A DNA stretch of 64,000 nt, from positions 2,230 through 66,229 of the forward strand of contig JAJBTZ010000011.1 of the NCBI GenBank assembly GCA_020860605.1. Reading direction: 5' to 3'. This document shows, one piece after another, positions 1 through 64,000 of this stretch (position 1 is the first letter of the stretch; each line of letters begins with the position of its first letter). Source of the DNA: Ruminococcus sp. Its GTDB lineage: Bacteria; Bacillota; Clostridia; Oscillospirales; Ruminococcaceae. Both the position numbers and the translations under genes were made by a program. Below the pieces are notes generated by a model. That model saw only the letters and a list, made by a program, of their open reading frames with translations. It did no database searches and was not told the origin of the DNA.

Positions 1-600
1 GCAAACGCTGGCGCTGATGCGCTTCTCTTAGTATCGCCCTACTACAACAAGGCGACTCAGGAGGGACTTTATCAGAGCTTCAGGCTCATTGCGGAGTCCT
101 GTGGCGCGCCATGTATTCTCTACAATGTTCCGTCGAGAACTGGCTGCAACATTCTTCCTGCAACCGCTGCGAGGCTCGCTGAGATCGACAACATCGTCGC
201 CATCAAGGAGGCTTCGGGAGATATTTCTCAGGTAGCGGAGCTGGCTGCAATCGCTGGCGACAAGCTCGACATTTACTCTGGAAACGACAACCAGATTGTT
301 CCGATTCTTTCGCTTGGCGGTTCGGGAGTTATCTCGGTTCTTTCGAATGTTCTTCCGCATGAGACTAACGAAATCTGCACGAAGTTCTTTGAGGGCGATG
401 TCAAGGGGTCATGCGAGATGCAGCTTAAGTATCTTCCGCTTATCGATGCTCTGTTCAGCGAAGTCAACCCAATTCCTGCGAAGGCTGCTATGGCAGCTAT
501 GGGGCTCTGCGAGAACGAGCTGAGACTGCCATTAACACCGATGGAGAAAGCGCATCTTGACAAGATGCTGGGAATTATGAAAAACGAAGGGATTATCTGA
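1..600 (+). CDS. dapA: 4-hydroxy-tetrahydrodipicolinate synthase, C-terminal part (5' end outside the window)
   Basis: Frame 1 is open from base 1 to TGA 598-600. The translation (ADALLLVSPYYNKATQEGL, LYNVPSRTG, IKEASGD, ALFSEVNPIPAKAAM) carries DapA motifs and parallels the complete DapA at 13181-14068. Confidence 0.9.
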   Translation, partial: ANAGADALLLVSPYYNKATQEGLYQSFRLIAESCGAPCILYNVPSRTGCNILPATAARLAEIDNIVAIKEASGDISQVAELAAIAGDKLDIYSGNDNQIVPILSLGGSGVISVLSNVLPHETNEICTKFFEGDVKGSCEMQLKYLPLIDALFSEVNPIPAKAAMAAMGLCENELRLPLTPMEKAHLDKMLGIMKNEGII

Positions 601-603
601 TTT

Positions 604-1908
604 ATGCAAACGGTCTTGACTGACAACGTTACTATCCGCGACGGCGAGCTTTGGTTTTCGGAGCAGAGCACGCTGTCGCTTGCTGAAAAATATGGCACTC
701 CCCTTTATCTCATGGATGAGGGAAGGATCCGCCGTAACTGCCGTGAATATAAAGAGGCTTTGGATGAGTTCTATGGGAACGGCACTGAGGCAATCTATGC
801 TGGAAAAGCCTGCTGCTTCAAGGCGATTTATAAGATTATTAATGAAGAAGGACTGGGAGCGGATTTGGTCTCTTGCGGTGAGATTCACACAGCGAAGTTA
901 GCTGGGTTCCCTCTCGAGAACGCCTACTTCCAGGGGAACAACAAAACCGACTGGGACATCGAGTATGCTATCGATGCCGGTGTCGGCTATTTCGTCTGCG
1001 ACAATGTCGAAGAGGTTGATGCGATTTCGGAGATTGCCAGTAAAAAGGGCGTTACACAGAAGATTCTCTTGAGGCTCACCCCGGGCATCGATCCTCATAC
1101 ATACGATGAAGTCGCTACTGGAAAAGTAGATTCGAAGTTCGGAACAGCCATTGAGACTGGTCAGGCGGAGGAGATAGCGTCTTATACTCTCTCGAAGCCC
1201 AATATCAAGCTTTCTGGTTTCCACTGCCACGTTGGATCGATGGTGTTTGATTCGGACACTTTTGTAAGAAGCGCTGAGATTATGCTTGGCTTCTGCAAGC
1301 TGATGAATGAGAAGTATGGCTACCAGACCGAAATTCTGGACCTTGGCGGAGGGTATGGCGTTCGGTATGTCGAGAGCCAGCCGGTTATCAGTATCAAAGA
1401 TAATATTAAACAGGTTTCAGAGTTTATCAAGCACGAGTGTCAGAAGCTCGGCATTCCCCTTCCCTCTTTAAGGCTCGAGCCCGGAAGAAGCATTGTTGCG
1501 GATGCAGGGATGACGCTTTACACCGTCGGCACCGTCAAGAGGATTACCGGGTACAAGAACTATGTCTCGATCGACGGAGGCATGACCGACAACCCGAGAT
1601 ATGCCCTCTATCACTCGCAATATACGGTTCTCACTGCCAACAAGGCGAGTGAGGAGAAGACGCTCAAGTGTGATCTCGTTGGCAGGTGCTGTGAGTCGGG
1701 AGATATTGTCCAGCCGGATGTCATGTTCCCTGAGAGCATTCAGAGAGGCGACACTGTTGCCGTCCTCACAACTGGTGCCTACAACTACTCGATGGCGTCG
1801 AACTACAACAGAATTGCGAGACCTCCGATTGTTATGGTCAACGGAAGCGAGAGCTATGTTGCCGTAAGGCGAGAAAGTCTTGAAGACCTCACAGTGAACG
1901 ATTTATAA
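604..1908 (+). CDS. lysA: diaminopimelate decarboxylase
   Basis: 434-aa ORF with PLP decarboxylase motifs (YAGKAC, GGGYGV, CCESGD). It sits between dapA and dapF. Confidence 0.9.
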   Translation: MQTVLTDNVTIRDGELWFSEQSTLSLAEKYGTPLYLMDEGRIRRNCREYKEALDEFYGNGTEAIYAGKACCFKAIYKIINEEGLGADLVSCGEIHTAKLAGFPLENAYFQGNNKTDWDIEYAIDAGVGYFVCDNVEEVDAISEIASKKGVTQKILLRLTPGIDPHTYDEVATGKVDSKFGTAIETGQAEEIASYTLSKPNIKLSGFHCHVGSMVFDSDTFVRSAEIMLGFCKLMNEKYGYQTEILDLGGGYGVRYVESQPVISIKDNIKQVSEFIKHECQKLGIPLPSLRLEPGRSIVADAGMTLYTVGTVKRITGYKNYVSIDGGMTDNPRYALYHSQYTVLTANKASEEKTLKCDLVGRCCESGDIVQPDVMFPESIQRGDTVAVLTTGAYNYSMASNYNRIARPPIVMVNGSESYVAVRRESLEDLTVNDL

Positions 1909-1914
1909 CTTTTC

Positions 1915-1938
1915 GGGCGGATGATATCCGCCCCTACA
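1915..1938 (+). repeat. REP-like palindromic element copy 1 (GGGCGGATGATATCCGCCCCTACA)
   Basis: 8-bp GC-rich stem GGGCGGAT/ATCCGCCC plus a CTACA tail. Located in the lysA-dapF spacer. Confidence 0.85.
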
Positions 1939-1956
1939 TAGCCGAAAGGACTGGAT

Positions 1957-2790
1957 ATGAAATTTACTAAGATGCACGGAGCTGGGAATGATTATATCTA
2001 TTTCAATTGCTTCGAGGAGAAGATTGAGGACCCGAAAGCGCTGTCGATCAGACTTTCCGACAGGCATTTCTCTGTCGGCGGAGACGGGATTGTGCTGATT
2101 ATGCCGTCCGATGTCGCTGATTTTCGGATGAGAATGTTCAACACCGACGGCAGCGAAGGGAGGATGTGTGGGAACGCCTCAAGATGCATAGGAAAGTATG
2201 TCTACGAGAAGGGGCTCACCGATAAGACCGTTGTCACCCTTGAAACCCTTGCTGGGATCAAGACGCTGAAGCTTGACGTTAAGGATGGCGTGGTCGAGAG
2301 CGTCTGCGTTGACATGGGAAAGGCGGAGTTTGAGTCTTCGAAGATTCCTGTTATCTCCGATAAATCAGAAGTTATCAATGAGCCTTTGGAAATCGGTGGC
2401 AAGGAATATCACGTCACCTGTGTTTCGATGGGAAATCCGCATTGTGTCACGTTTGTTGACGAGGTTAAGAACCTTGAGCTTATGAAGATCGGCGTTCTCT
2501 TTGAGAATAATGAGATTTTCCCGGAACGAGTGAATACTGAATTTATCAGGGTTATAGACCAGAAAACGCTCGAGATGAGGGTCTGGGAACGCGGAAGCGG
2601 AGAGACTCTCGCCTGCGGTACCGGCGCTTGTGCAAGTGTCGCTGCTGCTGTAAGGAACGGGATCTGCAAGGCTGGGGATGAAATTACTGTCAAGCTTTTT
2701 GGCGGAGACCTGTTCATCACCTGTTCGGAAGACTTTAGTATTCAGATGCGCGGCGGAGCGGAATTCGCATTTGAGGGATATATAGACTGA
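1957..2790 (+). CDS. dapF: diaminopimelate epimerase
   Basis: 277 aa. N-terminus MKFTKMHGAGNDY and both catalytic-Cys motifs (MCGNASRC, LACGTGACA). Confidence 0.9.
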   Translation: MKFTKMHGAGNDYIYFNCFEEKIEDPKALSIRLSDRHFSVGGDGIVLIMPSDVADFRMRMFNTDGSEGRMCGNASRCIGKYVYEKGLTDKTVVTLETLAGIKTLKLDVKDGVVESVCVDMGKAEFESSKIPVISDKSEVINEPLEIGGKEYHVTCVSMGNPHCVTFVDEVKNLELMKIGVLFENNEIFPERVNTEFIRVIDQKTLEMRVWERGSGETLACGTGACASVAAAVRNGICKAGDEITVKLFGGDLFITCSEDFSIQMRGGAEFAFEGYID

Positions 2791-2799
2791 CGAAAAAAC

Positions 2800-2823
2800 G
2801 GGCGGATGATATCCGCCCCTACA
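2800..2823 (+). repeat. REP-like palindromic element copy 2
   Basis: Identical 24-mer in the dapF-dapL spacer. Confidence 0.85.
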
Positions 2824-2840
2824 TCAGGAGGTATTACATA

Positions 2841-4022
2841 ATGAAGGCTAATCAGAATTTTTATAAGATAAAGCAGAATTATCTCTTTGCTGAGGTTGCT
2901 GACAGGACGGCGAAGTATTCTAAAGAGCACCCGGAGGCGAAGATTATCAAGATGGGTATCGGAGACGTTACCCTGCCCCTTTGCGAGGCGGTTGTCGACG
3001 CGATGCACAAGGCGGTTTCCGAGATGGGAGTCAAGGAGACCTTCAAGGGCTATGGTGAATACAGGGGCTATGATTTCCTCTGCGAGAGCATTGTCGGGTA
3101 CTACAAGAGCTTCGGAGTGGATCTCGAGACTGAGGAGGTCTTCGTTTCTGAGGGAGCTAAGACTGACTTAGGAAATATTCTCGACTTATTCGATGCGGAC
3201 AACACAGTGCTTGTCACTGACCCCGTCTATCCCGTCTATGTCGACACCAATATTTTGGCTGGCAGAAAGATTGTCTATGCTGACGCAACTGAGGGCAACG
3301 GGTTCCTCCCAATGCCGGATTATGCTGTGAATGCTGACATAATCTATCTCTGCTCGCCGAACAACCCGACTGGTGCTGCTTATACGAGGGCTCAGCTGAA
3401 GGAGTGGGTTGACTATGCTATGTCGAAGAAGGCGGTAATCCTCCTCGATTCGGCTTACGAGGCGTTCATCACCGACCCGGATGTTCCCCACACAGCTTAT
3501 GAGGTTGAGGATGCGAAGAAGTGTGTCATCGAAATCTGCTCGCTCTCGAAGACTGCGGGATTTACAGGCACCCGTTGCGGTTACACCATCGTTCCGAATG
3601 GGCTTCACTTTGATGAGGACCTCAACAAGCTTTGGCTGAGACGTCAGTCCACCAAGTCCAACGGCGTTTCCTATATCGTTCAGTGTGGCGCGAATGCGGT
3701 CTTCACTCCTGAGGGACAGAAGGGCGTCAAGGAGAACATCGCCTACTATCAGGAGAACGCGAAGATCATGATGGCAGCTCTCGATGAGTGCGGAATCAAG
3801 TATTTTGGCGGAAAGAATTCGCCCTATATCTGGCTCAGGTGCCCCGACGGGCTCGGCTCATGGGAGTTCTTCGACAAGCTCCTCGAAGAGGCAAACGTTG
3901 TCGGAACGCCTGGCGAAGGCTTTGGCAAGAACGGTAAGGGCTATTTCAGGCTTACATCCTTCTCAACCCACGAGAACACCGAAGAGGCCATGAGAAGGCT
4001 CAAGAAAATGCTCGGAAAATGA
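2841..4022 (+). CDS. dapL: LL-diaminopimelate aminotransferase
   Basis: 393-aa class I aminotransferase. N-terminus NFYKIKQNYLFAEVADR and the SLSKTAGFTG PLP-lysine region are typical of DapL. dap operon context. Confidence 0.8.
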   Translation: MKANQNFYKIKQNYLFAEVADRTAKYSKEHPEAKIIKMGIGDVTLPLCEAVVDAMHKAVSEMGVKETFKGYGEYRGYDFLCESIVGYYKSFGVDLETEEVFVSEGAKTDLGNILDLFDADNTVLVTDPVYPVYVDTNILAGRKIVYADATEGNGFLPMPDYAVNADIIYLCSPNNPTGAAYTRAQLKEWVDYAMSKKAVILLDSAYEAFITDPDVPHTAYEVEDAKKCVIEICSLSKTAGFTGTRCGYTIVPNGLHFDEDLNKLWLRRQSTKSNGVSYIVQCGANAVFTPEGQKGVKENIAYYQENAKIMMAALDECGIKYFGGKNSPYIWLRCPDGLGSWEFFDKLLEEANVVGTPGEGFGKNGKGYFRLTSFSTHENTEEAMRRLKKMLGK

Positions 4023-4037
4023 ATTTTAGGGGAGGTT

Positions 4038-4424
4038 GTGGCGATGACGCGGAACGAGGTTTTTGATTATATCAGGGACACCTTCGGCGTTGAGCCGGAC
4101 TTCCCTTTTGATGAGGATTTCGTCTCGGCGGTTGCAAGGCACCCGGAGAACAAGAAGTGGTTTGCCCTTCTCATGAGGATCCCTGCTGACAAGCTTGGGC
4201 ACGACTATTCTGACGAGATCGATATTCTCACAATCAAGTCTGACCCGCTGCTCATAGATTCGCTCGTGGAGAACGACGAAGGGTTCCACAGAGCCTATCA
4301 CATGAACAAGAGGCAGTGGCTGACTATTGAACTTAAAGAAAACTTTGCCGACGAGGATATCCAGTATCTTCTGGGGCTCAGTTATAAATTAACGAACAGG
4401 AAGAAAACAAATGGAAGCAGTTGA
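4038..4424 (+). CDS. MmcQ/YjbR family DNA-binding protein
   Basis: 128 aa with the family-typical pattern (PDFPFDEDF, WFALLM, HMNKRQWLTI). Confidence 0.7.
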   Translation: MAMTRNEVFDYIRDTFGVEPDFPFDEDFVSAVARHPENKKWFALLMRIPADKLGHDYSDEIDILTIKSDPLLIDSLVENDEGFHRAYHMNKRQWLTIELKENFADEDIQYLLGLSYKLTNRKKTNGSS

Positions 4425-4932
4425 AAATATTCTCAAAAGAAGAAGCATAAGAAAGTACACTGACAAGAAGATCGACGCTGAAACTATGCACAAGCTATTA
4501 GAGTGTGGCATGGCTGGTCCTACTTGCGTCAACGCAAGGGATTGGGCTTTTATCGTTGTTGACGACAAGGAGCTTTTAACCGAGCTTTCCCACTGCAACG
4601 GCAGAGCTGCCGGGATGCTCCCGGATGCTGCTGCAGCGATTATCGTCTGCGGTGACCTCGACAGGGCTTTCTCGAGAGCGAAGGACTACTGGATCGAGGA
4701 CGCCTCGATTGCGACTCAGAACATCATTCTTGCAGCATCGGCGATGGGCCTGGGAGCCGTCTGGCTCGGAACCTATCCTCAGGAGGACAAGGTTGAGAAC
4801 GTGAAAGAGCTCATGAAGCTCCCCGACGAGATTGTTCCACTCTCGGTGATAGCTCTTGGATATCCAGACGAAGTGAAGGACAACGACAAGGTTATCTATG
4901 AAGAAAGCAGGGTGCATTTTAATAGATGGTGA
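4411..4932 (+). CDS. nitroreductase family protein
   Basis: 173 aa. N-terminal ILKRRSIRKYTDKKI and a central AIIVCGD..A.QN pattern. Overlaps the upstream gene by 14 nt. Confidence 0.75.
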   Translation: MEAVENILKRRSIRKYTDKKIDAETMHKLLECGMAGPTCVNARDWAFIVVDDKELLTELSHCNGRAAGMLPDAAAAIIVCGDLDRAFSRAKDYWIEDASIATQNIILAASAMGLGAVWLGTYPQEDKVENVKELMKLPDEIVPLSVIALGYPDEVKDNDKVIYEESRVHFNRW

Positions 4933-6098
4933 AGCGAGTCATTGCTATACTTCTCAGCATTACGATGCTGACTCTGGGATTTACCGGCTGCGGGAGTTCT
5001 GAAAACGAAATTGAAATTGACGAGGATGTGCTGAGTGTGAACAGCTTTTTGCCGACAGATAAATATGTGAAGAAGTTAGGCCGTACTGAGGAGACCGACA
5101 AGGGTCTCTGGCTCGCCTATTCTGGCTCTGGCGCCGAGTTTTCCTTCAACGGAACCAAGGCGACCATCACCCTTCTTGGCGACGACACTATTAACAGCGA
5201 AGACTGGAACAGCGTTCCGAGAGTAGCTATCTACGTCAACGACGAGCTCGTTGTCGACGAGATGCTGATGGAGGAGTCGACAAGCTTCACTGTTTTTGAA
5301 AGCGAAACCGCTCAGGACTGCGTTATAAGAATAGTCAAGCTCTCGGAAACCGGGAACTCGACCATGGTTATCGGCTCCATCGAGGTTGAGGCCTATGGCG
5401 CCATCAAGCCTACAGAAGATAAGGAGCACACTATTGAATTTATCGGCGACTCTATAACCTGCGGTTACGGAGTTGATGCTGAGGACCAAAACAGCTCATT
5501 CTCCACACGTACCGAGAACGCTTCGAAGTCTTATGCCTATCTGACGGCACAGCTCTTGGACGCCGACTACAGCCTCGTTTCGAAGAGTGGCCACGGAATT
5601 ATCACTGGCTACACCTCTGACGGGACGATTCAGTCGTGGGGAGTTCTCTCCGATTATTACGAGAGCTTCGGCTCGGGTTCTGGAACCGTCGACGGTGTTA
5701 CTCCTGATTCGGTCAAGTGGGACTTTAAGAATAATCCCGTCGATCTGGTCGTCATAAATCTCGGAACGAACGACTACAGCTACACTGGCTCCGATGCTGA
5801 CAAGCAGAACGAATACAAGACCGCCTATATAGAATTTATCAAGCAGGTCCGCGACGACAACCCTGATGCCTACATCATCTGTGCCCTCGGAATCATGGGC
5901 AACGAGCTCTATCCGATGGTTGAGGCTGCGGTGAGCAAATATGTCACCGAAACTGGCGACGAAAAGGTCACGAGCTTCGAGTTTGAGGTACAGAGCAGTT
6001 CAGATGGGTATGGTGCCGACTGGCACCCGAGCGCTGTGACGCAGGAGAAGGCTGCCCAGAGCCTCAGCGAGTTTATTCAGGAGTGGTTGGGGTGGTAA
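4926..6098 (+). CDS. SGNH/GDSL hydrolase lipoprotein (CE2-like carbohydrate esterase)
   Basis: 390 aa. Lipoprotein signal (LTLGFTGC), an N-terminal beta-sandwich-like region, then SGNH blocks (GDSITCGYG, NLGTNDY, DWHPS). Confidence 0.7.
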   Translation: MVKRVIAILLSITMLTLGFTGCGSSENEIEIDEDVLSVNSFLPTDKYVKKLGRTEETDKGLWLAYSGSGAEFSFNGTKATITLLGDDTINSEDWNSVPRVAIYVNDELVVDEMLMEESTSFTVFESETAQDCVIRIVKLSETGNSTMVIGSIEVEAYGAIKPTEDKEHTIEFIGDSITCGYGVDAEDQNSSFSTRTENASKSYAYLTAQLLDADYSLVSKSGHGIITGYTSDGTIQSWGVLSDYYESFGSGSGTVDGVTPDSVKWDFKNNPVDLVVINLGTNDYSYTGSDADKQNEYKTAYIEFIKQVRDDNPDAYIICALGIMGNELYPMVEAAVSKYVTETGDEKVTSFEFEVQSSSDGYGADWHPSAVTQEKAAQSLSEFIQEWLGW

Positions 6099-6110
6099 CC
6101 TCAATAAAGT

Positions 6111-6140
6111 GGGGAGACTTAACAGTCTCCCCTATTTTTT
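6111..6140 (+). terminator. rho-independent terminator after the CE2-like esterase gene
   Basis: GGGGAGACT-taac-AGTCTCCCC followed by TATTTTTT. Confidence 0.8.
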
Positions 6141-7419
6141 AATTTTTCAGGCACCCGATCGGCACGACTGAGACGCCGTCTTTACGGCGGTAGGCATAGT
6201 CACCGGTACCGGTGAGGACCATCAGGAAGGAGGGCTCACGCATCTTGTCGGTGTCGATTTTCGAGAGCATGGATTTGAGATTTTCAGCGCCTTCCTCGAT
6301 GAATCGGTCGCCACCGAGCTTTATCTCGATGAGGCCATATCTGCCGTTTCTTAAATGAATGACAGCGTCGCACTCCTGGCCATCCTTGTCGCGGTAGTGG
6401 TAGACTCCACCACCGAGGGAATCGGCGTAAACTCTGAGATCCCTTACGCAAAGAGTTTCAAAAAGAAATCCGAAAGTTCTGAGGTCATTTATAAGGTCAA
6501 CAGGACCTATCCCTAAGGCTGCTGCTGCGATTGAAGGGTCGACGTAGTAGCGGGTGTCAGCGGAACGGATGGCTGTTTTCGAACGAAGATTAGGGTTCCA
6601 TGCCGGCATGTCCTCGACGACAAAAATCTTGCGGAGAGCGTTCAAATAGGACGAAACGGTGTCCTCACTCAAGGGAGAATCATCATTGGCAGCGATATCA
6701 TGTGCCAGAACCGTCTGTGGAACCTGGCTGCCCTGATTTCTTGCGTAGGAACGCATCAGGCGCTTGACGCGTTCGGGATTCTTCTGGACATTATCAGCGC
6801 GGTTGATATCCGACTGGACGACGGCGTCATAGTAGTCGATCGCCTGATCGAGGGCGATTTCGTCCCTCATATCCACCGACTGAGGCCAACCGCCACGACA
6901 TGTGAGGAACGCAAGGCGGTCTATATCGATATTCGAGGCGCCGTCAACGTCAGTGAGACCATCAAAGAGGGATTTCAGGCTGACGTCTCCCGTCGATTCG
7001 CCTGATTCATAAAGGCTCATTGGCCTCATCGTGAGCCAGGTGAAGCGGCCTGTGCCCGAATGTGTGATTTCCCTTGTGTCGACAGGAACAGCAGAGCCTG
7101 TGAGGATGAACTGGCCCATCTCGCCACGGTGGTCGACCTCGAACCGAACAGCGTCCCAGAGCTTTGGAGCAAGCTGCCATTCGTCGATGAGCCTCGGTGT
7201 TTCGCCACTGAGAAGCCTTTTCGGGTTGAGTTCTGACAGGCTTATATTCTGCTCTTTCGTCTGCGGGTCGTCCATATAGAGGATGCTGCCAGCAATCTGC
7301 TCGGCAGTCGTGGTTTTGCCACACCACTTCGGCCCCTCAATCAGTACTGCACCCTTGCCTTCGAGCTTTCTTATTAAAATTTCGTCAGCAATTCGCTTTC
7401 TGTAGGATTTTGGTTTCAT
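6139..7419 (-). CDS. AAA-family ATPase with DUF4143-type C-terminus
   Basis: Walker A GPKWCGKTT. I chose the ATG at 7419 (MKPKSYRK) because it is preceded by GAGGTG. The ORF track's start at 7479 is less likely. Confidence 0.7.
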   Translation of the reverse strand: MKPKSYRKRIADEILIRKLEGKGAVLIEGPKWCGKTTTAEQIAGSILYMDDPQTKEQNISLSELNPKRLLSGETPRLIDEWQLAPKLWDAVRFEVDHRGEMGQFILTGSAVPVDTREITHSGTGRFTWLTMRPMSLYESGESTGDVSLKSLFDGLTDVDGASNIDIDRLAFLTCRGGWPQSVDMRDEIALDQAIDYYDAVVQSDINRADNVQKNPERVKRLMRSYARNQGSQVPQTVLAHDIAANDDSPLSEDTVSSYLNALRKIFVVEDMPAWNPNLRSKTAIRSADTRYYVDPSIAAAALGIGPVDLINDLRTFGFLFETLCVRDLRVYADSLGGGVYHYRDKDGQECDAVIHLRNGRYGLIEIKLGGDRFIEEGAENLKSMLSKIDTDKMREPSFLMVLTGTGDYAYRRKDGVSVVPIGCLKN

Positions 7420-7486
7420 TTCGGCACCTCGATTCGGATTTACTAAGTATAGTATACCACGCTTTCTGGATGATATCAAGCTTTTT

Positions 7487-7577
7487 CCGCCAAATGGCGA
7501 AAAATTTTTCCGACATTTGGCGGATTTTTATTCGGCGATTTGGCGGAAAATTGATCGGCGAATTGGCGAGGCGGGGA
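7487..7577 (+). promoter_or_regulatory. iteron-like repeats: three tandem 23-bp units plus one inverted core
   Basis: Units at 7509-7531, 7532-7554 and 7555-7577 share the core TCsGmsAwTTGGCGr. The inverted core CCGCCAAAT lies at 7487-7495. Located in the divergent ATPase / MNT-HEPN intergenic region. Confidence 0.6.
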
Positions 7578-7591
7578 TTCTGGATATATGC

Positions 7592-7620
7592 TTGCATTTT
7601 CTAGTCATATATGATATAAT
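7592..7620 (+). promoter_or_regulatory. sigma-A-type promoter for the MNT-HEPN pair
   Basis: TTGCAT (7592-7597), a 17-nt spacer, then TATAAT (7615-7620). Confidence 0.55.
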
Positions 7621-7664
7621 TTTATCAGAAGAGCTTTTGAACAATTTAAAAAGGCGGTGATAAT

Positions 7665-8006
7665 ATGTGTTCAAGGCAGGATCTGGATATAATTCTTGAC
7701 GAAGTGGCGAAGTCTTATCGGAAAACTTATGGGGACAATATTACGAAAATTCTCCTTTACGGCTCCTATGCCCGTGGTGACTACCACGAGTACTCGGATA
7801 TCGACATTGTGGCGATAGTGAAAGGCGATCGAGCTGATCTACAGCATGACCTCAGAAAGGTATGGGATGTTTCCCATGACTTAGGGCTTGAATACGAGGT
7901 TATCGTTTCGCCGACTGTGATTCCGTATGATGAATACGAAGAGTGGAAAGAAGACCTTCCGTACTACAGGAATATTGAAAACGAAGGGATTGTTGTCAAT
8001 GGATGA
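7665..8006 (+). CDS. minimal nucleotidyltransferase (MNT) domain protein
   Basis: 113 aa with the pol-beta NTase motif LYGSYARGDYHEYSDIDIV. Overlaps the next ORF in an ATGGATGA start/stop arrangement. Confidence 0.8.
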   Translation: MCSRQDLDIILDEVAKSYRKTYGDNITKILLYGSYARGDYHEYSDIDIVAIVKGDRADLQHDLRKVWDVSHDLGLEYEVIVSPTVIPYDEYEEWKEDLPYYRNIENEGIVVNG

Positions 8007-8397
8007 GTCGCATAGAAAAATTTTATCTGATTATCGTATGAAATCAGCTGAAGAGCTTCTTAGAGCTTCAAAGCTTCTCCTCGACCAAGGATTTTTCAAG
8101 GACTCAATCGGTCGTTCCTATTATGCTATGTTTGCTTCAACAAGAGCAATTCTCGCATTGGACGGTAAGGACTTTTCCAAGCACTCTGGGGTTATTTCCT
8201 ATTTTCAGAAGGAGTACATCAAGACTCAGAAGTTCGATGTAAAGTTTTCAAAATACCTTACAACAGCTTTTCAGGACAGAAACCGTGCTGATTACGAGGA
8301 TTACTACATGGTTTCAAAAGATGAGGCTGTTGAACAGTACGAAAAAGCAATAGAATTTTTCGAAGCGGTTAAGGCGTATCTTGAACAAAACGAATAA
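7999..8397 (+). CDS. HEPN domain protein (partner of MNT)
   Basis: Start taken at ATG 7999 (MDESHRKIL), overlapping the MNT stop codon. All-helical sequence with an RNRADYED motif of the PF05168-type HEPN class. Confidence 0.75.
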   Translation: MDESHRKILSDYRMKSAEELLRASKLLLDQGFFKDSIGRSYYAMFASTRAILALDGKDFSKHSGVISYFQKEYIKTQKFDVKFSKYLTTAFQDRNRADYEDYYMVSKDEAVEQYEKAIEFFEAVKAYLEQNE

Positions 8398-8404
8398 GAA
8401 TTTC

Positions 8405-8435
8405 AGCTCCGGCTTTTTTGCTGGAGCTTTTTTTC
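8405..8435 (+). terminator. rho-independent terminator after the HEPN gene
   Basis: AGCTCCGGC-tttttt-GCTGGAGCT followed by TTTTTTT. Confidence 0.75.
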
Positions 8436-8575
8436 TCTAAAAAATTTACCACTAATATCGCTTGGGTCTTCGCAAATAATATCCTTGCAAGCGAGAATTA
8501 AGTTTTTGTTTGTAAGAATTGCACGAGGCTGGGATGCGTTTCAGCCAGGGGTGCAACTAAAAAAGGAGATATAAT

Positions 8576-8764
8576 ATGAAGGGTATTACAAGCGATCAGG
8601 GCAGACAGACTCTTGAGAAGTTCAAGATTGAGGCTGCCAATGAAGTCGGAGTTAATCTTAAGAACGGTTACAACGGTGACCTCACCTCCCGTGAGGCCGG
8701 TTCCCTCTGCGGTCAGATGCTAAAAAAGATGCTCGACGCCTACAAGACTGGTTCTGTGAAGTAA
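8576..8764 (+). CDS. alpha/beta-type small acid-soluble spore protein
   Basis: 62 aa. KFKIEAANEVGV..GDLTSREAGS.GGQM-like SASP signature, AGGAG RBS, and a hairpin terminator downstream. Confidence 0.85.
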   Translation: MKGITSDQGRQTLEKFKIEAANEVGVNLKNGYNGDLTSREAGSLCGQMLKKMLDAYKTGSVK

Positions 8765-8790
8765 TCTTCCGATAAAACGCTTTTTGAACA

Positions 8791-8827
8791 GGCTGCCGTG
8801 GAGTTAAATCCATGGCAGCCGATTTTT
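8791..8827 (+). terminator. rho-independent terminator after the SASP gene
   Basis: 12-bp stem GGCTGCCGTGGA/TCCATGGCAGCC (one G-U pair) followed by GATTTTT. Confidence 0.8.
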
Positions 8828-8947
8828 AGGTCGAAAAATCTCGCAATATTGTGAAAAACGTCTTTATTTTTTGCGGGAAATGTGCTATCATATACATAAG
8901 CCTTATAGAACTTGTTCCGATTTTCGGAGCGGAAAGGACGGCACTAC

Positions 8948-10114
8948 ATGAAAAAAGGAAAAAGGATTGATTACCTGTCATTCAAGAAGAAGGCCTCAAG
9001 GATAAGATATGGAAATCTCGCGCTTATTCTGGCGATTCTTCTCATTATTATTGCGATTATCTGCGTCTCCTGCTCGGCTGTGAGAAAGAGTGACGACAGT
9101 GAAAAGAGCGATTCAGAACAGCAGGGCGAAACCACCACGAATCTGTCAGACTATGTTGAGGAAGAGCCTGATGCGAGCACAACTTCTGATCCCACTCAGC
9201 AGAGCTCATACCTGTTCGCCTCTGTGACGGTGTCTTCAGATGAGATTGGTTCGGGAACTCTGGTTCTTGTAAACAACAATATTGCGCTCTTAAACGAAGT
9301 CAACGAGGACGACCTGGTCGTCGTCAGAGAATACAAGAACAGCGCTTACTGGGTCAGCGACTACAGCGTCAAGATTCTTCCTGACGCCATGGATGCTCTT
9401 AACGAGATGCTTTTAGGGTTCTACACCGCTACTGGAAACGACAACGTAATGGTTCGAAGTGGCTACCGCTCGTTCGACTATCAGCAGGAGCTCTATGAAG
9501 AGGAGCTCGCATCGACTGGCGAGGATTCTTCGACTCTCGTTGCCAAGGCTGGCTACAGCGAGCACCACACTGGCTACGCTATCGACTTCACCACCTACAA
9601 CGGCAGCTCTTACAGCGACTTCGACGGCGAAGGCGACTATGAGTGGATCATGGAGAACTGCTATAAGTATGGCTATATCAACCGCTATCCTGAGGGCAAG
9701 GAGTCTATCACCCTTATCGACAACGAGCCATGGCACTTCAGATATGTCGGAATCCCTCATGCTCAGGTTATGTATGAATATGACATGTGCCTCGAGGAAT
9801 ATATCTCGTTCATAAAGAACTATACTATCGATAGTGGCTTCCTCCTTGTCAACGCTGACGACGGAGCGCAGTATATCATCTACTATGTGCCGATGTCCAG
9901 CTCTGATTCAACGACCATCTACGTTCCTCTTCAGGACGACGGAGTCACCGCTTATCCTTACGAGATTTCTGGAAACAATGTTGACGGATTTATCGTGACG
10001 GTCACCCTTAAGGCGGGCACTGGGGTTGCTTCCTCGAGCACCACCACTGAGGATGAAACCACTGAAGGCGAAGCTGAGAGCGCTGAGGGCACTGAGTCAG
10101 AAAGTGCAGAATAA
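8948..10114 (+). CDS. VanY/M15B D-alanyl-D-alanine carboxypeptidase family protein, membrane anchored
   Basis: ATG 8948 follows GGAAAGGACGG. N-terminal TM helix and a low-complexity linker, then M15 motifs SGYRS, SEHHTGYAIDF, EPWHFRYVG. Confidence 0.8.
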   Translation: MKKGKRIDYLSFKKKASRIRYGNLALILAILLIIIAIICVSCSAVRKSDDSEKSDSEQQGETTTNLSDYVEEEPDASTTSDPTQQSSYLFASVTVSSDEIGSGTLVLVNNNIALLNEVNEDDLVVVREYKNSAYWVSDYSVKILPDAMDALNEMLLGFYTATGNDNVMVRSGYRSFDYQQELYEEELASTGEDSSTLVAKAGYSEHHTGYAIDFTTYNGSSYSDFDGEGDYEWIMENCYKYGYINRYPEGKESITLIDNEPWHFRYVGIPHAQVMYEYDMCLEEYISFIKNYTIDSGFLLVNADDGAQYIIYYVPMSSSDSTTIYVPLQDDGVTAYPYEISGNNVDGFIVTVTLKAGTGVASSSTTTEDETTEGEAESAEGTESESAE

Positions 10115-10148
10115 TTCATAAAATCATATCAATCGGAGGTAATTTGTA

Positions 10149-10982
10149 ATGGCGGAATGCAGTCACGATTGCTCGTCCTGCTCACAGAACTGTTCTTCGA
10201 GAACGGCTCCGCAGGACATGCATGTTTCGGCGAATGAATTCTCAAATGTCAAAAAAGTAATCGGAGTTGTGAGTGGAAAAGGCGGAGTTGGAAAATCGCT
10301 CGTCACTTCCCTTCTGGCATCCGAATCGGCAAAGAAAGGCAACAAAACGGCAATACTCGATGCCGACATCACCGGCCCTTCGATCCCGAGAGCGTTCGGA
10401 GTTACCAGTCAGCTAACGACTGACGGAAAATATATCAACCCTTCTGTCTCCAAAGGCGGAATCAAGATTGTTTCGACAAATCTACTCTTAGATGACGAAA
10501 CCCAGCCGGTTGTCTGGAGAGGGCCCATCATTGCGGGAGCTGTCAAGCAGTTCTGGAACGAGGTCAACTGGGGAGATGTCGACTATATGTTTGTCGATAT
10601 GCCTCCAGGAACGGGAGATGTTCCCCTCACCGTCTTCCAGTCGATTCGGCTTGACGGAATCGTCATCGTCACTTCCCCTCAGGAGCTGGTCAGCATGATA
10701 GTCTCGAAGGCTGTCAATATGGCCGAGATGATGGGTGTTCCGATTTTGGGAATCATCGAGAACATGAGCTACGTCAAGTGCCCATGCTGTGGCAAGGAGA
10801 TAAAGGTCTTCGGCGAGAGCCACACGGCGAAAATCGCTGAAGAGAACCACTTGGGACTTCTTGCAAGGCTGCCGTTTGACTCCGAAATCGCTGCTCTTTG
10901 CGACAAAGGCGAGATTGAAAGCTACGATTGCGAACCGATGAAGGCTGCCGCTGACATGATTTTCAGGGCTGTTGAGGACTGA
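10149..10982 (+). CDS. Mrp/NBP35 (ApbC) family ATP-binding Fe-S cluster carrier
   Basis: Deviant Walker A GKGGVGKS, a Cys-rich N-terminus and a CPCCG motif. Confidence 0.8.
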   Translation: MAECSHDCSSCSQNCSSRTAPQDMHVSANEFSNVKKVIGVVSGKGGVGKSLVTSLLASESAKKGNKTAILDADITGPSIPRAFGVTSQLTTDGKYINPSVSKGGIKIVSTNLLLDDETQPVVWRGPIIAGAVKQFWNEVNWGDVDYMFVDMPPGTGDVPLTVFQSIRLDGIVIVTSPQELVSMIVSKAVNMAEMMGVPILGIIENMSYVKCPCCGKEIKVFGESHTAKIAEENHLGLLARLPFDSEIAALCDKGEIESYDCEPMKAAADMIFRAVED

Positions 10983-10998
10983 TTTTCACATAAGTAAA

Positions 10999-11036
10999 AG
11001 CACCGCTTGGAGAATATTCCAAACGGTGCTTTTTTA
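10999..11036. terminator. bidirectional terminator between the convergent Mrp and DUF308 genes
   Basis: AGCACCGCTTGG..CCAAACGGTGCT stem flanked by an A-run and a T-run. Confidence 0.7.
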
Positions 11037-11064
11037 TAAGGAGCTTTAAGAATGAAAAAGCGAA

Positions 11065-11610
11065 TTACTCCTGCTCTTCGACGACCACTTCGTCATCCTT
11101 CTTTTTTCCAGGGAAGAAGGTGGTTACGATGTCAAGAACAGCCTGAACGATAAGTACGATTCCGATGAAGATCCAGAGCATGTCGGATGCGGAAACGCTG
11201 ACGATGATGAACGCGCAAACAAGGGTTACAGCTGCGTTGATGAGTGCTGGCTTCCAGCTCGAGTCCTTAAGGCGCAAGAAGTCGATCGCCATACCGAGTT
11301 TTGAAACGCCACTGATAAGGATAGCAAGGCCTATAACAGTGTCGAATACTCCTACTATCCATCCTGTCTTGATGAGGCAGAATACACCGATTGCTACTTC
11401 CATGAGGCCAGTAGTCATTCCCTGCCCGAGAACTCCGCCAACAGGATCGGAGCGGAAGTAGTTGATAAGTGAAACTGCACCCATGAGTATAAGTACAATT
11501 CCTGCAACTGTGATTATGGCTTTGGTGAGTCCTGTCGGATCGATGAGAATCAGGACACCAACGATTATTTCAATCACCGCAAGTCCGATTCCAGACAATT
11601 TTTGTTTCAT
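11065..11610 (-). CDS. HdeD/DUF308 family membrane protein
   Basis: ATG 11610 (MKQKLSGIGLAV) is preceded by GGGAGG. Multi-pass, Gly/Ile/Val-rich helices. The upstream part of the tracked ORF lacks an RBS. Confidence 0.55.
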   Translation of the reverse strand: MKQKLSGIGLAVIEIIVGVLILIDPTGLTKAIITVAGIVLILMGAVSLINYFRSDPVGGVLGQGMTTGLMEVAIGVFCLIKTGWIVGVFDTVIGLAILISGVSKLGMAIDFLRLKDSSWKPALINAAVTLVCAFIIVSVSASDMLWIFIGIVLIVQAVLDIVTTFFPGKKKDDEVVVEEQE

Positions 11611-11788
11611 AAGAAATCCTCCCGTATTTAGGTTTTTGTCCAAAGAAAAGCCGTTGACTTTTCTTTCTGAGACAAGTATAATATACATGTGTTGATTTTG
11701 CAACGGACATATGGGTAGTATTTGTCCCAAAATCAACAAGGCAGAATATATTGTTTTTACATATACGACTATCAGAAAGAGAGGATTT

Positions 11789-12358
11789 ATGGCCTACAAA
11801 ATAACCAAGGGCAACCGACGCGTTATGGTTACCAAGCAGCTTATCAGCGACGCTCTTCTGAAGCTTCTTGAAGTCAAGAATATTGAGAAGATAACGATCA
11901 CTGAACTTTGCGAGACGGCACACGTCAACCGTTCCACATTCTATCATCACTACACCAGTCAGTATGACGTTTTGACCGAGATCGAGGACGAAAAGGTCGA
12001 AGACATCAAAGAGATGCTCCAGAAGATCGACCCGAAGAAGAGCTTCACGGTCCGCGAGCAGTTAGAGGCTATCCTCAACTATCTCAAGGAAAACAGGTCG
12101 GCATTTCTTTTGTTCATGAACAGCAAGTTTATACTTCAGGATTTCTCTGAGAAACTGTTTAACCTGACACTTAGGCAGGAATTCACCGAAGAATATGCTC
12201 CGAAGGAGCTCTCACCTGAGCAGAAGGAGCTCTGGAGAAACTTCTACCAGGGCGGTTACTACTACCTCATCTACACCTGGCTGGAAAGCGACTCTTCTGC
12301 AACATCGTCTGATGTAGCTGACCTTATCTGCAACTTCCTTCCCATGAGAAAGCAGTAA
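11789..12358 (+). CDS. TetR/AcrR family transcriptional regulator
   Basis: HTH region ITITELCETAHVNRSTFYHHY. Start at MAYKITKG (11789) rather than the tracked 11711. Confidence 0.75.
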   Translation: MAYKITKGNRRVMVTKQLISDALLKLLEVKNIEKITITELCETAHVNRSTFYHHYTSQYDVLTEIEDEKVEDIKEMLQKIDPKKSFTVREQLEAILNYLKENRSAFLLFMNSKFILQDFSEKLFNLTLRQEFTEEYAPKELSPEQKELWRNFYQGGYYYLIYTWLESDSSATSSDVADLICNFLPMRKQ

Positions 12359-12364
12359 AAAATC

Positions 12365-12394
12365 TCCCGACCACTGAAAATGGTCGGGATTTTT
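12365..12394. terminator. bidirectional terminator between convergent tetR and dapB
   Basis: TCCCGACCA-ctgaaaa-TGGTCGGGA flanked by an A-run and a T-run. Confidence 0.8.
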
Positions 12395-12397
12395 ATG

Positions 12398-13162
12398 TCA
12401 ATTACCTGAAGCCTCGATAAGGTCCTGCATCGAATACATTCCGGCAGGCTTTCCCGAAAGAAATACCGCTGCATTGACGGCTCCGACGGCGAAGACCTCC
12501 TTTGAGGCTGCTGAATGGGAGAGAGTGATGACCTCGTCACGTCCAGCGAAGATTATCTCGTGCTCACCGACTATTGTTCCGCCTCTGACGGAATGGATGC
12601 CGATTTCGGTTTTGTCGCGCTTTTTACGCTGGCTGTGGCGGTCGTATATGTAGTTGTAGCGCTCGTCTCTGACCTCGTTGATGGAATCGGCAAGCATCAG
12701 AGCGGTGCCACTTGGGGCGTCGATCTTCTGGTTATGGTGCTTCTCGACTATCTCGATGTCATAATCGTCACCCAAGATTGTGGCAGCTTTTTTGGCGAGG
12801 GCGCTTAAGAGATTTATTCCTATCGACATGTTTGCAGTGAAGAAGATGGGTACCTGAGCGGATGCGGATTTTATCTCTGCAATATCCGTCTCGCTGTAGC
12901 CGGTTGTGGCCAAAACCAAGGCCGTGCCGTTGGTCTTGGCGTAATTAAGGAGCCCTGGCAGCGCTGATGGATGGGAGAAGTCGATTATTACATCCGGCTT
13001 GCAGGTAAGATCGCTTATGTCTGTGACCGTTTCAAATGATAGCTCCCCTGCCGTTATTTTATCCACACCGGCGACAGCTTCGATGTCGTCTCTTTTTGAG
13101 ATCACGTCTCCGACTACCTTGCCCATTTTTCCGAAGCAACCGCTTATGACCGCTTTAACCAT
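12398..13162 (-). CDS. dapB: 4-hydroxy-tetrahydrodipicolinate reductase
   Basis: 254 aa. N-terminal GCFGKMG dinucleotide fold and the EKHHNQKIDAPSGTA signature. Confidence 0.9.
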   Translation of the reverse strand: MVKAVISGCFGKMGKVVGDVISKRDDIEAVAGVDKITAGELSFETVTDISDLTCKPDVIIDFSHPSALPGLLNYAKTNGTALVLATTGYSETDIAEIKSASAQVPIFFTANMSIGINLLSALAKKAATILGDDYDIEIVEKHHNQKIDAPSGTALMLADSINEVRDERYNYIYDRHSQRKKRDKTEIGIHSVRGGTIVGEHEIIFAGRDEVITLSHSAASKEVFAVGAVNAAVFLSGKPAGMYSMQDLIEASGN

Positions 13163-13180
13163 TTAATCAATCCTCTCTTT

Positions 13181-14068
13181 TCAAATTAATCCGTGCCTGA
13201 TAAGTATCTGCCTGAGCTTTTCCTTGTTCTCGGCTCCCATTTCGCAAAGAGGAAGCCTGCACCCGCCTACATTCATGCCCATCATGTTCATCGCAGCCTT
13301 AACCGGAATCGGGTTTACCTCGCTGAAGAGGGCATTTGTGAGGTCTAAGTACTCGAATGCCAGCTCGCTTGCCTTATCGAAGTCTTTACCTAAACAGTAC
13401 TCAGTCATCTCGTGAGTGGTTTTCGGAAGGATATTTGATAGCACCGAGATGACGCCTTTTCCGCCGATGGCCATCATCGGAACCGTCAGATCGTCGTTGC
13501 CACTATAGAGTGGCATGTCGTCGCCACACTGGGCACGGATTTCCATCGCGAGAGCCATGTTCCCGCTCGCTTCCTTGGTGCCAACTATCTGAAGGTGCTT
13601 CGAGAGCTCCTTATAAGTTCCGATGCTGATATTGAAGCCGGTTCTCGAAGGGACGTTGTAGACGATAGCGGGAAGCTTTGTCTTCGAGAGAATCCGCTCG
13701 TAGTGCTTGATAAGGCCGTTCTGGGTGCACTTGTTGTAGTAAGGAGTCACGAGGAGAAGGCCATCAGCGCCAGCCTCTTCGGCTGCTGTAGTGGTTCCGA
13801 TGCAGTATTCAGTGTCGTTCGACCCGGTCGAGCATATCACAGGAACCCTGCCACACGCCGTCTCGACAGCACACTTCATCAGCGCCCTATGCTCCTCGCC
13901 AGAAAGAACAGCATTCTCACCAGTAGTCCCGACAGCGACGATAGCGTCGACGCCAGAGGAAATCTGAAACTCGATGAGTTCCCTATACTTCTCAAGATCA
14001 ATCTCGCCATTCGGCTTGAATGGGGTTATAAGGGCGGTGGCGGTGCCGGTGAATATTAAACTCTTCAT
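13181..14068 (-). CDS. dapA: 4-hydroxy-tetrahydrodipicolinate synthase (complete second copy)
   Basis: 295 aa. GTTGE, YNVPSRTG, KEASG and NPIPVKAAM motifs. Immediately upstream of dapB. Confidence 0.9.
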   Translation of the reverse strand: MKSLIFTGTATALITPFKPNGEIDLEKYRELIEFQISSGVDAIVAVGTTGENAVLSGEEHRALMKCAVETACGRVPVICSTGSNDTEYCIGTTTAAEEAGADGLLLVTPYYNKCTQNGLIKHYERILSKTKLPAIVYNVPSRTGFNISIGTYKELSKHLQIVGTKEASGNMALAMEIRAQCGDDMPLYSGNDDLTVPMMAIGGKGVISVLSNILPKTTHEMTEYCLGKDFDKASELAFEYLDLTNALFSEVNPIPVKAAMNMMGMNVGGCRLPLCEMGAENKEKLRQILIRHGLI

Positions 14069-14089
14069 AGTGTCACTCTCCTCGTACTG

Positions 14090-14113
14090 TGTAGGGGCGG
14101 ATATTATCCGCCC
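14090..14113 (-). repeat. REP-like palindromic element copy 3 (opposite orientation, TGTAGGGGCGGATATTATCCGCCC)
   Basis: Reverse-oriented copy 22 nt upstream of the dapA start. Forms an inverted doublet with copy 4. Confidence 0.85.
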
Positions 14114-14136
14114 GAACCCACAACTTGCAGCATAGC

Positions 14137-14160
14137 GGGCGGATGATATCCGCCCCTACA
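14137..14160 (+). repeat. REP-like palindromic element copy 4
   Basis: Identical to copies 1 and 2, and 23 nt from copy 3. Confidence 0.85.
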
Positions 14161-14172
14161 TGTTTCGGCTGC

Positions 14173-14277
14173 GGAGGCTAAAGCCTCCTTCGCCGAAGCG
14201 ATTTTCGCCTCCGGCGAAAATCGCACCCTCAGTCAGAGTTGCGAAGCAACTCTCTTAGTTCGGCGAAGCCGAACTAA
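14173..14277. other. array of four perfect hairpins (array A)
   Basis: Stems at 14173-14188, 14198-14224 (12 bp), 14235-14253 (8 bp, GAA loop) and 14255-14277 (10 bp, GAA loop). Confidence 0.8.
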
Positions 14278-14309
14278 TGCGCTCACCCTTGACAGGGGAG
14301 CCATATATT

Positions 14310-15044
14310 CTACGCTACACGACACACAGCCTCTAAATGTGACTGACATTCTGCTGGCAGCGAGTAATCTCTAATGGCATTTGAAGTGTCATTATAGAAT
14401 CTGACAAGTGCATTTGCCTTCCCATTATCGGTTTTTAAGCCATTAATATGCTCCTTCTCCTTCTGAAGGGCACGATCAATCGCCTGATTAAAGATAACGA
14501 TTTTATTTCCTTCGATAATCTGCTTTTGTTCTTGAAATGACACAGGAAGCGATATTCCGTAACTTGCAAGCTCTTCTGAACTGTATGTAGACAACAGATT
14601 CAATTTTTCTATAAGTAATTTGTACCTACTCGCAACAATGCCGAAGTCAGCAGAATCGTTTACAAGTGCCAAACTCTCATTCATTATTTGAATCTCTCGA
14701 AGAGCTGCCTGCCTTTGAGGACAATCTTTAACTGTTGCTTTGTCGCTATCAACGGTTGTAACAGCAGAAGCCTTAGCCCTCCGCTTCACGATAACAATAA
14801 CAACAGCGCCAACAACTACGATAGCTAGTGCAATCGGCAGCGCAATAATCGCACAATAGCCAACAATCAAAATAACGCAAATTAACAAAAGTACTTTTAC
14901 GATACCAAAGACTATATTGAGTATTCCTTTGGTAGCACTTCCAACGCCCTTTTCTACGCCACGCATAACGCGATAGGTGGCATATCGTTTTGCGGTGCTA
15001 CTAACAGTTGACTGTCGACTCTTATGATATTTTCGCCTTGCCAT
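14310..15044 (-). CDS. hypothetical membrane protein (basic N-terminus, two TM helices, helical C-terminal domain)
   Basis: ORF with ATG 15044 (MARRKYHK) after AGGGGA. No recognisable family. Confidence 0.4.
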   Translation of the reverse strand: MARRKYHKSRQSTVSSTAKRYATYRVMRGVEKGVGSATKGILNIVFGIVKVLLLICVILIVGYCAIIALPIALAIVVVGAVVIVIVKRRAKASAVTTVDSDKATVKDCPQRQAALREIQIMNESLALVNDSADFGIVASRYKLLIEKLNLLSTYSSEELASYGISLPVSFQEQKQIIEGNKIVIFNQAIDRALQKEKEHINGLKTDNGKANALVRFYNDTSNAIRDYSLPAECQSHLEAVCRVA

Positions 15045-15082
15045 ATTACACAATCCCCTACAATTTAATTGCGAATTCCGAA

Positions 15083-16162
15083 TTAATCAAAATATCCCTT
15101 CGCTGCAAGAAGCTCTGCCATCAGGACTCCGCCACCGGCGGCGCCTCTTAAGGTGTTGTGGGAGATGCAGACGAATTTGTAGTCGTATTGGGTGTCCTCA
15201 CGGAGTCTGCCCATCGAGATGGCCATGCCACCTTCGCGATCACGGTCGAGCTTGACCTGGGGACGGTCGGGCTCTTCGAAGTAGTTGAGGAACTGCTTCG
15301 GAGCGGAGGGGAGCTCGAGCTCCTGCGGGACGCCTGAGAAGGTTCTCCAGGCCTCTATAATCTCCTCTTTTGAGGGCTTATTCTTGAATCTAACGAAAAC
15401 AGCTGCGGTGTGGCCGTCGGAAACGGGGACACGGAGGCACTGAGTTGTGATTGAAGGCTCAGTTGTGCAGACGATTTCGTCGCCTTCGATGTGACCCCAG
15501 ACCTTGAGGGGCTCCTGCTCGCTCTTCTCTTCCTCTCCGCCGATGTAGGGGATGAGGTTGTCGACCATTTCAGGCCAGGTTGCGAAGGTCTTGCCAGCGC
15601 CTGAGATCGCCTGATAGGTGCAGGCGAGGACTTCGGTGATGCCGTATTTTCTCAAGGGTGTGAGCGCCGGGACGTAGCTCTGGATGGAGCAGTTAGACTT
15701 GACGGCGATGAAGCCACGCTTGGTGCCGAGGCGCTTTCTCTGAGCATCGATGATCTCGATGTGTTCGGGGTTGACCTCAGGAATGACCATCGGGACGTCA
15801 GGAGTGAAGCGGTTGGCGGAGTTGTTCGAGACAACTGGGCACTCGAGCTTGGCATAGGCTTCCTCGAGAGCCTTGATTTCGTCCTTCTTCATGTCGACGG
15901 CACAGAAGACAAAGTCGACCATGGAGGCGATTTTTTCTTTATCCGCGGTGGCGTCCATGACAACGATGTCTTTCGCATTATCAGGAATCGGAGTGCTCAT
16001 CAGCCAACGGGAGCCGACAGCTTCGCTATAGGGCTTCCCTGCCGACTTTGGGGAGGCAGCCAAAACCTTAATCTCAAACCAAGGATGGTTTGCAAGGAGG
16101 GTTATGAACCTCTGGCCTACCATGCCGGTGGCGCCGATTACTCCAACTTTATACTTTTTCAT
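15083..16162 (-). CDS. asd: aspartate-semialdehyde dehydrogenase
   Basis: 359 aa. GATGMVGQRF NAD fold, active-site SNCSIQ, and a C-terminal HNTLRGAAGG motif. Confidence 0.9.
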   Translation of the reverse strand: MKKYKVGVIGATGMVGQRFITLLANHPWFEIKVLAASPKSAGKPYSEAVGSRWLMSTPIPDNAKDIVVMDATADKEKIASMVDFVFCAVDMKKDEIKALEEAYAKLECPVVSNNSANRFTPDVPMVIPEVNPEHIEIIDAQRKRLGTKRGFIAVKSNCSIQSYVPALTPLRKYGITEVLACTYQAISGAGKTFATWPEMVDNLIPYIGGEEEKSEQEPLKVWGHIEGDEIVCTTEPSITTQCLRVPVSDGHTAAVFVRFKNKPSKEEIIEAWRTFSGVPQELELPSAPKQFLNYFEEPDRPQVKLDRDREGGMAISMGRLREDTQYDYKFVCISHNTLRGAAGGGVLMAELLAAKGYFD

Positions 16163-16203
16163 AAATATTACTCCTTAAAAGCTCCCGGCGACGAAGATTT
16201 GTA

Positions 16204-16232
16204 TTGAAAAAGTCGCGCGGTTGTTATATAAT
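16204..16232 (+). promoter_or_regulatory. sigma-A-type promoter for queA
   Basis: TTGAAA (16204-16209), a 17-nt spacer, then TATAAT (16227-16232). Confidence 0.55.
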
Positions 16233-16340
16233 GTCAAGTGGGGTTCAATCCCCAATCCATACTTCTTTATTATACAACAGCATTGCGAATCCGTCAACCT
16301 TAAAATACACCAAATTTTATTTGAAAGAAGCAGCATTATC

Positions 16341-17396
16341 ATGACTTTTGTTACCGATTTGAAGACCAGCGACTTTAATTACGACCTGCCGGAGGAGCTC
16401 ATCGCTCAGACTCCTGTCGAGCCGAGAAACGCCTCTCGCCTCATGGTTATCGACCGTGAGACCGGCGACATCACACACGATCACTTCTACAATCTATGTA
16501 AATACTTGAGAAAGGGTGACACCCTGATTGTGAACGACTCGAGAGTTCTGCCCGCCAGAATTTACGGCGAGAAGGCGGACAACGGGACGTTTATCGAGTT
16601 TTTACTCCTCGAGCAGAGGGAGAACATGGTCTGGGAGATTCTCTGCAGGCCCGGCAAGAAGGCGAAGATTGGGACGAAGTTTATCTTTGGCGGAGGCAAG
16701 CTCACCGCTGAGATTTTAGACGTTTTGGAGGACGGAAACCGCATTGCGAAGTTTTCTTGTGATGGGAGCATTTACACCGTGCTCGACGAAATCGGGCAGA
16801 TGCCACTTCCGCCCTACATCAAAGAGAAGCTCGAGAACAACGAGCGGTATCAGACGGTTTACTCGAACGAGGTCGGCTCCGCTGCTGCCCCGACCGCCGG
16901 GCTCCACTTCACCACTGAGCAGCTTGAGGAGATTCAGGCTGCTGGGATAAACATTGGAAAAGTGACGCTCCACGTGGGCTTGGGGACTTTCAGACCCGTC
17001 AAAGAGGAGAACATAGCAGAACACAAGATGCATACCGAGCACTATGACCTCCCACCTGAGACGGCCGAGCTCATCAACCGCACCAAGGCGAATGGTGGCA
17101 GGGTCATCGCCGTCGGGACGACTTCGTGCAGAACGCTCGAGAGCGTTGCGACGAAGTTCCAGGGCGAAATCCGTCCCGACGAAGGCAACACCGACATCTT
17201 CATCTACCCCGGCTACGAGTTCAAGGCGATCGACGGCCTCATCACCAACTTCCACCTCCCCGAGAGCACGCTGATCATGCTGGTTTCGGCGTTCTTAGGC
17301 AAGGACAAGACCATGGCAGCGTATAAATGTGCTGTCGAAGAAAAGTATAGGTTCTTTAGCTTTGGGGATGCGATGATTATTATTGACGAACGATAA
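16341..17396 (+). CDS. queA: S-adenosylmethionine:tRNA ribosyltransferase-isomerase
   Basis: Start at ATG 16341 ([23 protein letters not shown]). Motifs [24 protein letters not shown]. Confidence 0.9.
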
Positions 17397-17398
17397 AA

Positions 17399-17431
17399 TA
17401 AAGGACAGCCAACTGGCTGTCCTTTTATTTT
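17399..17431. terminator. bidirectional terminator between convergent queA and the GH5 gene
   Basis: AAGGACAGCC-aact-GGCTGTCCTT flanked by A-rich and T-rich runs. Confidence 0.8.
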
Positions 17432-18581
17432 ACTTTAACCCCGCCATCAGGCCGTTATAGTAGTCGAGGCAGTCGTCGAAGATTTCGAGGTTGGCTCGGT
17501 CGAAGAGGCCGTAGGCTTCGCTGCCGGCGTTGATGTAGTTGTTGTCCCAGACGACGCAGACCATGCCACTTTCCTTTGCCTTCGAGACGAAGTATCCGGC
17601 CCAGGCTTCTCTGGCGGACTGGTTGTCCTTGTTGGTGCAGCCCATTTCGCCGATTATGACGTAGGTGCCGTTTGCGACGAACTTCTCATAGAGGGCGTCG
17701 ATGTAGTAGTCGATGTCACTCTCGCAGGACTCGTCGAACTGAGTGTAGGCGTAGCTGTCGCTCATAGCGAGATTATAGGGAGTGTACATGTGAACCGTCA
17801 GAAGGAGCTTGTCGCTCGGATCTGAGGGGAGCTCGAAATCGTCCGAGAGAGCAGCGTCTGGTGAGGCGCAGTAAGTCGAGACCATTAAGTATCTCGTCTC
17901 GTTGTTGCCACCTGAGGCGCGGACTGTGTCAACAAACGCCTGATTACAGTCCATGATGGTCTGCATGGCTTCCTGGCACTCGGTCGACCATTCGGAATAG
18001 TACCACTCATAGTCGGTGCCGGCGAGTCTTGGCTCGTTCATCGGCTCGAAGATGAGGTGCTGGTCGTAGTCCTTGAAGTAATCGGCGATCTGGGTCCAGA
18101 TTGTTGTGATGTAGTTGACAGCCTCGTCGTGGTTGTCGGCTGTGGGATAATAAACCTCGTTATCGTGGTGGGAGTTGAGGATGACATACATGTCGTTCTC
18201 GAGAGCCCAGTCGACTACCTCCTGAACCCTCTTGAGCCAGTCCTCGTCGATGGTGTAATTCTCGTCGCAGTGATAGCTCCATGAAACAGGGATTCTGATG
18301 GTCTTGAAGCCGAGTTCGGCGAGAGTATCGATCATCTCTTCGGTTGTCACTGGGTTGCCCCATGAAGTCTCCGAATCGCCTGTCGAGTCAAAGCTGTTGC
18401 CGAGGTTCCAGCCGAGTCCCATGTCGGTGATGAGATTGCTTGCGGAAATCGAAGTGGTTTCGGCATTCTCGCCATAGTGGACGTGGCCGTCGGCGGTGTC
18501 TCCGCAGGCGGTGAACACTGCGAGGCACATTACTAATACGGTCAGAAGTGCCAGAAGTCTCTTGAATGAAAAACGTTTCAT
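17430..18581 (-). CDS. glycoside hydrolase family 5 endoglucanase, lipoprotein
   Basis: Signal with lipobox (AVFTAC). GH5 acid/base FEPMNEP and nucleophile IIGEMGC. Confidence 0.8.
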   Translation of the reverse strand: MKRFSFKRLLALLTVLVMCLAVFTACGDTADGHVHYGENAETTSISASNLITDMGLGWNLGNSFDSTGDSETSWGNPVTTEEMIDTLAELGFKTIRIPVSWSYHCDENYTIDEDWLKRVQEVVDWALENDMYVILNSHHDNEVYYPTADNHDEAVNYITTIWTQIADYFKDYDQHLIFEPMNEPRLAGTDYEWYYSEWSTECQEAMQTIMDCNQAFVDTVRASGGNNETRYLMVSTYCASPDAALSDDFELPSDPSDKLLLTVHMYTPYNLAMSDSYAYTQFDESCESDIDYYIDALYEKFVANGTYVIIGEMGCTNKDNQSAREAWAGYFVSKAKESGMVCVVWDNNYINAGSEAYGLFDRANLEIFDDCLDYYNGLMAGLK

Positions 18582-18602
18582 TTCGGTGTCTCCTTCAAAA
18601 AA

Positions 18603-19172
18603 TTATTCATTTGTATCGATTGCGCTGCGGTATGCCCACAGATATTGGATGCCTGAAACCATCGTCAGTATAGCTGCGACCCAGACAAGCAGGTTATCGA
18701 TGACGCTTACTACTGTGCCATCGAGGCCTACTCCCACAGCCATGATGCCGTGGATGAACAGGGTCACGACTATCGCGACCATTGTGAAGGCGGTCTTGAC
18801 CTTTCCGAGCCAGCCTGCTGCGACGACGGTGCCGTCGCCAGATTTGACGACGAGGCGAAGTGCCGAAACCATGAATTCTCTGAAGAGAATCAGCATGACT
18901 GGAACTGAGCTGACCCAGCTCTTGTCAACGAAAACGAGAAGCGCTGCCATTACTAGAGCTTTGTCAGCGAGTGGATCCAGGAACTTGCCGAAGTTTGTGA
19001 TCAGGTTTCTCGAACGGGCGATTTTGCCGTCCAGCATATCAGTGATGGAGGCGACTGCGAATATCAGAAGCGCTATGAGAAGATTCACGCTTGAGAACTC
19101 CCACAAGGCGAAGAGTACGAAAAATGGGATTAAGATTACTCTTAGAAGTGTCAGTTTATTTGGTAGGTTCAT
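18603..19172 (-). CDS. pgsA: CDP-diacylglycerol--glycerol-3-phosphate 3-phosphatidyltransferase
   Basis: 189 aa. CDP-alcohol phosphatidyltransferase motif DMLDGKIAR..G..LDPLADK. Confidence 0.85.
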   Translation of the reverse strand: MNLPNKLTLLRVILIPFFVLFALWEFSSVNLLIALLIFAVASITDMLDGKIARSRNLITNFGKFLDPLADKALVMAALLVFVDKSWVSSVPVMLILFREFMVSALRLVVKSGDGTVVAAGWLGKVKTAFTMVAIVVTLFIHGIMAVGVGLDGTVVSVIDNLLVWVAAILTMVSGIQYLWAYRSAIDTNE

Positions 19173-19189
19173 ACTATTATCCTCCGATA

Positions 19190-19326
19190 GCGCGCTTCGC
19201 GCGCCCTCTCAGTCAGCCACTTCGTGGCTGCCAGCTCTCCCAGAGGGAGAGCCAAGATTTCCTGCGAGGCTCACTTCTTGGCTCCCCCTTTGGGGGAGCT
19301 GTCGCCGAAGGCGACTGAGAGGGCGC
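19190..19326. other. nested hairpin array closed by a 14-bp perfect stem (array B)
   Basis: GCGCCCTCTCAGTC (19201-19214) pairs perfectly with GACTGAGAGGGCGC (19313-19326). Internal perfect hairpins lie at 19215-19229, 19234-19252, 19281-19299 and 19301-19315, with another at 19190-19204. Confidence 0.8.
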
Positions 19327-19341
19327 ACCCGCAGGGCGCGT

Positions 19342-20676
19342 TCAGGTTGCCAGAATAACTTCGCCGATCGGGTCGTAGTCCATAGTGTCGGTGATCTGGA
19401 CGTACTGATAGTCGCCGACCTTCAGAGGGATTGAAGATGTGAAGAATATCTTGCCGTCGATTTCAGGAACCTCGTTAGCGCTCCGACCGAACCAGCACTC
19501 GGCATAGCGGTCGTAGCCTTCGACGACTACTTCGTAGACCTTACCAAGCATTTCTTGAGTCATCTGGTCGCTCACGAGCATCTGCTCCTGAGTGAGAATC
19601 TCAGCACGGCGGTTCTTTTCGTCCTCATCGAGCTGGCCATCGAGCTTCGCAGCTGCGGTGCCCTCCTCCTGAGAGTAGGCGAAGCAGCCGAGGCGGTCAA
19701 ACCGCATCTCCTTGACGAATTCGCAGAGCTTGTCGAATTCCTCTTCGGTTTCGCCAGGGAAACCGACCATCAGAGTCGTTCTGATGATGACGTTCGGGAT
19801 TCGCTCGCGGAGCTTCTTGACGAGAGCTCTTATCTCAGCTTCGTTTGAATGGCGGTTCATCCGCTTCAGGACCCTGTCGCAGCAGTGCTGGATCGGGATG
19901 TCGAAGTATTTGACACACTTCGGCTCTGAGGCAACAACGTCGATGAGCTCGTCGGTGATGCGTTCAGGGTAGCAATAAAGGGTTCTTATCCACTTGAGGC
20001 CTTCTATCTTGCAGAGTTCCCTTAAGAGCTCAGCAAGCTTCTGGGTGCCATAGAGGTCTTCGCCATAGCGGGAAGTATCTTGAGCTATTAAAATTATCTC
20101 GCGATAGCCGACTTTGGCGAGCCACTTGGCCTCATCGATGATGCTCTCCATCGGCCTCGAGCGGAAGTTGCCACGGATGCCAGGGATTGCACAGAAAGTG
20201 CAATGGTTGCTGCAGCCTTCGGCGATCTTTATGTAGGCATAAGTCTCGGTCGAGACAATTCTTCTGCCACCCAAAAGGAGCGAATACTTGTCGCCGTACA
20301 TTTCGATGTCCGAGTTGCCCTCCAGAACCTTTCTTATAGTCTCACCAAGGAGCTCGTTCGCGCCGATTCCTAAGACGGCATCGACCTCTGGGAGCTCTTT
20401 CAGGATTTCTTCGCGATAGCGCTCGGCAAGGCAGCCTGTGACGATTATCGCCTTGATTCGCTTTTCTTCCTTGAGGGCGACGAATTCGAGTATTGTCTCG
20501 ATTGCCTCCTGCTTTGCCGACTCGATGAAGCCACAGGTGTTGATTACTGCGACATCTGCGAGTGCAGCGTCAGGCTGGAGCTCGAACCCCTCTTCCCTTA
20601 AATTATAAGCCATATGCTCAGCGTCGAGCATGTTTTTGGCACAGCCTAATGACACTATTCCGACTGTTACAGCCAT
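19342..20676 (-). CDS. rimO: ribosomal protein S12 methylthiotransferase (radical SAM MTTase)
   Basis: 444 aa. N-terminal SLGCAKN, radical SAM CSNHCTFC and a C-terminal TRAM-like domain. rimO-pgsA synteny. Confidence 0.75.
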   Translation of the reverse strand: MAVTVGIVSLGCAKNMLDAEHMAYNLREEGFELQPDAALADVAVINTCGFIESAKQEAIETILEFVALKEEKRIKAIIVTGCLAERYREEILKELPEVDAVLGIGANELLGETIRKVLEGNSDIEMYGDKYSLLLGGRRIVSTETYAYIKIAEGCSNHCTFCAIPGIRGNFRSRPMESIIDEAKWLAKVGYREIILIAQDTSRYGEDLYGTQKLAELLRELCKIEGLKWIRTLYCYPERITDELIDVVASEPKCVKYFDIPIQHCCDRVLKRMNRHSNEAEIRALVKKLRERIPNVIIRTTLMVGFPGETEEEFDKLCEFVKEMRFDRLGCFAYSQEEGTAAAKLDGQLDEDEKNRRAEILTQEQMLVSDQMTQEMLGKVYEVVVEGYDRYAECWFGRSANEVPEIDGKIFFTSSIPLKVGDYQYVQITDTMDYDPIGEVILAT

Positions 20677-21303
20677 TTACTCCTCTCCTTCTTCCATTCC
20701 GTCTTCGTATTCAGCCAGGGCCTTGTTGACCTCCGAAAAGGAGTAGCCCTGGCGGACTAAAGCTGCCTTGACCTTCTGAACTCCTTTTTCGTCGGTTAAG
20801 TACCTTGCATATTTTTTGTCTATAATCTCAGCGATCCGCTCGGGAACTGAGTCCTCATAGGGCTCGAGAGCCTCGGTGATCAGGTCATTCGAGATGCCGC
20901 GCTTCCGCATTTCCTCTCTTGCCCGTCTCAGACCAAAGCGTTTCGTCACGCAGTAGTGCTCGGCAAGATGCTCGGAATATCGCCTGTCGTTGATGCAGCC
21001 GATTTCCGAAAGGCGATTGCAGACCTCGAGGCAGATGTCCTCATCGTAATTATTCTCAAGCTTTTTATAGAGCTCGATATAGGAGTAGTCGCGATCGTCC
21101 AAGAGATATAGCGCTCGCTCCTTCGCGCGCCTGAAATCGTTGGCGTGGATAATCTCCGAAACGGCACCCTCAGGGATGACCATGTCCTTCTGGAGGTTAT
21201 ACTCGTTCAGGACGTCAACATTAATGAACAAAGGCTCGCCCTCGTCAAGGTCAACTCGCATGGTGGAGCCTTTGTATTTTTCGATGGATGTTATGGTGGG
21301 CAT
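20677..21303 (-). CDS. recX: recombination regulator RecX
   Basis: 208-aa helical-repeat protein directly downstream of recA. Confidence 0.75.
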   Translation of the reverse strand: MPTITSIEKYKGSTMRVDLDEGEPLFINVDVLNEYNLQKDMVIPEGAVSEIIHANDFRRAKERALYLLDDRDYSYIELYKKLENNYDEDICLEVCNRLSEIGCINDRRYSEHLAEHYCVTKRFGLRRAREEMRKRGISNDLITEALEPYEDSVPERIAEIIDKKYARYLTDEKGVQKVKAALVRQGYSFSEVNKALAEYEDGMEEGEE

Positions 21304-21340
21304 AGCTTATTCTCCTTGCCCAATTTTTTAATGGGATAGC

Positions 21341-21364
21341 GGGCGGATGATATCCGCCCCTACA
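21341..21364 (+). repeat. REP-like palindromic element copy 5
   Basis: Identical 24-mer that starts immediately after the recA stop codon, in the recA-recX spacer. Confidence 0.85.
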
Positions 21365-22549
21365 TTATTCAGCTGGTGTGAACTCCTCGAAGTCTTCCTC
21401 ATCGGGTTCTACTATTACCGAAGTGGGCTTTGGGGTTGGAGCTTCGGATGACTGGGCGGTGTCGGCAGCTTCTCGGAGAGCTGCTTCTTTTTTGTTCCTG
21501 CCAGAGAGCATCGAGACGTTGGAGCGCTGCTCCTTGATTTTGTCCTCGACCTCCTGCATGATGTCAGGGTTGGCGAGGAGATATTCCTTGGTCTTCTCTC
21601 TTCCCTGCCCGATCTTTTCGCCGTTATAGCTGAACCAGGCGCCTGCTTTGTGGATGATATCGAGCTCGACGGCAACGTCGACAACCTCGCCAATACGGGA
21701 GATTCCCTTGCCGAAAATCATGTCGAACTCGGCTTCCTTGAATGGAGGCGCAACTTTGTTCTTGACAACTTTGCAACGGGTTCTGTTACCGATAACCTCG
21801 GTGCCGTTCTTGATGGCTTCGCCTTTTCTAACATCGATTCTGACGGAAGCGTAGAACTTGAGGGCACGGCCACCAGGCGTGGTCTCAGGGTTTCCATAGA
21901 TAACGCCGATTTTCTCACGGATCTGGTTGATGAAAATCGCGACGCAGTTCGACTTCGAGATGACTGATGTAAGCTTTCTCATCGCCTGAGACATGAGGCG
22001 GGCCAACTGTCCCACATGCGTGTCGCCCATTTCGCCGTCGATTTCGGCTTTTGTGACCATCGCAGCGACAGAGTCGAGGACTATTACGTCGATGGCGCCC
22101 GAACGAACGAGAGCTTCGGCAATTTCGAGAGCCTGCTCGCCGGAGTCCGGCTGGGACACGAGCATTGAGTCGATGTCGACTCCCAGAGCTGCTGCATAAG
22201 TCGGGTCGAGAGCGTGCTCAACGTCTATAAAAGCAACCTCACCGCCGAGCTTCTGAGCCTCAGCGATAATCGAGAGGGCGACAGTCGTCTTGCCGGAGCT
22301 TTCAGGGCCAAAAATCTCGACGATTCTTCCTCTCGGAACACCGCCGATGCCGAGAGCCATGTCAAGGGTCATCGAGCCTGTCGGTATAGCCTCGACGTTG
22401 AGAGTGGAGTTCTGCCCCAAGCGCATTACAGCGCCGGCACCATAGGTCTTCTCAATCTGCGCTATCGCAGTTTCGAGAGCCTTCTTTTTCTCCTCCTGAT
22501 TCTGCGGGTCCGCAACGGTCTTCTTCTCAGCAGTCTTCTTCATTGCCAT
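21365..22549 (-). CDS. recA: recombinase RecA
   Basis: 394 aa. GPESSGKTT Walker A, the conserved RecA core, and an acidic low-complexity C-terminal tail. Confidence 0.97.
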
Positions 22550-22578
22550 ATCGTTTTCCTCGTTTCTATTTGATATTT

Positions 22579-22592
22579 GGTACTTTTGTACC
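22579..22592. promoter_or_regulatory. palindrome GGTAC-N4-GTACC just downstream of the recA -10 box (candidate operator)
   Basis: 5-bp inverted arms with a 4-nt spacer, the same geometry as the GAAC-N4-GTTC LexA box but with different arm sequence. Confidence 0.3.
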
Positions 22593-22605
22593 GTTCTTTT
22601 TCTAT

Positions 22606-22634
22606 ATTATACACTATCAGTGTGAGTTTGTAAA
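22606..22634 (-). promoter_or_regulatory. sigma-A-type promoter for recA
   Basis: Minus strand: TTTACA (22634-22629), a 17-nt spacer, then TATAAT (22611-22606). Confidence 0.6.
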
Positions 22635-22718
22635 GAGTTTTGGGTACGGAAAATTGGACTTCAAAAGATTTTTCTCAGCTCTGCCAATTGTGTCACCGCC
22701 GGTGACACAATTTACTCA

Positions 22719-23564
22719 TTAAAGCTTTGCAACAACCGTCCTATCCTTCCCGCACAAATCCTGAATAATTCTCACGTTCTTATATCCCACATCTTCGAGA
22801 ATTTCCTTCACCGCTTCGCCCTGGCTTGCGCCTATCTCGAAGGCGATGTAGCCGTCTTGCTTGAGAGATGGTTTCCAGATTATCGGGAGCTTGCGATAGA
22901 AGTCGAGGCCGTCGGGGCCTCCGTAGAGGGCGGTGACGGGCTCGTGGGTGACTTCGGGTTGGAGGGCTTGCATGTCCTGCTCCGTCAGGTATGGCGGGTT
23001 GCAGGTTATCAGGTCGAAATCCCGGAATTCTTTCACAGAATCCGGGCTCAGAACGTCGAGTTTATGGGGGATGACGCGGTTTCCGTGATCGGAAATGTTC
23101 TTTTCGAGATAGCTGTAGGCGTCGTCGTAGAGCTCGACAGCGTGGACTTCGGATTCAGGGAGAAGCTCCGAAAGAGTTATCGCTATGCAGCCGGTGCCGG
23201 AGCAGAGGTCGAGAATTTTCGGGCTTTTAATATCTTTCACGAGCCTGAGCGCCGATTCTACGAGGGTTTCGGTGTCTTGTCTTGGGATCAGGACTCCCTC
23301 TCCTACCGAAAACTCGCCTCGGTAGAAGTCCCAACGGCCTACTATATACTGCAGCGGTTCGCCTGAGAGGCGACGGCGAAGCATTTCCTGAAGCCTTGAT
23401 GCTTCGGACTCGGTTTCTTCCCTTTTGAGAGCACCTGTCATAAGCTTAAGCCTGAAATCTCTGCCGAAAATCTCTTCGAAGATTACGTCTGTCTCGAAGG
23501 GGGAGTCTTCGATTCCATGAGATTCGAGCTCTTGCAGGGTGTTCTCGTAAAGCGAGTTTACCAT
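22719..23564 (-). CDS. prmC: peptide chain release factor N5-glutamine methyltransferase
   Basis: 281 aa. SAM motif LDLCSGTGCI and NPPY motif (ITCNPPYL). Confidence 0.85.
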   Translation of the reverse strand: MVNSLYENTLQELESHGIEDSPFETDVIFEEIFGRDFRLKLMTGALKREETESEASRLQEMLRRRLSGEPLQYIVGRWDFYRGEFSVGEGVLIPRQDTETLVESALRLVKDIKSPKILDLCSGTGCIAITLSELLPESEVHAVELYDDAYSYLEKNISDHGNRVIPHKLDVLSPDSVKEFRDFDLITCNPPYLTEQDMQALQPEVTHEPVTALYGGPDGLDFYRKLPIIWKPSLKQDGYIAFEIGASQGEAVKEILEDVGYKNVRIIQDLCGKDRTVVAKL

Positions 23565-24523
23565 CTGTCGCGTTCTCTGTCCTCAGGGATGCAGGGCTTG
23601 AAGGCTGCGATGGCGACTTCGATCTGGGAGTCGTCTGGCTCCTTCGTGGTGAGTCTCTGGATCCAGAGTCCGGGAGCGGAGATTATCTTCGTGAAAATGT
23701 TATCATACTTGCCGGCAAGGCGGATGAGCTCGTAGGCGATCGCGACGATTATCGGAAGAAGGATGATGTGAGCGCCAACTCTCAGAAGAAGCGAATCCCA
23801 CGGAACCTGGAAGATCGAGAATACGAAGATTGAGATGAAGAGGACTAAGAATGTGAACGAAGTGCCACACCTGGGATGGAAGCGCTTCTGCTTCTTAACA
23901 TTTTCGACGGTGAGGTCGAGGCCGTGCTCATAGCAGAAGATGGTCTTGTGCTCGGCGCCGTGATATTCATAGGTTCTTCTCATATCCGAGAGAAGGCTCG
24001 TTGCCCAGAGATAGACGACGAAGATGCCGATTTTAATGATACCTTCGATGATGTTCTTGACAAATGTCAGCTCGGCGAGTGCAGGGATAAGGTATGAAAC
24101 GCCTCTTGTGGCGAGTGCCGGGAGATACATGAAGAGTAAGAGCGCCAGGCACACTCCCAGAACTGTTGCTATGACCATGACGGCATTCATCAGCTTGTCG
24201 CCGAACTTGTCAGTGAGCCACTTTTCGAACTTTGAAGGCTCTTCCTCCTCGACTCCCTCCATCGACTTGTCGGCAGACTTCGAGAGGCACTTGTAGCCGT
24301 CTATAAAGCTCACTACCATATTGACGCAGCCGCGGATAAACGGGACCTTTCTATACCATTTTGCGGGTTTAAGCTCCCACGTTTCAACCTCGATTTCACC
24401 ATTCGGAAGCCTTACAGCCATTGCTTCGGTGTCGACGCCCTTCATCATAATTCCCTCTATAAGCGCCTGCCCGCCGATTTTCGACTTGAATGCAGGCTCG
24501 TTATTTGCTTCTTTTTTGCTCAT
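23558..24523 (-). CDS. DUF1385 (YqhQ-like) membrane protein
   Basis: ATG 24523 (MSKKEANN) after AGGAGGA. IGGQALIEGIMMKG N-terminus typical of DUF1385, which commonly precedes prmC. Confidence 0.7.
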   Translation of the reverse strand: MSKKEANNEPAFKSKIGGQALIEGIMMKGVDTEAMAVRLPNGEIEVETWELKPAKWYRKVPFIRGCVNMVVSFIDGYKCLSKSADKSMEGVEEEEPSKFEKWLTDKFGDKLMNAVMVIATVLGVCLALLLFMYLPALATRGVSYLIPALAELTFVKNIIEGIIKIGIFVVYLWATSLLSDMRRTYEYHGAEHKTIFCYEHGLDLTVENVKKQKRFHPRCGTSFTFLVLFISIFVFSIFQVPWDSLLLRVGAHIILLPIIVAIAYELIRLAGKYDNIFTKIISAPGLWIQRLTTKEPDDSQIEVAIAAFKPCIPEDRERDRW

Positions 24524-24575
24524 TAGATCCTCCTGTTTACATAATTTGGCAGTACAAATGCCGTGCCCTTTGGGC

Positions 24576-24599
24576 GGGCGGATAATATCCGCCCCTACA
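24576..24599 (+). repeat. REP-like palindromic element copy 6 (loop variant GGGCGGATAATATCCGCCCCTACA)
   Basis: Lies between the histidine kinase stop and the DUF1385 start. Confidence 0.85.
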
Positions 24600-24603
24600 A
24601 TCT

Positions 24604-26019
24604 TTAAAACTGTTCCGTAATCGGCAGGGTGATGCATACTGTCGTGCCCTTGCTGAGTTCGCTGTTGATGGTTAAGCTTCCGCCATGCATTTCGACAATT
24701 TCGTTGGCGACTGCCAGACCGATGCCTGAGCCACGGCGTGTGTGATTTGCTTTGTAGAACTTGGTTTTGACCTTCGGGAGGTCCTGGGGAGAGATTCCCA
24801 CGCCAGTGTCCGATATGAGGACAACTATTTCCTTGTTCTTTTCGAATGCCTCGACTGAAACCGTGTCGCCCGAATTTGAGTACTTCACGGCGTTGTCGAT
24901 TATGTTTATGAAAACTTGTCTGAGTCGGGAACGGTCGCCATAGACGAACGGGAGCATTTCCGGCTCGTAGTATTCAAGTTTTATTCCAAGTGATTTAGCC
25001 CGCTCGCCATAGATGAGGACCGCTTCGCCGAGCTCCGCCAAAATATCGCAGGTCTCGCGATTGAGGGTGAATCTGCCGTCCTCGATTCGGGAGAAGTCTA
25101 ATAGCTCCTCGACCATGTCGGAAAGGCGCTCGGTTTCACCTGTGATGACCTTCATGGCTTTCTGGATAGTTTCCGGGTCGTCGGACATTTCAAGTGCCGT
25201 CTCGCTCCAGCCTTTTATCGCTGTTAATGGCGTTCTCAGTTCATGGGAAACGGACGAGATGAACTCGTTTTTGACCTTGTCTGAATTCTCGAGCTCGGTA
25301 GCCATGTAGTTTATCGACTCAGCAAGCTCGCCTATTTCGTCTGAGGTCTTCGGGTCGATTCTCTCACGGAAGTCGCCTTCGGCGTACTTTTTCGAGATAT
25401 CACACATCTGCCGGACGGGAACGACTATCGAGCGGACAAACGACAGTCCCGCAAAGAGCATGAGAAGTATTATCGCAAGGAGTGAGGCAGTCAGGACTAT
25501 CCCTATTTTCAGGATCTGATTATCTATAAGATCTATTGATGTGAAGAGCATCAGGGCGCCATATTCGCTCTGAAGCGATCTTAGGATCACCGTGTAGCAC
25601 ATGACCTTTTCGCCACTCGAGAGGGTAAGCGTTTCGCAATACTCCCCTTCCTCAGACTCGAGAGCCTTTTCGTAACCGCTTAAGTCGAGCCAGTCTGATG
25701 GCTGGAAGCCTGAGCTTGTGAGGAGGACCTCTCCTGAGGTGCTGAGAGCTATGAGCTCATATTTCTCCTTCTCGTCGAATTCGGTCACTGACGACTCAAT
25801 CTCGCTCTCGAGGCCGGAAACAGTCTGGTATCTCGAAAGCGGAGAGACGACCGATTCGAGCTTGACGGTCAGGTTCTGCTCGGCAGCGTTAGTGTAGTAA
25901 TTGCTGAAAATGACAAGCGTAAGGACGTCAACCACGAGGAGCACCAGAAGTACGATGCCCATCGAGTTAACAAGCCACCTGCCAGTTATACTCTGCCTGA
26001 TTCTTTTTTTCAGCATCAA
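24604..26019 (-). CDS. sensor histidine kinase
   Basis: Two TM helices, a HAMP region, H-box SHELRTPLT, and N/G boxes (DNAVKYS, GSGIGLA). Confidence 0.85.
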   Translation of the reverse strand: MMLKKRIRQSITGRWLVNSMGIVLLVLLVVDVLTLVIFSNYYTNAAEQNLTVKLESVVSPLSRYQTVSGLESEIESSVTEFDEKEKYELIALSTSGEVLLTSSGFQPSDWLDLSGYEKALESEEGEYCETLTLSSGEKVMCYTVILRSLQSEYGALMLFTSIDLIDNQILKIGIVLTASLLAIILLMLFAGLSFVRSIVVPVRQMCDISKKYAEGDFRERIDPKTSDEIGELAESINYMATELENSDKVKNEFISSVSHELRTPLTAIKGWSETALEMSDDPETIQKAMKVITGETERLSDMVEELLDFSRIEDGRFTLNRETCDILAELGEAVLIYGERAKSLGIKLEYYEPEMLPFVYGDRSRLRQVFINIIDNAVKYSNSGDTVSVEAFEKNKEIVVLISDTGVGISPQDLPKVKTKFYKANHTRRGSGIGLAVANEIVEMHGGSLTINSELSKGTTVCITLPITEQF

Positions 26020-26029
26020 CGCTCAACTC

Positions 26030-26734
26030 TCATTCGCCGGAGCTCCATTTGTAGCCATAGCCCCAGATTGTGATTATGTACTTGGGGCTGGAGGGCTCGT
26101 CCTCTATCTTCATTCTGATTCTACGGATGTTCACGTCGACGATCTTCTCTTCGCCGTAGTAGTTTTCGCCCCAGATTTGCTTCAAAATAGTAATCCGATC
26201 GAGGGCTGTGTTCTGGTTCTTTAAAAAGAACTCCATTATCTGATATTCGACCTGTGTGAGGTCTACCGGCTTTCCGTTCTTCAGGAGAACCCGGCTCTTT
26301 AGGTTTATTACAAACGGCCCGGAGGTTATCTCGTCGCCCTTATCTGCCTTGGTGGAGTCCATGAGGCTGACTCTTCTGCAGATGGCGTCGACACGAGCCA
26401 CCAATTCCGAAATCGAGAAGGGCTTTGTGATGTAGTCGTCGGCTCCCATCATGAGGGAGGAGACCTTGTCCATCTCCTGACTCTTGGCCGAAAGCATGAT
26501 TATGCCTATCTTAGCGCTTCTTTCGCGGAGGCTCTTGCAGACAGCGAAGCCGTCCATTCCGGGCATCATGATATCGAGTAGCGCTGCATCGAAATCGCCA
26601 CCGGCATCGTCAAACGCCTTGATGGCATCCTCGCCACAGTTGACGTCGACGACATCATAACCGCTTCTTTTGAGATTGAGAACGACGAATTCTCTTATCG
26701 AATCCTCATCCTCGCAGACCAAAACACGCTTCAT
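26030..26734 (-). CDS. OmpR-family response regulator
   Basis: Receiver domain (VCEDEDSI, LLDIMMPGMDG) plus a winged-helix output domain (IWGYGYKW). Confidence 0.9.
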   Translation of the reverse strand: MKRVLVCEDEDSIREFVVLNLKRSGYDVVDVNCGEDAIKAFDDAGGDFDAALLDIMMPGMDGFAVCKSLRERSAKIGIIMLSAKSQEMDKVSSLMMGADDYITKPFSISELVARVDAICRRVSLMDSTKADKGDEITSGPFVINLKSRVLLKNGKPVDLTQVEYQIMEFFLKNQNTALDRITILKQIWGENYYGEEKIVDVNIRRIRMKIEDEPSSPKYIITIWGYGYKWSSGE

Positions 26735-26754
26735 GCAAAATTCTCCTTAATCTG

Positions 26755-28065
26755 TCATTCTGTTATATATAAATTATCTGAAATTTCATCGGGAGTTAAG
26801 AGCAGTGGCTCGTCATCATCGGCGAGCTTTTTATAGAGATACGAAATGCTGCCCGACTCTGTCACAAGAGTATAGCCATCATCGAGATAAGTCTGGGCGT
26901 TGCGGGAGCTCACTGAAATTATGCTCAGAAGCTTCGTCATATCCGAAAGGCTGTCGGCGGTTCTGTCATACTCAACGAAGGTTATTTCGCCAGTGTCGCT
27001 GTCGCGGATGACGGAGACGAAGTTAGTCCATCTGCTTGGGAGCTTAAAGATGTAGCTGTCCGAGAGGCTATAGTAGGCGCTCGACTCGGTTGTGAAGGCG
27101 TTTTCATCCTGGCTGTAGCTCAGCCAGTTCACCATATATTCGGCACCGCTTCCGGCTGAGTAGCCCGAAAACAGCCCGAGAGTCGGAATCTCAACGATTC
27201 CGTCGTTATCATAATCCATCGAAAGGTACCCGCCAGTTCTCTCGGTCACCCAGAGAAGTTCGCTGTCGACCGACGAAAGGCATGTGAGGGTGTCGCCTTC
27301 GAGATATACTACCTCCGTGAGGAGATAACCGTCCTCGTCGGTGACGTCTATAAACAGGGCACCCGTCTCGCCATAGAGGAGCCCAGAGGTGTAATTCGAG
27401 ATTGCTGAGACGCTTGACGTGAGAGTTCTCTCGGAGGTCACGTAGCTGAGGCCATCGCTCGACTTGATGACGCCTACTGAGACGACGGTGCCGGACTTCT
27501 TGAACAGGACAATTTCGTCGGTTCCGCACAGGTCGATATCGGCGCTGATCATCGTTGTGTACCAGCCGTCATAAGTTGAGCGTAAGATCCCGTTTTCGTA
27601 TCTGTAGATGCTGACTGTTGATTCGTCGTGGACGGAGGTTCCGTAGCCGATTACGATGTCGGTGACATCGCCATAGTCGGTGACTATGACCGTATCGACT
27701 GATGAGCCACCGCCTGCGACTTCATACATCGCGTGCCAGTCACCACTTTCGTCCTTATCAAAGACTGCGACCCGAACATTTTCGCCGGTACCAGAAGCAG
27801 TTGCGCTCGAAGATGTGTAGAAGACGAGGGCTTCGTCGTTGTCGTCGCCATCCAGGTCTGCGATGACGAATGCTGAGCGATATTCGCCCGACTGGGGGTA
27901 TGCTAAAGTCACAGAGTGGCCGACATTGTCATAAAGCGCCTGCTTGAGGGCAGCCTGGTCATCGGAAATACTAGGAGCGCTGAGAAGCTCGTCCACCGAA
28001 AAGGTGAACGCCTCGCAGCCGGTAAGCATGAGGCAGCTGAGCACGATCAAAATTATTCTTTTCAC
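26755..28065 (-). CDS. lipoprotein with FG-GAP/DxDxDG-like repeats
   Basis: GTG 28065 follows GGGAGGCGG and gives VKRIILIVLSCLMLTGC (lipobox). Repeated Asp-rich loops (DLDGDDNDE, DIDLCGTDE, DYDNDGIVE). The tracked ORF's N-terminal extension lacks coding character. Confidence 0.55.
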   Translation of the reverse strand: MKRIILIVLSCLMLTGCEAFTFSVDELLSAPSISDDQAALKQALYDNVGHSVTLAYPQSGEYRSAFVIADLDGDDNDEALVFYTSSSATASGTGENVRVAVFDKDESGDWHAMYEVAGGGSSVDTVIVTDYGDVTDIVIGYGTSVHDESTVSIYRYENGILRSTYDGWYTTMISADIDLCGTDEIVLFKKSGTVVSVGVIKSSDGLSYVTSERTLTSSVSAISNYTSGLLYGETGALFIDVTDEDGYLLTEVVYLEGDTLTCLSSVDSELLWVTERTGGYLSMDYDNDGIVEIPTLGLFSGYSAGSGAEYMVNWLSYSQDENAFTTESSAYYSLSDSYIFKLPSRWTNFVSVIRDSDTGEITFVEYDRTADSLSDMTKLLSIISVSSRNAQTYLDDGYTLVTESGSISYLYKKLADDDEPLLLTPDEISDNLYITE

Positions 28066-28188
28066 CTGACCGCCTCCCAGAAAAACACTAAGCCCACCTA
28101 GCCACGTTCTATTATACTCCAAAAGAATGAAGGTTGCAAGTAGTAAATTGGGGGGCAGAGGAGGATTTTTGAGGGGAAAGTTTTTCAG

Positions 28189-28262
28189 GCATAAAAATAG
28201 CCCAGCAAACCATCTCCATCTGTGAGATATCTCACAGTTCTGATGCATTTACTGGACTATTG
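28189..28262 (-). terminator. ~75-nt nested-hairpin terminator-like element, copy E2 (after the Rpn gene)
   Basis: Inner perfect palindrome CTGTGAGATATCTCACAG (28220-28237). Outer arms are degenerate. By eye about three-quarters identical to the copy at 62487-62560. Confidence 0.55.
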
Positions 28263-28282
28263 CATCTTTACGTTACAAGCGA

Positions 28283-29116
28283 TTAGGCCACGGAAAGGCC
28301 AAGCCACTTCCTGACGAGCTCGACACTGACATTGGCGTACTTTGCGATTAAATCTACGGTTACGCCATCTTCGTGCATACTCATCGCCATGGCTTTAGTG
28401 GTTTCAAGCTGTCCTTGCTCTTTGCCCTGCTCATAGAGTTCTTCTGCTACCTTGCACACTTCGTCGTGGCCTCCTTTCTCACATTTCAAAAAGTGAACGC
28501 GTTCCGACAACGGTCCCTGACTCATATCATAGGGATCTGCCGTGTAAAAATACTTCAATAATTTCGCTTTGTCACTGCCGTCATCGACAGCAGCGTTCGC
28601 GAAAATCACGTGGTTTCCGTCATCATACGGAATTCCTGACTCTCCGAGAGTCTTTTTGACGGGATAGACAGCTGCTCCGACATTCAAAAGATCCTTCTCG
28701 CTGATGTAGATTATATAAACATCCGGCAGCTCATCGTAAAATGCTCCCTTATCGAGGACACTCTTGTCTATCATCGAACCATAATATCTGATTCTTCTTG
28801 CATGGTCGACGGTATCGCGACGCTGAATTTCGATATTTATCAGCCGTCCTGTACTATCTTGTGCAAATGCGTCCAAAATAGTGTCCTTAGACGTGGCATT
28901 CAGCAATCGATATTGGCTTTTGACACTCATAATTTCTATATCGTCTCTGTCAAGAAGAGTCCGAACTACGTGCTGGCAGGCGCCGATATCCTCAAGCACC
29001 ACCGACGCAAATGTATCGCTGAACAGGTTTTCCTGCTTTAATTTTTCTGCGCCCTGCTCAATTATTTCCGAATAACTCTTTTCAGAATCGCCCAATGTTA
29101 TCGCCCCTATTTCCAC
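28283..29116 (-). CDS. Rpn-family recombination-promoting nuclease / PD-(D/E)XK putative transposase
   Basis: 277 aa with the family-typical core (DAFAQDSTGRLINIEIQRR) and a C-terminal helical tail. Confidence 0.65.
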   Translation of the reverse strand: MEIGAITLGDSEKSYSEIIEQGAEKLKQENLFSDTFASVVLEDIGACQHVVRTLLDRDDIEIMSVKSQYRLLNATSKDTILDAFAQDSTGRLINIEIQRRDTVDHARRIRYYGSMIDKSVLDKGAFYDELPDVYIIYISEKDLLNVGAAVYPVKKTLGESGIPYDDGNHVIFANAAVDDGSDKAKLLKYFYTADPYDMSQGPLSERVHFLKCEKGGHDEVCKVAEELYEQGKEQGQLETTKAMAMSMHEDGVTVDLIAKYANVSVELVRKWLGLSVA

Positions 29117-29242
29117 TCTGTGATTATATTATACCACAGAGTTTGCGATAAATCAAGACCATTTCACGAAGATGTTATAACGTAGGACTTCGTTACTCAG
29201 CGTCGGTGGAACCGATTTCTATATCAGTTTTAATTCTATGAT

Positions 29243-29455
29243 TTATTTTAGTATTCTCGACTTTTCCTGGCAGAACAGTCCGAAAATGAATAGCGCCGAC
29301 TGGCCATACAGGCCAATCTCGGTATCAGAAAGCGACTCTGCTGTTTTGGAAGTATAAAACTCATCCATCGCCTCTTCCTCCGAAATATGGTATTTCTCCG
29401 CAATCAATCGAACGATTTCTGGGATTAGGGTCGCTTTTATCAGGGCATGTGCCAT
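29243..29455 (-). CDS. DUF3791 domain protein
   Basis: 70 aa. Resembles the other DUF3791-like ORF at 29946-30149 and starts 3 nt after the DUF3990 stop. Confidence 0.6.
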   Translation of the reverse strand: MAHALIKATLIPEIVRLIAEKYHISEEEAMDEFYTSKTAESLSDTEIGLYGQSALFIFGLFCQEKSRILK

Positions 29456-29458
29456 AGC

Positions 29459-29952
29459 CTAAACCTCCACAATGTAGCTTTCTACAAACGTCAGTTCGCG
29501 AAGAGCTGCTTCCGTACAAAACGCAATCTGGTTATTGATCTTTTCGAATTTCAGTCGTTCGACAGCATCCTCTTTACGCATGATGCCCTGGACGACATAG
29601 GACACGGTCTCACCCACATTGTCATTTGCAATCTTTCCGATTACAATATCGTACACATGGTGATAGCTCGCATCACTTCTGCACTGCACCACCATATCCA
29701 GCCAGTCAAGCGAAGCTTCGCTGAATACCTTTTCCTTCAAGGTATGGCTCTCATTCCACTCTACACATTGATGACAGCCTGTTCCTCTTTGCCACTGGAA
29801 CGTGACAAAATCCTTGCGCGACGGATTGCCCACCGTTCTGCCTGCTCTTTTATATCGGTGGTATAGAAAGCGGAGCCGAAATCTCTTCCGATTTCACTCG
29901 TGATAATCCTCGGATTCTGTATTTCCAGTGTCGTTCCATGATAGACTAGCAT
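29459..29952 (-). pseudogene. DUF3990 domain protein, frameshifted
   Basis: The N-terminal 63-aa ORF (MLVYHGTTLEI..DFGSAFYTT..QAERWA) and the C-terminal 124-aa ORF (EWNESH..WLDMVV..YDIVIGKIANDNV) are consecutive parts of one DUF3990-like protein in different frames. The switch lies near 29760-29770 (..AVINV* / VEWNESH). Confidence 0.7.
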
Positions 29953-30149
29953 TCGTGACCGCCTCCCAAATACTGATCGATAATCTGCATCATGTACTCC
30001 ATGCTCATGCCATGGAGGTCGTCATAGTCATCACGAAACAGATCGAGAACCTTCTCCTTTTTAAACAGCTCGTACACCTTTTCGCTCGGCTGGTTCGTGT
30101 GCTCAGCGTAATACTCCACGCAAAACGCCACAAACGACAATTTGCTCAT
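29946..30149 (-). CDS. DUF3791 domain protein
   Basis: 67 aa (FVAFCVEYYAEHTNQPSEKVYELF). Its stop overlaps the DUF3990 ATG (ATGCTAG). Confidence 0.6.
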   Translation of the reverse strand: MSKLSFVAFCVEYYAEHTNQPSEKVYELFKKEKVLDLFRDDYDDLHGMSMEYMMQIIDQYLGGGHEC

Positions 30150-30221
30150 CCGATCACCTCCATTGAGAACTGCTTTGAATATAGCTTAACATATTTTTCG
30201 GAGATAATCAAGTGTCATTTC

Positions 30222-32099
30222 CTAGATTTCGCATCCAATCTCATACTCCCCCTTTTTCAAATCAACCGTGACTGTTGTGCCGTCTGAAAAGGTTGTCTTC
30301 TGGCGGGTGTAGTCGGGGCTGAGGAACTCGTGGCGGAGCATTTCCTGTTTGGCGAGCTTTTCGTGGAGAGTGGTCACCACTTGACAGCGGGAGATTTCTT
30401 CCTCGAGACGCTTTTCGGCTTCGCTGTCGAAGGCGCCGTCGGTATTGGGGTAGGCGCCATCGCGATCGAGATAGGGGACGCCGGCGTTCAGGAGGGCGTA
30501 GAGCATGTAGTCCTCCCCGTCGGTCTTGTCCATGAACCATGGGAGGATCATGCAGTCGTGATATACTAAATTGAATAGCGGGACTGGCACGCCTCTACGG
30601 GGGCTTCCAGGGCTCTGAAGCATGAAATCGTATGGGCCATAGTGGCAGAAAACGAGGCTTTGCATCGCCCAGTCGCCACATTCCTCGCTGCTGGGGAGGA
30701 TTCCCTTCAACCAGAGATAGTTGAAGCAAGCGCTGCGGTAGCCAAGGCACTCGCGGCGGGTCATTCGGTGCCTCGGATGGGCACACTCGTCAGGCTCGTT
30801 GCAGGTGAAGACGTCGAGGTAGGACGCCTGCAGGCGGATTCCGTGCCGGAGAACCTCCTCGAAATTCCGCTTGACGTAGTAGGGTGCCTGAGTGGCGCAG
30901 AGGTAGTTCTGCCGGCCTCCTGCCCAGACTGACATCTCGAAAACGGAGCCGTCGGGAGCGTGGAGAGCGAACTCTTTATCATAGGTTTCGGCATCCAGAT
31001 AATAGTCGCGGTACTGGTCGTGGAGTCCAAAAAGATACCCGCAATCGGCGATAGTGTCCGAGAGCTCCTTGAAGCCTTCCCAGCCACCGGCTTCGGGGCA
31101 GGCAGGGAGATAGTCGGGGTGCTGGTTGTCGTAGCCCGGCGCTCCCCAGCCGTCGAGGTGGAGATAGAGCTTCGGAACGCCCTTGTCGTGGTATCTCCTG
31201 ATTTCGGTGGTTCTGGCATGAAATGGAACTACAAGATCGTTATTTTCAGGATTATCGTGGTCAAAATATCTCGAATCTGGCGAAACGTGCTTCTTGATGC
31301 CCTTGTGGACGATGGCGGAGCCGATGAGCTGGTCGACGAGAGGGTTGCGGGCAGCCTTCTCCCGAAGAGTCGTCAGAAGGCCAGTCTCAATCGCGTATTT
31401 GCGATAGACTTTGCAAAGGTCGTTATAGTCGCAATTGTCCAAAAATTCGTACTTTAATGTTCTGCGATAGGAAAACTCACCGAGGCTCGGAAGGAAGTAG
31501 GCGCCGACGTGTGTGTATGGCCCGCCTGCCGGATGGTCGATGTAATAGCCGGCGTCCCAAGGTGTCTCGCAGATGGCGATGTAGCCGTGGCGGTCCTCAA
31601 TCTGGCCGAACCAGGGCATGTAGGCGCCTGAGGAGCAGAACTGGCCGTCGAACGGCAGCGAGGCGACCTCGTTTTCCCAAGTGTTTGGGATCAGGAGGCC
31701 CTGAAGCACCGGCATGACAGTGTAGGCGTTTGAATTCTCGAGCGGAAAGTGCCCGGGATATATAATTTTTTTAAACTCGAGCGAGCCTTTGCCCGGGATC
31801 AGCTCGAAGCGGAGCGACTGAGTTGCGGTCTCGATCCACGCGAGGGTTTCGAAAGAGAATCCTCGCTCGGTCCACTCGTAGCGGGAGAGGATTCCCTCCC
31901 CGACGCCACTTTTCCAGCGCTCGTGGCGGATGACGTCGGCTGTCGTGAACGGCAGGGCGCTGCCGTCGGACAGGATGAAATGCGGGCAAAATTCCTCAGG
32001 CTGGCGCCAGATGTTGCTGCCAGTTTCAACTTTATATAGAAGATTATTGCAGTCGAGGGTGAGATTTAAGCGCTCTGAGGTGATGGTGAATGTGGACAT
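30222..32099 (-). CDS. putative glycoside hydrolase, family unassigned, no signal peptide
   Basis: 625-aa ORF with strong coding character. The central LHLDGWGAPGYDNQHPDYLP segment resembles (beta/alpha)8 glycosidase-like proteins of the GH31/GH129/DUF5696 type. Assignment is by resemblance only. Confidence 0.4.
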   Translation of the reverse strand: MSTFTITSERLNLTLDCNNLLYKVETGSNIWRQPEEFCPHFILSDGSALPFTTADVIRHERWKSGVGEGILSRYEWTERGFSFETLAWIETATQSLRFELIPGKGSLEFKKIIYPGHFPLENSNAYTVMPVLQGLLIPNTWENEVASLPFDGQFCSSGAYMPWFGQIEDRHGYIAICETPWDAGYYIDHPAGGPYTHVGAYFLPSLGEFSYRRTLKYEFLDNCDYNDLCKVYRKYAIETGLLTTLREKAARNPLVDQLIGSAIVHKGIKKHVSPDSRYFDHDNPENNDLVVPFHARTTEIRRYHDKGVPKLYLHLDGWGAPGYDNQHPDYLPACPEAGGWEGFKELSDTIADCGYLFGLHDQYRDYYLDAETYDKEFALHAPDGSVFEMSVWAGGRQNYLCATQAPYYVKRNFEEVLRHGIRLQASYLDVFTCNEPDECAHPRHRMTRRECLGYRSACFNYLWLKGILPSSEECGDWAMQSLVFCHYGPYDFMLQSPGSPRRGVPVPLFNLVYHDCMILPWFMDKTDGEDYMLYALLNAGVPYLDRDGAYPNTDGAFDSEAEKRLEEEISRCQVVTTLHEKLAKQEMLRHEFLSPDYTRQKTTFSDGTTVTVDLKKGEYEIGCEI

Positions 32100-32220
32100 G
32101 GCTTGGCCTCCTTTGGGGTTTGGGTTTATTATAGCATATTGGGGCGGGAAATGCTATATGTGGGGTGAAAAAAGTGGATTCAGCGCCCAGATATTTCCAG
32201 AAACTTCTTTGAAAACACCC

Positions 32221-32249
32221 TTGACATGAACCTCTATTCGTGTTACAAT
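32221..32249 (+). promoter_or_regulatory. sigma-A-type promoter for the small ORF / Y-family polymerase / YolD operon
   Basis: TTGACA (32221-32226), a 17-nt spacer containing TG at -15/-14, then TACAAT (32244-32249). Confidence 0.65.
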
Positions 32250-32263
32250 AGAAACGAAAGTTC
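32228..32263 (+). promoter_or_regulatory. two near-consensus LexA (Cheo-type GAAC-N4-GTTC) boxes overlapping the promoter
   Basis: GAACctctATTC (32228-32239, within the spacer) and AAACgaaaGTTC (32252-32263, just after the -10 box). Each has one arm mismatch. Confidence 0.45.
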
Positions 32264-32297
32264 GAAACTGGTGTTTGATGACATGGAGGTGACCGGC

Positions 32298-32591
32298 ATG
32301 AATGCGACTGCGAGGGCATTGCATCCTAAATATGAGAAAATTTACGTGTCGGTCACTTCGGAGATTGACACAACGGGGTTCATGCACCCGAAGGCGGTCG
32401 AGTGGACGAACGGGCGGATGTACAAAATTGACGAGGTTCGGGATTTTAGGCCGGCTGATACCGTCGGCTTCGGCTTCCCTGGCGACTGCTACACAGTGGT
32501 AATCAAAGGAGAAGAAAAACGATTATTCTTCGAGCACGCACCGTTTCCGCCACGGTTGGGAAGATGGTTCGTTGAGGTTGTGGCGAGCTGA
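32298..32591 (+). CDS. small conserved hypothetical protein, first gene of the Y-family polymerase operon
   Basis: ATG 32298 sits 8 nt after GGAGG (32285-32289). The tracked start at 32226 lies inside the predicted -35 box. 97 aa ending ..LFFEHAPFPPRLGRWFVEVV. Confidence 0.55.
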   Translation: MNATARALHPKYEKIYVSVTSEIDTTGFMHPKAVEWTNGRMYKIDEVRDFRPADTVGFGFPGDCYTVVIKGEEKRLFFEHAPFPPRLGRWFVEVVAS

Positions 32592-32612
32592 TTTTAAGAA
32601 AGGAGAGACGGC

Positions 32613-34076
32613 ATGGATAAGAAAAGAACATATTTTGCTATTGATTTAAAGTCGTTTTATGCAAGCTGTGAATGCGCTGACAGGCACCTTGACCCGCTCA
32701 CGACAAATCTCGTTGTTGCGGATCAGAGTCGGACTGAGAAAACCATCTGCCTGGCGGTCTCCCCTTCTCTCAAGGCTTACGGGATTCCAGGCAGAGCGAG
32801 GCTTTTTGAGGTCGTCGAGAAGGTGAAAGAGGTTAACGCCGAACGCCTTCGGAACGCTCCTGGGCGAAGGTTTACATCCGAATGTTTTGACTCAAAAGGG
32901 CTGGCGGAGGATCCTAATTTAAAATTATCATATATTGTTGCCCCGCCACGAATGGCGAGGTATATCGAAACTTCGGCGCAGATTTACTCAATCTATTTGA
33001 AATATATTGCTCCTGAGGATATTTTCTCCTACTCAATCGACGAGGTTTTCATCGACGCGACCGGCTATCTGCACACCTACGGCATGACCGCCCACGAGCT
33101 CTGCATGACGCTGGTTCGGGAGGTTCTATACGCTACTGGGATCACCGCCACTGCTGGCATCGGGACAAATATGTATCTTGCAAAGATTGCGATGGATATT
33201 GTGGCGAAACACGTTCCTGCCGACAAGGACGGTGTCAGAATTGCGGAGCTCGATGAGCACTCCTACAGGGAAAAGCTCTGGAACCACACGCCCCTCACCG
33301 ACTTCTGGCGGATTGGCAAAGGAACCGCCCGAAGGCTCGAAAAACGGCGGATTTACACGATGGGACAGCTTGCGAGGATGTCGACTTACGACCAGGAGTG
33401 GTTCTACAAGACGTTCGGAATCGACGCTGAGATCCTCATCGACCACGCCTGGGGCGTTGAGCCGACTACGATGGAGATGGTGAAATCTTACAAGGCTGAG
33501 ACGAACAGTCTCTCCGAAGGGCAGGTTCTCTCGGAACCATATCCCTATGATAAGGCGAGAATTATTGTCCAGGAGATGACCGACAGCCTGATGTTGCAGC
33601 TGACGACGAAGGGGCTGGTGTCCGACTCGTTCACGCTCGACATCAGCTACGACAGGGAGAATTGCGACAGAGGAAAATATTTTGGCGACACAAAGACCGA
33701 CCACTACGGGCGGCTCGTCCCGAAGCCTGCTCATGGGAGCACGAGGCTGGACAGTCCCACAAATCTCGGAAGCCAGCTTCAGAAGGCGATTGTGGGGCTG
33801 TTTGACAGGATTGTTGACCGAAATCTCACCGTCAGGCGGATTACTGTTACCGCGAATCGGGTCATCCCGGACCCGGGCATCATGCAGGTCGACATGTTCA
33901 CCGACACGGAGAGTCTCGAAAAAGAAAAAAGCCTGCAGGACGCCGTAGTCGGCATCAAGCAGAGGTTCGGGAAAAATGCGGTTCTCAAGGGGACGAATTT
34001 CCTCGAGGGTGCCACGATGAGGGAGCGAAACGGGCAGATTGGCGGGCACAAGGCTGGCGAGGAGGGAGAACTGTGA
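32613..34076 (+). CDS. Y-family (UmuC/DinB/UvrX-like) translesion DNA polymerase
   Basis: 487 aa. N-terminus YFAIDLKSFYASCEC and the catalytic SIDEVFID motif. Confidence 0.85.
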   Translation: MDKKRTYFAIDLKSFYASCECADRHLDPLTTNLVVADQSRTEKTICLAVSPSLKAYGIPGRARLFEVVEKVKEVNAERLRNAPGRRFTSECFDSKGLAEDPNLKLSYIVAPPRMARYIETSAQIYSIYLKYIAPEDIFSYSIDEVFIDATGYLHTYGMTAHELCMTLVREVLYATGITATAGIGTNMYLAKIAMDIVAKHVPADKDGVRIAELDEHSYREKLWNHTPLTDFWRIGKGTARRLEKRRIYTMGQLARMSTYDQEWFYKTFGIDAEILIDHAWGVEPTTMEMVKSYKAETNSLSEGQVLSEPYPYDKARIIVQEMTDSLMLQLTTKGLVSDSFTLDISYDRENCDRGKYFGDTKTDHYGRLVPKPAHGSTRLDSPTNLGSQLQKAIVGLFDRIVDRNLTVRRITVTANRVIPDPGIMQVDMFTDTESLEKEKSLQDAVVGIKQRFGKNAVLKGTNFLEGATMRERNGQIGGHKAGEEGEL

Positions 34077-34510
34077 GCCTGAACGAAAAATTTGACGATA
34101 TAATCGACATGGAGCGCCCCTGGCCGGAGGAGGTTCTTAAGAAGCATCCGAAGATGCCTCCGCAGGACAGAGCTAAGATTTTCGCGCCTTTTGCGGCTCT
34201 CCGTGGCCATTCCGAACGGATTGGGGAGGAAGATGTCAAGCTGATGTGGAGCGAACGGGTTGAGCTGTCGGAGGATGGTGCGAAGGCGCTTTCTGACAAG
34301 GTTCTGAGGGTCAGGAAGGGCATGGAGGTGGACGTGGTTTTCTTCACGCCGGACGCCGAAAACGACGACATCGGCTACAACGTGACCACTGCAGGCAGGG
34401 TGACGGGTATCGATGAGGTCTATAGAACCATGAGAATCAGCGAGGACGGCGTGACGGATTTTGTGATTAGCTTTGACAATTTGATTGATATAAAAGAAAG
34501 AGATTTATAA
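34073..34510 (+). CDS. YolD-like protein
   Basis: 145 aa. IFAPFAALRGH motif, and a 4-nt overlap with the polymerase gene, as in uvrX-yolD pairs. Confidence 0.7.
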   Translation: MSLNEKFDDIIDMERPWPEEVLKKHPKMPPQDRAKIFAPFAALRGHSERIGEEDVKLMWSERVELSEDGAKALSDKVLRVRKGMEVDVVFFTPDAENDDIGYNVTTAGRVTGIDEVYRTMRISEDGVTDFVISFDNLIDIKERDL

Positions 34511-34511
34511 T

Positions 34512-35486
34512 ATGACTATAATCGTAACTGGTGGAGCTGGATTTATTGGCTCGAACTTTATTTTTCATATGCTGGGAACTCACCCTGATTACCGCACAAT
34601 CTGCCTCGACAAGCTGACCTATGCCGGCAATCTCTCGACGCTGGCACCCGTCATGGGCAATCCGAATTTCAGGTTTGTGCACGCTGACATCTGCGATCGC
34701 GAAGCTGTTTACAAGCTTTTTGAAGAAGAAAAGCCTGATATTGTCGTCAACTTTGCCGCCGAGAGCCATGTTGACCGCTCGATTGAGGAGCCTGAAATCT
34801 TCCTTCAGACGAATATTATCGGCACGAGTGTCCTCATGGATGCTTGCCGGAAGTATGGCATAACACGTTTTCATCAGGTTTCGACTGATGAGGTTTACGG
34901 CGACCTGCCTTTGGACAGGCCAGACCTCTTCTTCACCGAAGAAAGCCCGATTCGTCCGAGCAGTCCTTATAGCAGTTCCAAAGCGAGTGCTGACCTGCTG
35001 GTCTTGGCTTACCACAGGACCTATGGCTTGCCAGTGACGATCAGCCGGTGCTCCAATAACTATGGACCGTATCAGTTCCCCGAGAAGCTGATTCCGTTCA
35101 TGATTATGAACGCCTTGAACAACAAGCCCTTGCCTGTCTTTGGCGAAGGGCTTAATGTCAGGGACTGGCTCTATGTCGAAGACCACTGTCGGGCGATCGA
35201 CCTCATTATACATAATGGGAGAATTGGTGAGATTTACAACATCGGCGGGCACAACGAGATGAGGAATATTGACGTTGTGAAGATGATTTGCCGGGAGCTC
35301 GGGAAGCCGGAGAGGCTTATTACCCATGTTCCCGACAGGAAGGGGCATGATTTGAGGTATGCCATTGATGCGACGAAGATTCGGAAAGAGCTGGGATGGG
35401 TGCCGGAGATGAAGTTTGAGGATGGGATTAAGGAGACGGTGAGGTGGTATCTTGAGAATTGGGGGTGGTGGGAGAGCAGCAGATAG
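34512..35486 (+). CDS. rfbB: dTDP-glucose 4,6-dehydratase paralog, 3'-truncated and orphan
   Basis: 324 aa. TGGAGFIGSNF and YSSSKASAD motifs. By eye roughly 85-90 percent aa identity to the 339-aa copy at 59239-60258, but it ends at ..WWESSR where the other copy continues ..WWETIISGEHQNYYEKMYGNR. Confidence 0.85.
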   Translation: MTIIVTGGAGFIGSNFIFHMLGTHPDYRTICLDKLTYAGNLSTLAPVMGNPNFRFVHADICDREAVYKLFEEEKPDIVVNFAAESHVDRSIEEPEIFLQTNIIGTSVLMDACRKYGITRFHQVSTDEVYGDLPLDRPDLFFTEESPIRPSSPYSSSKASADLLVLAYHRTYGLPVTISRCSNNYGPYQFPEKLIPFMIMNALNNKPLPVFGEGLNVRDWLYVEDHCRAIDLIIHNGRIGEIYNIGGHNEMRNIDVVKMICRELGKPERLITHVPDRKGHDLRYAIDATKIRKELGWVPEMKFEDGIKETVRWYLENWGWWESSR

Positions 35487-35492
35487 TCATTG

Positions 35493-37472
35493 CTACTTGC
35501 TCTGTTTCCACATTTTATACCAATAGCGATACTGCGACATATCTGCATCTGTCCCAATGCCATCACGATACAGCTCATACAGAATTTCCATGCCTTTTAC
35601 GTCCCCAGCTTCGGCGGATTGTTTCATCCAATAAAAGCCTTTATAGTTGCTTCGACTGGTTCCCTGACCCTTCAGATATAATAATCCGAGATTATAGTAC
35701 GCTCTCTCAAAGCCTTCTTCAGCAAGCTTTTCACACCAGTAAAAGACACGTTTATCATCCTTCTGTACGCCTGCTTCTCCAGTTCTATAGATGTTGTACA
35801 GATCAATCTGGGCATCAATGTCTCCGCCTTCGGCTATTTTACTGAGATAATAAACCGCCTTTTGTTTGTTGACAGCCGTTCCTATGCCCTCATTATAACG
35901 CCTGCAGGCTTCACGCTGTGACTCTATATCTCCGCCCTCAGCAAGCTTTTCCAACCAATACAGGGCTTTTTTCTCATCTGGCTTTAAACTATACATTCCG
36001 TATGAATAAAAAGTGTAAAGCCAGCTTTGTGAATCATTGTAATTTGCCTCACCAGCCTGTTCGAGCCAATACACGGCTTTATCCCTTTGTTCAGGGGTCA
36101 GGTCATTCATTACAAGATAACACATGGCGTACTGTGCCTGAATGTATCCTTTCTGGCAGAGCTGATCGTAAAGATAAAACGCCTGATTCAGATCTTTGGC
36201 GACTCCTGTGCCAAGATCATAGCATGATGCAAGCTCGTACATGGCATCAATGTGTCCGTTATCAGAAGCCATTTTAAACCAGTAAAATGCCTGATTTTCA
36301 TCTTTTTCCGTGCCCATGCCTTTCCTGTAGTAAATACCCAAACGGTATTGTGCATCGGCATCTCCCGCTTCAGCAGCTTTTTTGCACCAATAAAACGCCT
36401 GGGAAGGATCAGCATCTGTTCCAATTCCCTCTTCATAACATTTGCTGAGATTTCTCATCGCATCTATATTCCCGTTTTCAGCACCATTTTTATATAAGTC
36501 GAATTCCATAAGCTCTTTTAATCTCTTGGCATCTGAGCCCAGTTTCTCGTTTTCAGTTTCACTTACACTGGTTAAATAACTGATGGCTTCATCAGGCATT
36601 ACTTGCCTGACAATGTTCTGGGAAGCCTCGTGTCCATCCCTGGCAGCTTTTAAATACCAGTAAAAGGCTACAGGTTTATTAACGGCGGTGCCTTCACCGT
36701 TTTCATAACATCTGGCCAGTTCATACATTGCTCCTAAGTGCCCATTTACGGCAGCAACCTGAAACCAGCGAAGAGCCTGTCCCTTATCAACAGCGGTACC
36801 CCTTCCCTCTCTGCAACATACGCCAAGACTGAACTGTGATACAGGATAACCCTTCAAAGCGCCAGCTAAATAAGTGTTGTATAGCTTCTGCTTCCCTTCT
36901 TCAGTGTTATAGTAATCATCCAGTTCCTTTTGCCTTTTTCTCTCTTCCTCCGCTTCTTTTGCCTTCTTTTCTGCCAATTTTTCAGCAAGCGTGGAATCCG
37001 TCAGCGCACGAAGTTCTTCGATCCTGTTCCGAATTCTGTAATCGTCCTCTTTTTTCAGAGATTCCTCATACCAATAGATGGCTTTTTCGACATCGACCTC
37101 AGTTCCTTCACCCTGTTCATAACTCCTGGCAAGCTGAACCTGGGTATCGCGTCCTCCCAACTCGGCACCGATTTTATAGGCATTGAACGCTTTCTCTTTA
37201 TCAACTTCAACACCATTGCCATCCATGTAGTGTAGTCCATAGGTTAAAAGTCCATTCTCATCTCCAGCCTTGGCTGCTTTTAAAGCATACTCGTAAGCTG
37301 TTTCAGGATCGCCATCGTACCAGTACTTTATATATTGTTCATACAGCCGATAAGGATCATTTGGGTTAACCATTTTTACAGTCGGCTTGGAATCATTACT
37401 AATCGTGTCATCTACAGCTTTGTTCACTTTAGCCGGCTCAACCCTCTTTTTTCTGTTGAAAAGCATATTCAT
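35493..37472 (-). CDS. Sel1-like repeat (SLR/TPR) protein
   Basis: 659 aa made of many ~36-aa units of the type A..WY.KAAE.G...AQ..LG..Y..G.G. No signal peptide. Confidence 0.8.
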   Translation of the reverse strand: MNMLFNRKKRVEPAKVNKAVDDTISNDSKPTVKMVNPNDPYRLYEQYIKYWYDGDPETAYEYALKAAKAGDENGLLTYGLHYMDGNGVEVDKEKAFNAYKIGAELGGRDTQVQLARSYEQGEGTEVDVEKAIYWYEESLKKEDDYRIRNRIEELRALTDSTLAEKLAEKKAKEAEEERKRQKELDDYYNTEEGKQKLYNTYLAGALKGYPVSQFSLGVCCREGRGTAVDKGQALRWFQVAAVNGHLGAMYELARCYENGEGTAVNKPVAFYWYLKAARDGHEASQNIVRQVMPDEAISYLTSVSETENEKLGSDAKRLKELMEFDLYKNGAENGNIDAMRNLSKCYEEGIGTDADPSQAFYWCKKAAEAGDADAQYRLGIYYRKGMGTEKDENQAFYWFKMASDNGHIDAMYELASCYDLGTGVAKDLNQAFYLYDQLCQKGYIQAQYAMCYLVMNDLTPEQRDKAVYWLEQAGEANYNDSQSWLYTFYSYGMYSLKPDEKKALYWLEKLAEGGDIESQREACRRYNEGIGTAVNKQKAVYYLSKIAEGGDIDAQIDLYNIYRTGEAGVQKDDKRVFYWCEKLAEEGFERAYYNLGLLYLKGQGTSRSNYKGFYWMKQSAEAGDVKGMEILYELYRDGIGTDADMSQYRYWYKMWKQSK

Positions 37473-37698
37473 TTTCCTTTCTTATCAGATATTGCATCCA
37501 CATTTTCTGCGAATGTGGCTCTGATTGAAGTATAACATATAATTGGGGAGGGTGCAAGGCATATCTTGTCCCGCCAACACAAAAAGTCCGAAAGAGAATC
37601 ACTTCAGAATCTCTTTCGGAAGGATGATGTTATTCTTTTTCTTGACCTCCACAGAGTTTTGCACATATCCAGCGGGGTCAGCTTGGTTTGAAAAACGC

Positions 37699-38607
37699 CT
37701 AATCCAAATAGTGAAGTCCTGTTAATGTTTCAGAAGCTTCCCACAGCTTTTTTGCTGTATCCGGATTATGCGACGCTTTATTGGATTTGACCACATCAGG
37801 CATCCTGCCCTTTGATGGTCCGAAGTATTCGCCTCCTCTGACAGTTTCATCTGTAGCCGCACGAATCAATGGCATTGAACCATAGATGGTAGGCTTCAGA
37901 AAGCTTGCCACAAACGTCAGGAATCCTTTGGTGAAAGCGTTATTTGCCTGAGCCGGCATGATGTTTGTCTGTGCTATTCCGGGATGTGCAGCAAGTGAGA
38001 TCGTAGACTTGCCTGTGCGTGTAAGACGCCGTTGCATTTCATACGCAAACAAAAGCATTTCCATTTTGGAACGTCCGTATGCTCTCCATCTGCCGAAGCC
38101 CTTTTTATTTTTATAGTACAGATTATCAAAATCTATCTTGTTTCCGAAAAAGTATGCAAGACTGCTGACGCTGACAACTCTTGCGCCGGGCGTTGCCTCC
38201 AATAGGTCGAGTAATCTTCCTGTCAGTGCAAAGTGACCGAGATAGTTCGTTGCGAAGTGATTTTCAAAGCCGTCAACGGTTTCAGAATACGGCGCAGCCA
38301 TAATTCCCGCATTATTGACGAGAACATCGAGGCGACTGTATTTCTGCTTGAATTGATCTGCAAAATCCGCAACACTTTTTTGGCTGGCAAGGTCTAAGTG
38401 CATAGCATCCAGATCCGCGTTCGGAACATCGTCCCGAATCTTTTGCACGGCGACATCTGCCTTTTTCGGATTACGGCAGGCCATCACAACTTTTGCGCCT
38501 TTGCGAGAAAGCTCCTTAGCAGTCTCAAAGCCCAGACCGCTGTTTGCACCTGTCACAATCATAACTTTGCCGGAAAGGTCAGGTATATCTTCTAATTTCC
38601 AACTCAT
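37699..38607 (-). CDS. short-chain dehydrogenase/reductase (SDR) family oxidoreductase
   Basis: 302 aa. TGANSGLG cofactor motif, NNAG, and a Y..SK catalytic motif (YGRSK). Confidence 0.8.
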   Translation of the reverse strand: MSWKLEDIPDLSGKVMIVTGANSGLGFETAKELSRKGAKVVMACRNPKKADVAVQKIRDDVPNADLDAMHLDLASQKSVADFADQFKQKYSRLDVLVNNAGIMAAPYSETVDGFENHFATNYLGHFALTGRLLDLLEATPGARVVSVSSLAYFFGNKIDFDNLYYKNKKGFGRWRAYGRSKMEMLLFAYEMQRRLTRTGKSTISLAAHPGIAQTNIMPAQANNAFTKGFLTFVASFLKPTIYGSMPLIRAATDETVRGGEYFGPSKGRMPDVVKSNKASHNPDTAKKLWEASETLTGLHYLD

Positions 38608-38609
38608 AA

Positions 38610-39425
38610 TTATCCCCTCACATAGAATTCAGATTGCATCATATCATTAAGCGTGACATTCGGATTCTGATAGCGTCTGCGCTTTTCCGGCACATTGGGG
38701 TGACGAATTGCATGGTTTGGGCACCACATGATGCAAGCCATACACTGTTGGCAGTCATGTCCCCAGGTCGGACCATCTTCGGTCAACTTGATGTTTCCGT
38801 TTTTACAGAGCTTTTCACAGACGCCACACTTTGTACAGGCTTCGGTGGTATAGAAGCCACCCTCAACAGAGTCACGATCAACCCCTAATAAACGCTTATT
38901 GAAAGTCGCTGATGCCCACGAAAGAAATCTGCGGTTGATACCTTTTCGGTTTTTCGTAGGCACATCCGATTGAATTTTCTCCACAATTTTAGCAGAAGCT
39001 TTGGCTTCATGGTTCAGATAGATGCGATTGATCCAGTCCGGCATGGGAGAAAAGCCCACGATATGGTTTGGTGGCATGGGCAGCATAAATGTCTGAACAG
39101 CAAAGTCCGTTTTCGGCTGCAAAATGGCTTTCAGGTCGATACAGACGTAACCGTCATAGCCACCACAGGTGGCAAGGACGAAAATCTTCTGCTTTCTGGA
39201 ACAGCAGAGCTTCTCACAGACCTCTTTCACCACTCTCGGAGGACGAACAAACCACGTAGCGGTCACGATACCAATACGAGTGTAATCTGCCGGAACCTCC
39301 GGGTTATCACGCAGAGAGTAGATAGACATAAGTGTTGTATTTCCCAGCTTCTCACCAATATGCTTTGCAACAGAGAGGCTGTTCCCAGAGCCGGAATAGT
39401 AATAAATGATTGTTTTTTCAGCCAT
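38610..39425 (-). CDS. flavodoxin-like / 2x[4Fe-4S] ferredoxin fusion (EFR1-type)
   Basis: 271 aa. N-terminal IIYYYSGSGNS flavodoxin-like start and two Cys clusters (CTKCGVCEKLC, CQQCMACIMWCP). Its stop lies 2 nt before the SDR start. Confidence 0.7.
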   Translation of the reverse strand: MAEKTIIYYYSGSGNSLSVAKHIGEKLGNTTLMSIYSLRDNPEVPADYTRIGIVTATWFVRPPRVVKEVCEKLCCSRKQKIFVLATCGGYDGYVCIDLKAILQPKTDFAVQTFMLPMPPNHIVGFSPMPDWINRIYLNHEAKASAKIVEKIQSDVPTKNRKGINRRFLSWASATFNKRLLGVDRDSVEGGFYTTEACTKCGVCEKLCKNGNIKLTEDGPTWGHDCQQCMACIMWCPNHAIRHPNVPEKRRRYQNPNVTLNDMMQSEFYVRG

Positions 39426-39810
39426 TTGACACCTCCATTTGCGTTGTTGTTTCGTTGTAATGTCAGTCCGATTTTCGCAACATAGATTGCTACTTTCTAT
39501 TTTATCACTTGAACGGAATCAATACAACAACACAGAGGCAACGAATGTGGGATTCTTTTCTGAAATTTTGATGAACACGGGGTCTGCGTGGTTACTTCTG
39601 TTATGCTTTATTTATGCCACGGACTTGTATCTTGTCTAAATCAGCCGCCGCAGATGCTTTATTTTTCAAAATAATTGCTTTTATGTTTCTGCCTTTAAAC
39701 CGATTGTCGTTTTGTCAAGTGGTGGCAACCTGCTTGGCACGGGGAGAGATTGTTGATATGGATAAGTATCTTGAGCTTGAACTTCCCGTAGAGTACAGTG
39801 AAAATAAGTA

Positions 39811-39864
39811 AACCCCCTGTAGCTCCCAGAGTTTTCTCTGAGAAACCACAGGGGGTTCTTTTTA
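39811..39864. terminator. strong hairpin terminator at the distal end of the long minus-strand operon (also has a plus-strand T-run)
   Basis: AACCCCCTGT (39811-39820) pairs with ACAGGGGGTT (39848-39857), followed by CTTTTT. Confidence 0.75.
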
Positions 39865-39873
39865 CGCTATGAA

Positions 39874-40134
39874 TTAAAGTCCAATGGAATCTATAGCTGC
39901 TTTTATATTCTTTGCAGCGACATCCGCATCTGAACCATCAAACGAGAATTCAACTGTGTCTCCTGTTTTAAAGCAACCTGTTATTAACGACATAATGCTC
40001 TTTGCATCTTTTGGTGACGAGCTGGGTTTAGCTACAATGATATAGCATGAGTACTTCGCAGCTTCATGTGCAAGAAGAGCTAAAGCCGTGTTGTCAGCCT
40101 TTCCTGTGATCTTGTAAGTAAAACTTTCTATCAT
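39874..40134 (-). CDS. HPr-like protein lacking the His15/Arg17 active site
   Basis: 86 aa that aligns end to end with PTS HPr. The Ser46 region is conserved (DAKSIMSL), but the GIHARPA loop reads ADNTALA. Confidence 0.6.
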   Translation of the reverse strand: MIESFTYKITGKADNTALALLAHEAAKYSCYIIVAKPSSSPKDAKSIMSLITGCFKTGDTVEFSFDGSDADVAAKNIKAAIDSIGL

Positions 40135-40161
40135 TTTGTTGCTACTCCTATTCGTTATTTT

Positions 40162-40383
40162 CTATTTGATTTTTCCGCTCTGTAGCTTCTGCTCGTCCAA
40201 CGCTTCCTTCAAGACGATAACCCTACCCTTTGATTTTTTATCATTCTCTATGCCCCAGAATGTCTCTGCATTAAAACAGAATAACGAGCCGCCAATAAAC
40301 TGTTCTATATGTTCTTTCTCTCCAAATTTCAAAAGGTATTTTACACCCTGCAACTCAGGCAGTACCTTCTTCTCATCTTCCAT
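40162..40383 (-). CDS. hypothetical protein (73 aa)
   Basis: ORF packed between the NTP_transf_5 and HPr-like genes. No recognisable motif. Confidence 0.35.
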   Translation of the reverse strand: MEDEKKVLPELQGVKYLLKFGEKEHIEQFIGGSLFCFNAETFWGIENDKKSKGRVIVLKEALDEQKLQSGKIK

Positions 40384-40455
40384 TTGATTTCACTTTCCTC
40401 TACGCTTCACACTATCTTAAGGCAACTTGAATATGGGCTAATTTAATTCACTTTG

Positions 40456-41643
40456 TTACTCAAATATTCTCAATGCCTGAATCAAATCTTTCTGCTGCTT
40501 TCCTTTTGCAAAATCGCCTTTAATACCTTTTAGTTTATATTCACCAATCAAAATTTCTTTCATGCACCACCCTGCTTGGTATAACCACGCAAACGGCTTT
40601 AACCACGGGTGCTTCTTTACTAATTTCCACCTGAGCATTCCATATTTCTGCAAAGTTCTGAAAAAATCTCCGAGGTTATTGCACTTTGAGAATAGAAACG
40701 CACCTTTTCCCTCTGAAGTTGCTTTCGCCTTTCTGCCGAAATTGCCCTGTGTATAAAAGTAATCCAGAAGCTCTGTACACAGTTTTTCATCTGCGTCTGA
40801 GCACCATGTGATGTCTTCACGAAGTCCTAAATACATCTGGCACATCTTCGCGACAGTCTTCGCTATAACATCAAGACCTGCTTTTTCAAAGACCGGCTTG
40901 AACTCATTGCTGTATGCCACATCGTCCAAGTTCTTGTCCACAAACATCATCCAGTCAATAATCTGGCGGAAGCCCAAGCCTCCATCAAGGTGTTTAACAA
41001 TATGTAGTAGCAAAACAAGACCGTTCTGCAAAGTAGGGAGAACAGGTACTTCGTAGGTTTCGCATGGGATCAACTGTACATTCTTTAAACCGTCCTGAAA
41101 CAGTCCGAAAAGATACTCATCATCGCTTTTCATTCCCGCAGGATACTTGTGAATCTCAAATGTAATGCCGTTTTTCTCAAGCGTATAGTGGTAATCGACA
41201 TTATCCTCATCATAGGTGAGAACGTAGCCATTGTCAAGCATAAGACGATAGGCTTCATCAAACTTTTCTATCGGAACGAGAAAGTCGATGTCGCCCATCG
41301 CTCTGTATTCAGGATTTGGATAATTGACTGCAGCCGCTGTTCCTTTCAGAATCGCCATTTCGATATTGTGAGACGAAAGAAGCTTGTACAAGTCATGCTG
41401 TTCGTTTTGAATTTCGGTGAAACGGTGAATGTTGTACATGGTGGCGTTGATCCATTTCTCAGATAATTCATCCGACACAACATCCGCGACCATGTCGGTA
41501 AAGAGATAGGCGATGGATTGGGCTGTGAGCTCTTTGTAGATGGCGGACCAATCGGAAGATTGGATGGTTGGAGGCACAGCTTGGTTTCTGGACCATGCGG
41601 ATATTAAATTGGTGATTATGAATCTCATAAAAACTGTCACCAT
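40456..41643 (-). CDS. uncharacterised nucleotidyltransferase family protein (NTP_transf_5-like)
   Basis: 395 aa. LKGTAAAVNYPNPEYRAMGDIDFLV matches the hallmark of that family. Start uncertain (41643 or 41628). Confidence 0.6.
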   Translation of the reverse strand: MVTVFMRFIITNLISAWSRNQAVPPTIQSSDWSAIYKELTAQSIAYLFTDMVADVVSDELSEKWINATMYNIHRFTEIQNEQHDLYKLLSSHNIEMAILKGTAAAVNYPNPEYRAMGDIDFLVPIEKFDEAYRLMLDNGYVLTYDEDNVDYHYTLEKNGITFEIHKYPAGMKSDDEYLFGLFQDGLKNVQLIPCETYEVPVLPTLQNGLVLLLHIVKHLDGGLGFRQIIDWMMFVDKNLDDVAYSNEFKPVFEKAGLDVIAKTVAKMCQMYLGLREDITWCSDADEKLCTELLDYFYTQGNFGRKAKATSEGKGAFLFSKCNNLGDFFRTLQKYGMLRWKLVKKHPWLKPFAWLYQAGWCMKEILIGEYKLKGIKGDFAKGKQQKDLIQALRIFE

Positions 41644-41681
41644 CCCATTTTAACAGAGAGAAGTTAATTCATCGACACTCC

Positions 41682-42209
41682 TCAAATTCGCTTTAACTCC
41701 ATCCCTTCAATATCTTTATCGGAAATAATTAACTTGTTGTTGAGCTTCGGCCACTCAATTCCAACATCAGGATCATCGTATCTGAGCACACACGCTGCTT
41801 CTTTTTTGAACCCTCCATCTATACACCACTGCATCAAAACATCATCCTCAAGTGTTAAGTAGCCATGAGCAAATCCTTTAGGAACATACATAATTTTTCT
41901 GTTTTCAAAGGAAAGTACCTCTCCAACATATTGACCGAACGTATCTGAGCCCTTTCTTATATCCACACCCACAGAAAAAACAGAACCGTGAAGGCAGGAA
42001 ACCAGTTTTGCCTGTTCATATGGTGTCTTTTGAAAGTGAAGACCACGCATAGTATTGGCTTTATAACTGTATCCATGATTTATTTGACATACATCAAAAT
42101 TGATTCCAAGTTTTCTCGCAGAATCAATCTCCAGTGAAACTGAGGTATACCCTCTATCGTCTGAGTAAACATCCAGACCTTTAAAAACAATAACAGAATC
42201 TTGTCTCAA
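41682..42209 (-). CDS. RmlC-like cupin sugar-nucleotide epimerase (second copy)
   Basis: 175 aa. MRGLHFQ..QAKLVSCLHGSVFSVGVDIRKGS..GFAHGY resembles dTDP-4-dehydrorhamnose 3,5-epimerase but is distinct from rfbC at 57736-58350. Confidence 0.65.
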   Translation of the reverse strand: MRQDSVIVFKGLDVYSDDRGYTSVSLEIDSARKLGINFDVCQINHGYSYKANTMRGLHFQKTPYEQAKLVSCLHGSVFSVGVDIRKGSDTFGQYVGEVLSFENRKIMYVPKGFAHGYLTLEDDVLMQWCIDGGFKKEAACVLRYDDPDVGIEWPKLNNKLIISDKDIEGMELKRI

Positions 42210-42230
42210 TTCTGAACACTTCCTTATAAA

Positions 42231-42665
42231 TCATTCAAAGCTCTTACGAATGGTCTCCATTTCCGATGAATTGGGAAATACTTTGTTGACACCAACTACT
42301 GTATGGAAAGGTGGTACATCCTTAGTTACAATTGCGCCAGCACCAACAATCGCGCCTTCGCCGATTTCAACATGTCCAATAATTGTAGCTCTTGCCCCAA
42401 GAATTGCTCCTTTATGAACTACAGGTGCGTTTTCCAAGCCTTTTGAGGCTCCTAATGTGACACCATGCTGAATAATAACCTTAGATTCAACAACCGCATA
42501 CTTGCTAATCACGACGCCCAATGCAGAATGCTGGAATGAAACATCATCAGCAATATTAGCATCTATTGGAATATCACATCCATAGTAATGGCGCATAAAC
42601 CAACTAATCAAGCGTCTACCCCCCCACGCTTTTCTTCCTAATTGCAAGCATTTACTGACACTCAC
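42231..42665 (-). CDS. hexapeptide-repeat (CysE/WcaB-like) O-acetyltransferase carrying a 5' G7 tract
   Basis: 144 aa from GTG 42665. Left-handed beta-helix repeats (IIQHGVTLG, ILGARATIIGHVEIGEGAIVGAGAIV). Codons 14-16 lie within the G7 tract. Confidence 0.7.
   Translation of the reverse strand: MSVSKCLQLGRKAWGGRRLISWFMRHYYGCDIPIDANIADDVSFQHSALGVVISKYAVVESKVIIQHGVTLGASKGLENAPVVHKGAILGARATIIGHVEIGEGAIVGAGAIVTKDVPPFHTVVGVNKVFPNSSEMETIRKSFE
42619..42625 (-). repeat. G7 homopolymer tract (C7 on the plus strand) in acetyltransferase codons 14-16
   Basis: Read directly. G6 or G8 gives a stop within 1-3 codons after the tract. Confidence 0.95.
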
Positions 42666-43702
42666 TTCTGAATACCCCTCTCTGTAAAATGTGGCTCTCT
42701 ATTTTTTGTACTTTCTTTTCAATGAAAATATTAGACAAAACGGCAAACATAAATGTTAACACCATTGAAATCAGAATCAACAACCATTCTCTTCCTGAAA
42801 TTACCTGTATGAGAAAAGTTATTATCGGCATATGCCATACATATATTCCATACGATAATTCAACCTTAAGGCGACACTTTCCAAATCGAAACGCAAGACC
42901 TAATGTCAACATTCCTGCTAACAGTACAGTTATAGGATCTGTATAATATCCCGCTTCTGCAAGTGGTTCGACATGATACTTTATCAGCAAATGCCATGCC
43001 AAAAATGCAACTGTTATGTAAATGAGATTATTACAGATAAATCGTATTACACTGTCTTTGAACTTGTATCCTAGCACTCCAATCAAGAAAAAGTACAGAT
43101 ACGGCAAAAAACTACTGGAATATATTTTAGCCACAATGCCAAATCCATTATTTTGACAAAGTGAGACAAGCTCATTTCCAATCAGATTAATAAGAAAAGC
43201 ACACGCAAATGTAATCCCCCAAAAGGTCTTGCTGCAATTGCTAATAAGCACCTTTTTACAAAGCACCGCTATCACGTAAATCTGAAGTTCAATCCATATA
43301 GCCCATATTGCTCCGTTACTGATACCATATATCTCATTACCGTTTGGCTTTAATATCATTTTTACTGCAAAAATCAGTACATCCTCAGCACTAAGTTGTA
43401 CCCCCCTGAATCACACTCAGCACATATGCAGCTATAATCATGGCGATAATACTAACGATATACACAGGGTAGATTCGGAAAAATCTCTTTATAAGATAGA
43501 CTCCACCACTCGACCGTTCTAAAGAAGGTATAAGGAAGAAACCACATATTACAAAGAAAGCAACTAATGATGCACCAGCAAAGAGGAATCTATCATATGC
43601 TAGGTTTTCTAATCCAAAAACCGCAACAGAATAGTGAGAAAACATGATCAGTACTGAAGCAACTAATCTAATTACGTCAAAAGAATTTTCCTTATAGTTC
43701 AT
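42652..43702 (-). pseudogene. acyltransferase family 3 (OafA-like O-acyltransferase), split by a frameshift at a G6 tract
   Basis: The 103-aa N-terminal ORF (43391-43702) and the 235-aa C-terminal ORF (42652-43359) are consecutive membrane segments. Deleting one G from the tract at 43401-43406 joins them without a stop. Confidence 0.75.
43401..43406 (-). repeat. G6 homopolymer tract at the acyltransferase-3 frameshift
   Basis: Read directly. G5 or G8 restores the long ORF. Confidence 0.95.
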
Positions 43703-43756
43703 ATCGACATCCTCCAGGCTTCCTTGCTTTTATAAAGTCCAGCCCTTGCTGGCGTT

Positions 43757-45142
43757 TTACTTTTTATAAAATGAAATGTATTTCTTTAAATTCTTACCAT
43801 AGAAGACCAAGTCAAGCAAAGCAATTACTATAAAGTATGCAAAGAAGCCAACAAAATCGTTGCTAATGCAATTTACAAATATAAGAAATACGGCAACAAA
43901 AAGCAACAGGTACAATACGTCTCGTAACTTAATTTTTATAAATTTAAATTGAAATGCGCCCACCACAAGCCATATATAATAAATAATCACTGTTGCGATT
44001 GCAATTCCGATGTAGTTATTCAGGACACGGACAGCTATGGTGTCTAAAACAACGGCTAAGAGCAAGAGACCAATTAATGTTTTAGTATATGTCGCTGTCT
44101 TCTTCTTAATTTTGTACAAGTTTACATATATGCAATTCACAACCGCCATAGCAGGGAAAACCAAAAAATAAACAACAATAACTTCTAAGCTATCTACATA
44201 TTTCGGTATAAAAGCCTTAACGATTATAGAAGCTGCAAAATAAGCACACCCAGATAGCGTTCCGAAGATAAAGAGTAACTCTTTTATGCTATTGTATTCC
44301 TTATCCTCCCATCTTCCCTGTGCCATTGCAGGAAATAAAGGTTGCGCTATTGAAGTAATAAAAACTGTCATCAATGACTGCAAAGAAAGTCCAAAAGAAT
44401 AATAAGCAAAATCTGATGTACTAAAAACGGAGTTAACAAACTGCTTATCAACTGATGTAAATAAAGTATTGATATAGCTTCCCAAAACCATCACAATACC
44501 TGTTTTCTCTGTGTCTAAATTCTCTTTGCTTAAAAATTTCGTGCAATGAGAGCCTTTCAGAATACGAAACACTTGGAAAAGCATCCACACGAATGCCACC
44601 CAGTATACAAACAAATAAGACAATATGTACTGTTGTCCTGAGAGGCTGCCAGATACTAAATATATTGTCAATGCAAGCAATGGCACAGATACCGATAACA
44701 CCATGCTTATGCGTGAATAAGTTTTAAACTGACTCCAGGCTTGCAATAAAGATCTATAACTTCCTACACTACAAAACGGCAATATTACAATTGCTATATA
44801 AAACAGTATTTCGCTTTTTGATACCAGTGCGATTACTGTAAAGACGATGGAGAAGAAAAGTAAAATAAAAAACGTAATCAAGCTTTCGGTTTTCAAACGA
44901 TTCTTATCCAGATCATTAACATCCTTTCCTGCATAATTGACAACCATGCCAGACGGAAAACCTAAATGCAGTATTGTGATATAACTCACATATAGGGTAA
45001 ATGTATGGTATTGGGCATATGAATCAATAGATAAAATTCTGGGAAAAATAAAGCTTCCAATAAAGCCTACAGCTGCTACTAAAAAATTCGCAGATAGAAC
45101 CCTCATTATATTGCTTTTTAACGAGTTATTTTGCAAGTACAA
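43757..45142 (-). CDS. wzx: Wzx-type oligosaccharide flippase (MOP superfamily)
   Basis: 461 aa and about 12 TM helices. Typical polysaccharide biosynthesis protein composition and context. Confidence 0.7.
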   Translation of the reverse strand: MYLQNNSLKSNIMRVLSANFLVAAVGFIGSFIFPRILSIDSYAQYHTFTLYVSYITILHLGFPSGMVVNYAGKDVNDLDKNRLKTESLITFFILLFFSIVFTVIALVSKSEILFYIAIVILPFCSVGSYRSLLQAWSQFKTYSRISMVLSVSVPLLALTIYLVSGSLSGQQYILSYLFVYWVAFVWMLFQVFRILKGSHCTKFLSKENLDTEKTGIVMVLGSYINTLFTSVDKQFVNSVFSTSDFAYYSFGLSLQSLMTVFITSIAQPLFPAMAQGRWEDKEYNSIKELLFIFGTLSGCAYFAASIIVKAFIPKYVDSLEVIVVYFLVFPAMAVVNCIYVNLYKIKKKTATYTKTLIGLLLLAVVLDTIAVRVLNNYIGIAIATVIIYYIWLVVGAFQFKFIKIKLRDVLYLLLFVAVFLIFVNCISNDFVGFFAYFIVIALLDLVFYGKNLKKYISFYKK

Positions 45143-45154
45143 ACACCTCCAAGG

Positions 45155-45808
45155 TTAATGTTTGCAAGATACAATCTTTTCAGAAAATTCAATCGGCTTA
45201 TCAATTAAGCCATAGAACTCCATAATTTCCTCTGGCTTATATTCCCACCATTTTGACTTTTCAATCTCTATAATTTCTTCGTTATTAAAACGATACTTGA
45301 CTACTTTTGCGGGATTGCCTGCCACTACAGCATATGGCGGTACATCATGCGTTATAATTGAACCAGCAGCTAAAACAGCCCCGTTTCCTATGCTTCTACA
45401 TCCAGCGGTTATAAGAACGCCATATCCACACCACGCGCCGTGACCAATAGTTAACTTGTTTCTTTCGACATCGTTAACCTTAAATCCGTATGAAGTATTA
45501 TAAAAATACGGAGACATCGCCACATAATTCATCGGATGGTTAGCTGCGAAATAATGCACGTCTTTGGCAAAGGAGCAGTATCTCCCGACATGAATTTCGC
45601 CGCCCACAGCATAATTGAAATCGGAGGCAAAACAGCCGTAGCTATACATTTCTACGTCCACTTTATATTTTTCTCGATAATAGTCACGTAAGCTTTTTGA
45701 TTGTTGCTGTCCTCCCTCTTTTTGAATTATCTTAGGCATAAATATATGCTTTCCTAAAACAGGAATATCAAACAACTTTTTATACAATTCAAGACACTCC
45801 ATATACAA
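45155..45808 (-). CDS. hexapeptide-repeat O-acetyltransferase (XAT/CatB-related)
   Basis: 217 aa. [48 protein letters not shown]. Confidence 0.75.
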
Positions 45809-45815
45809 TCATCTT

Positions 45816-46982
45816 TTATAACGTATTCTTTCTTGCCCTACTCACAGTTCCTCTAAACGATTTCAGGAAAGAAATTGCTGATTCATTTTTGGCATAGCTC
45901 AACATATTCTTAGTATCATACTCGGGAGAGCTTTTTCCCATAAGTCTGAGTGCTAAAACCTTGCTAGCAATATTCGTTCTTTTCGAATAGTGATTGGGCT
46001 GAACAAACCTTATGGTATCTACCTTATCGTCAATCTTATTCAAATCAATCGCTTTATCTTTAAACGCTCTATTTAAAAGCTCTAAACCTGTTTCTGTCCA
46101 AGCAAATACAATATTTCTACCGTCTTTTTCCGTAAAATCAGGCTTGTTATTAGCGTCAAGATACCAATAATCACCACATGAAATATCAGCCCGCTCGCCA
46201 ATCCCATCAAAGCAAAACTTACATGACTTTCTTATATCTCTGCCCAAAATCTCAATCCAACTTTTCTCGTATTCCATTGTGTGTGCTTTGCCATCGTCAT
46301 CTATGGCTGTTGTAAGCCCAGGCCATCCATTTCCTCTATAACGAAGCTCCTTACATTTGTCGCATTTCAATTCATCAAGCAATTTCTTGTTTGCATCTTC
46401 GCTTGGGATTCCAGCACAGAAGAAAGAGATTAAATACGGAATCCTTTTCCTCAATTTCTCATCGGAATCCATATAGTTTCTGATTGCAGCTACGTCACAG
46501 GGCTTTCCGATAAAGCAGTATCTTTCTCCTTCTCTCAAAAAAGCGGAAAGATTATACAAAGGAGATGATTGGCAATAACGTGATCCAGAGCAAGAATATA
46601 TGTCTTCAACGCATCTTGAGCATACAACATCTGTTGAATATTGCTCATGTTCCGAGGCTTTTACTTGAATAACGCCGTCAACCAAGCTATGAGCCAAAAG
46701 GTATGCCGCTAAAGCAGAAACCACGCCACCACTAGATGCCTTAGTTCGTAGTTCTTCATCCGTGGACCACCCTTGGAATACTCCGTGATAATCTCCCCAT
46801 ACACTTCCATTATACTTTCTCACACCATTCTTCCCGATTGGACAAACGGAAACCATAGATGCTTTTTCTGCTTCTTTGCCCTCAAAGTCGGGATAATAGA
46901 AGCCTTTACTATCCTTGCAAAAGTCTATATCATAAATATCGTGACAAAGACCACAGCCGGAACAAAAATCATAAAAACTCAA
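45816..46982 (-). CDS. FrhB-like (coenzyme F420 hydrogenase beta-subunit family) Fe-S flavoprotein
   Basis: 388 aa. N-terminal CSGCGLCHD cluster and an FrhB-type C-terminal domain. Overlaps the pyruvyl transferase gene by 4 nt, the usual pairing. Confidence 0.7.
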   Translation of the reverse strand: MSFYDFCSGCGLCHDIYDIDFCKDSKGFYYPDFEGKEAEKASMVSVCPIGKNGVRKYNGSVWGDYHGVFQGWSTDEELRTKASSGGVVSALAAYLLAHSLVDGVIQVKASEHEQYSTDVVCSRCVEDIYSCSGSRYCQSSPLYNLSAFLREGERYCFIGKPCDVAAIRNYMDSDEKLRKRIPYLISFFCAGIPSEDANKKLLDELKCDKCKELRYRGNGWPGLTTAIDDDGKAHTMEYEKSWIEILGRDIRKSCKFCFDGIGERADISCGDYWYLDANNKPDFTEKDGRNIVFAWTETGLELLNRAFKDKAIDLNKIDDKVDTIRFVQPNHYSKRTNIASKVLALRLMGKSSPEYDTKNMLSYAKNESAISFLKSFRGTVSRARKNTL

Positions 46983-48139
46983 GACTGTTCCCCTTCCAAT
47001 TTGCTTATCTCACCTCTCATAGCGTTTTTAAAATCATAGAGATACTGATCAATAGCATTCATCGATTTATTTATTGCGTTTCTGAGGTTATCTTTATTCT
47101 CAATCCACTCTAATGATTTTTTAACTGCAACTTCCGTGCTATCTGTGCAACCATGAATTACATAATCATAATTAAGATTCTCATATAATCCCTCAAATTT
47201 ACGGCTATATGAAAAAGGAATAACAGGTACATGGGATGAGTATGCTGCTATAGTTGAATGCATCCTTGACCCAAGAAAAACGTCCATGCTACTAATATAA
47301 CTCTTTGCATCAATAGGATCTGTGAAAGCTGGTGCAGCTATTAAGCTGTGCTCTTTTGCTATGCCCCTACATACACTGACATCTCCATCAATATTATCTG
47401 AATCCGTCTCAATTACATGAGGAATAATGTGTATTTCAACGTCATCCCTCTTTTTTAGAGCTAAAATCAACTCAGTAATATATCTTCTGTAATCAACTGT
47501 TAACGAAAATTGATTTTCTTTAATAAAGCCGCCGTTCCATAATAATCCAGATACATTAATTCCAATATTCAGCTTTCTTTTATCAGTAGAATACTTCTGT
47601 GAATCATACGGTAAAGCAAAAGCCAAGTCAGTAACAACCATAGGATTAATCTTTGTAAGTTTTCTCACATACTCAGCTGATAACTGATCTCTTGTTGTCA
47701 CAAAACAAGCATGCTTAATCGCATACTTTGCCATCGTTTCCAGCTTCTTATTGCTAAAAGGACCATATGTTTGTGGCAACAAATAAAGTGGTGTTCCACA
47801 TTTTTCAACTAGTATTTTAAATAGCGTAGTATAAAATACATTCTTGGGAAAATATATATCTGAGAACCCATCGCCACAGGTAATATCACAAACAAAATCG
47901 CAGGACTTTATCATCTCACGCCACTCAAATTTAGGGTCCTTGATTTTCAATCTGCCGATGCTCATTTTGATATTTGGAAATTGATTCATCAATCTATCAA
48001 GAGAAGCAACCGGGGTAAAAAAATGAACCTCCAAATCATCATTTGTCATTTTATCCAGCATACTTAAAAAGGAATATGTCAGAGCTTCACATCCCTTATT
48101 TGCATCTTCTACTACGAAGCCTAGCAAGCCAATTTTCAT
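46979..48139 (-). CDS. polysaccharide pyruvyl transferase family protein
   Basis: 386 aa. N-terminal KIGLLGF..NKGCEAL and a central GSRMHS motif typical of the CsaB/WcaK-type family. Confidence 0.7.
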   Translation of the reverse strand: MKIGLLGFVVEDANKGCEALTYSFLSMLDKMTNDDLEVHFFTPVASLDRLMNQFPNIKMSIGRLKIKDPKFEWREMIKSCDFVCDITCGDGFSDIYFPKNVFYTTLFKILVEKCGTPLYLLPQTYGPFSNKKLETMAKYAIKHACFVTTRDQLSAEYVRKLTKINPMVVTDLAFALPYDSQKYSTDKRKLNIGINVSGLLWNGGFIKENQFSLTVDYRRYITELILALKKRDDVEIHIIPHVIETDSDNIDGDVSVCRGIAKEHSLIAAPAFTDPIDAKSYISSMDVFLGSRMHSTIAAYSSHVPVIPFSYSRKFEGLYENLNYDYVIHGCTDSTEVAVKKSLEWIENKDNLRNAINKSMNAIDQYLYDFKNAMRGEISKLEGEQS

Positions 48140-49281
48140 TCTAATTCCCCCGTTGAAGAAAGTGCATTCCTTATATTTTCTAAAACACTAAATTTGTTAT
48201 GTTCATCCGGCTCAACATAAGCTCCTTCGCCCCACTCGTTCCATGCCATAAGAAACAGATAGTCGGTGTGGTACTCATTTTTCGCTTTTACAATCAGCTG
48301 CTTTAGATATTTTCCAAACTTATTAGGAGTGAATCCGCATACAATTGTACTATTAAACCCTTTACGAGGAGAGGCATCATAATTCACAAATGCACATGGA
48401 ATGATATTTTCTTGTGCTTGCCTTTGCAAAATGAACTTCCAAATTCCGTCGTAGCTATACTTGTATAGATGTAAAGACTTAAACTTTCCTTTTGTAGCAA
48501 TGTTTAATATTTTCTTACAGTCCTGTCCTATCATATTGAATACAAATCTCGGATTTCTTATCAGATTTTCACGAATAGTATTCATACGATGCTTCATATA
48601 GCATGTCTTAGAATAATCCGGTTCATACTGAATGGATTTACTGATGCAATCTACATTAGCTTTATCCATTAAGTATGTTTGAGCCTGAGAAATGAATGAT
48701 ATTCCCTTAAGACCATTTTCAACTGCCCTACGATTTAAGTATGAGAACATTCTTTCAGCACATTCTATCTTTTCAGGCTGATAAATGACAAGTAACGGCT
48801 TCTCATTAAACTTAATGTATCTACTATCCGAAAAAAATGGTAGTAAATATTGAAAATGCTTCTCCCACTCTTCTTCGTCACCATACTTAACATCCATCAA
48901 TATATCTGTATCTCCGCCGGTCCAAGTACGTGCCCAATTATGATTTGCCCAGCTTAAGCAAAAAGGCAGGTCTAAATCTTTGTTGGCTAAGTACATATCA
49001 ACCGGCTTCTCCATGAGTTGACGTCCTTCTCCCATCCAATAGTGGTAAAAGCAGAAGCCGTATACACCATATTTTTTTGCAAGTGAAATTTGCCACTCAA
49101 AAGTCGACTTTTCCTCCAGAGAATAAAAATTATCGTTCAGCGGAATAGTTGGCTGCACATGCCCACGAAATAGGGGCTTTGACTTTTTTACATTGGTCCA
49201 TTCTGTAAATCCCTTCCCCCACCATTTATCATTTTCAGGAAATGCATAAAATTGCGGCAAATAAAAAGCTATGATTTTCAT
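48136..49281 (-). CDS. WbsX-family glycosyltransferase / GH99-like domain protein
   Basis: 381 aa. Hallmark N-terminus KIIAFYLPQFYAFPENDKWWGKGFTEWTNV. Confidence 0.75.
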   Translation of the reverse strand: MKIIAFYLPQFYAFPENDKWWGKGFTEWTNVKKSKPLFRGHVQPTIPLNDNFYSLEEKSTFEWQISLAKKYGVYGFCFYHYWMGEGRQLMEKPVDMYLANKDLDLPFCLSWANHNWARTWTGGDTDILMDVKYGDEEEWEKHFQYLLPFFSDSRYIKFNEKPLLVIYQPEKIECAERMFSYLNRRAVENGLKGISFISQAQTYLMDKANVDCISKSIQYEPDYSKTCYMKHRMNTIRENLIRNPRFVFNMIGQDCKKILNIATKGKFKSLHLYKYSYDGIWKFILQRQAQENIIPCAFVNYDASPRKGFNSTIVCGFTPNKFGKYLKQLIVKAKNEYHTDYLFLMAWNEWGEGAYVEPDEHNKFSVLENIRNALSSTGELE

Positions 49282-49298
49282 ATAGTACTCCTTATATA

Positions 49299-50596
49299 TT
49301 AGTTTTCCTCTTCAAGTAAAAAGCCATTTTTTCGAGCTGCAAATGTCAAGAACAGAATTATGTAAAAAATACGAGACTCAGTGTCTTGAGCTATGCTAAA
49401 TAAGGTCAAAAAATACGTCAAAAAACCGATTCCAATCATTTTAAACAAAGAAATATAACGGTCAGGGATTTTACTAAGCTTCATAGCAAAGCAGTCTTTC
49501 AGTGCACTTAAACAAAGCAATACCTTGGCTACTAATGAAAATATCCCATATCTGTACAACCAATTCAGTACCTCTACTTCTATACTTTCTTTAGTGGCAT
49601 AGTAACCATATGATACATTACCCATATAATACTCGTAATCCAATGTTGCGCCTGCACCATATCCAAACAATGGATGTTCTTTAACTTTTTCAAAAACCCA
49701 TGCATAAAGCAGAATACGATGTCCCTCAGCAGTCCCAACGCCAGTATCGGAGCCTGAAATATTATCTGCAAAGCTATCATCAAATACAGATAAAATCATA
49801 TACAATAGATTTCTCATAATGTTAGATGTTCCACTCGACAACAACGTCGACACAAATAAAACGACTACAAGTGCTGCTAATACCCCAAGCAGTCGTTTTG
49901 CAAAATCATGAAATCCAAGACTCATCCAAATAAGAATTTGGCAAATGATAAAGAATACTATACTACCTCGCGATATAGTACAAATTGTTCCAACAAACAG
50001 TAACATATATATGATATTGTATTTTAATTTTTCTCTTGAATCCTGAGCTTTGTTCTGTAAATACACGCATAGTGGTGAAATAAGCAAATTATAAGCACCA
50101 TACGAATTTGACTGATAAGTAAAAGATTTTGCACGCACTAGTCCCAGTCTAATTTGATCTGTTATTTCAGCTTGGCTAGTATTTAGTAGAAAAAAACATT
50201 ATATCCTGTGATTGTTTCAATAACTGCAAATATAAATAATAGACCCGCCACTGAGACAAGAACTTCAATGACTCTGTTGAATTTTTCCTCAGAATCAACC
50301 TCATTGATAATGAGAATTCCTAAAACAGGCACATATGCGATATAATAAATATTTGATACCCATTTCTCGTTGACAATTCCACTTACAAATGTAGATACCA
50401 CAAATAAAGCCATAAAGATATCTGTCCAATTTGAAGGTCTTTTCAGAGTAAGCTTTCCGTGTGTTGTAAACAAATAGAGAATAAAAAACAGGGCTACAAG
50501 AATGAAAACTCCAGAAATGTTCCCGACAACAAAATAAGTTGGCAAAATCGGATATAATGCTATGAATAAAATCATTATAGAAAATCTATCAACCAT
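49299..50596 (-). pseudogene. wzy: Wzy-type O-antigen/repeat-unit polymerase, split by a frameshift at a T7 run
   Basis: The 137-aa N-terminal ORF ends ..GYNVFFY*. The 279-aa C-terminal ORF carries the Wzy_C-like TISRGSIVFF region. Adding one T to the run at 50190-50196 reads through (..NVFFLLNTSQAEITDQIRLGLVRAKSFTYQ..). Confidence 0.7.
50190..50196 (-). repeat. T7 homopolymer run (A7 on the plus strand) at the wzy frameshift
   Basis: Read directly. T8 restores the reading frame. Confidence 0.95.
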
Positions 50597-50664
50597 TCTC
50601 TTTTTCCTCTTTTTAACCTCGTTCTAGTATTCTTTAAAATGTTCATGCTTTATTTCGATATATA

Positions 50665-52002
50665 TTAAATATCCAACGTGTTAACGACATATCCTTCAGT
50701 TGCTTTCTCCGAAGGAATTATCTTCCCCGGATTGCCAATAACAATACTATTATCAGGCACGTCAAAATTTACAAATGCTCCCGGAGCAATCAACACATTA
50801 TTGCCTACCTTTATATTACCAACTATTATTGCGTTTGAGCCGATCCAGACTCTGTCTCCTATCGTTGGATTTCCCTGACGCTTGCCTCTGCGCTCATAGC
50901 CGATAGTGACACCTTGAAGTATCTCGCAGTCTTTTCCAATAATAACACCGCCATTTATTGCTATACCTCCGACATGTCTGATTATAAAACCAGATCCAAT
51001 TTGTGTTGTCGTTCCAAGATCTACTCCATACTTGGTAGCATAATGACCATAAATTGCTCTCCAAAAGCAAAACAACACCTTATTCTTGTCCTTGTACTTT
51101 TTACATTTGCGAAACAAGTAAACTACTCTGTATTTTGAAATGCCCATCCAGTGAACCCAAGTCCTAAAATCAGTTTTTCCTGTCCAGCGATATAAGCCAT
51201 ACAAATAGGGCCTTCTACGGAGTCTTTCTAAATCTTGTACCCCCCCACGCTTCCAAATATTTATCAGTTTCAAGCGTGCTGTCTTATACTTTTCTCTTGT
51301 CCTCATTACCCATCTAGGAACTCCGTTGCGTACCCCTATCTCAACGCCTTCCTGAAAAACCTTTTTTGCATTCTCGTCACTAGCTCCTCCGGCAGACATA
51401 ATAGTAGTGACTTCTGGGAACCTTTGGAATTTAACCCCATTACTATAGAATCGTGCCATTAAATCTTTGTCCATTGCATAACGAAACTCAACGTCAAATG
51501 TTCCATACTTCTGATAAGCTGTCTTCTTTACAAAACAAGCCGGATGCATAAGAACCATGTCGTACTTTAGCTTCTTGAGCTTCATAGATGATTTTCTGAC
51601 ATATTGCATATTATTAACTTCATCGACCCACAATATATCTCCGCATATTACTTCACAGTCACTATCAAATGAATCTACTATTTTTTTAAGAATTTGTTTA
51701 TCAGAAAGCCTATCATCCGAATTTATAATCCCAATAATATCTCCAGTTGACCTCTCAATGCCCTTGTTAAAAGCATCACTTATGCCTTTATCAGGTTCGG
51801 ATTTGAAGTTTGTCTCAATACCAGCCTCATGGAATTTAGGAATATACGATTCTATCAACTGTATTGTTCCATCGGTTGATCCGCCATCAACAAGAACATA
51901 CTCCAATGGGCGATATGTCTGTTCTAAGACAGAACACATCGTAGCTTCAATGCTCTTCTGCGAGTTATATGAAATTGTGATTATCGAAACTTTCTCGCCC
52001 AT
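50665..52002 (-). CDS. GT2 glycosyltransferase fused to a CysE/WcaB-like acetyltransferase through a G7 tract
   Basis: 445 aa. N-terminal GT2 (VSIITISYNS, VDGGSTDGT, DSDD-like SDDRL). C-terminal hexapeptide domain (IGDRVWIGSNAIIVGNIKVGNNVLIAPGAFV). The hinge ..WKRGGVQD.. is encoded by the tract. Confidence 0.7.
   Translation of the reverse strand: MGEKVSIITISYNSQKSIEATMCSVLEQTYRPLEYVLVDGGSTDGTIQLIESYIPKFHEAGIETNFKSEPDKGISDAFNKGIERSTGDIIGIINSDDRLSDKQILKKIVDSFDSDCEVICGDILWVDEVNNMQYVRKSSMKLKKLKYDMVLMHPACFVKKTAYQKYGTFDVEFRYAMDKDLMARFYSNGVKFQRFPEVTTIMSAGGASDENAKKVFQEGVEIGVRNGVPRWVMRTREKYKTARLKLINIWKRGGVQDLERLRRRPYLYGLYRWTGKTDFRTWVHWMGISKYRVVYLFRKCKKYKDKNKVLFCFWRAIYGHYATKYGVDLGTTTQIGSGFIIRHVGGIAINGGVIIGKDCEILQGVTIGYERRGKRQGNPTIGDRVWIGSNAIIVGNIKVGNNVLIAPGAFVNFDVPDNSIVIGNPGKIIPSEKATEGYVVNTLDI
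51240..51246 (-). repeat. G7 homopolymer tract at the GT2-acetyltransferase hinge
   Basis: Read directly. G6 stops 3 codons after the tract (..RGGYKI*) and G8 stops 8 codons after it. Confidence 0.95.
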
Positions 52003-52019
52003 TTTGTATTTTCCTCTCT

Positions 52020-53228
52020 TTAGGTGTATATGTCGCTCATACTATGTACTTTTCGGCTCATTAAGCAACTGTCCTCAATATGTTGACTCTGCTGTATACT
52101 CAGCTCTTTCAGGATACTTGGATTGTTAATCAAAGTACCCAGCTTTTCAGCCAAAGCAGATATACAGTAATCATAGCTAATTGCGTTAATACAGCCTTCT
52201 GAATTCTCTCCTAATAAGATTTTAGGTCCTCCTGCTGCAATCGCAATACAAGGCAGTCCGATACTCATTGCTTCCATCATTGTCATGCAGCCAGAATCGC
52301 GTAATGTTGTGTTCACAAACAAATCAAACTGACTGTAGTACTCAAATATCTTATCATGCTGTACCGGAGGATCGAAGAATACCTGTTTATTCAAATGTTC
52401 CTCTGCCAATTTCTGCAATGCTGGCTTCTGGTTTCCCTCGCCTAATATATGCAATTCAGCGTTAGGATGCTTGTCTGCTACCTGTAAGAAAGCTTTAAGA
52501 CCGATGTCAAAGGCTTTCCAGTATATCAATCTACCTGCCATAACGATCTTTACTTTACTGTCGTTTCTTTCTATTCGCTGTACATCCGGCATCTTTTCTA
52601 AGCCAATTGCCGGAACAACTCTTGTCTTGCTCTGATATTTTTCTGGTATCATGGCTTTCGTTTCCTCAGTTGCAACAAGAATAGCTTTCGCACTCTTCAT
52701 TGCTTTCCGAATAGACGGCGTAACTAATGCTGTTGTTTGAGAGAGCTTTCTGACCGCTTCAATCAGCCTTTCTTTGGTCGTCATCTCAATTTTAATTTCT
52801 GAAGGAATATTTTCTCCGCCAGAAACAGTTCCCCAAATTAACGGAATCCCCAGTTTGTACATATATGACGGCTGAGTATATGACACGAAAGTAACGTGTT
52901 GAACGAGATCAAAGTGTATTTTACTGTGCCACTCTTTCGCCACTTTCAGTGCCTTTCTCTGCCACATCATATAGAATAAGCGCATTCCACGGCGACCTTT
53001 TTCCCAAAAGGTCAGCTTCCTAGATAAACCAACATATATGAAATGAAGGTTGTCATTCTTGTACTCTGGATTCTTCTTTAAATAATCAGTAATGGTTGGC
53101 TCATTATTATCCCTTGTCAAGACCCAGACTTCATGGTGCTTAGCTAATTCTATTGCCCAGCTCCAGCCAACTCCAGGCTCTGAGCCTTTATTCGGTTCAC
53201 AAGCATATGCTGATAGTAAAATCTTCAT
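52020..53228 (-). CDS. GT4 family glycosyltransferase
   Basis: 402 aa. N-terminus KILLSAYACEPNKGSEPGVGWSW and a C-terminal E..7..E-type region (DSGCMTMMEAMSIGLP). Confidence 0.75.
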   Translation of the reverse strand: MKILLSAYACEPNKGSEPGVGWSWAIELAKHHEVWVLTRDNNEPTITDYLKKNPEYKNDNLHFIYVGLSRKLTFWEKGRRGMRLFYMMWQRKALKVAKEWHSKIHFDLVQHVTFVSYTQPSYMYKLGIPLIWGTVSGGENIPSEIKIEMTTKERLIEAVRKLSQTTALVTPSIRKAMKSAKAILVATEETKAMIPEKYQSKTRVVPAIGLEKMPDVQRIERNDSKVKIVMAGRLIYWKAFDIGLKAFLQVADKHPNAELHILGEGNQKPALQKLAEEHLNKQVFFDPPVQHDKIFEYYSQFDLFVNTTLRDSGCMTMMEAMSIGLPCIAIAAGGPKILLGENSEGCINAISYDYCISALAEKLGTLINNPSILKELSIQQSQHIEDSCLMSRKVHSMSDIYT

Positions 53229-53396
53229 TTTATGAGTCTCCTCTTAAACAGAGCACAAACCCACGTCATCTACTGAAATCATATAAATGGGTCATAGCTT
53301 TAATTGTTTGCCTTTTCAGACTAGAATTATCGTATAAATCATCTGCAGAAACTTTATAGGAATATCTACGCAGCATTCTGGGTACGCGTCTTGTTA

Positions 53397-54242
53397 TTAC
53401 ACAGCAACCTTTGCACAAATGAGCGAGTACCCCCCCACACTGCTGCTTTCTATCAATTCATCTTTTGTAAAAAGATGATTGAGTTGCTGCGACAATATGC
53501 AAATCATATTGTTGCGGTCAGTCTCATCGAGCTGAGAGACGTCTAAGATAATACCTCGTGGATTTATCATTCTGGTTAGATAAAACTTAGCTTTTGAAAT
53601 TTTACTCTCCTGCGTTTTCTTGTTGACTAATCTGATCGTACGTCTTACTACAGGACATTCCTGTTCAATATTTTTCCATTCTTCCGCAACTACATCTTCG
53701 TATATTGCATTCGCAAACTCTGTTGTAAGAAATGAGTTCATCAATTCTTTTACTTTGCATTGATCGGATAAATACACTTTGCGTATAAAATCTCTGTACT
53801 TCTCTTTTATGTAGCCATGATATAAATATCTTGAGAAAAGCATCGTCACTGCTTGAACAGAATCACTTGCTACATAGATTCCATCAACTTTCCGTCTATC
53901 TTCTAAAAGCATTTCTGCAGGCAGTAAGTTAATGCCATTCCAACCATATGATTGGAAATCAAAATGTGCAAGATAATCTCCATCATCCGCTGACATCACA
54001 ACTGTCCACACATTTCCAAAATCCCGCCATACGGAATACGCAATCTTCCATCCATTGCTACGTATAATTCTCAATATCTGGTCGCTGTATTTCAAATCAA
54101 TCGCTATATCGACATCATGCAAATCTCCGCTTATGATTTCATCTGCATTACGAAGTACACAGTATCTAATACCAGCTTTTTCAAATTCACTAAAGCAATC
54201 TATGATATATGCTATATCTTTTCTCATTGCCTGCTCCTCCAT
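53397..54242 (-). CDS. uncharacterised NTase-like domain protein, truncated paralog of the next gene
   Basis: 281 aa. Collinear with residues ~10-260 of the 445-aa protein (CVLRNADE..HDVDI, YLYHGYIKEKYRDFI). The position of the paralog's P-loop reads VSQLDETDRNN. A G7 tract lies 13 codons before the stop. Confidence 0.5.
   Translation of the reverse strand: MEEQAMRKDIAYIIDCFSEFEKAGIRYCVLRNADEIISGDLHDVDIAIDLKYSDQILRIIRSNGWKIAYSVWRDFGNVWTVVMSADDGDYLAHFDFQSYGWNGINLLPAEMLLEDRRKVDGIYVASDSVQAVTMLFSRYLYHGYIKEKYRDFIRKVYLSDQCKVKELMNSFLTTEFANAIYEDVVAEEWKNIEQECPVVRRTIRLVNKKTQESKISKAKFYLTRMINPRGIILDVSQLDETDRNNMICILSQQLNHLFTKDELIESSSVGGYSLICAKVAV
53430..53436 (-). repeat. G7 homopolymer tract near the 3' end of the NTase-like paralog
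   Basis: Read directly. Length changes replace only the last ~13 residues with alternative tails. Confidence 0.95.
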
Positions 54243-54255
54243 GTCGATATTTTAC

Positions 54256-55593
54256 TTAGCACTTCGCATTGCATGAATCTAAAATTTCTTTTGCAACATT
54301 ATACACAACATCATCAATGGATTCGTTAACATCAATCTCCACAGCATGTGCAAATTTGAGCTCATTTGTTCTCAGCCGCTGAATCTGCTCCTCTATTTCG
54401 CTCACATCAATTTCTTTCTTTCTCTCGTACAAAACCCGTGGATCACCGATAAGTAGGAATGTCACATCCGGCTTGGGAATCATGAATTTAAAGAAATCGA
54501 GAACCTTGTCGCTGATACTGAGGCGATACCGAATTTTATCCATGTAGTAGTCGTAATAATATCTATCGAACACAACTAAGTGTCCTTTTGAAAGTTGCTT
54601 TCGCACCTTGAGCCAATAGCCAAATAGGTAATCAAAATTGAAGAGCATAAACTTCAAAAAGGACTTCACACGTCCATATGGCTTCTTGGCATGTGGTTCT
54701 GTGACTACAACGCTTTCACCGGATGCACCGCCTTTTTTCTTCACAATGACTCCAGGTCTCCAATGGTTATAGTCAAACATTCCTTCAGGAAATGAATTTT
54801 CAAGTACCTGCTCTAAGCCGTCAATAATCGTGCTTTTGCCGCTTCCATCCGTACCCTCGAAAGCTACCATCAAACCCGGTTTGTTTTTCGCTTTCTTCAG
54901 AAGATATTTATAGTAAGAAATCTTACTTTTCCTTGCGGACTTTTGAAGCGATTTTACTATCCTATCGCGCTGTTCTTCTATCTTAGTCCACTCAGAGTTC
55001 ATTACACACTGATAGACGAATTGAACCGTGTCGCCGTCAAGAAAATTCTCCATAAGAACCTTGACAGACTTTTCATGAGAAGAAAAGACTCCTCCAATAT
55101 ATTCCTTATACTTGCTCTTGATATAACCATTATGAAGAAGTCTGATGAAGAGCTTTGTAACGGCTTCTACGGCAGGGTCAGCCTTATGTATTACACCGCT
55201 GCTGTCGATGTTATCTATAAGGGTTGAATTTTCAAGAAGAACGTAGCCACTCCAAGCAAATGTCGGGAAAACATCAAAATGAGCAATATGTATTTCTTTT
55301 GCACTCTGATCTGCGAAATAAAAATGATAGCACTTGATATTCGTCTTGTCTTTCGAGGCACCAGTTTTGATGTGCATCTTCCAACCACAATCATATGCCA
55401 CTCGTATCATTACATTCTCAACATCTACCAGCCTGTCAGCATCAGCTGTCATATCTATATCGTGTGCTTCGCCATTCTCGACTTCATCAGCATTTCGGAG
55501 TACACAGAATTTTATATTTTCTTTTTCAAGTGCCTTAAATATGGCTTTCACGAAATCAACTTCGCAACTCATATCATCCACTGCCCTTTTCAC
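54256..55593 (-). CDS. two-domain protein: uncharacterised NTase-like N-domain + thymidylate-kinase-like P-loop domain
   Basis: 445 aa. N-domain FCVLRNADEVENGEAHDIDM. C-domain begins VAFEGTDGSGKST, the dTMP-kinase-type Walker A. Confidence 0.55.
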   Translation of the reverse strand: MKRAVDDMSCEVDFVKAIFKALEKENIKFCVLRNADEVENGEAHDIDMTADADRLVDVENVMIRVAYDCGWKMHIKTGASKDKTNIKCYHFYFADQSAKEIHIAHFDVFPTFAWSGYVLLENSTLIDNIDSSGVIHKADPAVEAVTKLFIRLLHNGYIKSKYKEYIGGVFSSHEKSVKVLMENFLDGDTVQFVYQCVMNSEWTKIEEQRDRIVKSLQKSARKSKISYYKYLLKKAKNKPGLMVAFEGTDGSGKSTIIDGLEQVLENSFPEGMFDYNHWRPGVIVKKKGGASGESVVVTEPHAKKPYGRVKSFLKFMLFNFDYLFGYWLKVRKQLSKGHLVVFDRYYYDYYMDKIRYRLSISDKVLDFFKFMIPKPDVTFLLIGDPRVLYERKKEIDVSEIEEQIQRLRTNELKFAHAVEIDVNESIDDVVYNVAKEILDSCNAKC

Positions 55594-56511
55594 TTATGCA
55601 AGCTGTGTTATCAGCCTTCTAAACTCGCTTAAAAAAGCTTCTTTGTCTATCTCAAACTCAGGGATATACTTTCTAATTTCTTTAATGCCACTTTCATAAG
55701 CATCTTCAAAAGAAAGATTATTCAGAGCAACGCCTATAACCGTTACATAATGCATGATGTCATAGCCTGCCATTCTGTAGCCACATTGCTCCCAGTCAAA
55801 TACCGTATAGCGGTTTTCAGTCTTTTTAATATTCCAAGGCGCAAAATCACCGTGTGAAAACTCACATCCCGACAAATGCTCCCCAAATTTTATAGCCGAT
55901 ATTTCTTTGTAAATCTCAACAATATCTTCTGTGAGAACCGGCTCGACTTTTTCACCTTTAAACTCCCTTGTCAATTGTAAATTGAACGGATTGCCATTAT
56001 CTGCTTTTATAGCTGTGATGAGTTCGGGAATCTCAAATGTCCTGTATGCCCCACGCTTGCTCAGGAAATCCATCTCAGCAGACATTTCTTTCTCTGTGGC
56101 GGAGTTTCCTATTTTTACGAAGACTGCATCATCTGTATCATTTCCAAAGCACTGCATTACGAGCTTTTGCTTTTCGTCATATGTTCCGACAATCATGTTC
56201 CATGAACTTTTGCCAGTCTGCTCGAATGCCTTTTCTATCTCTGGATGAAGCTGCACCTTTGCAAAGTAGCCCATTCCAGCTTTTTCGAGCAGCCAAAACG
56301 GAATGCAGTTCAGATATTTCATCAGCAGTCCCAGCTTGCCGGAATATGTAGAGATATTCTGACTCAGCCGTTTCTTTCCGCTGGGAGCAATTATGTATCT
56401 AATCTTATCTCCATTGCAAAGAACAAAGTGCGATGAGTCTTTCTTTTCAGTTTTTTCTATCTTTAGTGCCTGTTTCAGTATGCCAGACGTACTTTTCATA
56501 TCACTCATCAA
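55594..56511 (-). CDS. protein-kinase-like fold phosphotransferase (APH/choline-kinase family)
   Basis: 305 aa. Brenner-type catalytic motif FSHGDFAPWNI followed by VFDWEQCG. Confidence 0.65.
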   Translation of the reverse strand: MMSDMKSTSGILKQALKIEKTEKKDSSHFVLCNGDKIRYIIAPSGKKRLSQNISTYSGKLGLLMKYLNCIPFWLLEKAGMGYFAKVQLHPEIEKAFEQTGKSSWNMIVGTYDEKQKLVMQCFGNDTDDAVFVKIGNSATEKEMSAEMDFLSKRGAYRTFEIPELITAIKADNGNPFNLQLTREFKGEKVEPVLTEDIVEIYKEISAIKFGEHLSGCEFSHGDFAPWNIKKTENRYTVFDWEQCGYRMAGYDIMHYVTVIGVALNNLSFEDAYESGIKEIRKYIPEFEIDKEAFLSEFRRLITQLA

Positions 56512-56525
56512 GTTTTTTGCCCCTC

Positions 56526-57698
56526 TTACCGTGAGACTCGATCATATATAGCTTCTAATTGGCTGATATTCTCCTCGCTTGAATACTGGTCTTCGTATAC
56601 TTTCTTCACACTTTCGCAAATATCGAAGTTACACTTTTGGATTACATCAACCAGAGAAGATGCCGAATCAGATTTAAACTTGTACCCAGTTACTCCCTCT
56701 TCAATCAAATCCCCAACATTTCCAATATCAGAACCGATCACCAGCGTTCCCACTGAGTACGCTTCCAGAATCGTCATAGGAAATCCTTCATACCATTGTG
56801 TCGGTAATATCAAGGCTTTTGAATTAGCAATTAATTTCTTAGCTTCCGTATTAGGGACAAACCCTTTCATTTCGATATTAACGTCAAGATTGTCTTTCAT
56901 GAAGCTATTGCACCAATTCTCAAGCGGTCCTGTACCGCAGACAATCAACTTTGGGGCTCGCTCGCCCATCTGCATCCATGCCTCGAATAGGATTTTTATG
57001 CCTTTCAGTTCGTCGAGTCTGCCGACGTAGATGAACTGATCGGGACGGTTTTCGAACGTGATTATGTCTCCACTCGCCTCAACGAAATTCGGCTTTACAA
57101 AAACTCTCTCAGGCTTGATTTGCTTTAGCTGTAGTAATTTCTGCTTGTTAAACTCTGTCAGACATATATAATTCAGCTTTCCATAGGTTCCGAGTGCTCG
57201 ATGAATCTTCGTTGTGATGACACACATCAAGGTTTGGAGTTTACTGCCTCTGTAGCAGGAATGCTTTACAGCACATCCTAAGCCATGTTCAACGCAATCC
57301 TCGCAGATGTGCCCGTCTCTGTAGAAAGTCGCACCTGGGCACAGCAGACGAAAGTTATGTATGGTCTGCACCACGGGCACTTTACAGGAAAATGCGGCAT
57401 AGTAGACAGAAGGACTAACGAGATTCAACGTGTTGTGAACGTGAACGATGTCTATATGCTGCTCTTTGATGATTTTCTTGACTTCTCGGTAGGTTTTTGG
57501 GTTGAAAACCGTGGTGAGCGGAAGCAGGAGTTTCTTGGCTTTTGACATGGTTTTAAGCTCGGAATTGTTTCGGGTGTAGAGGATAACCTCGTGACCGTGG
57601 TCTTCGAGAAGCTTTTTCTCGTTGGCGACAACGGTATCTTCGCCGCCAGGGATTTGGTAGTAGTTGTGGACTAGTAGGATTTTATATTTTTTGTCCAT
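56526..57698 (-). CDS. GT4 family glycosyltransferase
   Basis: 390 aa. N-terminus KILLVHNYYQIPGGED and a C-terminal EGFPMTILEA motif. Confidence 0.8.
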   Translation of the reverse strand: MDKKYKILLVHNYYQIPGGEDTVVANEKKLLEDHGHEVILYTRNNSELKTMSKAKKLLLPLTTVFNPKTYREVKKIIKEQHIDIVHVHNTLNLVSPSVYYAAFSCKVPVVQTIHNFRLLCPGATFYRDGHICEDCVEHGLGCAVKHSCYRGSKLQTLMCVITTKIHRALGTYGKLNYICLTEFNKQKLLQLKQIKPERVFVKPNFVEASGDIITFENRPDQFIYVGRLDELKGIKILFEAWMQMGERAPKLIVCGTGPLENWCNSFMKDNLDVNIEMKGFVPNTEAKKLIANSKALILPTQWYEGFPMTILEAYSVGTLVIGSDIGNVGDLIEEGVTGYKFKSDSASSLVDVIQKCNFDICESVKKVYEDQYSSEENISQLEAIYDRVSR

Positions 57699-57735
57699 TT
57701 TTGTATCTTTCCAGGTTTATAGCTTTATTTGAGTA

Positions 57736-58350
57736 CTAAAACCTAAACGTATCTTTCAACCCCACCCACAACTGATCTTTCTCACTCAGCCTAAGTGGCG
57801 TACCATCCTCAAGCGCATATCCCTCAGCAGATGCTGTCCCATTGTAAGCACCTGTTACTCCAACCCCTGCCCAATCAATCCCAATCTTCGGATCATTCCA
57901 GGCAAGTCCTCCCTCGTCATTCGGGTGATAGAAGTCATCGCACTTATAGCAGAACTCTGCCGTATCACTCAATACGAGAAAACCGTGTGCGAAGCCTCTG
58001 GGAATCAGAAACTGCTTCTTGTTCTCCTCAGTCAGCTCAATGCCATACCATTTACCGTAAGTGTCTGAACCACTTCTCAGATCCACGGCTACATCGAAAA
58101 CAGAACCTTTAATCACTCTGACAAGCTTCGTCTGGGGATAATCCTTCTGGAAATGAAGTCCACGAAGGACGCCCTTTGTTGACATCGACTGGTTGTCTTG
58201 AACGAAAGTAATGTCAATTCCCGCTTCTTCCATATCTCTCTGACTGTAGGTCTCCATAAAGTAGCCACGGCTGTCACCATGAACGGCTGGCTCTATTACG
58301 CACAAGCCCTTGATGCCTGCGACGTCCTTTTCAACTTTTATCTGTCCCAT
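57736..58350 (-). CDS. rfbC: dTDP-4-dehydrorhamnose 3,5-epimerase
   Basis: 204 aa. HGDSRGYFMETY, RGLHFQ, GFAHGF motifs. rfbABDC context. Confidence 0.9.
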   Translation of the reverse strand: MGQIKVEKDVAGIKGLCVIEPAVHGDSRGYFMETYSQRDMEEAGIDITFVQDNQSMSTKGVLRGLHFQKDYPQTKLVRVIKGSVFDVAVDLRSGSDTYGKWYGIELTEENKKQFLIPRGFAHGFLVLSDTAEFCYKCDDFYHPNDEGGLAWNDPKIGIDWAGVGVTGAYNGTASAEGYALEDGTPLRLSEKDQLWVGLKDTFRF

Positions 58351-59237
58351 CAGTATTCAATCTCCTCAAGGTATCTGCTTAGAGCATCCTGCCAAGTCGG
58401 AAGTGGTTTGAATCCAGCTTCCACCAGCTTGCTCTTATCAAGTCTGCTATTGAATGGACGTGCAGCCTTGCTCAAGCCATATTCTTCAGTTGTAACTGGA
58501 ATTACCTTTGTTGTATAACCGGCTTGCCTGTAGATTTCTTTGGTGAAGTCATACCAGCTTATATATCCGCCCTCGTTGGTGGCGTGGTAGTAGCCGTACT
58601 TGTCGGTTTCTATCATGTCCACAAGAAGTCTCGCAAGGTCATATGTATAGGTCGGGGTTCCAATCTGGTCGTTCACAACTCTTACTGTGTCGTGAGTTTT
58701 GCCAACGTTCAGCATCGTCTTGATGAAGTTCTTGCCATTGAGTCCGAATACCCACGCTATGCGGACGATGAAGTATTTATCAAGCGTCTGACTTACTGCC
58801 AGCTCACCCTCAAGCTTGGTCTGACCGTAGACATTGAGAGGCTTGTAGTCCTTACAGTCCGGTTGCCAAGGCTCCGTGCCTTGTCCATCGAAAACATAAT
58901 CGGTGCTGATATAGACCATTTTGCAATCTAATTTCTTGCAGACTTCTGCGATATTCTTGGTTCCACCTGCGTTGATTGCACGAACTTTCTCGACCTTGTC
59001 GTCGTCCTCTGCCATATCCACAGCCGTCCAAGCGGCGCAGTGAATTACGACATCAGGATTTACTTCGGTTATTGCTTTACCCACAGCTTCAGAATCAGTA
59101 ATATCAAGCTGAACATATGGGTATGCGCTAACAAGTTCAACGACATCCGAGCCGATTGCCTCATAGCCACGCTTATTCAGTTCGTTCATCACATCGTGTC
59201 CGAGCTGTCCTCCGACACCGGTTACGAATACTTTCAT
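58350..59237 (-). CDS. rfbD: dTDP-4-dehydrorhamnose reductase
   Basis: Start at ATG 59237 (MKVFVTGVGGQLG). The 131 codons upstream in the tracked ORF overlap rfbB out of frame and are low complexity. YGQTKLEGE catalytic motif. Confidence 0.9.
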   Translation of the reverse strand: MKVFVTGVGGQLGHDVMNELNKRGYEAIGSDVVELVSAYPYVQLDITDSEAVGKAITEVNPDVVIHCAAWTAVDMAEDDDKVEKVRAINAGGTKNIAEVCKKLDCKMVYISTDYVFDGQGTEPWQPDCKDYKPLNVYGQTKLEGELAVSQTLDKYFIVRIAWVFGLNGKNFIKTMLNVGKTHDTVRVVNDQIGTPTYTYDLARLLVDMIETDKYGYYHATNEGGYISWYDFTKEIYRQAGYTTKVIPVTTEEYGLSKAARPFNSRLDKSKLVEAGFKPLPTWQDALSRYLEEIEY

Positions 59238-59238
59238 A

Positions 59239-60258
59239 CTATCTGTTTCCATACATCTTCTCATAATAGTTCTGGTGCTCACCCGAAATAATAGTCTCCC
59301 ACCACTCCCTATTGTCGAGATACCACTGAATCGTCTTCTTGATGCCATCCTCGAACTTTGTTTCGGGGAGCCAGCCGAGCTCGTTATGAATCTTGGTCGG
59401 ATCGATGGCGTAGCGCATATCGTGACCTTTACGGTCGGTGACGTGGGTAATGAGGCTCTCAGGCTTGCCGAGCTCTTTGCAGATAATCTTAACGATGTCG
59501 ATATTTCGCATCTCGTTGTGACCGCCGACGTTGTAAACCTCTCCGACTCTGCCCTTATGGATGATGAGATCGATTGCACGGCAGTGGTCTTCGACATAGA
59601 GCCAATCGCGGACATTGAGACCTTCGCCATAAACGGGCAAAGGCTTATCGTTCAAGGCATTCGCAATCATCAACGGAATCAGCTTCTCCGGGAAGTGATA
59701 CGGTCCGTAGTTGTTACTGCATCTTGAAATAGTCACAGGCAAGCCATAGGTTCTGTGGTAAGCGAGAACCAAGAGGTCTGCACTTGCTTTGCTCGAACTG
59801 TAAGGACTGCTTGTATGAATCGGGGTCTCCTCTGTAAAGAAGAGGTCGGGTCTGTCAAGAGGCAGGTCGCCATAAACCTCATCAGTTGAGACCTGATGAT
59901 AGCGGGTTATGCCATACTTCCGGCAGGCATCCATCAGGACGCTGGTGCCGATAATATTTGTCTGGAGGAAGATTCCAGGATCCTCGATTGAACGGTCAAC
60001 GTGGCTCTCAGCGGCGAAGTTGACGACGATGTCGGGGTGCTCCTCCCCGAAAAGATTGTAGACCGCTTCCCTGTCGCAGATGTCAGCTTTGACGAAACGG
60101 AAATTGGGGTTGTCCATTATTGGTGCTAATGTTGACAGATTGCCTGCATAGGTCAGCTTGTCCAGGCAGATGATGCGGTAATCCGGGTATGTATCGAGCA
60201 TATGGAAGATGAAGTTTGAGCCGATGAAGCCGGCTCCGCCGGTTACTACTATTGTCAT
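59239..60258 (-). CDS. rfbB: dTDP-glucose 4,6-dehydratase (full length)
   Basis: 339 aa. TGGAGFIGSNF and YSSSKASAD motifs. Confidence 0.95.
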   Translation of the reverse strand: MTIVVTGGAGFIGSNFIFHMLDTYPDYRIICLDKLTYAGNLSTLAPIMDNPNFRFVKADICDREAVYNLFGEEHPDIVVNFAAESHVDRSIEDPGIFLQTNIIGTSVLMDACRKYGITRYHQVSTDEVYGDLPLDRPDLFFTEETPIHTSSPYSSSKASADLLVLAYHRTYGLPVTISRCSNNYGPYHFPEKLIPLMIANALNDKPLPVYGEGLNVRDWLYVEDHCRAIDLIIHKGRVGEVYNVGGHNEMRNIDIVKIICKELGKPESLITHVTDRKGHDMRYAIDPTKIHNELGWLPETKFEDGIKKTIQWYLDNREWWETIISGEHQNYYEKMYGNR

Positions 60259-60272
60259 GATGGTTTCCTCTC

Positions 60273-61169
60273 TTAATGCAATACGTCAAGATACTTGCCG
60301 TCAAGCACGTCCTTCAGATACTGTCCGTACTGGTTCTTCTTCAGAACTTCATAGACAGCAAGGACTTCCTCCCTCGAAATCCAGCCGTTCAGATAAGCTA
60401 TTTCTTCGAGGCAAGCTATCTTTCTATGCTGATGCTGTTCAACGGTCTTTACGAAGTTGGTCGCATCAACAAGGCTCTCGTGAGTACCTGTATCGAGCCA
60501 AGTGAAGCCCTGACCGAGTAGCTCTACATTCAAGTTGCCATTTTCAAGGTAGATGCGATTCAAATCGGTGATTTCGAGCTCTCCACGAGCAGAGGGTTCG
60601 AGATTCTTTGCGTACTCAACGACACGATTGTCATAGAAGTAGAGACCTGTTACGCAATAATTGCTCTTCGGATGTGCCGGCTTCTCTTCAATCGAAATCG
60701 CCTTGCCGTCTTTGTCGAATTCTACAATACCGAAGCGCTCCGGGTCATCTACATAATATCCGAACACTGTAGCACCTTTGCCATTTTCAGCATTCTCAAC
60801 GGCGGCTTTCAATCTCTTCTTCAAGCCATGACCGGCGAAGATGTTGTCACCCAGTACCATTGCAACGGTGTCATCGCCGATAAAGTCTGCGCCGATAATA
60901 AACGCCTGAGCGAGACCATCAGGGCTCGGCTGAACGGCATATGTAAGATGCACGCCAAACTGATGACCATCGCCGAGCAAGTCCTCAAAGCGAGGCGTGT
61001 CCTGTGGCGTCGAGATAATCAGGATGTCCCGGATGCCAGCGTTCATGAGAACAGACATTGGGTAGTAAATCATCGGTTTGTCGTAAATCGGAAGCAATTG
61101 CTTCGATGTTACTTTTGTTAGTGGGTATAGGCGGGTGCCACTCCCGCCGGCTAGGATTATGCCTTTCAT
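60273..61169 (-). CDS. rfbA: glucose-1-phosphate thymidylyltransferase
   Basis: 298 aa. [18 protein letters not shown] signature. Confidence 0.95.
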
Positions 61170-61175
61170 GGTTTT

Positions 61176-61970
61176 CTACTTCCCCCTAATCATAGCATTC
61201 CAAATGAACGGAATATTCGTATGCCAGTACTTCATAAACAGTCTCTTCGGTTCTTGTATCAATCTATAGACCCATTCGAGATTATGATCCTGCATCCACT
61301 CAGGTGCACGGCTGATATTTCCAGCAAAGTAATCGAAACCGGCTCCAACGCCGACCATGAGACCGTTTACCTTTCCCAAGTGCTCATACATCCAGTGCTC
61401 TTGCTTCGGGCAGGAGAGTCCTACCCAAACGAAGTCCGGCTGGAGCTCGTTGATTCGGTCAACTATGAGCTTGTCCTCTTCCTCTGTCAACGCTCTGAAC
61501 GGTGGGCTGTACATTCCTACTATGTTGAGATTCGGGTAGGCGTCCAATAGCTTTGTGCGGAGCTTTTCGAGAGTCTCGTCGGTCGAGCCGTAGAAGTAAT
61601 GCTTCCAGCCTCGCTCGGCACTCATTTTGAGAATCTCGCCCATGTAGGAAGGTCCAGTGGTCCTTTGCATATTTTTGTAGCCACGATGGCGACCTACTGT
61701 TGCGAGAGGACCGCCGTCTGGCATACAAAGAGCAGAACTGTTCAGGATTTTGCAGAATTCGGGGTCGTTGTAGGCGGTGACGTCTGAGTAAACGTTCACC
61801 ACGCTGAAGTAATCGCCTTTCAGATTTTCGAGATTTTCTGCGGTGTAGTTCAGAAGCCAATCCATGTCGATGGCGGCTATGTCTACGCCTAAAATTTTGC
61901 AGGTGGGGATTTGCGATTTGTCTATCTTCCTCTTAAATAATGTACTCTCTTTACTTGTCTCGTTCGTCAT
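61176..61970 (-). CDS. tagA: WecB/TagA/CpsF family glycosyltransferase (ManNAc-transferase-like)
   Basis: Start taken at ATG 61970 (MTNETSKE). ILGVDIAAIDM, PDGGPL and LSCPKQE motifs of the family. Confidence 0.75.
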   Translation of the reverse strand: MTNETSKESTLFKRKIDKSQIPTCKILGVDIAAIDMDWLLNYTAENLENLKGDYFSVVNVYSDVTAYNDPEFCKILNSSALCMPDGGPLATVGRHRGYKNMQRTTGPSYMGEILKMSAERGWKHYFYGSTDETLEKLRTKLLDAYPNLNIVGMYSPPFRALTEEEDKLIVDRINELQPDFVWVGLSCPKQEHWMYEHLGKVNGLMVGVGAGFDYFAGNISRAPEWMQDHNLEWVYRLIQEPKRLFMKYWHTNIPFIWNAMIRGK

Positions 61971-62112
61971 ATCTATCCCACATTTTTTAAACTTTTTACT
62001 TATCTCAATGGCAATCCGTCTGTACAAATTTTTTGTTCTAACGACAAGAACTCAAGTGCACTCTGAACCTCGCAACAAAATTTTTTACGAACGTGGTTAG
62101 CTCAAAAACAAG

Positions 62113-62139
62113 CAAAAAAATAAGCCCTCCGAAGAGGGC
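62113..62139 (-). terminator. rho-independent terminator after the 75-aa ORF, upstream of the glycan operon
   Basis: Minus strand: GCCCTC-ttcg-GAGGGC followed by TTATTTTTTT. Confidence 0.8.
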
Positions 62140-62195
62140 ATTGGTATCGTGATTAGATTTTGTTAAGTGTCTTTTGGATGTTTGTTACCACACTT

Positions 62196-62423
62196 TCACT
62201 TTTCGTAGGTCTCTTCTACAGTGCCATCAGCATAGTAAGAATTGACTCTGCTCCAACCGTTGCCTTGCATGACCACAACGGCAATCCTATCTGAGAAAAC
62301 TGAAATTGTTATCTGCTCGCCATTCTCGTTCTCGCCACAAAACGGTTCTGGTGAATTACCATAGGTCTTCATGAGGTTCTGCATTCCTTTCAAGTCTTTT
62401 GGATTAAATGTTATCTTGTTCAT
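62196..62423 (-). CDS. hypothetical protein (75 aa)
   Basis: Isolated ORF between two strong minus-strand terminators. No recognisable motif. Confidence 0.4.
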   Translation of the reverse strand: MNKITFNPKDLKGMQNLMKTYGNSPEPFCGENENGEQITISVFSDRIAVVVMQGNGWSRVNSYYADGTVEETYEK

Positions 62424-62486
62424 TATCTGCTGTTCCTTTCATCTCAGGTTACGCCTGTTCAGCATAACCATATTACCGTCTTATAG

Positions 62487-62560
62487 GCATAAAAAAAGCC
62501 CAGTAGGCTCTCTTTCAAACTGTGAGATTATCACAGTTAAAAGCACCTACTGGGCTGTTG
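62487..62560 (-). terminator. ~75-nt nested-hairpin terminator element, copy E1 (after the surface protein gene)
   Basis: 11-bp outer stem AGCCCAGTAGG (62497-62507) / CCTACTGGGCT (62546-62556), an inner hairpin ACTGTGA-gatta-TCACAGT, and T-runs on both strands. Confidence 0.75.
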
Positions 62561-62571
62561 TTTTTAACTCT

Positions 62572-64000
62572 CTATCTTCTCTTTACCGAAGTTGCCGCAA
62601 GTGCGGCTATCACCATCGGAAGAATCGAGAATGCAATTCCGGTTGTCGGGTTGGTTTCTGGCTCGGAAGCTTCGGAGGGTTCCTCCTCATCATCTTCCGT
62701 ATCAGTATTGGTGTCCTCAATCGGATCAATTATCTCAACAGTTTCCTCAATGATATTGGCTGTGGTCTCGACCAGGTTATCAATCGCCGTGTTGATTGCG
62801 TCGGCGTAGGCGTTGACGGTCAGCTGGTTGATTGCTTTCAGATTCCAATTAACTGCGTTGATTGCCTCGGTTACAGCTGAGAAGTTCTCGTAGTCGCTCG
62901 GGTTGAGGGCGTTCGCTCTGTCTATAGCCTCGGTGACTGCTGAGTAGTTCGCAGAAATCTTCAGAAGAATGTCTATCATCGAAGAGCTTCCGCCGGACGA
63001 CGCGCTCGCTACCGACAGTACAACAAACGGCGAGTAGTCGGAAGCCTCGAACTCAACGGCGAGGGTTTCGCCGAATGTGACGGTACTGACTACTACTTCC
63101 CATGTGGGATATGAGCCAGTATAATGGAGCACATAGATGTCGCTTGACGAAAGGTCAGACGCAGAGGCGAAGTCCATCTTGACGGTGGAAGTGCCTGTTC
63201 CGCTGTAGTCAATGTCTCCATAGAAGAGGATTGTGACCTTCTTGAGAACCTTCTTGTTATTCTCTGTAGTTGTAATCGTGAAGCTATTAGTATCGCTGAT
63301 AAGGTCATCGCCCTGTGCCTCACTATAAAGGGTGAAGCTGAGAGTGTCCGCAATATGCTCAACGAGGTAAGGATAAGCGCTGTCCTCAATAATCTTCGAT
63401 ACAACAAGCGTGCCACCGTTGTCGTTAGAAATCGAGATTGTGACAGAAGTCACCAAGCCGGAAGGAAGGACGTTTGCGAATATGATATCGCCGGATGAAA
63501 TCTTCACAGCAGAAGTGATGCCATATTCCCCTGTCTTCGTACCGCAAACGCTACATTCACCTTCACTATTAAAACTATGTCCGATAGCTGGGATTACAGT
63601 GCCGACGGTTATCGTCTCACCACAAACGGTGCAGACCTCGTCGCCGGTGTAGCCGTCCTCGGTGCAAGCGGCATCCTTGGCATTTCGGATTTCGGTTGTA
63701 TGTCCGGTTGCAGAAACTGTGATAGTCTCTCTTGAGAGTTCTTCATTGCATACTGTGCAACGAACTACCTTATCGTAGGAACCTCCAGTGGTGCAGGTCG
63801 CCTTGAATTCATTTTCAACTACCGCCTCGCCCTCGGTATGAGGAACTATTGGAAGCTCTACTGTCTTTGTATAGCTATAAGAAGTACCATTCATATCGAC
63901 AACTGCCGTGTAAACGATGCTTCCAGTTGCGATGCAGGTGGCGTTGGTTGTCTCAGAGGTAACCAGTGCTGTTTCGGTGTCGGTTCCGCCGCATACCGTG
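62572..64000 (-). CDS. cell-surface protein with Cys-rich repeats and a C-terminal sorting-signal-like anchor (N-terminus outside the window)
   Basis: The frame stays open upstream of the tracked Met to base 64000. It has repeats of the form ATC..G.....C..C......I.A.GH. The C-terminus has an acidic linker, NPTTG, a hydrophobic helix and KRR. Confidence 0.65.
   Translation of the reverse strand, partial: TVCGGTDTETALVTSETTNATCIATGSIVYTAVVDMNGTSYSYTKTVELPIVPHTEGEAVVENEFKATCTTGGSYDKVVRCTVCNEELSRETITVSATGHTTEIRNAKDAACTEDGYTGDEVCTVCGETITVGTVIPAIGHSFNSEGECSVCGTKTGEYGITSAVKISSGDIIFANVLPSGLVTSVTISISNDNGGTLVVSKIIEDSAYPYLVEHIADTLSFTLYSEAQGDDLISDTNSFTITTTENNKKVLKKVTILFYGDIDYSGTGTSTVKMDFASASDLSSSDIYVLHYTGSYPTWEVVVSTVTFGETLAVEFEASDYSPFVVLSVASASSGGSSSMIDILLKISANYSAVTEAIDRANALNPSDYENFSAVTEAINAVNWNLKAINQLTVNAYADAINTAIDNLVETTANIIEETVEIIDPIEDTNTDTEDDEEEPSEASEPETNPTTGIAFSILPMVIAALAATSVKRR

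Follow-up and report, generated by a model that had tools for sequence, protein, structure and literature searches.

Poly-G tracts in a polysaccharide locus

The window, i.e., the whole 64-kb stretch of DNA analyzed here, derives from an uncultured Ruminococcus/Oscillospiraceae host represented by metagenome-assembled genomes (MAGs) only. It carries a polysaccharide locus (Table 1) whose GC content of 36-41%, against ~50% in the flanks, agrees with its earlier characterization as AT-rich. Pfam matches in the locus include a WecG/TagA glycosyltransferase (GT), rmlABCD, GT4, kinase-like genes, GT1, a split Wzy, a WbsX GT, a pyruvyl transferase with an FrhB-like partner, Wzx, an RmlC-like gene, and NTP_transf_5.

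Table 1. Poly-G tracts of the window and the genes in which they lie
Feature	Position	Strand	Description	Context
Polysaccharide locus	40456..62027	-	Wzx/Wzy-type, rhamnose-containing, cell-wall or capsular (Pfam and low GC)	
Hexapeptide (CysE-like) acetyltransferase	42231..42665	-	Pfam Hexapep	
T1	42619..42625	-	G7; 5' end of the hexapeptide acetyltransferase gene	AAGCGT-G7-TAGACGCTT
Acyl_transf_3 (membrane O-acyltransferase)	42652..43702	-	Split: 43391-43702 (103 aa) and 42652-43359 (235 aa)	
T2	43401..43406	-	G6, predicted OFF; at the break of the Acyl_transf_3 gene	GATTCA-G6-TACAACTTAG
GT2-hexapeptide acetyltransferase	50665..52002	-	445 aa at G7 (Pfam)	
T3	51240..51246	-	G7, predicted fused/ON; GT2/acetyltransferase inter-domain linker	GGAAGCGT-G7-TACAAGATTTAG
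Nucleotidyltransferase-fold protein	53266..54242	-	Annotated ORF 53397-54242 (281 aa at G7)	
T4	53430..53436	-	G7; in the nucleotidyltransferase-fold gene	GCAGTGT-G7-TACTCGCTC

A run search recovered the four tracts of the preliminary description, G7, G6, G7, and G7, at the positions reported there; they are named T1-T4 in order of position and appear as C7, C6, C7, and C7 on the plus strand. All are intragenic and on one coding strand, as had been claimed, and Pfam upholds the assignments of a hexapeptide acetyltransferase, a split Acyl_transf_3, and a GT2-hexapeptide fusion. Between 39.9 and 57.7 kb there is indeed no other G/C run of six or more, and the single additional one in the window (G6 at 28150-28155) is intergenic and outside the locus. 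According to a first-order Markov model and synonymous-codon shuffles, the enrichment of long G/C runs in the locus is modest: three runs of at least seven were observed vs 0.3 expected (P ~0.003-0.005), and four of at least six vs 1.0-1.5 expected (P 0.012-0.07). GGG is the rarest of the Gly codons in the locus (42/358). The lengths found in the window lineage, G5-G7, are at the low end of those usually accepted for hypermutable repeats.

The tracts have the flank GT-Gn-TAC in common. The TA(C) that follows them had been considered unlikely by chance, and GGGGGGTA occurs four times vs 0.54 expected (0/100 shuffles), while just 1.4-5% of the shorter G runs of the locus have TAC directly after. 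Nucleotide conservation of the flanks extends over three different reading frames; a 15-mer is common to T1 and T3, and a 12-mer to T2 and T5, the G6 tract of a DUF4422 gene in relatives.

Length variation among near-identical genomes

Copies of the locus that are 99.8-100% identical were available from 14 metagenome samples, with one consensus assembly each. As the preliminary description had anticipated for close relatives, tract length is polymorphic between near-identical flanks, and this holds for all four tracts, which vary by one or two G: T1 is G7 in four samples and G6 in nine, T2 is G5 in one and G6 in twelve, T3 is G7 in three, G6 in eight, and G5 in one, and T4 is G7 in three and G6 in nine. 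At least seven different combinations of tract states occur. The background for these changes is provided by 88 SNP sites in a housekeeping control region of 13.25 kb (13,253 bp), which form a homoplasy-free tree with no incompatible split pairs. On this tree, at least eight independent changes are required at three tracts (at least three at T1, three at T3, and two at T4), i.e., ~2.7 per tract vs 0.007 per ordinary nucleotide of the control, and they are homoplastic, occurring in both directions. Recurrent change at the tracts is far above background, although a mutator-like background complicates the term "localized". Among runs of at least six, 4/4 G/C runs are polymorphic vs 4/27 A/T runs (Fisher P=0.002).

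Consequences for the reading frames

T1 lies 9-15 codons into its small gene, for which there are three candidate starts: a GTG at 42663-42665 in the G7 frame, with an SD-like AGAGGGG at 42675-42681; an ATG at 42649-42651 that adjoins the acyltransferase stop, in the G6/G9 frame; and a GTG made by the 5' flank of T1 itself, also in the G6/G9 frame. Both frames are open upstream of T1, in the window as in the relative L012, and the gene calls vary by sample (139, 144, 121, and 132 aa). A length change at T1 is predicted to result in alternative starts only: G6 and G9 would select the ATG or the flank GTG, and G7 the upstream GTG. Both observed states, G6 and G7, leave a usable start and may be expressed, whereas G5 and G8 would be the likely OFF state.

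The reported break of the acyltransferase-3 gene coincides exactly with T2. The halves match positions 2-97 and 115-323 of the 326-position Pfam profile, and each homologue is one protein, 337-346 aa long. Frame reconstruction indicates that G5 or G8 would restore ~358 codons in the window. An intact 349-aa Acyl_transf_3, i.e., the ON allele, is present in three samples: SRR15221354 with G5, and SRR15221332 and SRR15221328 with TTC-G9. T2 would thus act as an ON/OFF switch of a membrane O-acyltransferase, ON at G5, G8, or an equivalent and OFF at G6 and G7. Between the window and L012, dN/dS is 0.08 for the N-terminal half and 0.35 for the C-terminal half, with zero extra stops.

T3 is situated at codon 253, between the two Pfam domains, which corroborates its description as the hinge of a fusion. 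At G6, the GT2 ends at a TAG (51228-51230; 257 aa), and the sole possible start for the acetyltransferase is a TTG (51202-51204; 179 aa). The fused architecture also occurs in nine other protein clusters (P0009-P0017), whose conserved KPYLYDLYRWTGK sits upstream of this TTG, and the 445-aa fusion, or ON allele, was found in four sequences. G7 would couple the acetyltransferase domain to the GT2 in a bifunctional enzyme, while G5 or G6 would stop translation past an intact GT2; therefore, acetylation could be lost without losing the sugar. Judging from the reading frames, T3 toggles a domain fusion, not a whole gene.

The 281-aa product of the T4 gene has no Pfam matches; the best hits for its AlphaFold model are nucleotidyltransferase folds (JHP933, ANT(2''), and LnuA, E ~1e-4), which suggests a nucleotidyltransferase-like protein. 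The placement of T4 13 codons before the stop is correct for the G7 frame; the conserved frame, though, continues for 56 codons in another frame. In the G5/G8 frame, this C-terminal extension reaches a TGA at 53266-53268 (325-327 aa). It is similar to the C-terminus of 330-338-aa homologues and stands in frame in a relative (P0280/L042). In L040 it is 80% identical with a dN/dS of 0.24, even though neither of the two genomes compared has it in frame. The predicted products are 281 or 291 aa vs 325-327 aa: at G5 or G8 the protein would keep the conserved last ~56 residues, and at G6 or G7 it would end in a short out-of-frame tail. The full-length frame is absent from 13 samples of the window lineage, where both states (G6 and G7) are truncated.

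Conservation in diverged lineages

The tracts are kept at the same sites, uninterrupted and at G6-G9, in lineages with 77-93% nucleotide identity; interruption by other bases in relatives, which the preliminary description had named as evidence against switching, is not seen down to 77-79%. In L012 (~90% identity), T1-T4 are G6, G6, G6, and G7. L041 (89-93%) has G7 at T3, GTGTGT-G7 at T4, and probably G6 at T2, whereas L056/L057 (88-93%) have G9 at both T1 and T2. T4 is G9 in L040 (79%) and G6, in frame, in L042 (77%). In relatives, poly-G tracts coincide exactly with the breaks of two further genes: the DUF4422 glycosyltransferase gene, split by G6 (T5) in L012 and L041, where G5 restores a full Pfam match (E 7e-68), and a GT4 gene, split by G8 in L040. 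Conserved position and variable length in genes that are otherwise intact suggest, at the sequence level, that the repeats are maintained by selection.

Interpretation of the tract variation

T1-T4 are probably hypermutable simple-sequence repeats, i.e., contingency (phase-variable) loci, one per decoration step of one Wzx/Wzy polysaccharide. This reading, proposed in the preliminary description, is supported by the length polymorphism, its recurrence on the clonal SNP tree, the conservation of the tracts, and the frame consequences: the repeats are intragenic, near-identical genomes differ in repeat number, and a length change is predicted to alter the frame. Homoplasy together with the existence of ON and OFF alleles implies switching in both directions; we infer slippage as the mechanism, reversible switching within a clone, the roles of the enzymes, and the agent of selection.

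The variation would be a mutational by-product if the locus were decaying under relaxed or loss-favouring selection in a repair-deficient (mutator) lineage; G runs would then simply be its most fragile sites, and the indels would mark the onset of pseudogenisation, not a reversible switch that has evolved. SNPs in the control region of the sampled population are nearly all transitions (135 vs one transversion, compared with a Ts/Tv of 2.3-2.7 between lineages), and a global repair defect may contribute to tract instability. Indel sites number 11 in 17 kb of the locus vs one in 13 kb of the control. Beyond the tracts, seven more ±1 indels affect A/T runs or short G runs, with the A/T-run frameshifts hitting Wzy, WbsX, the FrhB-like gene, GT1, and the RmlC-like gene, and GT1 has one nonsense codon; these ordinary-looking inactivating lesions fit partial decay, as do the split of Wzy throughout the window lineage and the OFF or truncated majority states of T2 and T4. 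However, random decay would interrupt the G runs or add lesions at 7-23% divergence, where the same sites persist. The broken genes retain open frames and low dN/dS, the ON alleles recur, and on a clean tree the tracts show homoplasy in both directions; moreover, the intergenic G6 at 28150 is invariant in eight sequences, and L012 combines an intact Wzy with the same tracts. Decay as the whole explanation is therefore regarded as unlikely. It is much harder to attribute the differences to homopolymer miscalls in sequencing or assembly, although all are of one or two bases in homopolymers and come from metagenome assemblies. Over ~25 kb at 100% identity, the window has the same T1, T3, and T4 lengths as an independent Logan assembly of SRR15900781; the Logan assembly of SRR15221349 likewise matches the NCBI MAG GCA_021205335.1 in tract length, and the proteins of the window are identical to NCBI MAG proteins. 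G5 runs, like the control G6, never vary, the tract states yield clean alternative ORFs, and length 9 occurs in other lineages with the same flanks. The SPAdes-style record title of a related MAG points to short reads, so the long-read polishing artefact considered earlier is unlikely, and miscalls in general are very improbable.

Two other readings take the tracts as real and dispense with switching. In programmed recoding, ribosomal frameshifting or transcriptional slippage at the G run would give full-length protein regardless, and the DNA polymorphism would be incidental. This would account for purifying selection on T2, T4, and T5 genes that are out of frame in most genomes, and for flank nucleotides conserved across three reading frames, as expected for a cis-acting signal. 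The required shift, however, differs by site (at G6, it is +1 for T2, T4, and T5 and -1 for T3) and changes with tract length between samples, while DNA-level ON alleles suffice to explain the constraint. Neither a stimulatory stop nor a rare codon or downstream structure was noted in a non-exhaustive search, and RNA polymerase is not known to slip on G runs of 6-7. Programmed frameshifting or slippage entails a fixed slippery motif accompanied by a stimulator, one shift direction, and invariant DNA; since DNA length and shift both vary here, it was rejected as a class, and we hold recoding to be highly implausible. Stable tract lengths could instead be fixed alleles, made mosaic by homologous exchange between co-resident strains. 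Between the window and L012, dS ranges from 0.04 to 1.15 in neighbouring genes, a 30-fold difference, so the locus recombines over long time scales. Within the sampled population, by contrast, the control SNPs are perfectly tree-like, and SNPs within ~1 kb of the tracts do not travel with tract state (e.g., SRR15221348 and SRR15221349 have three shared variants, yet differ at T1), which makes such shuffling an extremely remote explanation.

Relation to known switching systems

Campylobacter tracts are typically G8 or longer (G8-G13), and the organism is without MutSL repair. Since the G5-G7 tracts of the window lineage are shorter, switching rates may be modest. The 15B/15C switch of Streptococcus pneumoniae involves one gene, wciZ, and one dinucleotide repeat, (TA)n.

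Campylobacter jejuni has poly-G phase-variable genes for capsule, LOS, and flagellar-glycan modification (PMC8437040, PMC6321876, and PMC8355987). As in C. jejuni, several intragenic poly-G tracts lie within one surface-glycan locus, in transferases that would decorate rather than build the polymer, and independent ±1 G changes would give combinatorial phasotypes. The present tracts differ in their length (G5-G7 in the window lineage, G8-G9 in relatives), their occurrence in a MAG of Gram-positive-type Clostridia, the domain-linker position of one of them, and their specific common flank. In the S. pneumoniae 15B/15C switch, as cited in PMC4432689, slipped-strand mispairing in the O-acetyltransferase gene wciZ turns acetylation reversibly on and off; both cases concern a Firmicute polysaccharide locus with a repeat inside an O-acetyltransferase gene, although the several poly-G tracts here are known from sequence, whereas wciZ belongs to the capsule of a pathogen, where serology has provided proof. 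The phylum thus already has a precedent for the device, and the earlier remark, that no description was known from cell-wall glycan loci of spore-forming Firmicutes, holds insofar as no report was found for the group of the host; as far as we found, only its occurrence in Clostridia glycan loci and its poly-G, multi-tract form are new.

The concept of localized hypermutation comes with the contingency loci of Haemophilus influenzae and Neisseria (lic1, oafA, and lgt genes; PMC11868660, PMC2651432, and PMC5084427). They share frame switching of glycan-decorating enzymes by simple-sequence repeats, including phospho-substituent and O-acetyl additions, and a repeat conserved across strains but variable in length; their repeats, though, lie in Gram-negative LOS and are for the most part tetranucleotides, as in Haemophilus, or homopolymers of greater length. 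Bifidobacterium breve, a gut commensal, likewise has an intragenic G-tract ON/OFF switch based on replication slippage and detected by sequencing (PMC9187656); that species, however, belongs to the actinobacteria, its switch acts on pilus genes instead of genes for glycan enzymes, and deep sequencing demonstrated the switching. In Clostridioides difficile and Bacteroides, invertible promoters produce a comparable outcome, heterogeneous surface structures in anaerobes (PMC11868660); that mechanism is site-specific recombination, while repeat slippage here would involve neither an invertase nor inverted repeats.

Implications

If T1-T4 are contingency loci, slipped-strand mispairing during replication would add or remove one G and change the downstream reading frame, each tract controlling a different decoration step of one cell-wall polysaccharide. 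The tracts would mutate independently, so one population may hold many glycan phasotypes, among which phage or host immunity could select. The common flank raises the further, rather doubtful, idea that the tracts are not merely passively slippery and are copies of a short cassette (R-G-Y-G-T, G6-9, T-A-C-A-A). If true, this would mean a sequence-directed process in this Oscillospiraceae clade: ready-made switch modules might spread between glycan genes by short-patch gene conversion, or a trans-acting factor might recognize the flank and promote indels; in a smaller variant, the GTG of the flank would serve as an internal start codon.

Poly-G tracts of the polysaccharide locus

The minus strand codes for the whole polysaccharide locus, and a run scan recovered on it the four poly-G tracts of the preliminary description, T1-T4, at the sites reported there (see the table). 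The same scan confirmed that no further G/C run of six or more occurs in 39.9-57.7 kb; a G6 at 28150 is the sole other such run in the 64 kb window. Besides the genes carrying the tracts, the locus contains genes assigned by Pfam to Wzx, an FrhB-like protein, a pyruvyl transferase, a WbsX glycosyltransferase (GT), Wzy, GT1, GT4 and a WecG/TagA GT, together with kinase-like genes and rmlABCD. Its GC content is 36-41%, compared with ~50% outside. Against Markov and codon shuffles, the enrichment of runs within the locus is modest (runs of at least 7: 3 observed vs. 0.3 expected, P ~0.003-0.005; runs of at least 6: 4 observed vs. 1.0-1.5 expected), and shuffles of the whole window gave no enrichment of G6 (8 observed vs. 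13 expected). The G-run signal is confined to the AT-rich locus.

Poly-G tracts and tract-bearing genes (lengths among the 14 samples are from one consensus assembly per sample)
Feature	Position	Strand	Flank	Lengths among 14 samples	Source
T1, C7 on + (G7 on -)	42619-42625	-	AAGCGT-Gn-TAGAC	G7 in 4, G6 in 9	run scan
T2, C6 on + (G6 on -)	43401-43406	-	TTCA-Gn-TACAAC	G5 in 1, G6 in 12	run scan
T3, C7 on + (G7 on -)	51240-51246	-	AAGCGT-Gn-TACAAG	G7 in 3, G6 in 8, G5 in 1	run scan
T4, C7 on + (G7 on -)	53430-53436	-	GTGT-Gn-TACTCG	G7 in 3, G6 in 9	run scan
T5, in relatives			TTGT-Gn-TACAAC		
Hexapeptide acetyltransferase (T1)	42231-42665	-			Pfam
Acyl_transf_3, split (T2)	43391-43702 + 42652-43359	-			Pfam
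GT2+hexapeptide fusion (T3)	50665-52002	-			Pfam
281-aa protein, unannotated (T4)	53397-54242	-			

Length variation among near-identical samples

Exact-protein look-ups led to near-identical contigs (99.8-100%) in the NCBI MAG GCA_021205335.1 and in Logan assemblies of 14 SRA runs; no record was returned for a 137-aa Wzy fragment and ORF 24604-26019. The proteins of the window are identical to NCBI MAG proteins labelled 'Ruminococcus sp.' (MCC8130297.1, MCC8130299.1). One run, SRR15900781, matches the window at 100% identity over ~25 kb, the G7 at T1, T3 and T4 included. Tract-length polymorphism in close relatives, proposed earlier as a check on phase variation, is present at all four tracts among these 99.8-100% identical copies. 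The lengths at T1-T2-T3-T4 occur in many combinations (7-6-7-7, 6-6-6-6, 7-6-6-6, 6-6-7-6, 7-6-6-7, 7-6-5-6 and others). Most Logan contigs of different samples stop exactly at 41095 and ~50524, which points to variation within the samples at these sites or to a sequence with further copies in the genome; no repeat of 41095 was found within the window. A scan of JGI metagenomes for the T4 site, with a gap of variable length, gave 12 matches, all by chance, with neither poly-G nor similarity to the window, and the collection is therefore taken to lack this organism.

A 13.25-kb housekeeping stretch (recA region, 19297-32550) in seven of the same samples served as control. It holds 88 SNP sites and a single indel site, and its SNP splits are fully compatible (0 incompatible pairs). 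The resulting tree contains the clades {21348, 21353} and {21352, 21358} within a group of those four and 21355 (last digits of SRR152213xx samples). G7 is found in the window, 21348 and 21355 at T1, in the window, 21353 and 21358 at T3, and in the window and 21355 at T4; by our parsimony reading, at least three independent changes are required at T1, at least three at T3 and at least two at T4. Among runs of at least six in the locus, 4/4 of G/C but 4/27 of A/T are polymorphic (P=0.002), while neither the G5 runs nor the control G6 at 28150 varied in length among the compared sequences.

The sole indel-polymorphic control site is an A7 run at 31765, altered by deletion or T>A, in a DUF5696 / GH101-like gene (30222-32099) called as 625, 637, 509 or 135+497 aa depending on the sample; this could be one more variable gene related to the surface or to glycans.

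Effect of tract length on the reading frame

At T2, G5 or G8 would join the two Acyl_transf_3 fragments into ~358 codons by frame computation; the G5 allele is indeed called as an intact 349-aa acyltransferase, and in the closest full-length homologues the enzyme is one protein of 337-346 aa. At T3, G7 yields a 445-aa fusion, whereas with G6 the GT2 ends at TAG 51228-51230 (257 aa) and the leftover acetyltransferase ORF has TTG 51202-51204 as its sole possible start. The fused layout recurs in nine further clusters of proteins 451-466 aa long, at 53-62% identity. Since a motif conserved in them, KPYLYDLYRWTGK, is located upstream of this TTG, we read G7 as native for the acetyltransferase domain and G5/G6 as leaving 'GT2 only'.

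The placement of T4 13 codons before the stop applies to the annotated stop and depends on frame: with G5/G8 the ORF extends for a further 56 codons and stops at TGA 53266-53268 (325-327 aa). Both G6 and G7 are truncated states, because this extension is in frame in the 70%-identical relative P0280/L042, resembles the C-terminus of 330-338-aa homologues, and is 80% identical in L040 (dN/dS 0.24) even though L040 likewise has it out of frame. The description of the product as NTase-like is reasonable: a fold search with its AlphaFold model (pLDDT 79) gave nucleotidyltransferases JHP933, ANT(2'')-Ia and LnuA as best matches (E ~1e-4, moderate TM of 0.35-0.5). The assignment derives from this fold search; profile comparison with the neighbouring NTP_transf_5 protein gave a probability of 3.5%. 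T1 has two open frames in both the window and the related locus L012: the G6 frame from ATG 42649-42651, which immediately follows the stop of the acyltransferase, and the G7 frame from GTG 42663-42665, preceded by AGAGGGG; only G5/G8 looks OFF.

Tracts in diverged lineages

The L012 locus (~90% nucleotide identity), the only related one returned by a GTDB genome scan, has G6, G6, G6 and G7 at T1-T4. For a sister lineage, the GTDB species representative is a MAG labelled 'Oscillospiraceae bacterium' whose contig name is of the SPAdes type. In L012 and L041 (89-93%), glf (UDP-galactopyranose mutase) and a DUF4422 glycosyltransferase gene lie between the T4 gene and GT1 (L012:2947-4856, L041:4836-6724) in place of window 53229-53396. 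The fifth tract, T5 (GTTGT-G6-TACAAC in L012), lies in the DUF4422 gene, which is frameshifted exactly at this G6 in both; set to G5, it gives a full-length DUF4422 Pfam match (E 7e-68). L041 further has G7 at T3 (fused) and GTGTGT-G7 at T4. At the latter (L041:4637-4657) the flank (GT)2 has become (GT)3, so that the dinucleotide beside the run can apparently vary in copy number too, shifting the frame.

In the L056/L057 loci (88-93%), T1 is G9 and T2 is TTC-G9, and the acyltransferase is intact at 349 aa. T4 is G9 in L040 (79%) and an in-frame G6 in L042 (77%). In L040, from the 79%-identical MAG GCA_021200995.1, GGTC-G8-TACTGAG (L040:6683-6690) breaks a GT4 glycosyltransferase gene; no such run was found in the window GT4 (56526-57698). 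Interruption by other bases in relatives, proposed earlier as a refutation, is not seen: the tracts are kept as unbroken G runs of varying length. The split acyltransferase has, between the window and L012, dN/dS of 0.08 in its N half and 0.35 in its C half, and no further lesions. The tracts are therefore old and maintained, and purifying selection still acts on the genes that they interrupt.

Between the window and L012, dS varies ~30-fold between neighbouring genes, from 1.15 (217-aa gene, 45155-45808) to 0.04 (Wzy, 49299-50596), which indicates mosaic recombination inside the locus.

Shared flank of the tracts

The flanks are alike in DNA despite three different reading frames. The preliminary remark that the tracts are followed by TA(C), which is unlikely by chance, extends to T5: TA follows 5/5 tracts and TAC 4/5, and GT precedes 4/5, vs. 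7-14%, 1.4-5% and 9-14% of the shorter G runs of the locus (TAC, P ~1e-5 to 1e-7). GGGGGGTA was observed 4 times vs. 0.54 expected, T1 and T3 share a 15-mer, and T2 and T5 a 12-mer. In the most distant lineages the flank is less pronounced (ATGC-G9-CAT, TCGC-G6-TAT). The shared flank might stem from short-patch copying of a switch module, from use of its GTG as start codon (the gene caller takes it as such at T1 in L056) or from a sequence requirement of slippage.

A restriction site (GTAC/GGTAC) was rejected, GTAC being mildly under-represented (0.51) and common in the locus and GGGTAC not enriched (14 observed vs. 10 expected). Protein-level paralogy of the two hexapeptide acetyltransferases was likewise rejected for T1/T3, whose positions in the two proteins are not homologous and whose frames differ. 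T1 is flanked by a 6-bp inverted repeat (AAGCGT ... ACGCTT, 42612-42634) and could lie in a hairpin loop; no comparable repeat was found at the other tracts.

Contingency loci or decay

Length change at conserved, unbroken tracts within constrained genes is the signature expected of contingency loci, and is difficult to square with simple pseudogenes or artefacts. That the tracts are a by-product of decay in a mutator is nevertheless suggested by two observations. The SRR152212xx-3xx samples each carry many private mutations (19297-32550 and 41095-62076, compared with L001-L039), and their SNPs in the control region are 135 transitions and a single transversion, against a Ts/Tv of 2.3-2.7 between lineages. 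The spectrum resembles that of a mismatch-repair-deficient background, which would increase homopolymer slippage generally and blur the 'localized' of localized hypermutation (PMC11868660). Ordinary inactivating lesions also occur in the locus. Wzy is split (137 + 279 aa; ORFs 50183-50596, 49299-50138) in the window and in every near-identical sample, owing to the loss of one nucleotide at ~50190 (T7), TTTTTTAT -> TTTTTTT, relative to the single 449-aa ORF of L012. Indels of one nucleotide in sample subsets, at 49696 (T5 run), 49425 (T6), 49079 (A7), 48837 (T7), 46449 (A4), 53005 (G3) and 41981 (T6), break Wzy, WbsX (struck independently at two sites), the FrhB-like gene, GT1 and the RmlC-like gene, and GT1 codon 132 (~52833-52835) is changed from W to stop in SRR15221356 and SRR15221357. 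Some decay or selection for loss is therefore under way in the locus. As an explanation of the tracts themselves, decay is unlikely, given old, unbroken runs of varying length in genes under purifying selection.

The same maintenance in constrained genes makes an artefact very improbable. Programmed recoding across the tracts is considered equally improbable, and recombination of fixed alleles more improbable still. A gene for a Y-family (IMS/DinB-UmuC type) DNA polymerase lies ~6 kb from the locus (32613-34076, +).

Comparison with known systems and implications

Phase variation by repeat slippage is textbook knowledge for a few Gram-negative pathogens. The tracts behave like those of the phase-variable poly-G genes for glycan modification in Campylobacter (PMC8437040, PMC6321876) and like the repeat of the pneumococcal O-acetyltransferase wciZ, whose slipped-strand switch interconverts serotypes 15B and 15C (PMC4432689). 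A gut-commensal precedent is the poly-G ON/OFF switch of Bifidobacterium breve pili (PMC9187656). In Clostridia, phase variation has been described via invertible elements (PMC11868660), and no report of SSR-type or poly-G switching in clostridial glycan loci or in this taxon was found in the literature. The kind of switch is thus already known; its short tracts, a linker tract uncoupling a domain and the shared flank are somewhat unusual.

In this uncultured Ruminococcus/Oscillospiraceae lineage, the cell-wall polysaccharide locus carries a multi-tract poly-G 'phasome' that is readable directly from public metagenome assemblies. This suggests that 'frameshifted pseudogenes' in glycan loci of MAGs should be neither dismissed nor automatically corrected, and that phasome predictors should cover short tracts (G5-G7) as well as linker tracts uncoupling one domain of a bifunctional enzyme. 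It further suggests that commensal anaerobes, too, may use this bet-hedging device to diversify the O-acylation and side groups of their surface glycans, with a bearing on phage predation and antibody recognition.

Follow-up and report, generated by a model that had tools for sequence, protein, structure and literature searches.

In the window, by which we mean the whole 64,000-nucleotide stretch of DNA that was analyzed, a gene of the acyltransferase-3 (AT3) family is interrupted at a run of six G residues (G6). The interrupted gene is probably one position of a slipped-strand ON/OFF switch, caught in the OFF state in the genome of an uncultured gut Oscillospiraceae/Ruminococcus. An on/off switch is the most likely explanation, ahead of an error or a dead gene, because nothing but the length of the G run breaks the gene and because close relatives carry in-frame G5 or G9 alleles; the AT3 switch would then be a further case of a well-known kind of surface-decoration switch. 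Switching of surface-polysaccharide O-acetylation by repeat slippage is classical in Haemophilus, Neisseria, and Campylobacter, and phase variation in gut commensals has been studied mostly as DNA inversion. No description of a repeat-slippage O-acetylation switch in Oscillospiraceae/Ruminococcus gut commensals was found in the literature searched. The features discussed below are collected in Table 1.

Table 1. Positions in the window of the AT3 gene, the poly-G runs, and the surrounding polysaccharide locus
Feature	Position	Strand	Remarks
Low-GC (36-41%) Wzx/Wzy-type polysaccharide locus	40456..56511	-	contains the AT3 gene; surrounding genome ~50% GC
LbH (left-handed beta-helix, hexapeptide-repeat) acetyltransferase gene	42231..42665	-	two candidate starts in different frames
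Second poly-G run	42619..42625	-	length G7 in the window, mostly G6 in relatives, and G9 in L002; located at the 5' end of the gene that follows AT3 and encodes an EpsC/WcaB-like hexapeptide acetyltransferase
3' AT3 part, other frame	42652..43400	-	open from the tract to TAA 42652-42654, 249 codons
5' AT3 fragment, 103 aa	43391..43702	-	includes premature TAG 43391-43393; TM1-3 with R12-X10-H23 and R73-x-x-R76
G6 homopolymer (C6 on the + strand)	43401..43406	-	sets the AT3 reading frame; predicted OFF at G6, ON at G5, G8, or G9 with CGG
GGAGGA, Shine-Dalgarno-like	43710..43715	-	7 nt upstream of AT3 ATG 43700-43702; read from the sequence, function putative
Third poly-G run, G7	51240..51246	-	separates the GT2 domain from the LbH acetyltransferase domain in gene 50665-52002
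Fourth poly-G run, G7	53430..53436	-	near the 3' end of ORF 53397-54242

The break in the AT3 gene follows from simple frame arithmetic. As read directly, the minus strand runs ...CTG AGT GTG ATT CAG GGG GGT ACA ACT TAG, with the G6 run at window positions 43401-43406. A preliminary description of this DNA had placed the break exactly at this run and had claimed that loss of one G restores a frame of ~350 aa, that G8 has the same effect, and that G7 leads to a nearby stop. Indeed, the tract splits the gene into two open reading frames, of 103 aa and 235 aa; the second (MILKPNGNE...), which a mechanical ORF call places at 42652-43359, starts at an internal ATG of the 3' part. Editing the tract in silico to G5 opens the first frame into the MILKPNGNE frame and yields 349 aa, and G8 yields 350 aa, both without a stop. 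G4, G7, and G9 versions of the window gene encounter a stop at codons 104-109. The gene thus contains, as expected of a contingency locus, an intragenic repeat whose change in length shifts the reading frame.

The joined product is a complete member of its family. In a Pfam search, the G5 join matches PF01757 (Acyl_transf_3) with 82 bits (gathering cut-off 31; E = 5.6e-23), residues 6-322 aligning with positions 2-323 of the 326 in the profile. Because this match runs in a single stretch, tract length can be taken as the sole lesion of the gene, as had been proposed, and the joined length of 349/350 aa fits the family from end to end. AT3 proteins carry an R-X10-H motif in the first transmembrane helix (TMH1; Arg14/His25 of OafB) and an RXXR motif at the cytoplasmic face of TMH3 (PMC9833829). 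Both are present here, as R12-LVASVLIMFS-H23 and R73-F-F-R76, and the two columns of each motif are invariant in alignment A1. The hydropathy segments merge into ~10 transmembrane helices, and an AlphaFold2 model is all-helical (pLDDT 81.5, pTM 0.82). In this model the residues encoded by the G run (99-101) lie at the end of helix 66-99, before a loop formed by residues 100-104. At the tract site, distant homologues (25-41% identity) carry one or two Gly within a loop of variable length; thus, the protein should tolerate the gain or loss of one codon there. Identity to the best database homologues does not exceed 41%. An NCBIfam search with the protein gave no match, a PDB sequence search found no AT3 structure, and a Foldseek search of the model against the PDB returned nothing significant, only the human transmembrane acetyltransferase HGSNAT at E = 0.15-0.47. 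The protein ends at residue 349, just past the AT3 domain, which is its only Pfam match (PF01757), and it has neither an SGNH domain nor an eleventh transmembrane helix. Consequently, the earlier label "OafA-like" does not hold for this stand-alone AT3, whose architecture resembles that of Oac/WbaK instead. Given its family and its position within a Wzx/Wzy locus, the enzyme is presumed to O-acylate, and probably to O-acetylate, the repeat unit of the polysaccharide on the outer side of the membrane. To judge from accession numbering, the source metagenome-assembled genome (MAG) seems to lack a protein record for the gene.

In the proposed mechanism, replication slippage would alter the length of the G run, which encodes a short loop after TM3. 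A run of G5, G8, or G9 with CGG would hold the AT3 frame (ON, 349 aa, ~10 transmembrane helices). A run of G6 or G7 would end the protein after 103-108 residues (OFF), and this product would contain TM1-3 with both motifs but would lack the other seven helices. Reversible switching at a high rate at the AT3 tract itself, with phage or host immunity as the selective agent, is what we infer such a mechanism would entail.

Relatives carry both kinds of alleles. The L001 contig has G5 (ON) and matches the window at 99.85% identity across 2.7 kb. A diverged lineage present in two samples (L002 and L003) has G9, which is in frame (ON) by way of a CAG to CGG change. G6 (OFF) is found in the window itself and at 16 further loci spanning the tract (L004-L011, L013-L019, L024), including the NCBI MAGs GCA_965328765.1, JAJQGJ01, and GCA_021205335.1; L017 and L019 are second readings of the L006 and L004 contigs. 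The independent assemblies with G6, the window apart, number ~16. By sequencing run, G5 comes from SRR15221354, G9 from SRR15221332 and SRR15221328, and G6 occurs in SRR15221353, SRR15221352, and SRR15900781, among others. A single protein cluster at 90% identity holds both the split (103 + 235 aa) and the full-length 349-aa forms. Thus, ON and OFF alleles that differ in tract length alone occur among close relatives, as in contingency loci, and the comparison with orthologues that had been suggested for finding the in-frame length gives G5 and G9 with CGG as naturally occurring answers. The allele evidence consists of assembled contigs, the sole G5 allele being a single 2.7-kb Logan contig. 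Among JGI metagenome contigs, neither a DNA pattern with a variable G run nor a protein scan retrieved a relative.

The preliminary description had also named a base-calling error as a look-alike of the OFF state. A homopolymer artefact of sequencing or assembly, affecting either the window or the contigs compared with it, would accord with the single short contig that carries G5 and with the nature of the indels among near-identical contigs, all 11 of which are one-base homopolymer changes. However, such an error is unlikely because G6 recurs across ~16 assemblies that differ in sample and in pipeline, since they include both Logan contigs and at least one MAG contig with a SPAdes-style name. 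In addition, the indel alleles are common to several samples, those in A/T runs mostly track SNP haplotypes, and only 3 of 22 A/T runs of at least 6 vary versus 3 of 3 G runs, a pattern unlike generic homopolymer error. On this evidence we regard an artefact as highly improbable.

Selection on the AT3 gene speaks to its other look-alike, a fixed pseudogene with further lesions. No allele among all those compared has any additional stop or indel. Relative to the window, dN/dS ranges from 0.05 to 0.08 in the N part and from 0.15 to 0.35 in the C part; between two OFF alleles (L013/L014) it is 0.16. Intact neighbor genes give 0.04-0.18, and neutrality of the AT3 gene is rejected (P = 4e-8 to 4e-3). 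The gene has been under purifying selection in both halves, even when OFF is compared with OFF. Because of this selection and because no allele has another lesion, a fixed pseudogene is unlikely. That lineages share the G run was also weighed as a sign of selection on mutability, an argument that was dropped, as only ~2 synonymous sites are involved.

A further reading is that G6 is itself the functional form, with full-length AT3 produced through +1 ribosomal frameshifting at GGG-GGU or through slippage of transcription within the G run. G runs permit low-level +1 slippage of tRNA-Gly, G6 has been kept in three of the four diverged lineages, and the downstream 249 codons are open and under purifying selection. 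Nevertheless, the natural in-frame G5 and G9 alleles imply that the gene does not require a frameshifted arrangement, the codon in the A site behind the slip (GGT) is neither a stop nor obviously rare, and inspection by eye of the sequence around the slip site revealed no Shine-Dalgarno-like stimulator positioned as in prfB. Productive transcriptional slippage usually needs runs far longer than six G. The combination expected of a programmed frameshift, an arrangement conserved in all relatives plus a slippery site with a stimulator, is not found for AT3, and recoding is considered very unlikely. Alternatively, TM1-3 and TM4-10 could be made as two polypeptides that assemble into an active enzyme, given that both parts are conserved and that the downstream reading frame has its own ATG (43357-43359). 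However, this ATG lacks a suitably spaced Shine-Dalgarno-like sequence (a GAGGA lies ~24 nt upstream), conservation in the frame of the C part extends to the 14 codons that separate the tract from this ATG, and full-length alleles exist; a split enzyme is therefore scarcely credible.

Slippage at the tract remains the preferred explanation, and the suggestion that the window holds the OFF state of a phase-variable gene stands insofar as ON alleles (G5 and G9) exist and a second lesion is absent. Frequent, reversible switching is a less secure part of this reading for the AT3 tract itself, which differs in just 1 of 15 near-clonal samples, so that it is not parsimony-informative for recurrence, and which is shorter than usual. 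In addition, three of the four diverged lineages are in the OFF (G6) state. By the PhasomeIt convention, phase-variable tracts have at least 7 G/C (PMC6321876); the window has G6 and the ON allele of the same lineage has G5, while G9 occurs in the L002/L003 lineage alone.

Three further poly-G runs lie in the same locus. In the LbH gene, GTG 42663-42665 is in frame at G7 and gives 144 aa, and ATG 42649-42651, immediately behind the stop codon of AT3, is the in-frame start at G6 and gives 139 aa. Going by these predicted starts, two of the three tract lengths would yield a full-length product with differing N-termini. Gene 50665-52002 encodes a 445-aa fusion at G7 and separate products of 257 aa and 179 aa at G6. 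At ORF 53397-54242, G7 and G6 specify alternative C-terminal tails (276 vs 286 aa). Two of these three sister G7 runs sit at acetyltransferase modules. Homologous tract positions in the LbH paralogues, suggested by a shared 15-mer (AAGCGTGGGGGGGTA), were rejected: the modules are only 26% identical and their tracts occupy non-aligned positions. Contig L003 breaks off within the second of the G tracts, at most a hint of heterogeneity.

The behavior of the sister runs was assessed with a four-gamete test on 14 near-clonal samples. SNPs never conflict with one another (0 of 465 pairs), whereas the three informative G7 tracts conflict with SNPs in 27 of 93 comparisons; against 31 informative SNPs each, the counts are 9 for 42619-42625, 13 for 51240-51246, and 5 for 53430-53436. 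The three sister tracts change length recurrently on a clonal SNP background. The locus is also enriched for such runs: its 15.6 kb of low-GC DNA contains 4 G/C runs of at least 6 versus 1.4 expected (first-order Markov, P ~0.05), all with G on the coding strand, and the remaining 48 kb of the window is depleted, with 1 versus 9.5 expected. Mutations in the window lineage comprise 65 transitions, 6 transversions, and 11 homopolymer indels.

It is possible, though doubtful, that the AT3 tract works together with the other three poly-G runs as a set of four switches in one capsule/EPS locus of a commensal Clostridia-class gut bacterium, a Campylobacter-style surface phasome providing combinatorial O-acetylation. 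In such a phasome AT3 would be subject to an ON/OFF frameshift, the LbH gene to a dual-start translational switch, and the GT2-LbH gene would toggle between a fused protein and two separate proteins. Three of the four tracts would then act on acyl- or acetyltransferase modules, each differently. The mutation counts of the window lineage would be a mismatch-repair-poor spectrum, which may help such a phasome.

Other changes in the locus look like ordinary losses. The Wzy gene is split in every contig of the window lineage; frameshifts in T or A runs affect the WbsX, pyruvyl-transferase, Wzy, FrhB-like, GT4, and rmlC genes; and a nonsense SNP interrupts a 215-aa acetyltransferase. SNPs within the lineage include 41 nonsynonymous and 1 stop versus 23 synonymous changes (pN/pS ~0.5). 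Given these losses, the locus may therefore be degrading, or may be under selection for loss, in the window lineage. The same observations would fit a recent, effectively one-way loss of AT3, perhaps of the whole locus, at a mutational hotspot, through relaxed selection or selection against capsule decoration, rather than an evolved reversible switch; so would a short G6 that is nearly invariant in the window lineage (14 of 15 samples). However, G6 is OFF in lineages separated by dS of 0.1-0.2, yet dN/dS is 0.05-0.35 with no second lesion, which is hard to reconcile with long inactivity. In-frame G5 and G9 alleles exist, and the poly-G tracts are homoplasic on a clonal background, unlike the indels in A/T runs. 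One-way loss is thus judged unlikely, although it deserves more weight than the other alternatives. A scan for promoters and terminators around the AT3 gene gave nothing above shuffle expectation. An enterobacterial O-antigen origin was rejected, as megablast of 41600-45200 against complete E. coli genomes found no match.

If the AT3 tract is a switch, then public metagenome assemblies already hold ON and OFF alleles for capsule decoration in an uncultured commensal, and the locus offers a concrete set of tracts for read-level genotyping under phage or antibody pressure. It also bears on annotation, in which switch-split genes of this kind are dropped as pseudogenes.

Several known systems resemble parts of this arrangement. 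One is oafA of Haemophilus influenzae, a phase-variable O-acetyltransferase of lipooligosaccharide (LOS), which likewise belongs to the AT3 family and has its frame set by an intragenic simple-sequence repeat. The oafA repeat is built of a multi-nucleotide unit, unlike the homopolymer of the window. In addition, oafA acts on an LOS heptose in a Gram-negative pathogen, whereas the window gene is a stand-alone AT3 of 349 aa with a short G run and lies in a Wzx/Wzy locus of an uncultured Gram-positive-type gut anaerobe. In the first H. influenzae genome sequence (strain Rd), oafA was frameshifted, and it is intact in other strains (PMC9558356). The Shigella phage proteins Oac/OacA and Salmonella WbaK share with the window AT3 a stand-alone form of ~330-350 aa, ~10 transmembrane helices, and the R-X10-H and RXXR motifs, and WbaK is also encoded within or beside a polysaccharide gene cluster (PMC9558356, PMC9833829). 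However, they show no detectable close sequence relationship to it, and a homopolymer switch is not described for them in a review of the family (PMC9558356). Salmonella OafA and OafB have the AT3 domain and motifs, and OafB expression is phase-variable, but these proteins possess an eleventh transmembrane helix together with an SGNH domain at the C terminus, and OafB is switched epigenetically, as opposed to the coding frameshift in the window gene (PMC9558356). At the level of the locus, the clustering of several coding poly-G runs in a surface-polysaccharide region recalls the contingency loci of Campylobacter jejuni, where such runs are clustered, over-represented in capsule and LOS loci, and variable between close isolates, resulting in combinatorial surface variants (PMC6321876). 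The Campylobacter tracts are usually at least G8 and their switching has been shown experimentally, whereas the tracts described here are G5-G7 (G9 in one lineage), belong to an Oscillospiraceae bacterium, and have comparative evidence behind them. Finally, the predicted dual starts of the neighboring LbH gene resemble the lic1-type translational switches of H. influenzae, in which alternative starts are located in two frames.

The acyltransferase-3 (AT3) gene is broken exactly at its G6 tract, as the preliminary description stated: the minus strand there reads GCT GCA TAT GTG CTG AGT GTG ATT CAG GGG GGT ACA ACT TAG, leaving open reading frames (ORFs) of 103 and 235 aa. When the tract region was rebuilt in silico at other lengths (G4, G5, G7, G8, and G9), G5 gave a single 349-aa ORF and G8 a single 350-aa ORF; G4, G7, and G9 produced stops at codons 104-109. 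Thus, the predicted restoration of the frame by G5 or G8, and its failure with G7, were borne out.

Features discussed, in window coordinates
Feature	Position	Strand	Remark
AT3 gene	42652-43702	-	split by the G6 run
G6 run	43401-43406	-	direct reading of sequence
ORF, 103 aa	43391-43702	-	mechanical ORF call
ORF, 235 aa	42652-43359	-	mechanical ORF call
G7 run	42619-42625	-	5' end of LbH gene 42231-42665, just downstream of AT3 gene
G7 run	51240-51246	-	exactly between GT2 and LbH domains, gene 50665-52002
G7 run	53430-53436	-	ORF 53397-54242, 11 codons ahead of stop
Wzy gene	49299-50596	-	
T7 run	50190-50196		Wzy lesion
rmlC-type gene	41682-42209		
rmlC-type gene	57736-58350		

The protein rebuilt with five Gs matches the Pfam family Acyl_transf_3 (PF01757) as one stretch, residues 6-322 on profile positions 2-323 of 326 (82 bits; cut-off, 31), so its length does fit this family. 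It contains about 10 hydrophobic helices (hydropathy) and two AT3 signature motifs, R-X10-H (R12...H23) and RXXR (R73, R76) (PMC9833829); every testable feature of an AT3 protein is present. A confident AlphaFold2 model (8-sequence alignment; pLDDT 81.5, pTM 0.82) places the tract-encoded residues Q99-G100-V101 at the end of helix 66-99, ahead of a short loop (100-104). Homologues (25-41% identity) have 1-2 glycines at this site, and the length of their loop varies; a change of one codon in either direction should therefore be tolerated. The label "OafA-like" does not hold: OafA and OafB have an AT3-SGNH architecture (PMC9558356), whereas the joined 349-aa protein ends just past the AT3 domain and lacks an SGNH domain, like the AT3-only enzymes Oac and WbaK. 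The factual statements of the preliminary description were all correct. Both motifs lie within the 103-aa fragment, and the product of the OFF state (early stop) is TM1-3 only; a functional split enzyme is unlikely.

Among 24 related loci retrieved, G6 (OFF) is present at 99.8-100% identity in near-identical Logan contigs from 12 runs and in NCBI MAG GCA_021205335.1, and at 91-93% identity in NCBI MAG GCA_965328765.1, a Logan contig, and the GTDB representative MAG JAJQGJ01. Thus, the window's G6 is not a private base-calling error, as had been considered, and an artefactual split is unlikely. The predicted in-frame (ON) lengths also occur in nature: G5 in contig L001 (SRR15221354; 99.85% identity to the window over 2.7 kb), an allele supported by one short contig, and G9 in L002 and L003 (two runs; 87-93% identity), where a CAG to CGG change lengthens the run. 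By exact-sequence look-up, a 90%-identity protein cluster brings together the split products and two proteins of the full 349 aa. Of the alleles sampled, those of 3 of 4 lineages and of 14/15 near-clonal samples are OFF. Recoding of G6, by which the frame would be read through, is unlikely.

The upstream flank of the AT3-LbH-rmlC cassette in the G9 lineage (L002 1-120, L003 1-160) is unlike that of the window (43723 onward), which suggests, from sequence, a different locus context or exchange between loci. Many independent Logan contigs end at a few common positions (41095, 43630-43924, 50609-50662), and L003 ends inside the tract nearest the AT3 gene (G7 in the window); such ends are what co-existing strains, or mixtures of tract lengths within samples, could produce by breaking the assembly graph.

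With the tract excluded, every allele retains its open codons (98 + 249 or 248) and none of those compared has a further indel; tract length is indeed the only lesion. For the N and C parts, respectively, dN/dS is 0.05 and 0.15 for the window versus L013, 0.08 and 0.35 versus L014, and 0.05 and 0.17 versus L002; for the whole gene it is 0.16 between L013 and L014, both OFF. Neutrality is rejected (P = 4e-8 to 4e-3), and intact neighbour genes have values of 0.04-0.18. This pattern is not what a gene inactivated before the lineages diverged (dS 0.1-0.2) would show. The AT3 gene is therefore not an old pseudogene, contrary to the alternative of a fixed pseudogene with more lesions; either the gene spends much of its time ON, or its OFF states are recurrent and recent.

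The surrounding low-GC block (40.4-56 kb; 36-41% GC vs ~50% for the sequence), with all genes on the minus strand, is a Wzx/Wzy-type polysaccharide locus. It encodes glycosyltransferases (GT4, GT2, WbsX), Wzy and Wzx, a pyruvyl transferase with an FrhB-like partner, rml functions, and four acyl/acetyltransferases: AT3; directly downstream, an EpsC/WcaB-like left-handed beta-helix (hexapeptide-repeat, LbH) protein (139/144 aa); a GT2-LbH fusion; and a Vat/WbbJ-like LbH protein (215 aa). Several window proteins are identical to NCBI MAG Ruminococcus sp. proteins (MCC81302xx); relatives carry the name Oscillospiraceae bacterium. One rmlC-type (dTDP-4-dehydrorhamnose 3,5-epimerase) gene lies at the upstream rml block and another at the downstream end beside the acetyltransferase cassette. 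T7-run changes at 62121 and 62497 (+1 and -1), common to L016 and L020, lie in non-coding sequence ahead of the WecG-like gene that comes first in the locus, and could affect locus transcription.

This locus holds four of the window's five G/C runs of at least 6, all G on the coding strand. Under a first-order Markov model, such runs are enriched inside it (40400-56000; 4 observed vs 1.4 expected) and strongly depleted in the remaining 48 kb (1 vs 9.5). Besides the AT3 tract, the runs in the locus are all G7. The run in the downstream LbH gene is preceded by two start codons in different frames: a GTG (42663-42665), which has GAGGGG 9 nt ahead of it and is in frame at G7, and an ATG (42649-42651), which directly follows the AT3 stop and is in frame at G6. 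Among relatives the run is G6, G7, or G9. In the GT2-LbH gene, G7 yields the 445-aa fusion; at G6 the coding sequence divides into one for a 257-aa protein and a 179-aa ORF that starts from a TTG of its own. Single SNP haplotypes include both states. The third run, in an ORF whose protein has no family match, specifies a 276-aa product with a 13-residue tail at G7 (window plus one further sample) and a 286-aa product with a different, 23-residue C-terminal tail at G6 (seven other contigs from six samples, and a MAG).

Comparison of 14 near-clonal samples over 22 kb shows 71 SNPs and 11 indels, the indels all being one-base homopolymer changes (4 in G runs, 6 in T runs, 1 in an A run). Over 12.3 kb of the first alignment, 3/3 G runs of at least 6 vary versus 3/22 A/T runs of the same length. 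In the four-gamete test none of 465 SNP-SNP pairs is incompatible; the background is therefore clonal. On this background, 27 of 93 pairings of three informative G tracts with SNPs conflict (A/T-run indels, 4/93), and thus the G7 tracts have changed length repeatedly. This result is for the three G7 tracts; the AT3 tract changed length in only one near-clonal sample. SNPs comprise 65 transitions and 6 transversions (41095-63229 vs L001, L004-L012, L016-L024), a spectrum that, with the homopolymer indels, resembles weak or absent mismatch repair.

The main rival, to which we give a rather low probability, is one-way inactivation at a hotspot, with selection on the locus relaxed or favouring loss. 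Some changes in the locus do resemble simple inactivation. In the window and all near-identical contigs, a one-base deletion that gave rise to the T7 run divides Wzy into 137 + 279 aa; the gene is intact (432-449 aa) in the diverged relatives L013-L015, and haplotype L006/L016 has two more T-run deletions in it. T- or A-run frameshifts occur in single haplotypes in the WbsX, pyruvyl-transferase, Wzy, FrhB-like, GT4, and rmlC genes; there is one nonsense SNP, and pN/pS within the lineage is ~0.5. If Wzy is truly dead in the window lineage, the AT3 state may currently be without phenotype. Phase variation is further weakened by the prevalence of OFF among the sampled alleles, by the single short contig behind G5, and by the lengths G5 and G6 themselves, which fall under the PhasomeIt cut-off usual for efficient switching, at least 7 G/C (PMC6321876), and so short of the length convention for contingency loci. 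As in such loci, the AT3 gene has an in-frame repeat, ON and OFF alleles, and an otherwise intact sequence.

We consider it reasonably likely that a slipped-strand length change in the coding poly-G run shifts the AT3 frame and so toggles a stand-alone AT3 polysaccharide O-acyltransferase, which would be OFF in the window. The interest lies mainly in the host group and in the clustering of putative switches at acetyltransferase modules; the mechanism would be like that of H. influenzae oafA and of the Campylobacter poly-G capsule and LOS switches.

What the first reader, a model, noticed from the sequence alone, without database searches (positions are those of the whole stretch)
50665..52002. 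A G7 tract forms the hinge of a GT2-acetyltransferase fusion; G6 or G8 uncouples the two domains
At G7 the frame reads ..AAG CGT GGG GGG GTA CAA GAT.. (WKRGGVQD). This joins a complete GT2 domain of about 250 aa to a complete CysE/WcaB-like acetyltransferase module. The N-terminal LYGLYRWTGKTDF segment of that module looks like the normal start region of stand-alone enzymes of this type.

- **G6:** the GT2 part ends at ..RGGYKI*.
- **G8:** it ends at ..RGGGTRFRKTP*. In this state the GTG inside AAGCGTG comes into frame with the acetyltransferase (V GGVQDLERL..).

Tract length could therefore toggle between fusion, GT2 only, and possibly GT2 plus a separately initiated acetyltransferase.
Basis: seen in the sequence. 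Interest (0 to 1): 0.65.

Follow-up and report, generated by a model that had tools for sequence, protein, structure and literature searches.

The report
Variable poly-G hinge in sugar-modifying enzyme
In the surface-polysaccharide gene cluster of an uncultured gut Oscillospiraceae bacterium, a run of seven Gs joins a glycosyltransferase to an acetyltransferase, and near-identical strains from other samples carry six or five Gs, which splits the two enzymes; this fits a slippage-driven switch of sugar acetylation, a known kind of mechanism in an unusual position and host.

Summary
Window 50665..52002 (-) is a 445-aa ORF: a GT2 glycosyltransferase, a G7 tract (C7 at 51240-51246 on +), then a CysE/WcaB/EpsC-like hexapeptide acetyltransferase (AT). 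G6 gives ..RGGYKI* and G8/G5 give ..RGG(G)TRFRKTP*.

- **Natural alleles exist.** Among 12 loci that are 99.8-99.9% identical, three are G7, eight are G6 and one is G5. Each SNP lineage holds more than one length, so the tract changed at least four times. A 92%-identical strain is G6; two others at about 96-97% are G7.
- **The module boundary is real.** Stand-alone GT2 and AT homologues end and begin at the tract. Other fusions have a 15-20 aa longer linker with no homopolymer.
- **The AT has stayed functional.** Its dN/dS is 0.08 between a G7 and a G6 strain.
- **The tract is not alone.** It is one of four poly-G tracts in this Wzx/Wzy locus, all with a GT-Gn-TA(C/G)-like context.

Caveats:
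- No raw reads were available, so switching within a population is unproven.
- The locus shows recent loss-of-function mutations and a pN/pS of 0.73.
- AT expression in the G6 and G5 states is unknown.

Verdict: a real hypermutable tract and a probable phase-variable acetylation switch, a new variant of a known kind.

The parts
50665..52002 (-). 445-aa GT2-acetyltransferase fusion ORF (the G7 state)
   Evidence: The same 445-aa protein is in the public collection (P0121). Full-length fused relatives P0002-P0010 are 53-62% identical.
51253..52002 (-). GT2 glycosyltransferase module (aa 1-250)
   Evidence: Pfam PF00535 scores 86 bits. It is 66-70% identical to stand-alone GT2 proteins of 262-263 aa. 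dN/dS is 0.05 against L007.
51240..51246 (-). G7 tract at the hinge (C7 on the + strand); G5, G6 and G7 alleles seen in nature
50665..51239 (-). CysE/WcaB/EpsC-like hexapeptide acetyltransferase module (aa 254-445 plus stop)
   Evidence: Pfam Hexapep. NCBIfam EpsC, cysE and WcaB all score below their cut-offs. It is 60-75% identical to stand-alone ATs over their full length. dN/dS is 0.08 against L007.
51228..51230 (-). TAG stop used by the GT2 frame in the G6 state (257-aa product)
   Evidence: Proteins P0125, P0126, P0128 and P0134 end ..RGGYKI.
51215..51217 (-). TAG stop used by the GT2 frame in the G5/G8 state; it overlaps the AGAAGG below
   Evidence: P0131 ends ..RGGTRFRKTP.
51202..51216 (-). 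AGAAGG (51211-51216) followed 6 nt later by an in-frame TTG (51202-51204): candidate internal start of a 179-aa AT in the split states
   Evidence: Gene callers start the AT here in the G6 and G5 loci (P0122 and P0129). Whether it is used is untested.
53430..53436 (-). Second variable G7 tract, at the 3' end of the 281-aa ORF 53397..54242 of unknown function (G6 gives 286 aa)
   Evidence: It is G7 in the window, L004, L007 and L099, and G6 in the other nine near-identical loci. The orthologous ORF in L095/L096 carries G11/G10 at the same end.
42619..42625 (-). Third variable G7 tract, at the 5' end of the small hexapeptide AT gene 42231..42665
   Evidence: It is G7 in the window only, and G6 in L001, L002, L009, L011, L013, L007/8 and X1. 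G7 uses a GTG with a GAGGGG SD. G6 brings an ATG abutting the upstream stop into frame.
43401..43406 (-). Fourth tract (G6), which splits an Acyl_transf_3 gene into 103 + 235 aa; G5 or G8 would restore one ORF
   Evidence: It is G6 in every locus fetched that covers this tract, and G7 in one X2 contig.

Best explanation
The gene encodes a bifunctional enzyme of a Wzx/Wzy-type polysaccharide pathway. The N-terminal GT2 adds a sugar. The C-terminal left-handed beta-helix acetyltransferase O-acetylates the product.

The 7-G run at the joint is a slippage-prone simple-sequence repeat. At G7 one 445-aa fusion is made. A loss of one or two Gs during replication ends the GT2 frame 4-8 codons later. 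The GT2 is then about as long as its stand-alone relatives and presumably still active. The AT is left untranslated, or only weakly re-initiated from an internal TTG.

Tract length would therefore switch acetylation of the polysaccharide while sparing glycosylation. It is one of at least four such poly-G switches in the same locus, so together they could generate combinatorial surface variants.

- **Shown:** the tract, the frames, the natural G5, G6 and G7 alleles, recurrent change on near-identical backgrounds, and long-term purifying selection on the AT.
- **Inferred:** the slippage mechanism, reversibility within populations, the activity of each product, and the adaptive value.
For: Anatomy:
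- Frames and domains are as described.

Natural alleles:
- The 90%-identity cluster of this protein holds 445-aa, 257-aa (..RGGYKI), 261-aa (..RGGTRFRKTP) and 254-aa forms. It also holds separately called 179- and 160-aa ATs.
- The DNA is G7 in the window, L001, L013 and L099. It is G6 in L002-5 and L009-12, and G5 in L006.

Recurrent change:
- L013 (G7) differs from L002 (G6) by 2 SNPs in 7.3 kb. L006 (G5) differs from L012 (G6) by 1 SNP.
- The four-gamete test fails with SNPs 46, 311 and 383 bp from the tract.
- All indels among these 12 loci are in homopolymers. 3 of 3 G7 tracts vary, against 1 of 5 A/T7, 1 of 23 A/T6 and 1 of 70 A/T5.

Not an assembly artefact:
- Independent assemblies of the same samples agree. 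The window and L099 are 100% identical, and L009 matches L010.

Retention over time:
- The tract is kept in diverged strains in both states. L007/L008 (92% id) are G6. P0132 (97% protein identity) and X1 (96%) are G7.
- dN/dS is 0.08 for the AT and 0.05 for the GT2 between the window (G7) and L007 (G6), at dS about 0.3.

Architecture and relatives:
- The fusion architecture is functional elsewhere (P0002-P0010).
- Related loci of another organism carry G7, G9 and G10/G11 tracts in polysaccharide genes, one of which varies in length.
Against: - No read-level data were available. Only Logan contigs could be laid, so heterogeneity within one population is unshown.
- G7 is short compared with classical contingency tracts, which are G9-G10 in Campylobacter (PMC8355987).
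- The count of G7 runs in the window is not above a dinucleotide shuffle.
- The lineage shows relaxed or loss-favouring evolution of the whole locus. Within-lineage pN/pS is 0.73. There are three nonsense SNPs, and frameshifts in wzy, wbsX and the FrhB-like gene. wzy is frameshifted in all 12 loci. Tract variation could therefore be neutral noise at the most mutable sites.
- In the G6 and G5 states an SD-like AGAAGG plus TTG, and stop codons 10-23 nt upstream of it, could still allow AT synthesis. The switch may therefore not be ON/OFF.
Confidence: 0.68

Rival explanations
1. Neutral decay. The polysaccharide locus is no longer needed, or is selected against, in this lineage. The G tract is simply the most mutable site in a gene that is becoming a pseudogene. 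The length differences are fixed strain differences, not a switch.
For: - wzy is frameshifted at a T7 run in all 12 near-identical loci but intact in L007/L008.
- There are nonsense SNPs in rmlD (two) and in GT4-402. There are homopolymer frameshifts in wzy, wbsX and the FrhB-like gene. Within-lineage pN/pS is 0.73.
- G6, the split state, is the commonest allele.
Against: - Long-term dN/dS is 0.04-0.19 across the locus and 0.08 for the AT, although L007 is G6.
- Both states occur in each SNP lineage and in strains 3-8% diverged. This requires either repeated restoration or repeated loss.
- Four tracts share one sequence context. A related organism has G9-G11 tracts at the same kind of genes.
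- Raised pN/pS at very short divergence is common and does not by itself prove loss of function.
Confidence: 0.17
2. Fusion/fission toggle without loss of activity. In G6 and G5 the AT is still made as a separate protein, by re-initiation at the TTG behind AGAAGG or at the upstream TTG/GTG. The tract would then change coupling, stoichiometry or localisation of the AT rather than turning acetylation off.
For: - Stand-alone GT2 plus AT gene pairs are the common arrangement (L017).
- AGAAGG lies 6 nt before an in-frame TTG. The G5/G8-frame stop overlaps that AGAAGG, and the G6 stop lies 23 nt upstream.
- The 12 codons between the tract and the TTG still resemble the N-terminus of stand-alone ATs (LERLRRRPY vs IEKCRKKPY). 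In every tract state an in-frame start codon lies upstream of them.
Against: - The upstream TTG and GTG candidates have no SD.
- A product started at the downstream TTG lacks about 12 conserved N-terminal residues.
- There are no expression data.
Confidence: 0.12
3. Sequencing or assembly artefact. The length differences arise from homopolymer miscalls in metagenome assemblies.
For: All evidence comes from assembled contigs. Homopolymers are error-prone on some platforms, and the library type of the runs is not known here.
Against: - Two assemblers give identical tracts for the same samples (window vs L099, L009 vs L010).
- Only 7 of about 106 homopolymers of 5 nt or more vary, and all three G7 tracts do.
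- A/T-tract indels are shared by loci of the same SNP lineage from different samples (L001 and L009).
- Contigs of 10-20 kb at 99.85% identity imply accurate reads.
Confidence: 0.03

Closest known systems
Poly-G contingency loci of Campylobacter jejuni capsule, LOS and flagellar-glycosylation genes (review PMC8355987)
   Same: - Intragenic G tracts sit in several polysaccharide-modifying genes of one locus.
- Frameshifting by +/-1 G switches between full-length and truncated proteins.
- Multiple tracts give combinatorial phasotypes.
   Different: - The tracts here are G6-G7, not G9-G10.
- The host is an uncultured Gram-positive gut Oscillospiraceae, and its mismatch-repair status was not examined.
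- The tract sits at a domain hinge, so only the C-terminal enzyme is lost.
- The tracts share a GT-Gn-TA(C/G) context. I am not aware that this has been reported for Campylobacter (my own knowledge).
Phase-variable polysaccharide O-acetyltransferases: NeuO of E. coli K1 (PMC3046976), and from my own knowledge meningococcal OatC/OatWY and pneumococcal wciZ/wcjE/wciG (wciG frameshifts: PMC11934437)
   Same: A repeat or homopolymer frameshift in a hexapeptide or other O-acetyltransferase turns capsule O-acetylation on and off without abolishing the capsule.
   Different: - Those are stand-alone AT genes, usually with 5' repeats (heptanucleotide in neuO).
- Here the AT is the C-terminal half of a GT2 fusion, and the repeat replaces the intergenic junction.
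G-tract replication-slippage switch of Bifidobacterium breve sortase-dependent pili (PMC9187656)
   Same: A gut Gram-positive commensal in which an intragenic G tract decides whether a surface structure is made. Tract-length plasticity has been measured in vivo.
   Different: - The target there is pilus genes, not polysaccharide genes.
- It was demonstrated by error-corrected deep sequencing, which is missing here.
Fused GT2-acetyltransferase proteins P0002-P0010 and separate GT2/AT gene pairs (for example L017) in Lachnospiraceae and Oscillospiraceae metagenomes
   Same: The same two modules occur in the same order in Wzy-containing polysaccharide loci. Full-length identity is 53-62% for the fusions and 60-75% for each separate module.
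   Different: - The other fusions have a 15-20 aa longer linker, which keeps the GT2 tail and in some members (e.g. P0003) an AT Met. They have no homopolymer at the joint.
- The window gene is mosaic. Its GT2 is nearest to stand-alone GT2s, and its AT is 92% identical to the AT of P0011, which is joined to a different GT2 clade.

Membership tests
Simple-sequence-repeat (homopolymer) phase-variable / contingency locus | Intragenic mononucleotide tract whose +/-1 change shifts the frame of a surface-related gene | tested here: met
   A G7 tract at gene nt 757-763. G5, G6 and G8 truncate the ORF after 257-262 aa. The gene lies in a Wzx/Wzy polysaccharide locus.
Simple-sequence-repeat (homopolymer) phase-variable / contingency locus | Tract length polymorphic among otherwise near-identical genomes, with recurrent (homoplasic) change | tested here: met
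   G5, G6 and G7 occur among 12 loci of 99.8-99.9% identity. At least 4 independent changes are needed. The four-gamete test fails with a SNP 46 bp away.
Simple-sequence-repeat (homopolymer) phase-variable / contingency locus | High-frequency, reversible switching within a clonal population | not testable with these tools
   Only assembled contigs of a few runs could be laid.
Simple-sequence-repeat (homopolymer) phase-variable / contingency locus | Tract over-represented relative to genome background | tested here: inconclusive
   Three G7 runs against 2.6 expected from dinucleotide shuffles. However, G/C runs of 5 and 6 are 3-4 fold depleted, and all runs of 7 sit in this locus on the coding strand.
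Simple-sequence-repeat (homopolymer) phase-variable / contingency locus | Tract retained over evolutionary time while the switched coding sequence stays under purifying selection | tested here: met
   The tract is present in strains of 92-97% identity, in both states. AT dN/dS is 0.08 at dS 0.35.
Glycosyltransferase family 2 (Pfam PF00535) | Score above the Pfam gathering cut-off; conserved acidic motifs | tested here: met
   86.3 bits against a cutoff of 23.3. D39, D44 and D96-D97 are invariant in the alignment of 11 fusions. No NCBIfam equivalog is reached; WcaE scores 74 against 369.
Left-handed beta-helix (hexapeptide) acyltransferases, CysE/WcaB/EpsC-like branch | Hexapeptide repeats above the Pfam cut-off; best relatives in the serine-acetyltransferase-like branch | tested here: met
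   Hexapep scores 40.1 bits against a cutoff of 27. The best PDB sequence matches are serine acetyltransferases at E 1e-17.
Serine O-acetyltransferase CysE proper / EpsC / WcaB equivalogs | NCBIfam equivalog score above the curated cut-off | tested here: not met
   EpsC scores 92.9 against 150, cysE 82.3 against 210.65, and WcaB 64.4 against 194.65. It is a polysaccharide-locus AT of that branch, not one of the named enzymes.
Fused GT2-AT proteins (P0002-P0010) | Colinear full-length similarity with the same domain order | tested here: met
   53-62% identity over 99-100% of the query.
Fused GT2-AT proteins (P0002-P0010) | Same linker, implying common descent of the fusion event | tested here: not met
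   The window linker is 15-20 aa shorter. Its GT2 part is nearer to stand-alone GT2s (66-70%) than to fused ones (51-57%; 64% for P0002).

The most novel reading that the evidence does not exclude
The tract may be part of an organised multi-switch system rather than a chance homopolymer.

- **Shared context.** All six distinct G6-7 tracts of this locus type share the DNA context (G/T)T-Gn-TA(C/G). They do so in three different reading frames, while G5 runs nearby lack it. This points to a context-dependent mechanism that creates or destabilises the tracts.
- **Three states at the hinge.** The hinge tract could be a three-state device. G7 would give the fused enzyme and G6 the GT2 alone. G5/G8 would give the GT2 plus a separately re-initiated AT, because that frame's stop codon overlaps the AT's Shine-Dalgarno sequence.
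Probability: 0.12. Interest if true: 0.8.

Novelty: new variant of a known kind. Interest (0 to 1): 0.55.

Why it matters
Phase variation in gut commensals has mostly been studied as promoter inversions in Bacteroides. Slippage switches in the abundant but uncultured Clostridia have, as far as my searches show, barely been described.

This locus suggests that an Oscillospiraceae species varies the decoration of its surface polysaccharide through several short poly-G tracts. The affected functions are three acetyl/acyl-transferases and a protein tail. One tract is placed so that it removes only the acetyltransferase half of a bifunctional enzyme. Such variation would affect recognition by phages, IgA and lectins.

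There are also practical consequences:
- G6-G7 tracts are shorter than the thresholds usually used to predict phase-variable genes.
- MAG annotation reports these genes as split or as pseudogenes depending on the sample.

Tried and rejected
- **Read-level census.** The look-up of sequencing runs returned only four runs of another study, all kept as contigs. Read laying therefore gave allele presence only.
- **More alleles from JGI metagenomes.** Two exact-pattern scans found nothing.
- **Source study.** A literature search for the accession numbers found nothing.
- **Structure.** The AlphaFold2 model from an 11-sequence alignment was poor (mean pLDDT 59). The hinge, aa 250-277, scored below 50. 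I did not use the model as evidence and ran no fold search.
- **G8-specific start at the GTG.** The sequence fact is right, but there is no SD and no G8 allele was observed. I rejected it as the likely route.
- **Count of G7 runs as evidence.** It is not significant against dinucleotide shuffles, so I rejected it as stand-alone evidence.
- **Assembly error.** The idea that the tract differences are assembly errors was rejected.
Full report
**1. The observation**

The ORF at window 50665..52002 (minus strand) is 445 aa. On the plus strand a C7 run lies at 51240-51246. On the coding strand it reads AAG CGT GGG GGG GTA CAA GAT, that is K R G G V Q D.

G6 yields 257 aa ending RGGYKI*. G8 yields 262 aa ending RGGGTRFRKTP*. 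G5, in the same frame as G8, yields 261 aa ending RGGTRFRKTP*.
- Pfam places Glycos_transf_2 at aa 6-137, with GT2-like models reaching about aa 200. It places hexapeptide repeats at aa 378-411.
- NCBIfam's best AT models are EpsC, cysE and WcaB. Its best GT2 models are WcaE and EpsE. All score below their equivalog cut-offs.
- The nearest solved structures by sequence are a 279-aa glycosyltransferase and serine acetyltransferases.

**2. Are the two halves complete modules?**

Yes.

- A search with the whole protein found hundreds of stand-alone GT2 proteins of 255-270 aa. They are 66-70% identical over the GT2 part and end about ten residues after the tract position.
- A search with the C-terminal 194 aa found stand-alone acetyltransferases of 188-194 aa, 60-75% identical over 94-98% of the query.
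- Their N-termini, M-x3-EK-x-R-KKPYLYDLYRWTGK, align with the window's GVQDLERLRRRPYLYGLYRWTGK. The tract therefore sits where the stop of the GT2 gene and the start of the AT gene would be.
- In a Lachnospiraceae MAG (L017) a 266-aa GT2 and a 192-aa AT are separate genes 7 nt apart.
- Several stand-alone GT2 and AT hits come from contigs of the same length, which suggests pairs.

**3. Is the fusion itself known?**

Ten other clusters, P0002-P0010, are full-length fusions of 451-466 aa at 53-62% identity.

- Their linkers are 15-20 aa longer. They keep the GT2 tail and, in some members (e.g. P0003), an AT methionine (..KGMNDKKILIEKCKRKPYLYDLYRW).
- Their DNA has no homopolymer at the joint (L094-L097).
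- The window gene is mosaic. Its GT2 part is closer to stand-alone GT2s (66-70%) than to fused ones (51-57%; 64% for P0002).
- Its AT part is 92% identical to P0011, where it is joined to a different GT2 clade.

The window's short, G-rich joint therefore looks like an independent or recombinant fusion.

**4. Does the tract vary?**

The 90%-identity cluster of the window protein holds the following:
- four 445-aa forms;
- five 257-aa forms, four ending RGGYKI and one ending RGGHKI;
- one 261-aa form ending RGGTRFRKTP;
- one 254-aa form;
- separately called 179- and 160-aa acetyltransferases.

I fetched the DNA.

- Twelve loci are 99.8-99.9% identical over up to 21 kb. They comprise the window plus eleven loci from nine runs of one study. 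Of those eleven loci, ten are Logan contigs and one (L009) is an NCBI MAG contig assembled from the same run as Logan contig L010.
- Their tract lengths are G7 in the window, L001 and L013; G6 in L002-5 and L009-12; and G5 in L006.
- L099 is the Logan assembly of the window's own sample. It is 100% identical to the window over 11.6 kb, including both G7 tracts. L009 (NCBI) and L010 (Logan) also agree. The lengths are therefore not assembler artefacts.

The SNP background shows recurrent change.
- L013 (G7) differs from L002 (G6) by 2 SNPs in 7.3 kb.
- L006 (G5) differs from L012 (G6) by 1 SNP.
- L001 (G7) groups with L009/10 (G6).
- The window (G7) shares its alleles at 56049, 51626 and 51197 with L011 (G6).
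- The four-gamete test fails with SNPs 46, 311 and 383 bp from the tract.

At least four independent length changes are needed.

Every indel among these loci lies in a homopolymer. All three G7 tracts vary, against 1 of 5 A/T7, 1 of 23 A/T6 and 1 of 70 A/T5 runs.

More distant strains keep the tract in both states. L007/L008 are 92% identical, include the GTDB representative MAG named 'Oscillospiraceae bacterium', and are G6. P0132 (97% protein identity) and the X1 contig (96%) are G7.

**5. Selection**

- Between the window (G7) and L007 (G6), dN/dS is 0.05 for the GT2 part and 0.08 for the AT part at dS about 0.3. Other genes of the locus range from 0.04 to 0.19. The AT has therefore been kept functional over a period in which the tract sits in different states. 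This fits reversible switching, or expression in both states.
- Within the near-identical lineage the picture is different. pN/pS is 0.73. There are three nonsense SNPs, two in rmlD and one in GT4-402. There are homopolymer frameshifts in wzy, wbsX and the FrhB-like gene. wzy is frameshifted at a T7 run in all twelve loci although intact in L007/L008.

This recent relaxed or loss-favouring evolution is the main caveat. The tract is certainly hypermutable, but its variation in this lineage might be unselected.

**6. Consequences of each state**

- **G7** gives the fusion.
- **G6** ends the GT2 frame at TAG 51228-51230.
- **G5/G8** end it at TAG 51215-51217.
- In all split states the first start codon with an SD-like sequence in the AT frame is the TTG at 51202-51204, six nt behind AGAAGG. 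Gene callers use it, giving 179 aa.
- The G5/G8 stop overlaps that AGAAGG. Termination-reinitiation is therefore conceivable.
- Upstream in-frame TTG (G6) or GTG (G5/G8) codons exist but lack an SD.

Whether the AT is off, low or separately made is not known.

**7. Context**

The gene lies in a Wzx/Wzy polysaccharide locus, roughly window 40.4-62 kb on the minus strand. Its genes are:
- wecG, rmlABDC and two GT4 genes;
- a kinase-like gene pair and the GT2-AT fusion;
- wzy, wbsX, a pyruvyl transferase and an FrhB-like gene;
- two further hexapeptide ATs, wzx, Acyl_transf_3 and a second rmlC.

The locus carries three more poly-G tracts.
- **53430-36:** G7/G6, at the 3' end of an unknown 281/286-aa ORF.
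- **42619-25:** G7/G6, at the 5' end of a small AT, where alternative GTG or ATG starts come into frame.
- **43401-06:** G6, which splits Acyl_transf_3. It is G7 in one X2 contig.

L007 adds two more tracts, one in a split GT4 and one in a DUF4422 GT region.

All six distinct tracts are followed by TA (four TAC, two TAG), and five are preceded by GT. This holds in three different reading frames, and nearby G5 runs lack the context. I have no explanation for it.

A related organism's locus (L095-97) has G11/G10, G9 and G7 tracts in the orthologous unknown ORF, in a DUF4422 gene and in a split GT2. Its GT2-AT fusion has no tract.

**8. Comparison with the known**

- The behaviour matches SSR phase variation of polysaccharide-modifying enzymes. 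Known cases are the Campylobacter poly-G contingency genes (PMC8355987), phase-variable capsule O-acetyltransferases such as NeuO (PMC3046976), and a G-tract switch in the gut commensal Bifidobacterium breve (PMC9187656).
- It differs in three ways: the short tract length, the uncultured Oscillospiraceae host, and the placement at the hinge of a bifunctional enzyme. At that position only the C-terminal activity is uncoupled.
- My literature searches found no description of such switches in Oscillospiraceae. This is absence in the library searched, not proof.

**9. Verdict**

- The most likely explanation is a slippage-driven switch of polysaccharide acetylation (confidence about 0.68).
- The rivals are neutral decay (0.17), a fusion/fission toggle with the AT still made (0.12), and artefact (0.03).
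- It is a new variant of a known kind, of moderate interest.

Noticed in passing
window 53430-53436, 51240-51246, 43401-43406, 42619-42625; L007 2502, 6647, 8139, 10757, 18600, 19381: Every G6-7 tract in this locus type has the same flanks: (G/T)T-Gn-TA(C/G). The sequences are GCGT-G7-TACAAG, GCGT-G7-TAGACG, GTGT-G7-TACTCG, TTCA-G6-TACAAC, GTGT-G6-TACTCG and TTGT-G6-TACAAC. They occur in three different reading frames. G5 runs in the same loci lack the context. I have no explanation for this.
   Followed up: partly
window 53397-54242 (-) and L095 1778 / L096 1779: The 281-aa ORF of unknown function carries a variable G7/G6 tract 10 codons before its stop, which changes only the C-terminal tail (281 vs 286 aa). 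Its homologue in another organism has G11 vs G10 at the same end (282 vs 297 aa). The position of the tract is therefore conserved across species.
   Followed up: partly
window 42231-42665 (-): In the small hexapeptide acetyltransferase, G7 puts a GTG with a GAGGGG Shine-Dalgarno sequence in frame (144 aa). G6 puts in frame an ATG that directly abuts the stop of the upstream gene (139 aa). Both lengths give a complete protein with a different N-terminus.
   Followed up: partly
window 49299-50596 (-), T7 at 50190-50196: wzy is split into 137 + 279 aa by a 1-nt deficit at a T7 run in all 12 near-identical loci. The 92%-identical strain (L007/L008) has one 432-aa Wzy. T8 would restore the frame, but no T8 allele was seen.
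   Followed up: partly
window 58866, 58526 (rmlD), 52833 (GT4-402), 48831-48837 (wbsX), 49692-49696 and 49420-49425 (wzy), 46445-46448 (FrhB-like): Different samples of the same strain carry independent loss-of-function changes. There are three nonsense SNPs and four A/T-homopolymer indels. Within-lineage pN/pS is 0.73, against long-term dN/dS of 0.04-0.19. The locus is under recent relaxed or loss-favouring selection.
   Followed up: yes
window about 50590-50660 (between the fusion gene and wzy): Four independent Logan contigs (L003, L005, L006, L010) end within 70 nt of each other just downstream of the fusion gene. This suggests co-existing strain variants or a repeat that breaks assemblies there.
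   Followed up: no
L098 (P0011, SRR15221309): An acetyltransferase module 92% identical to the window's is joined to a GT2 of a different clade through a long linker. It comes from the same study, which points to module shuffling at the hinge.
   Followed up: partly
window 41682-42209 (-) and 57736-58350 (-): There are two dTDP-4-dehydrorhamnose 3,5-epimerase-like genes in one locus. The first passes the NCBIfam rmlC cut-off, at 159 bits against 155.75.
   Followed up: no
window 28150-28155 (+): This is the only other G/C run of 6 or more in the window. It has a different context (TT-G6-CA) and lies outside the polysaccharide locus. It would serve as a control tract for a read census.
   Followed up: no
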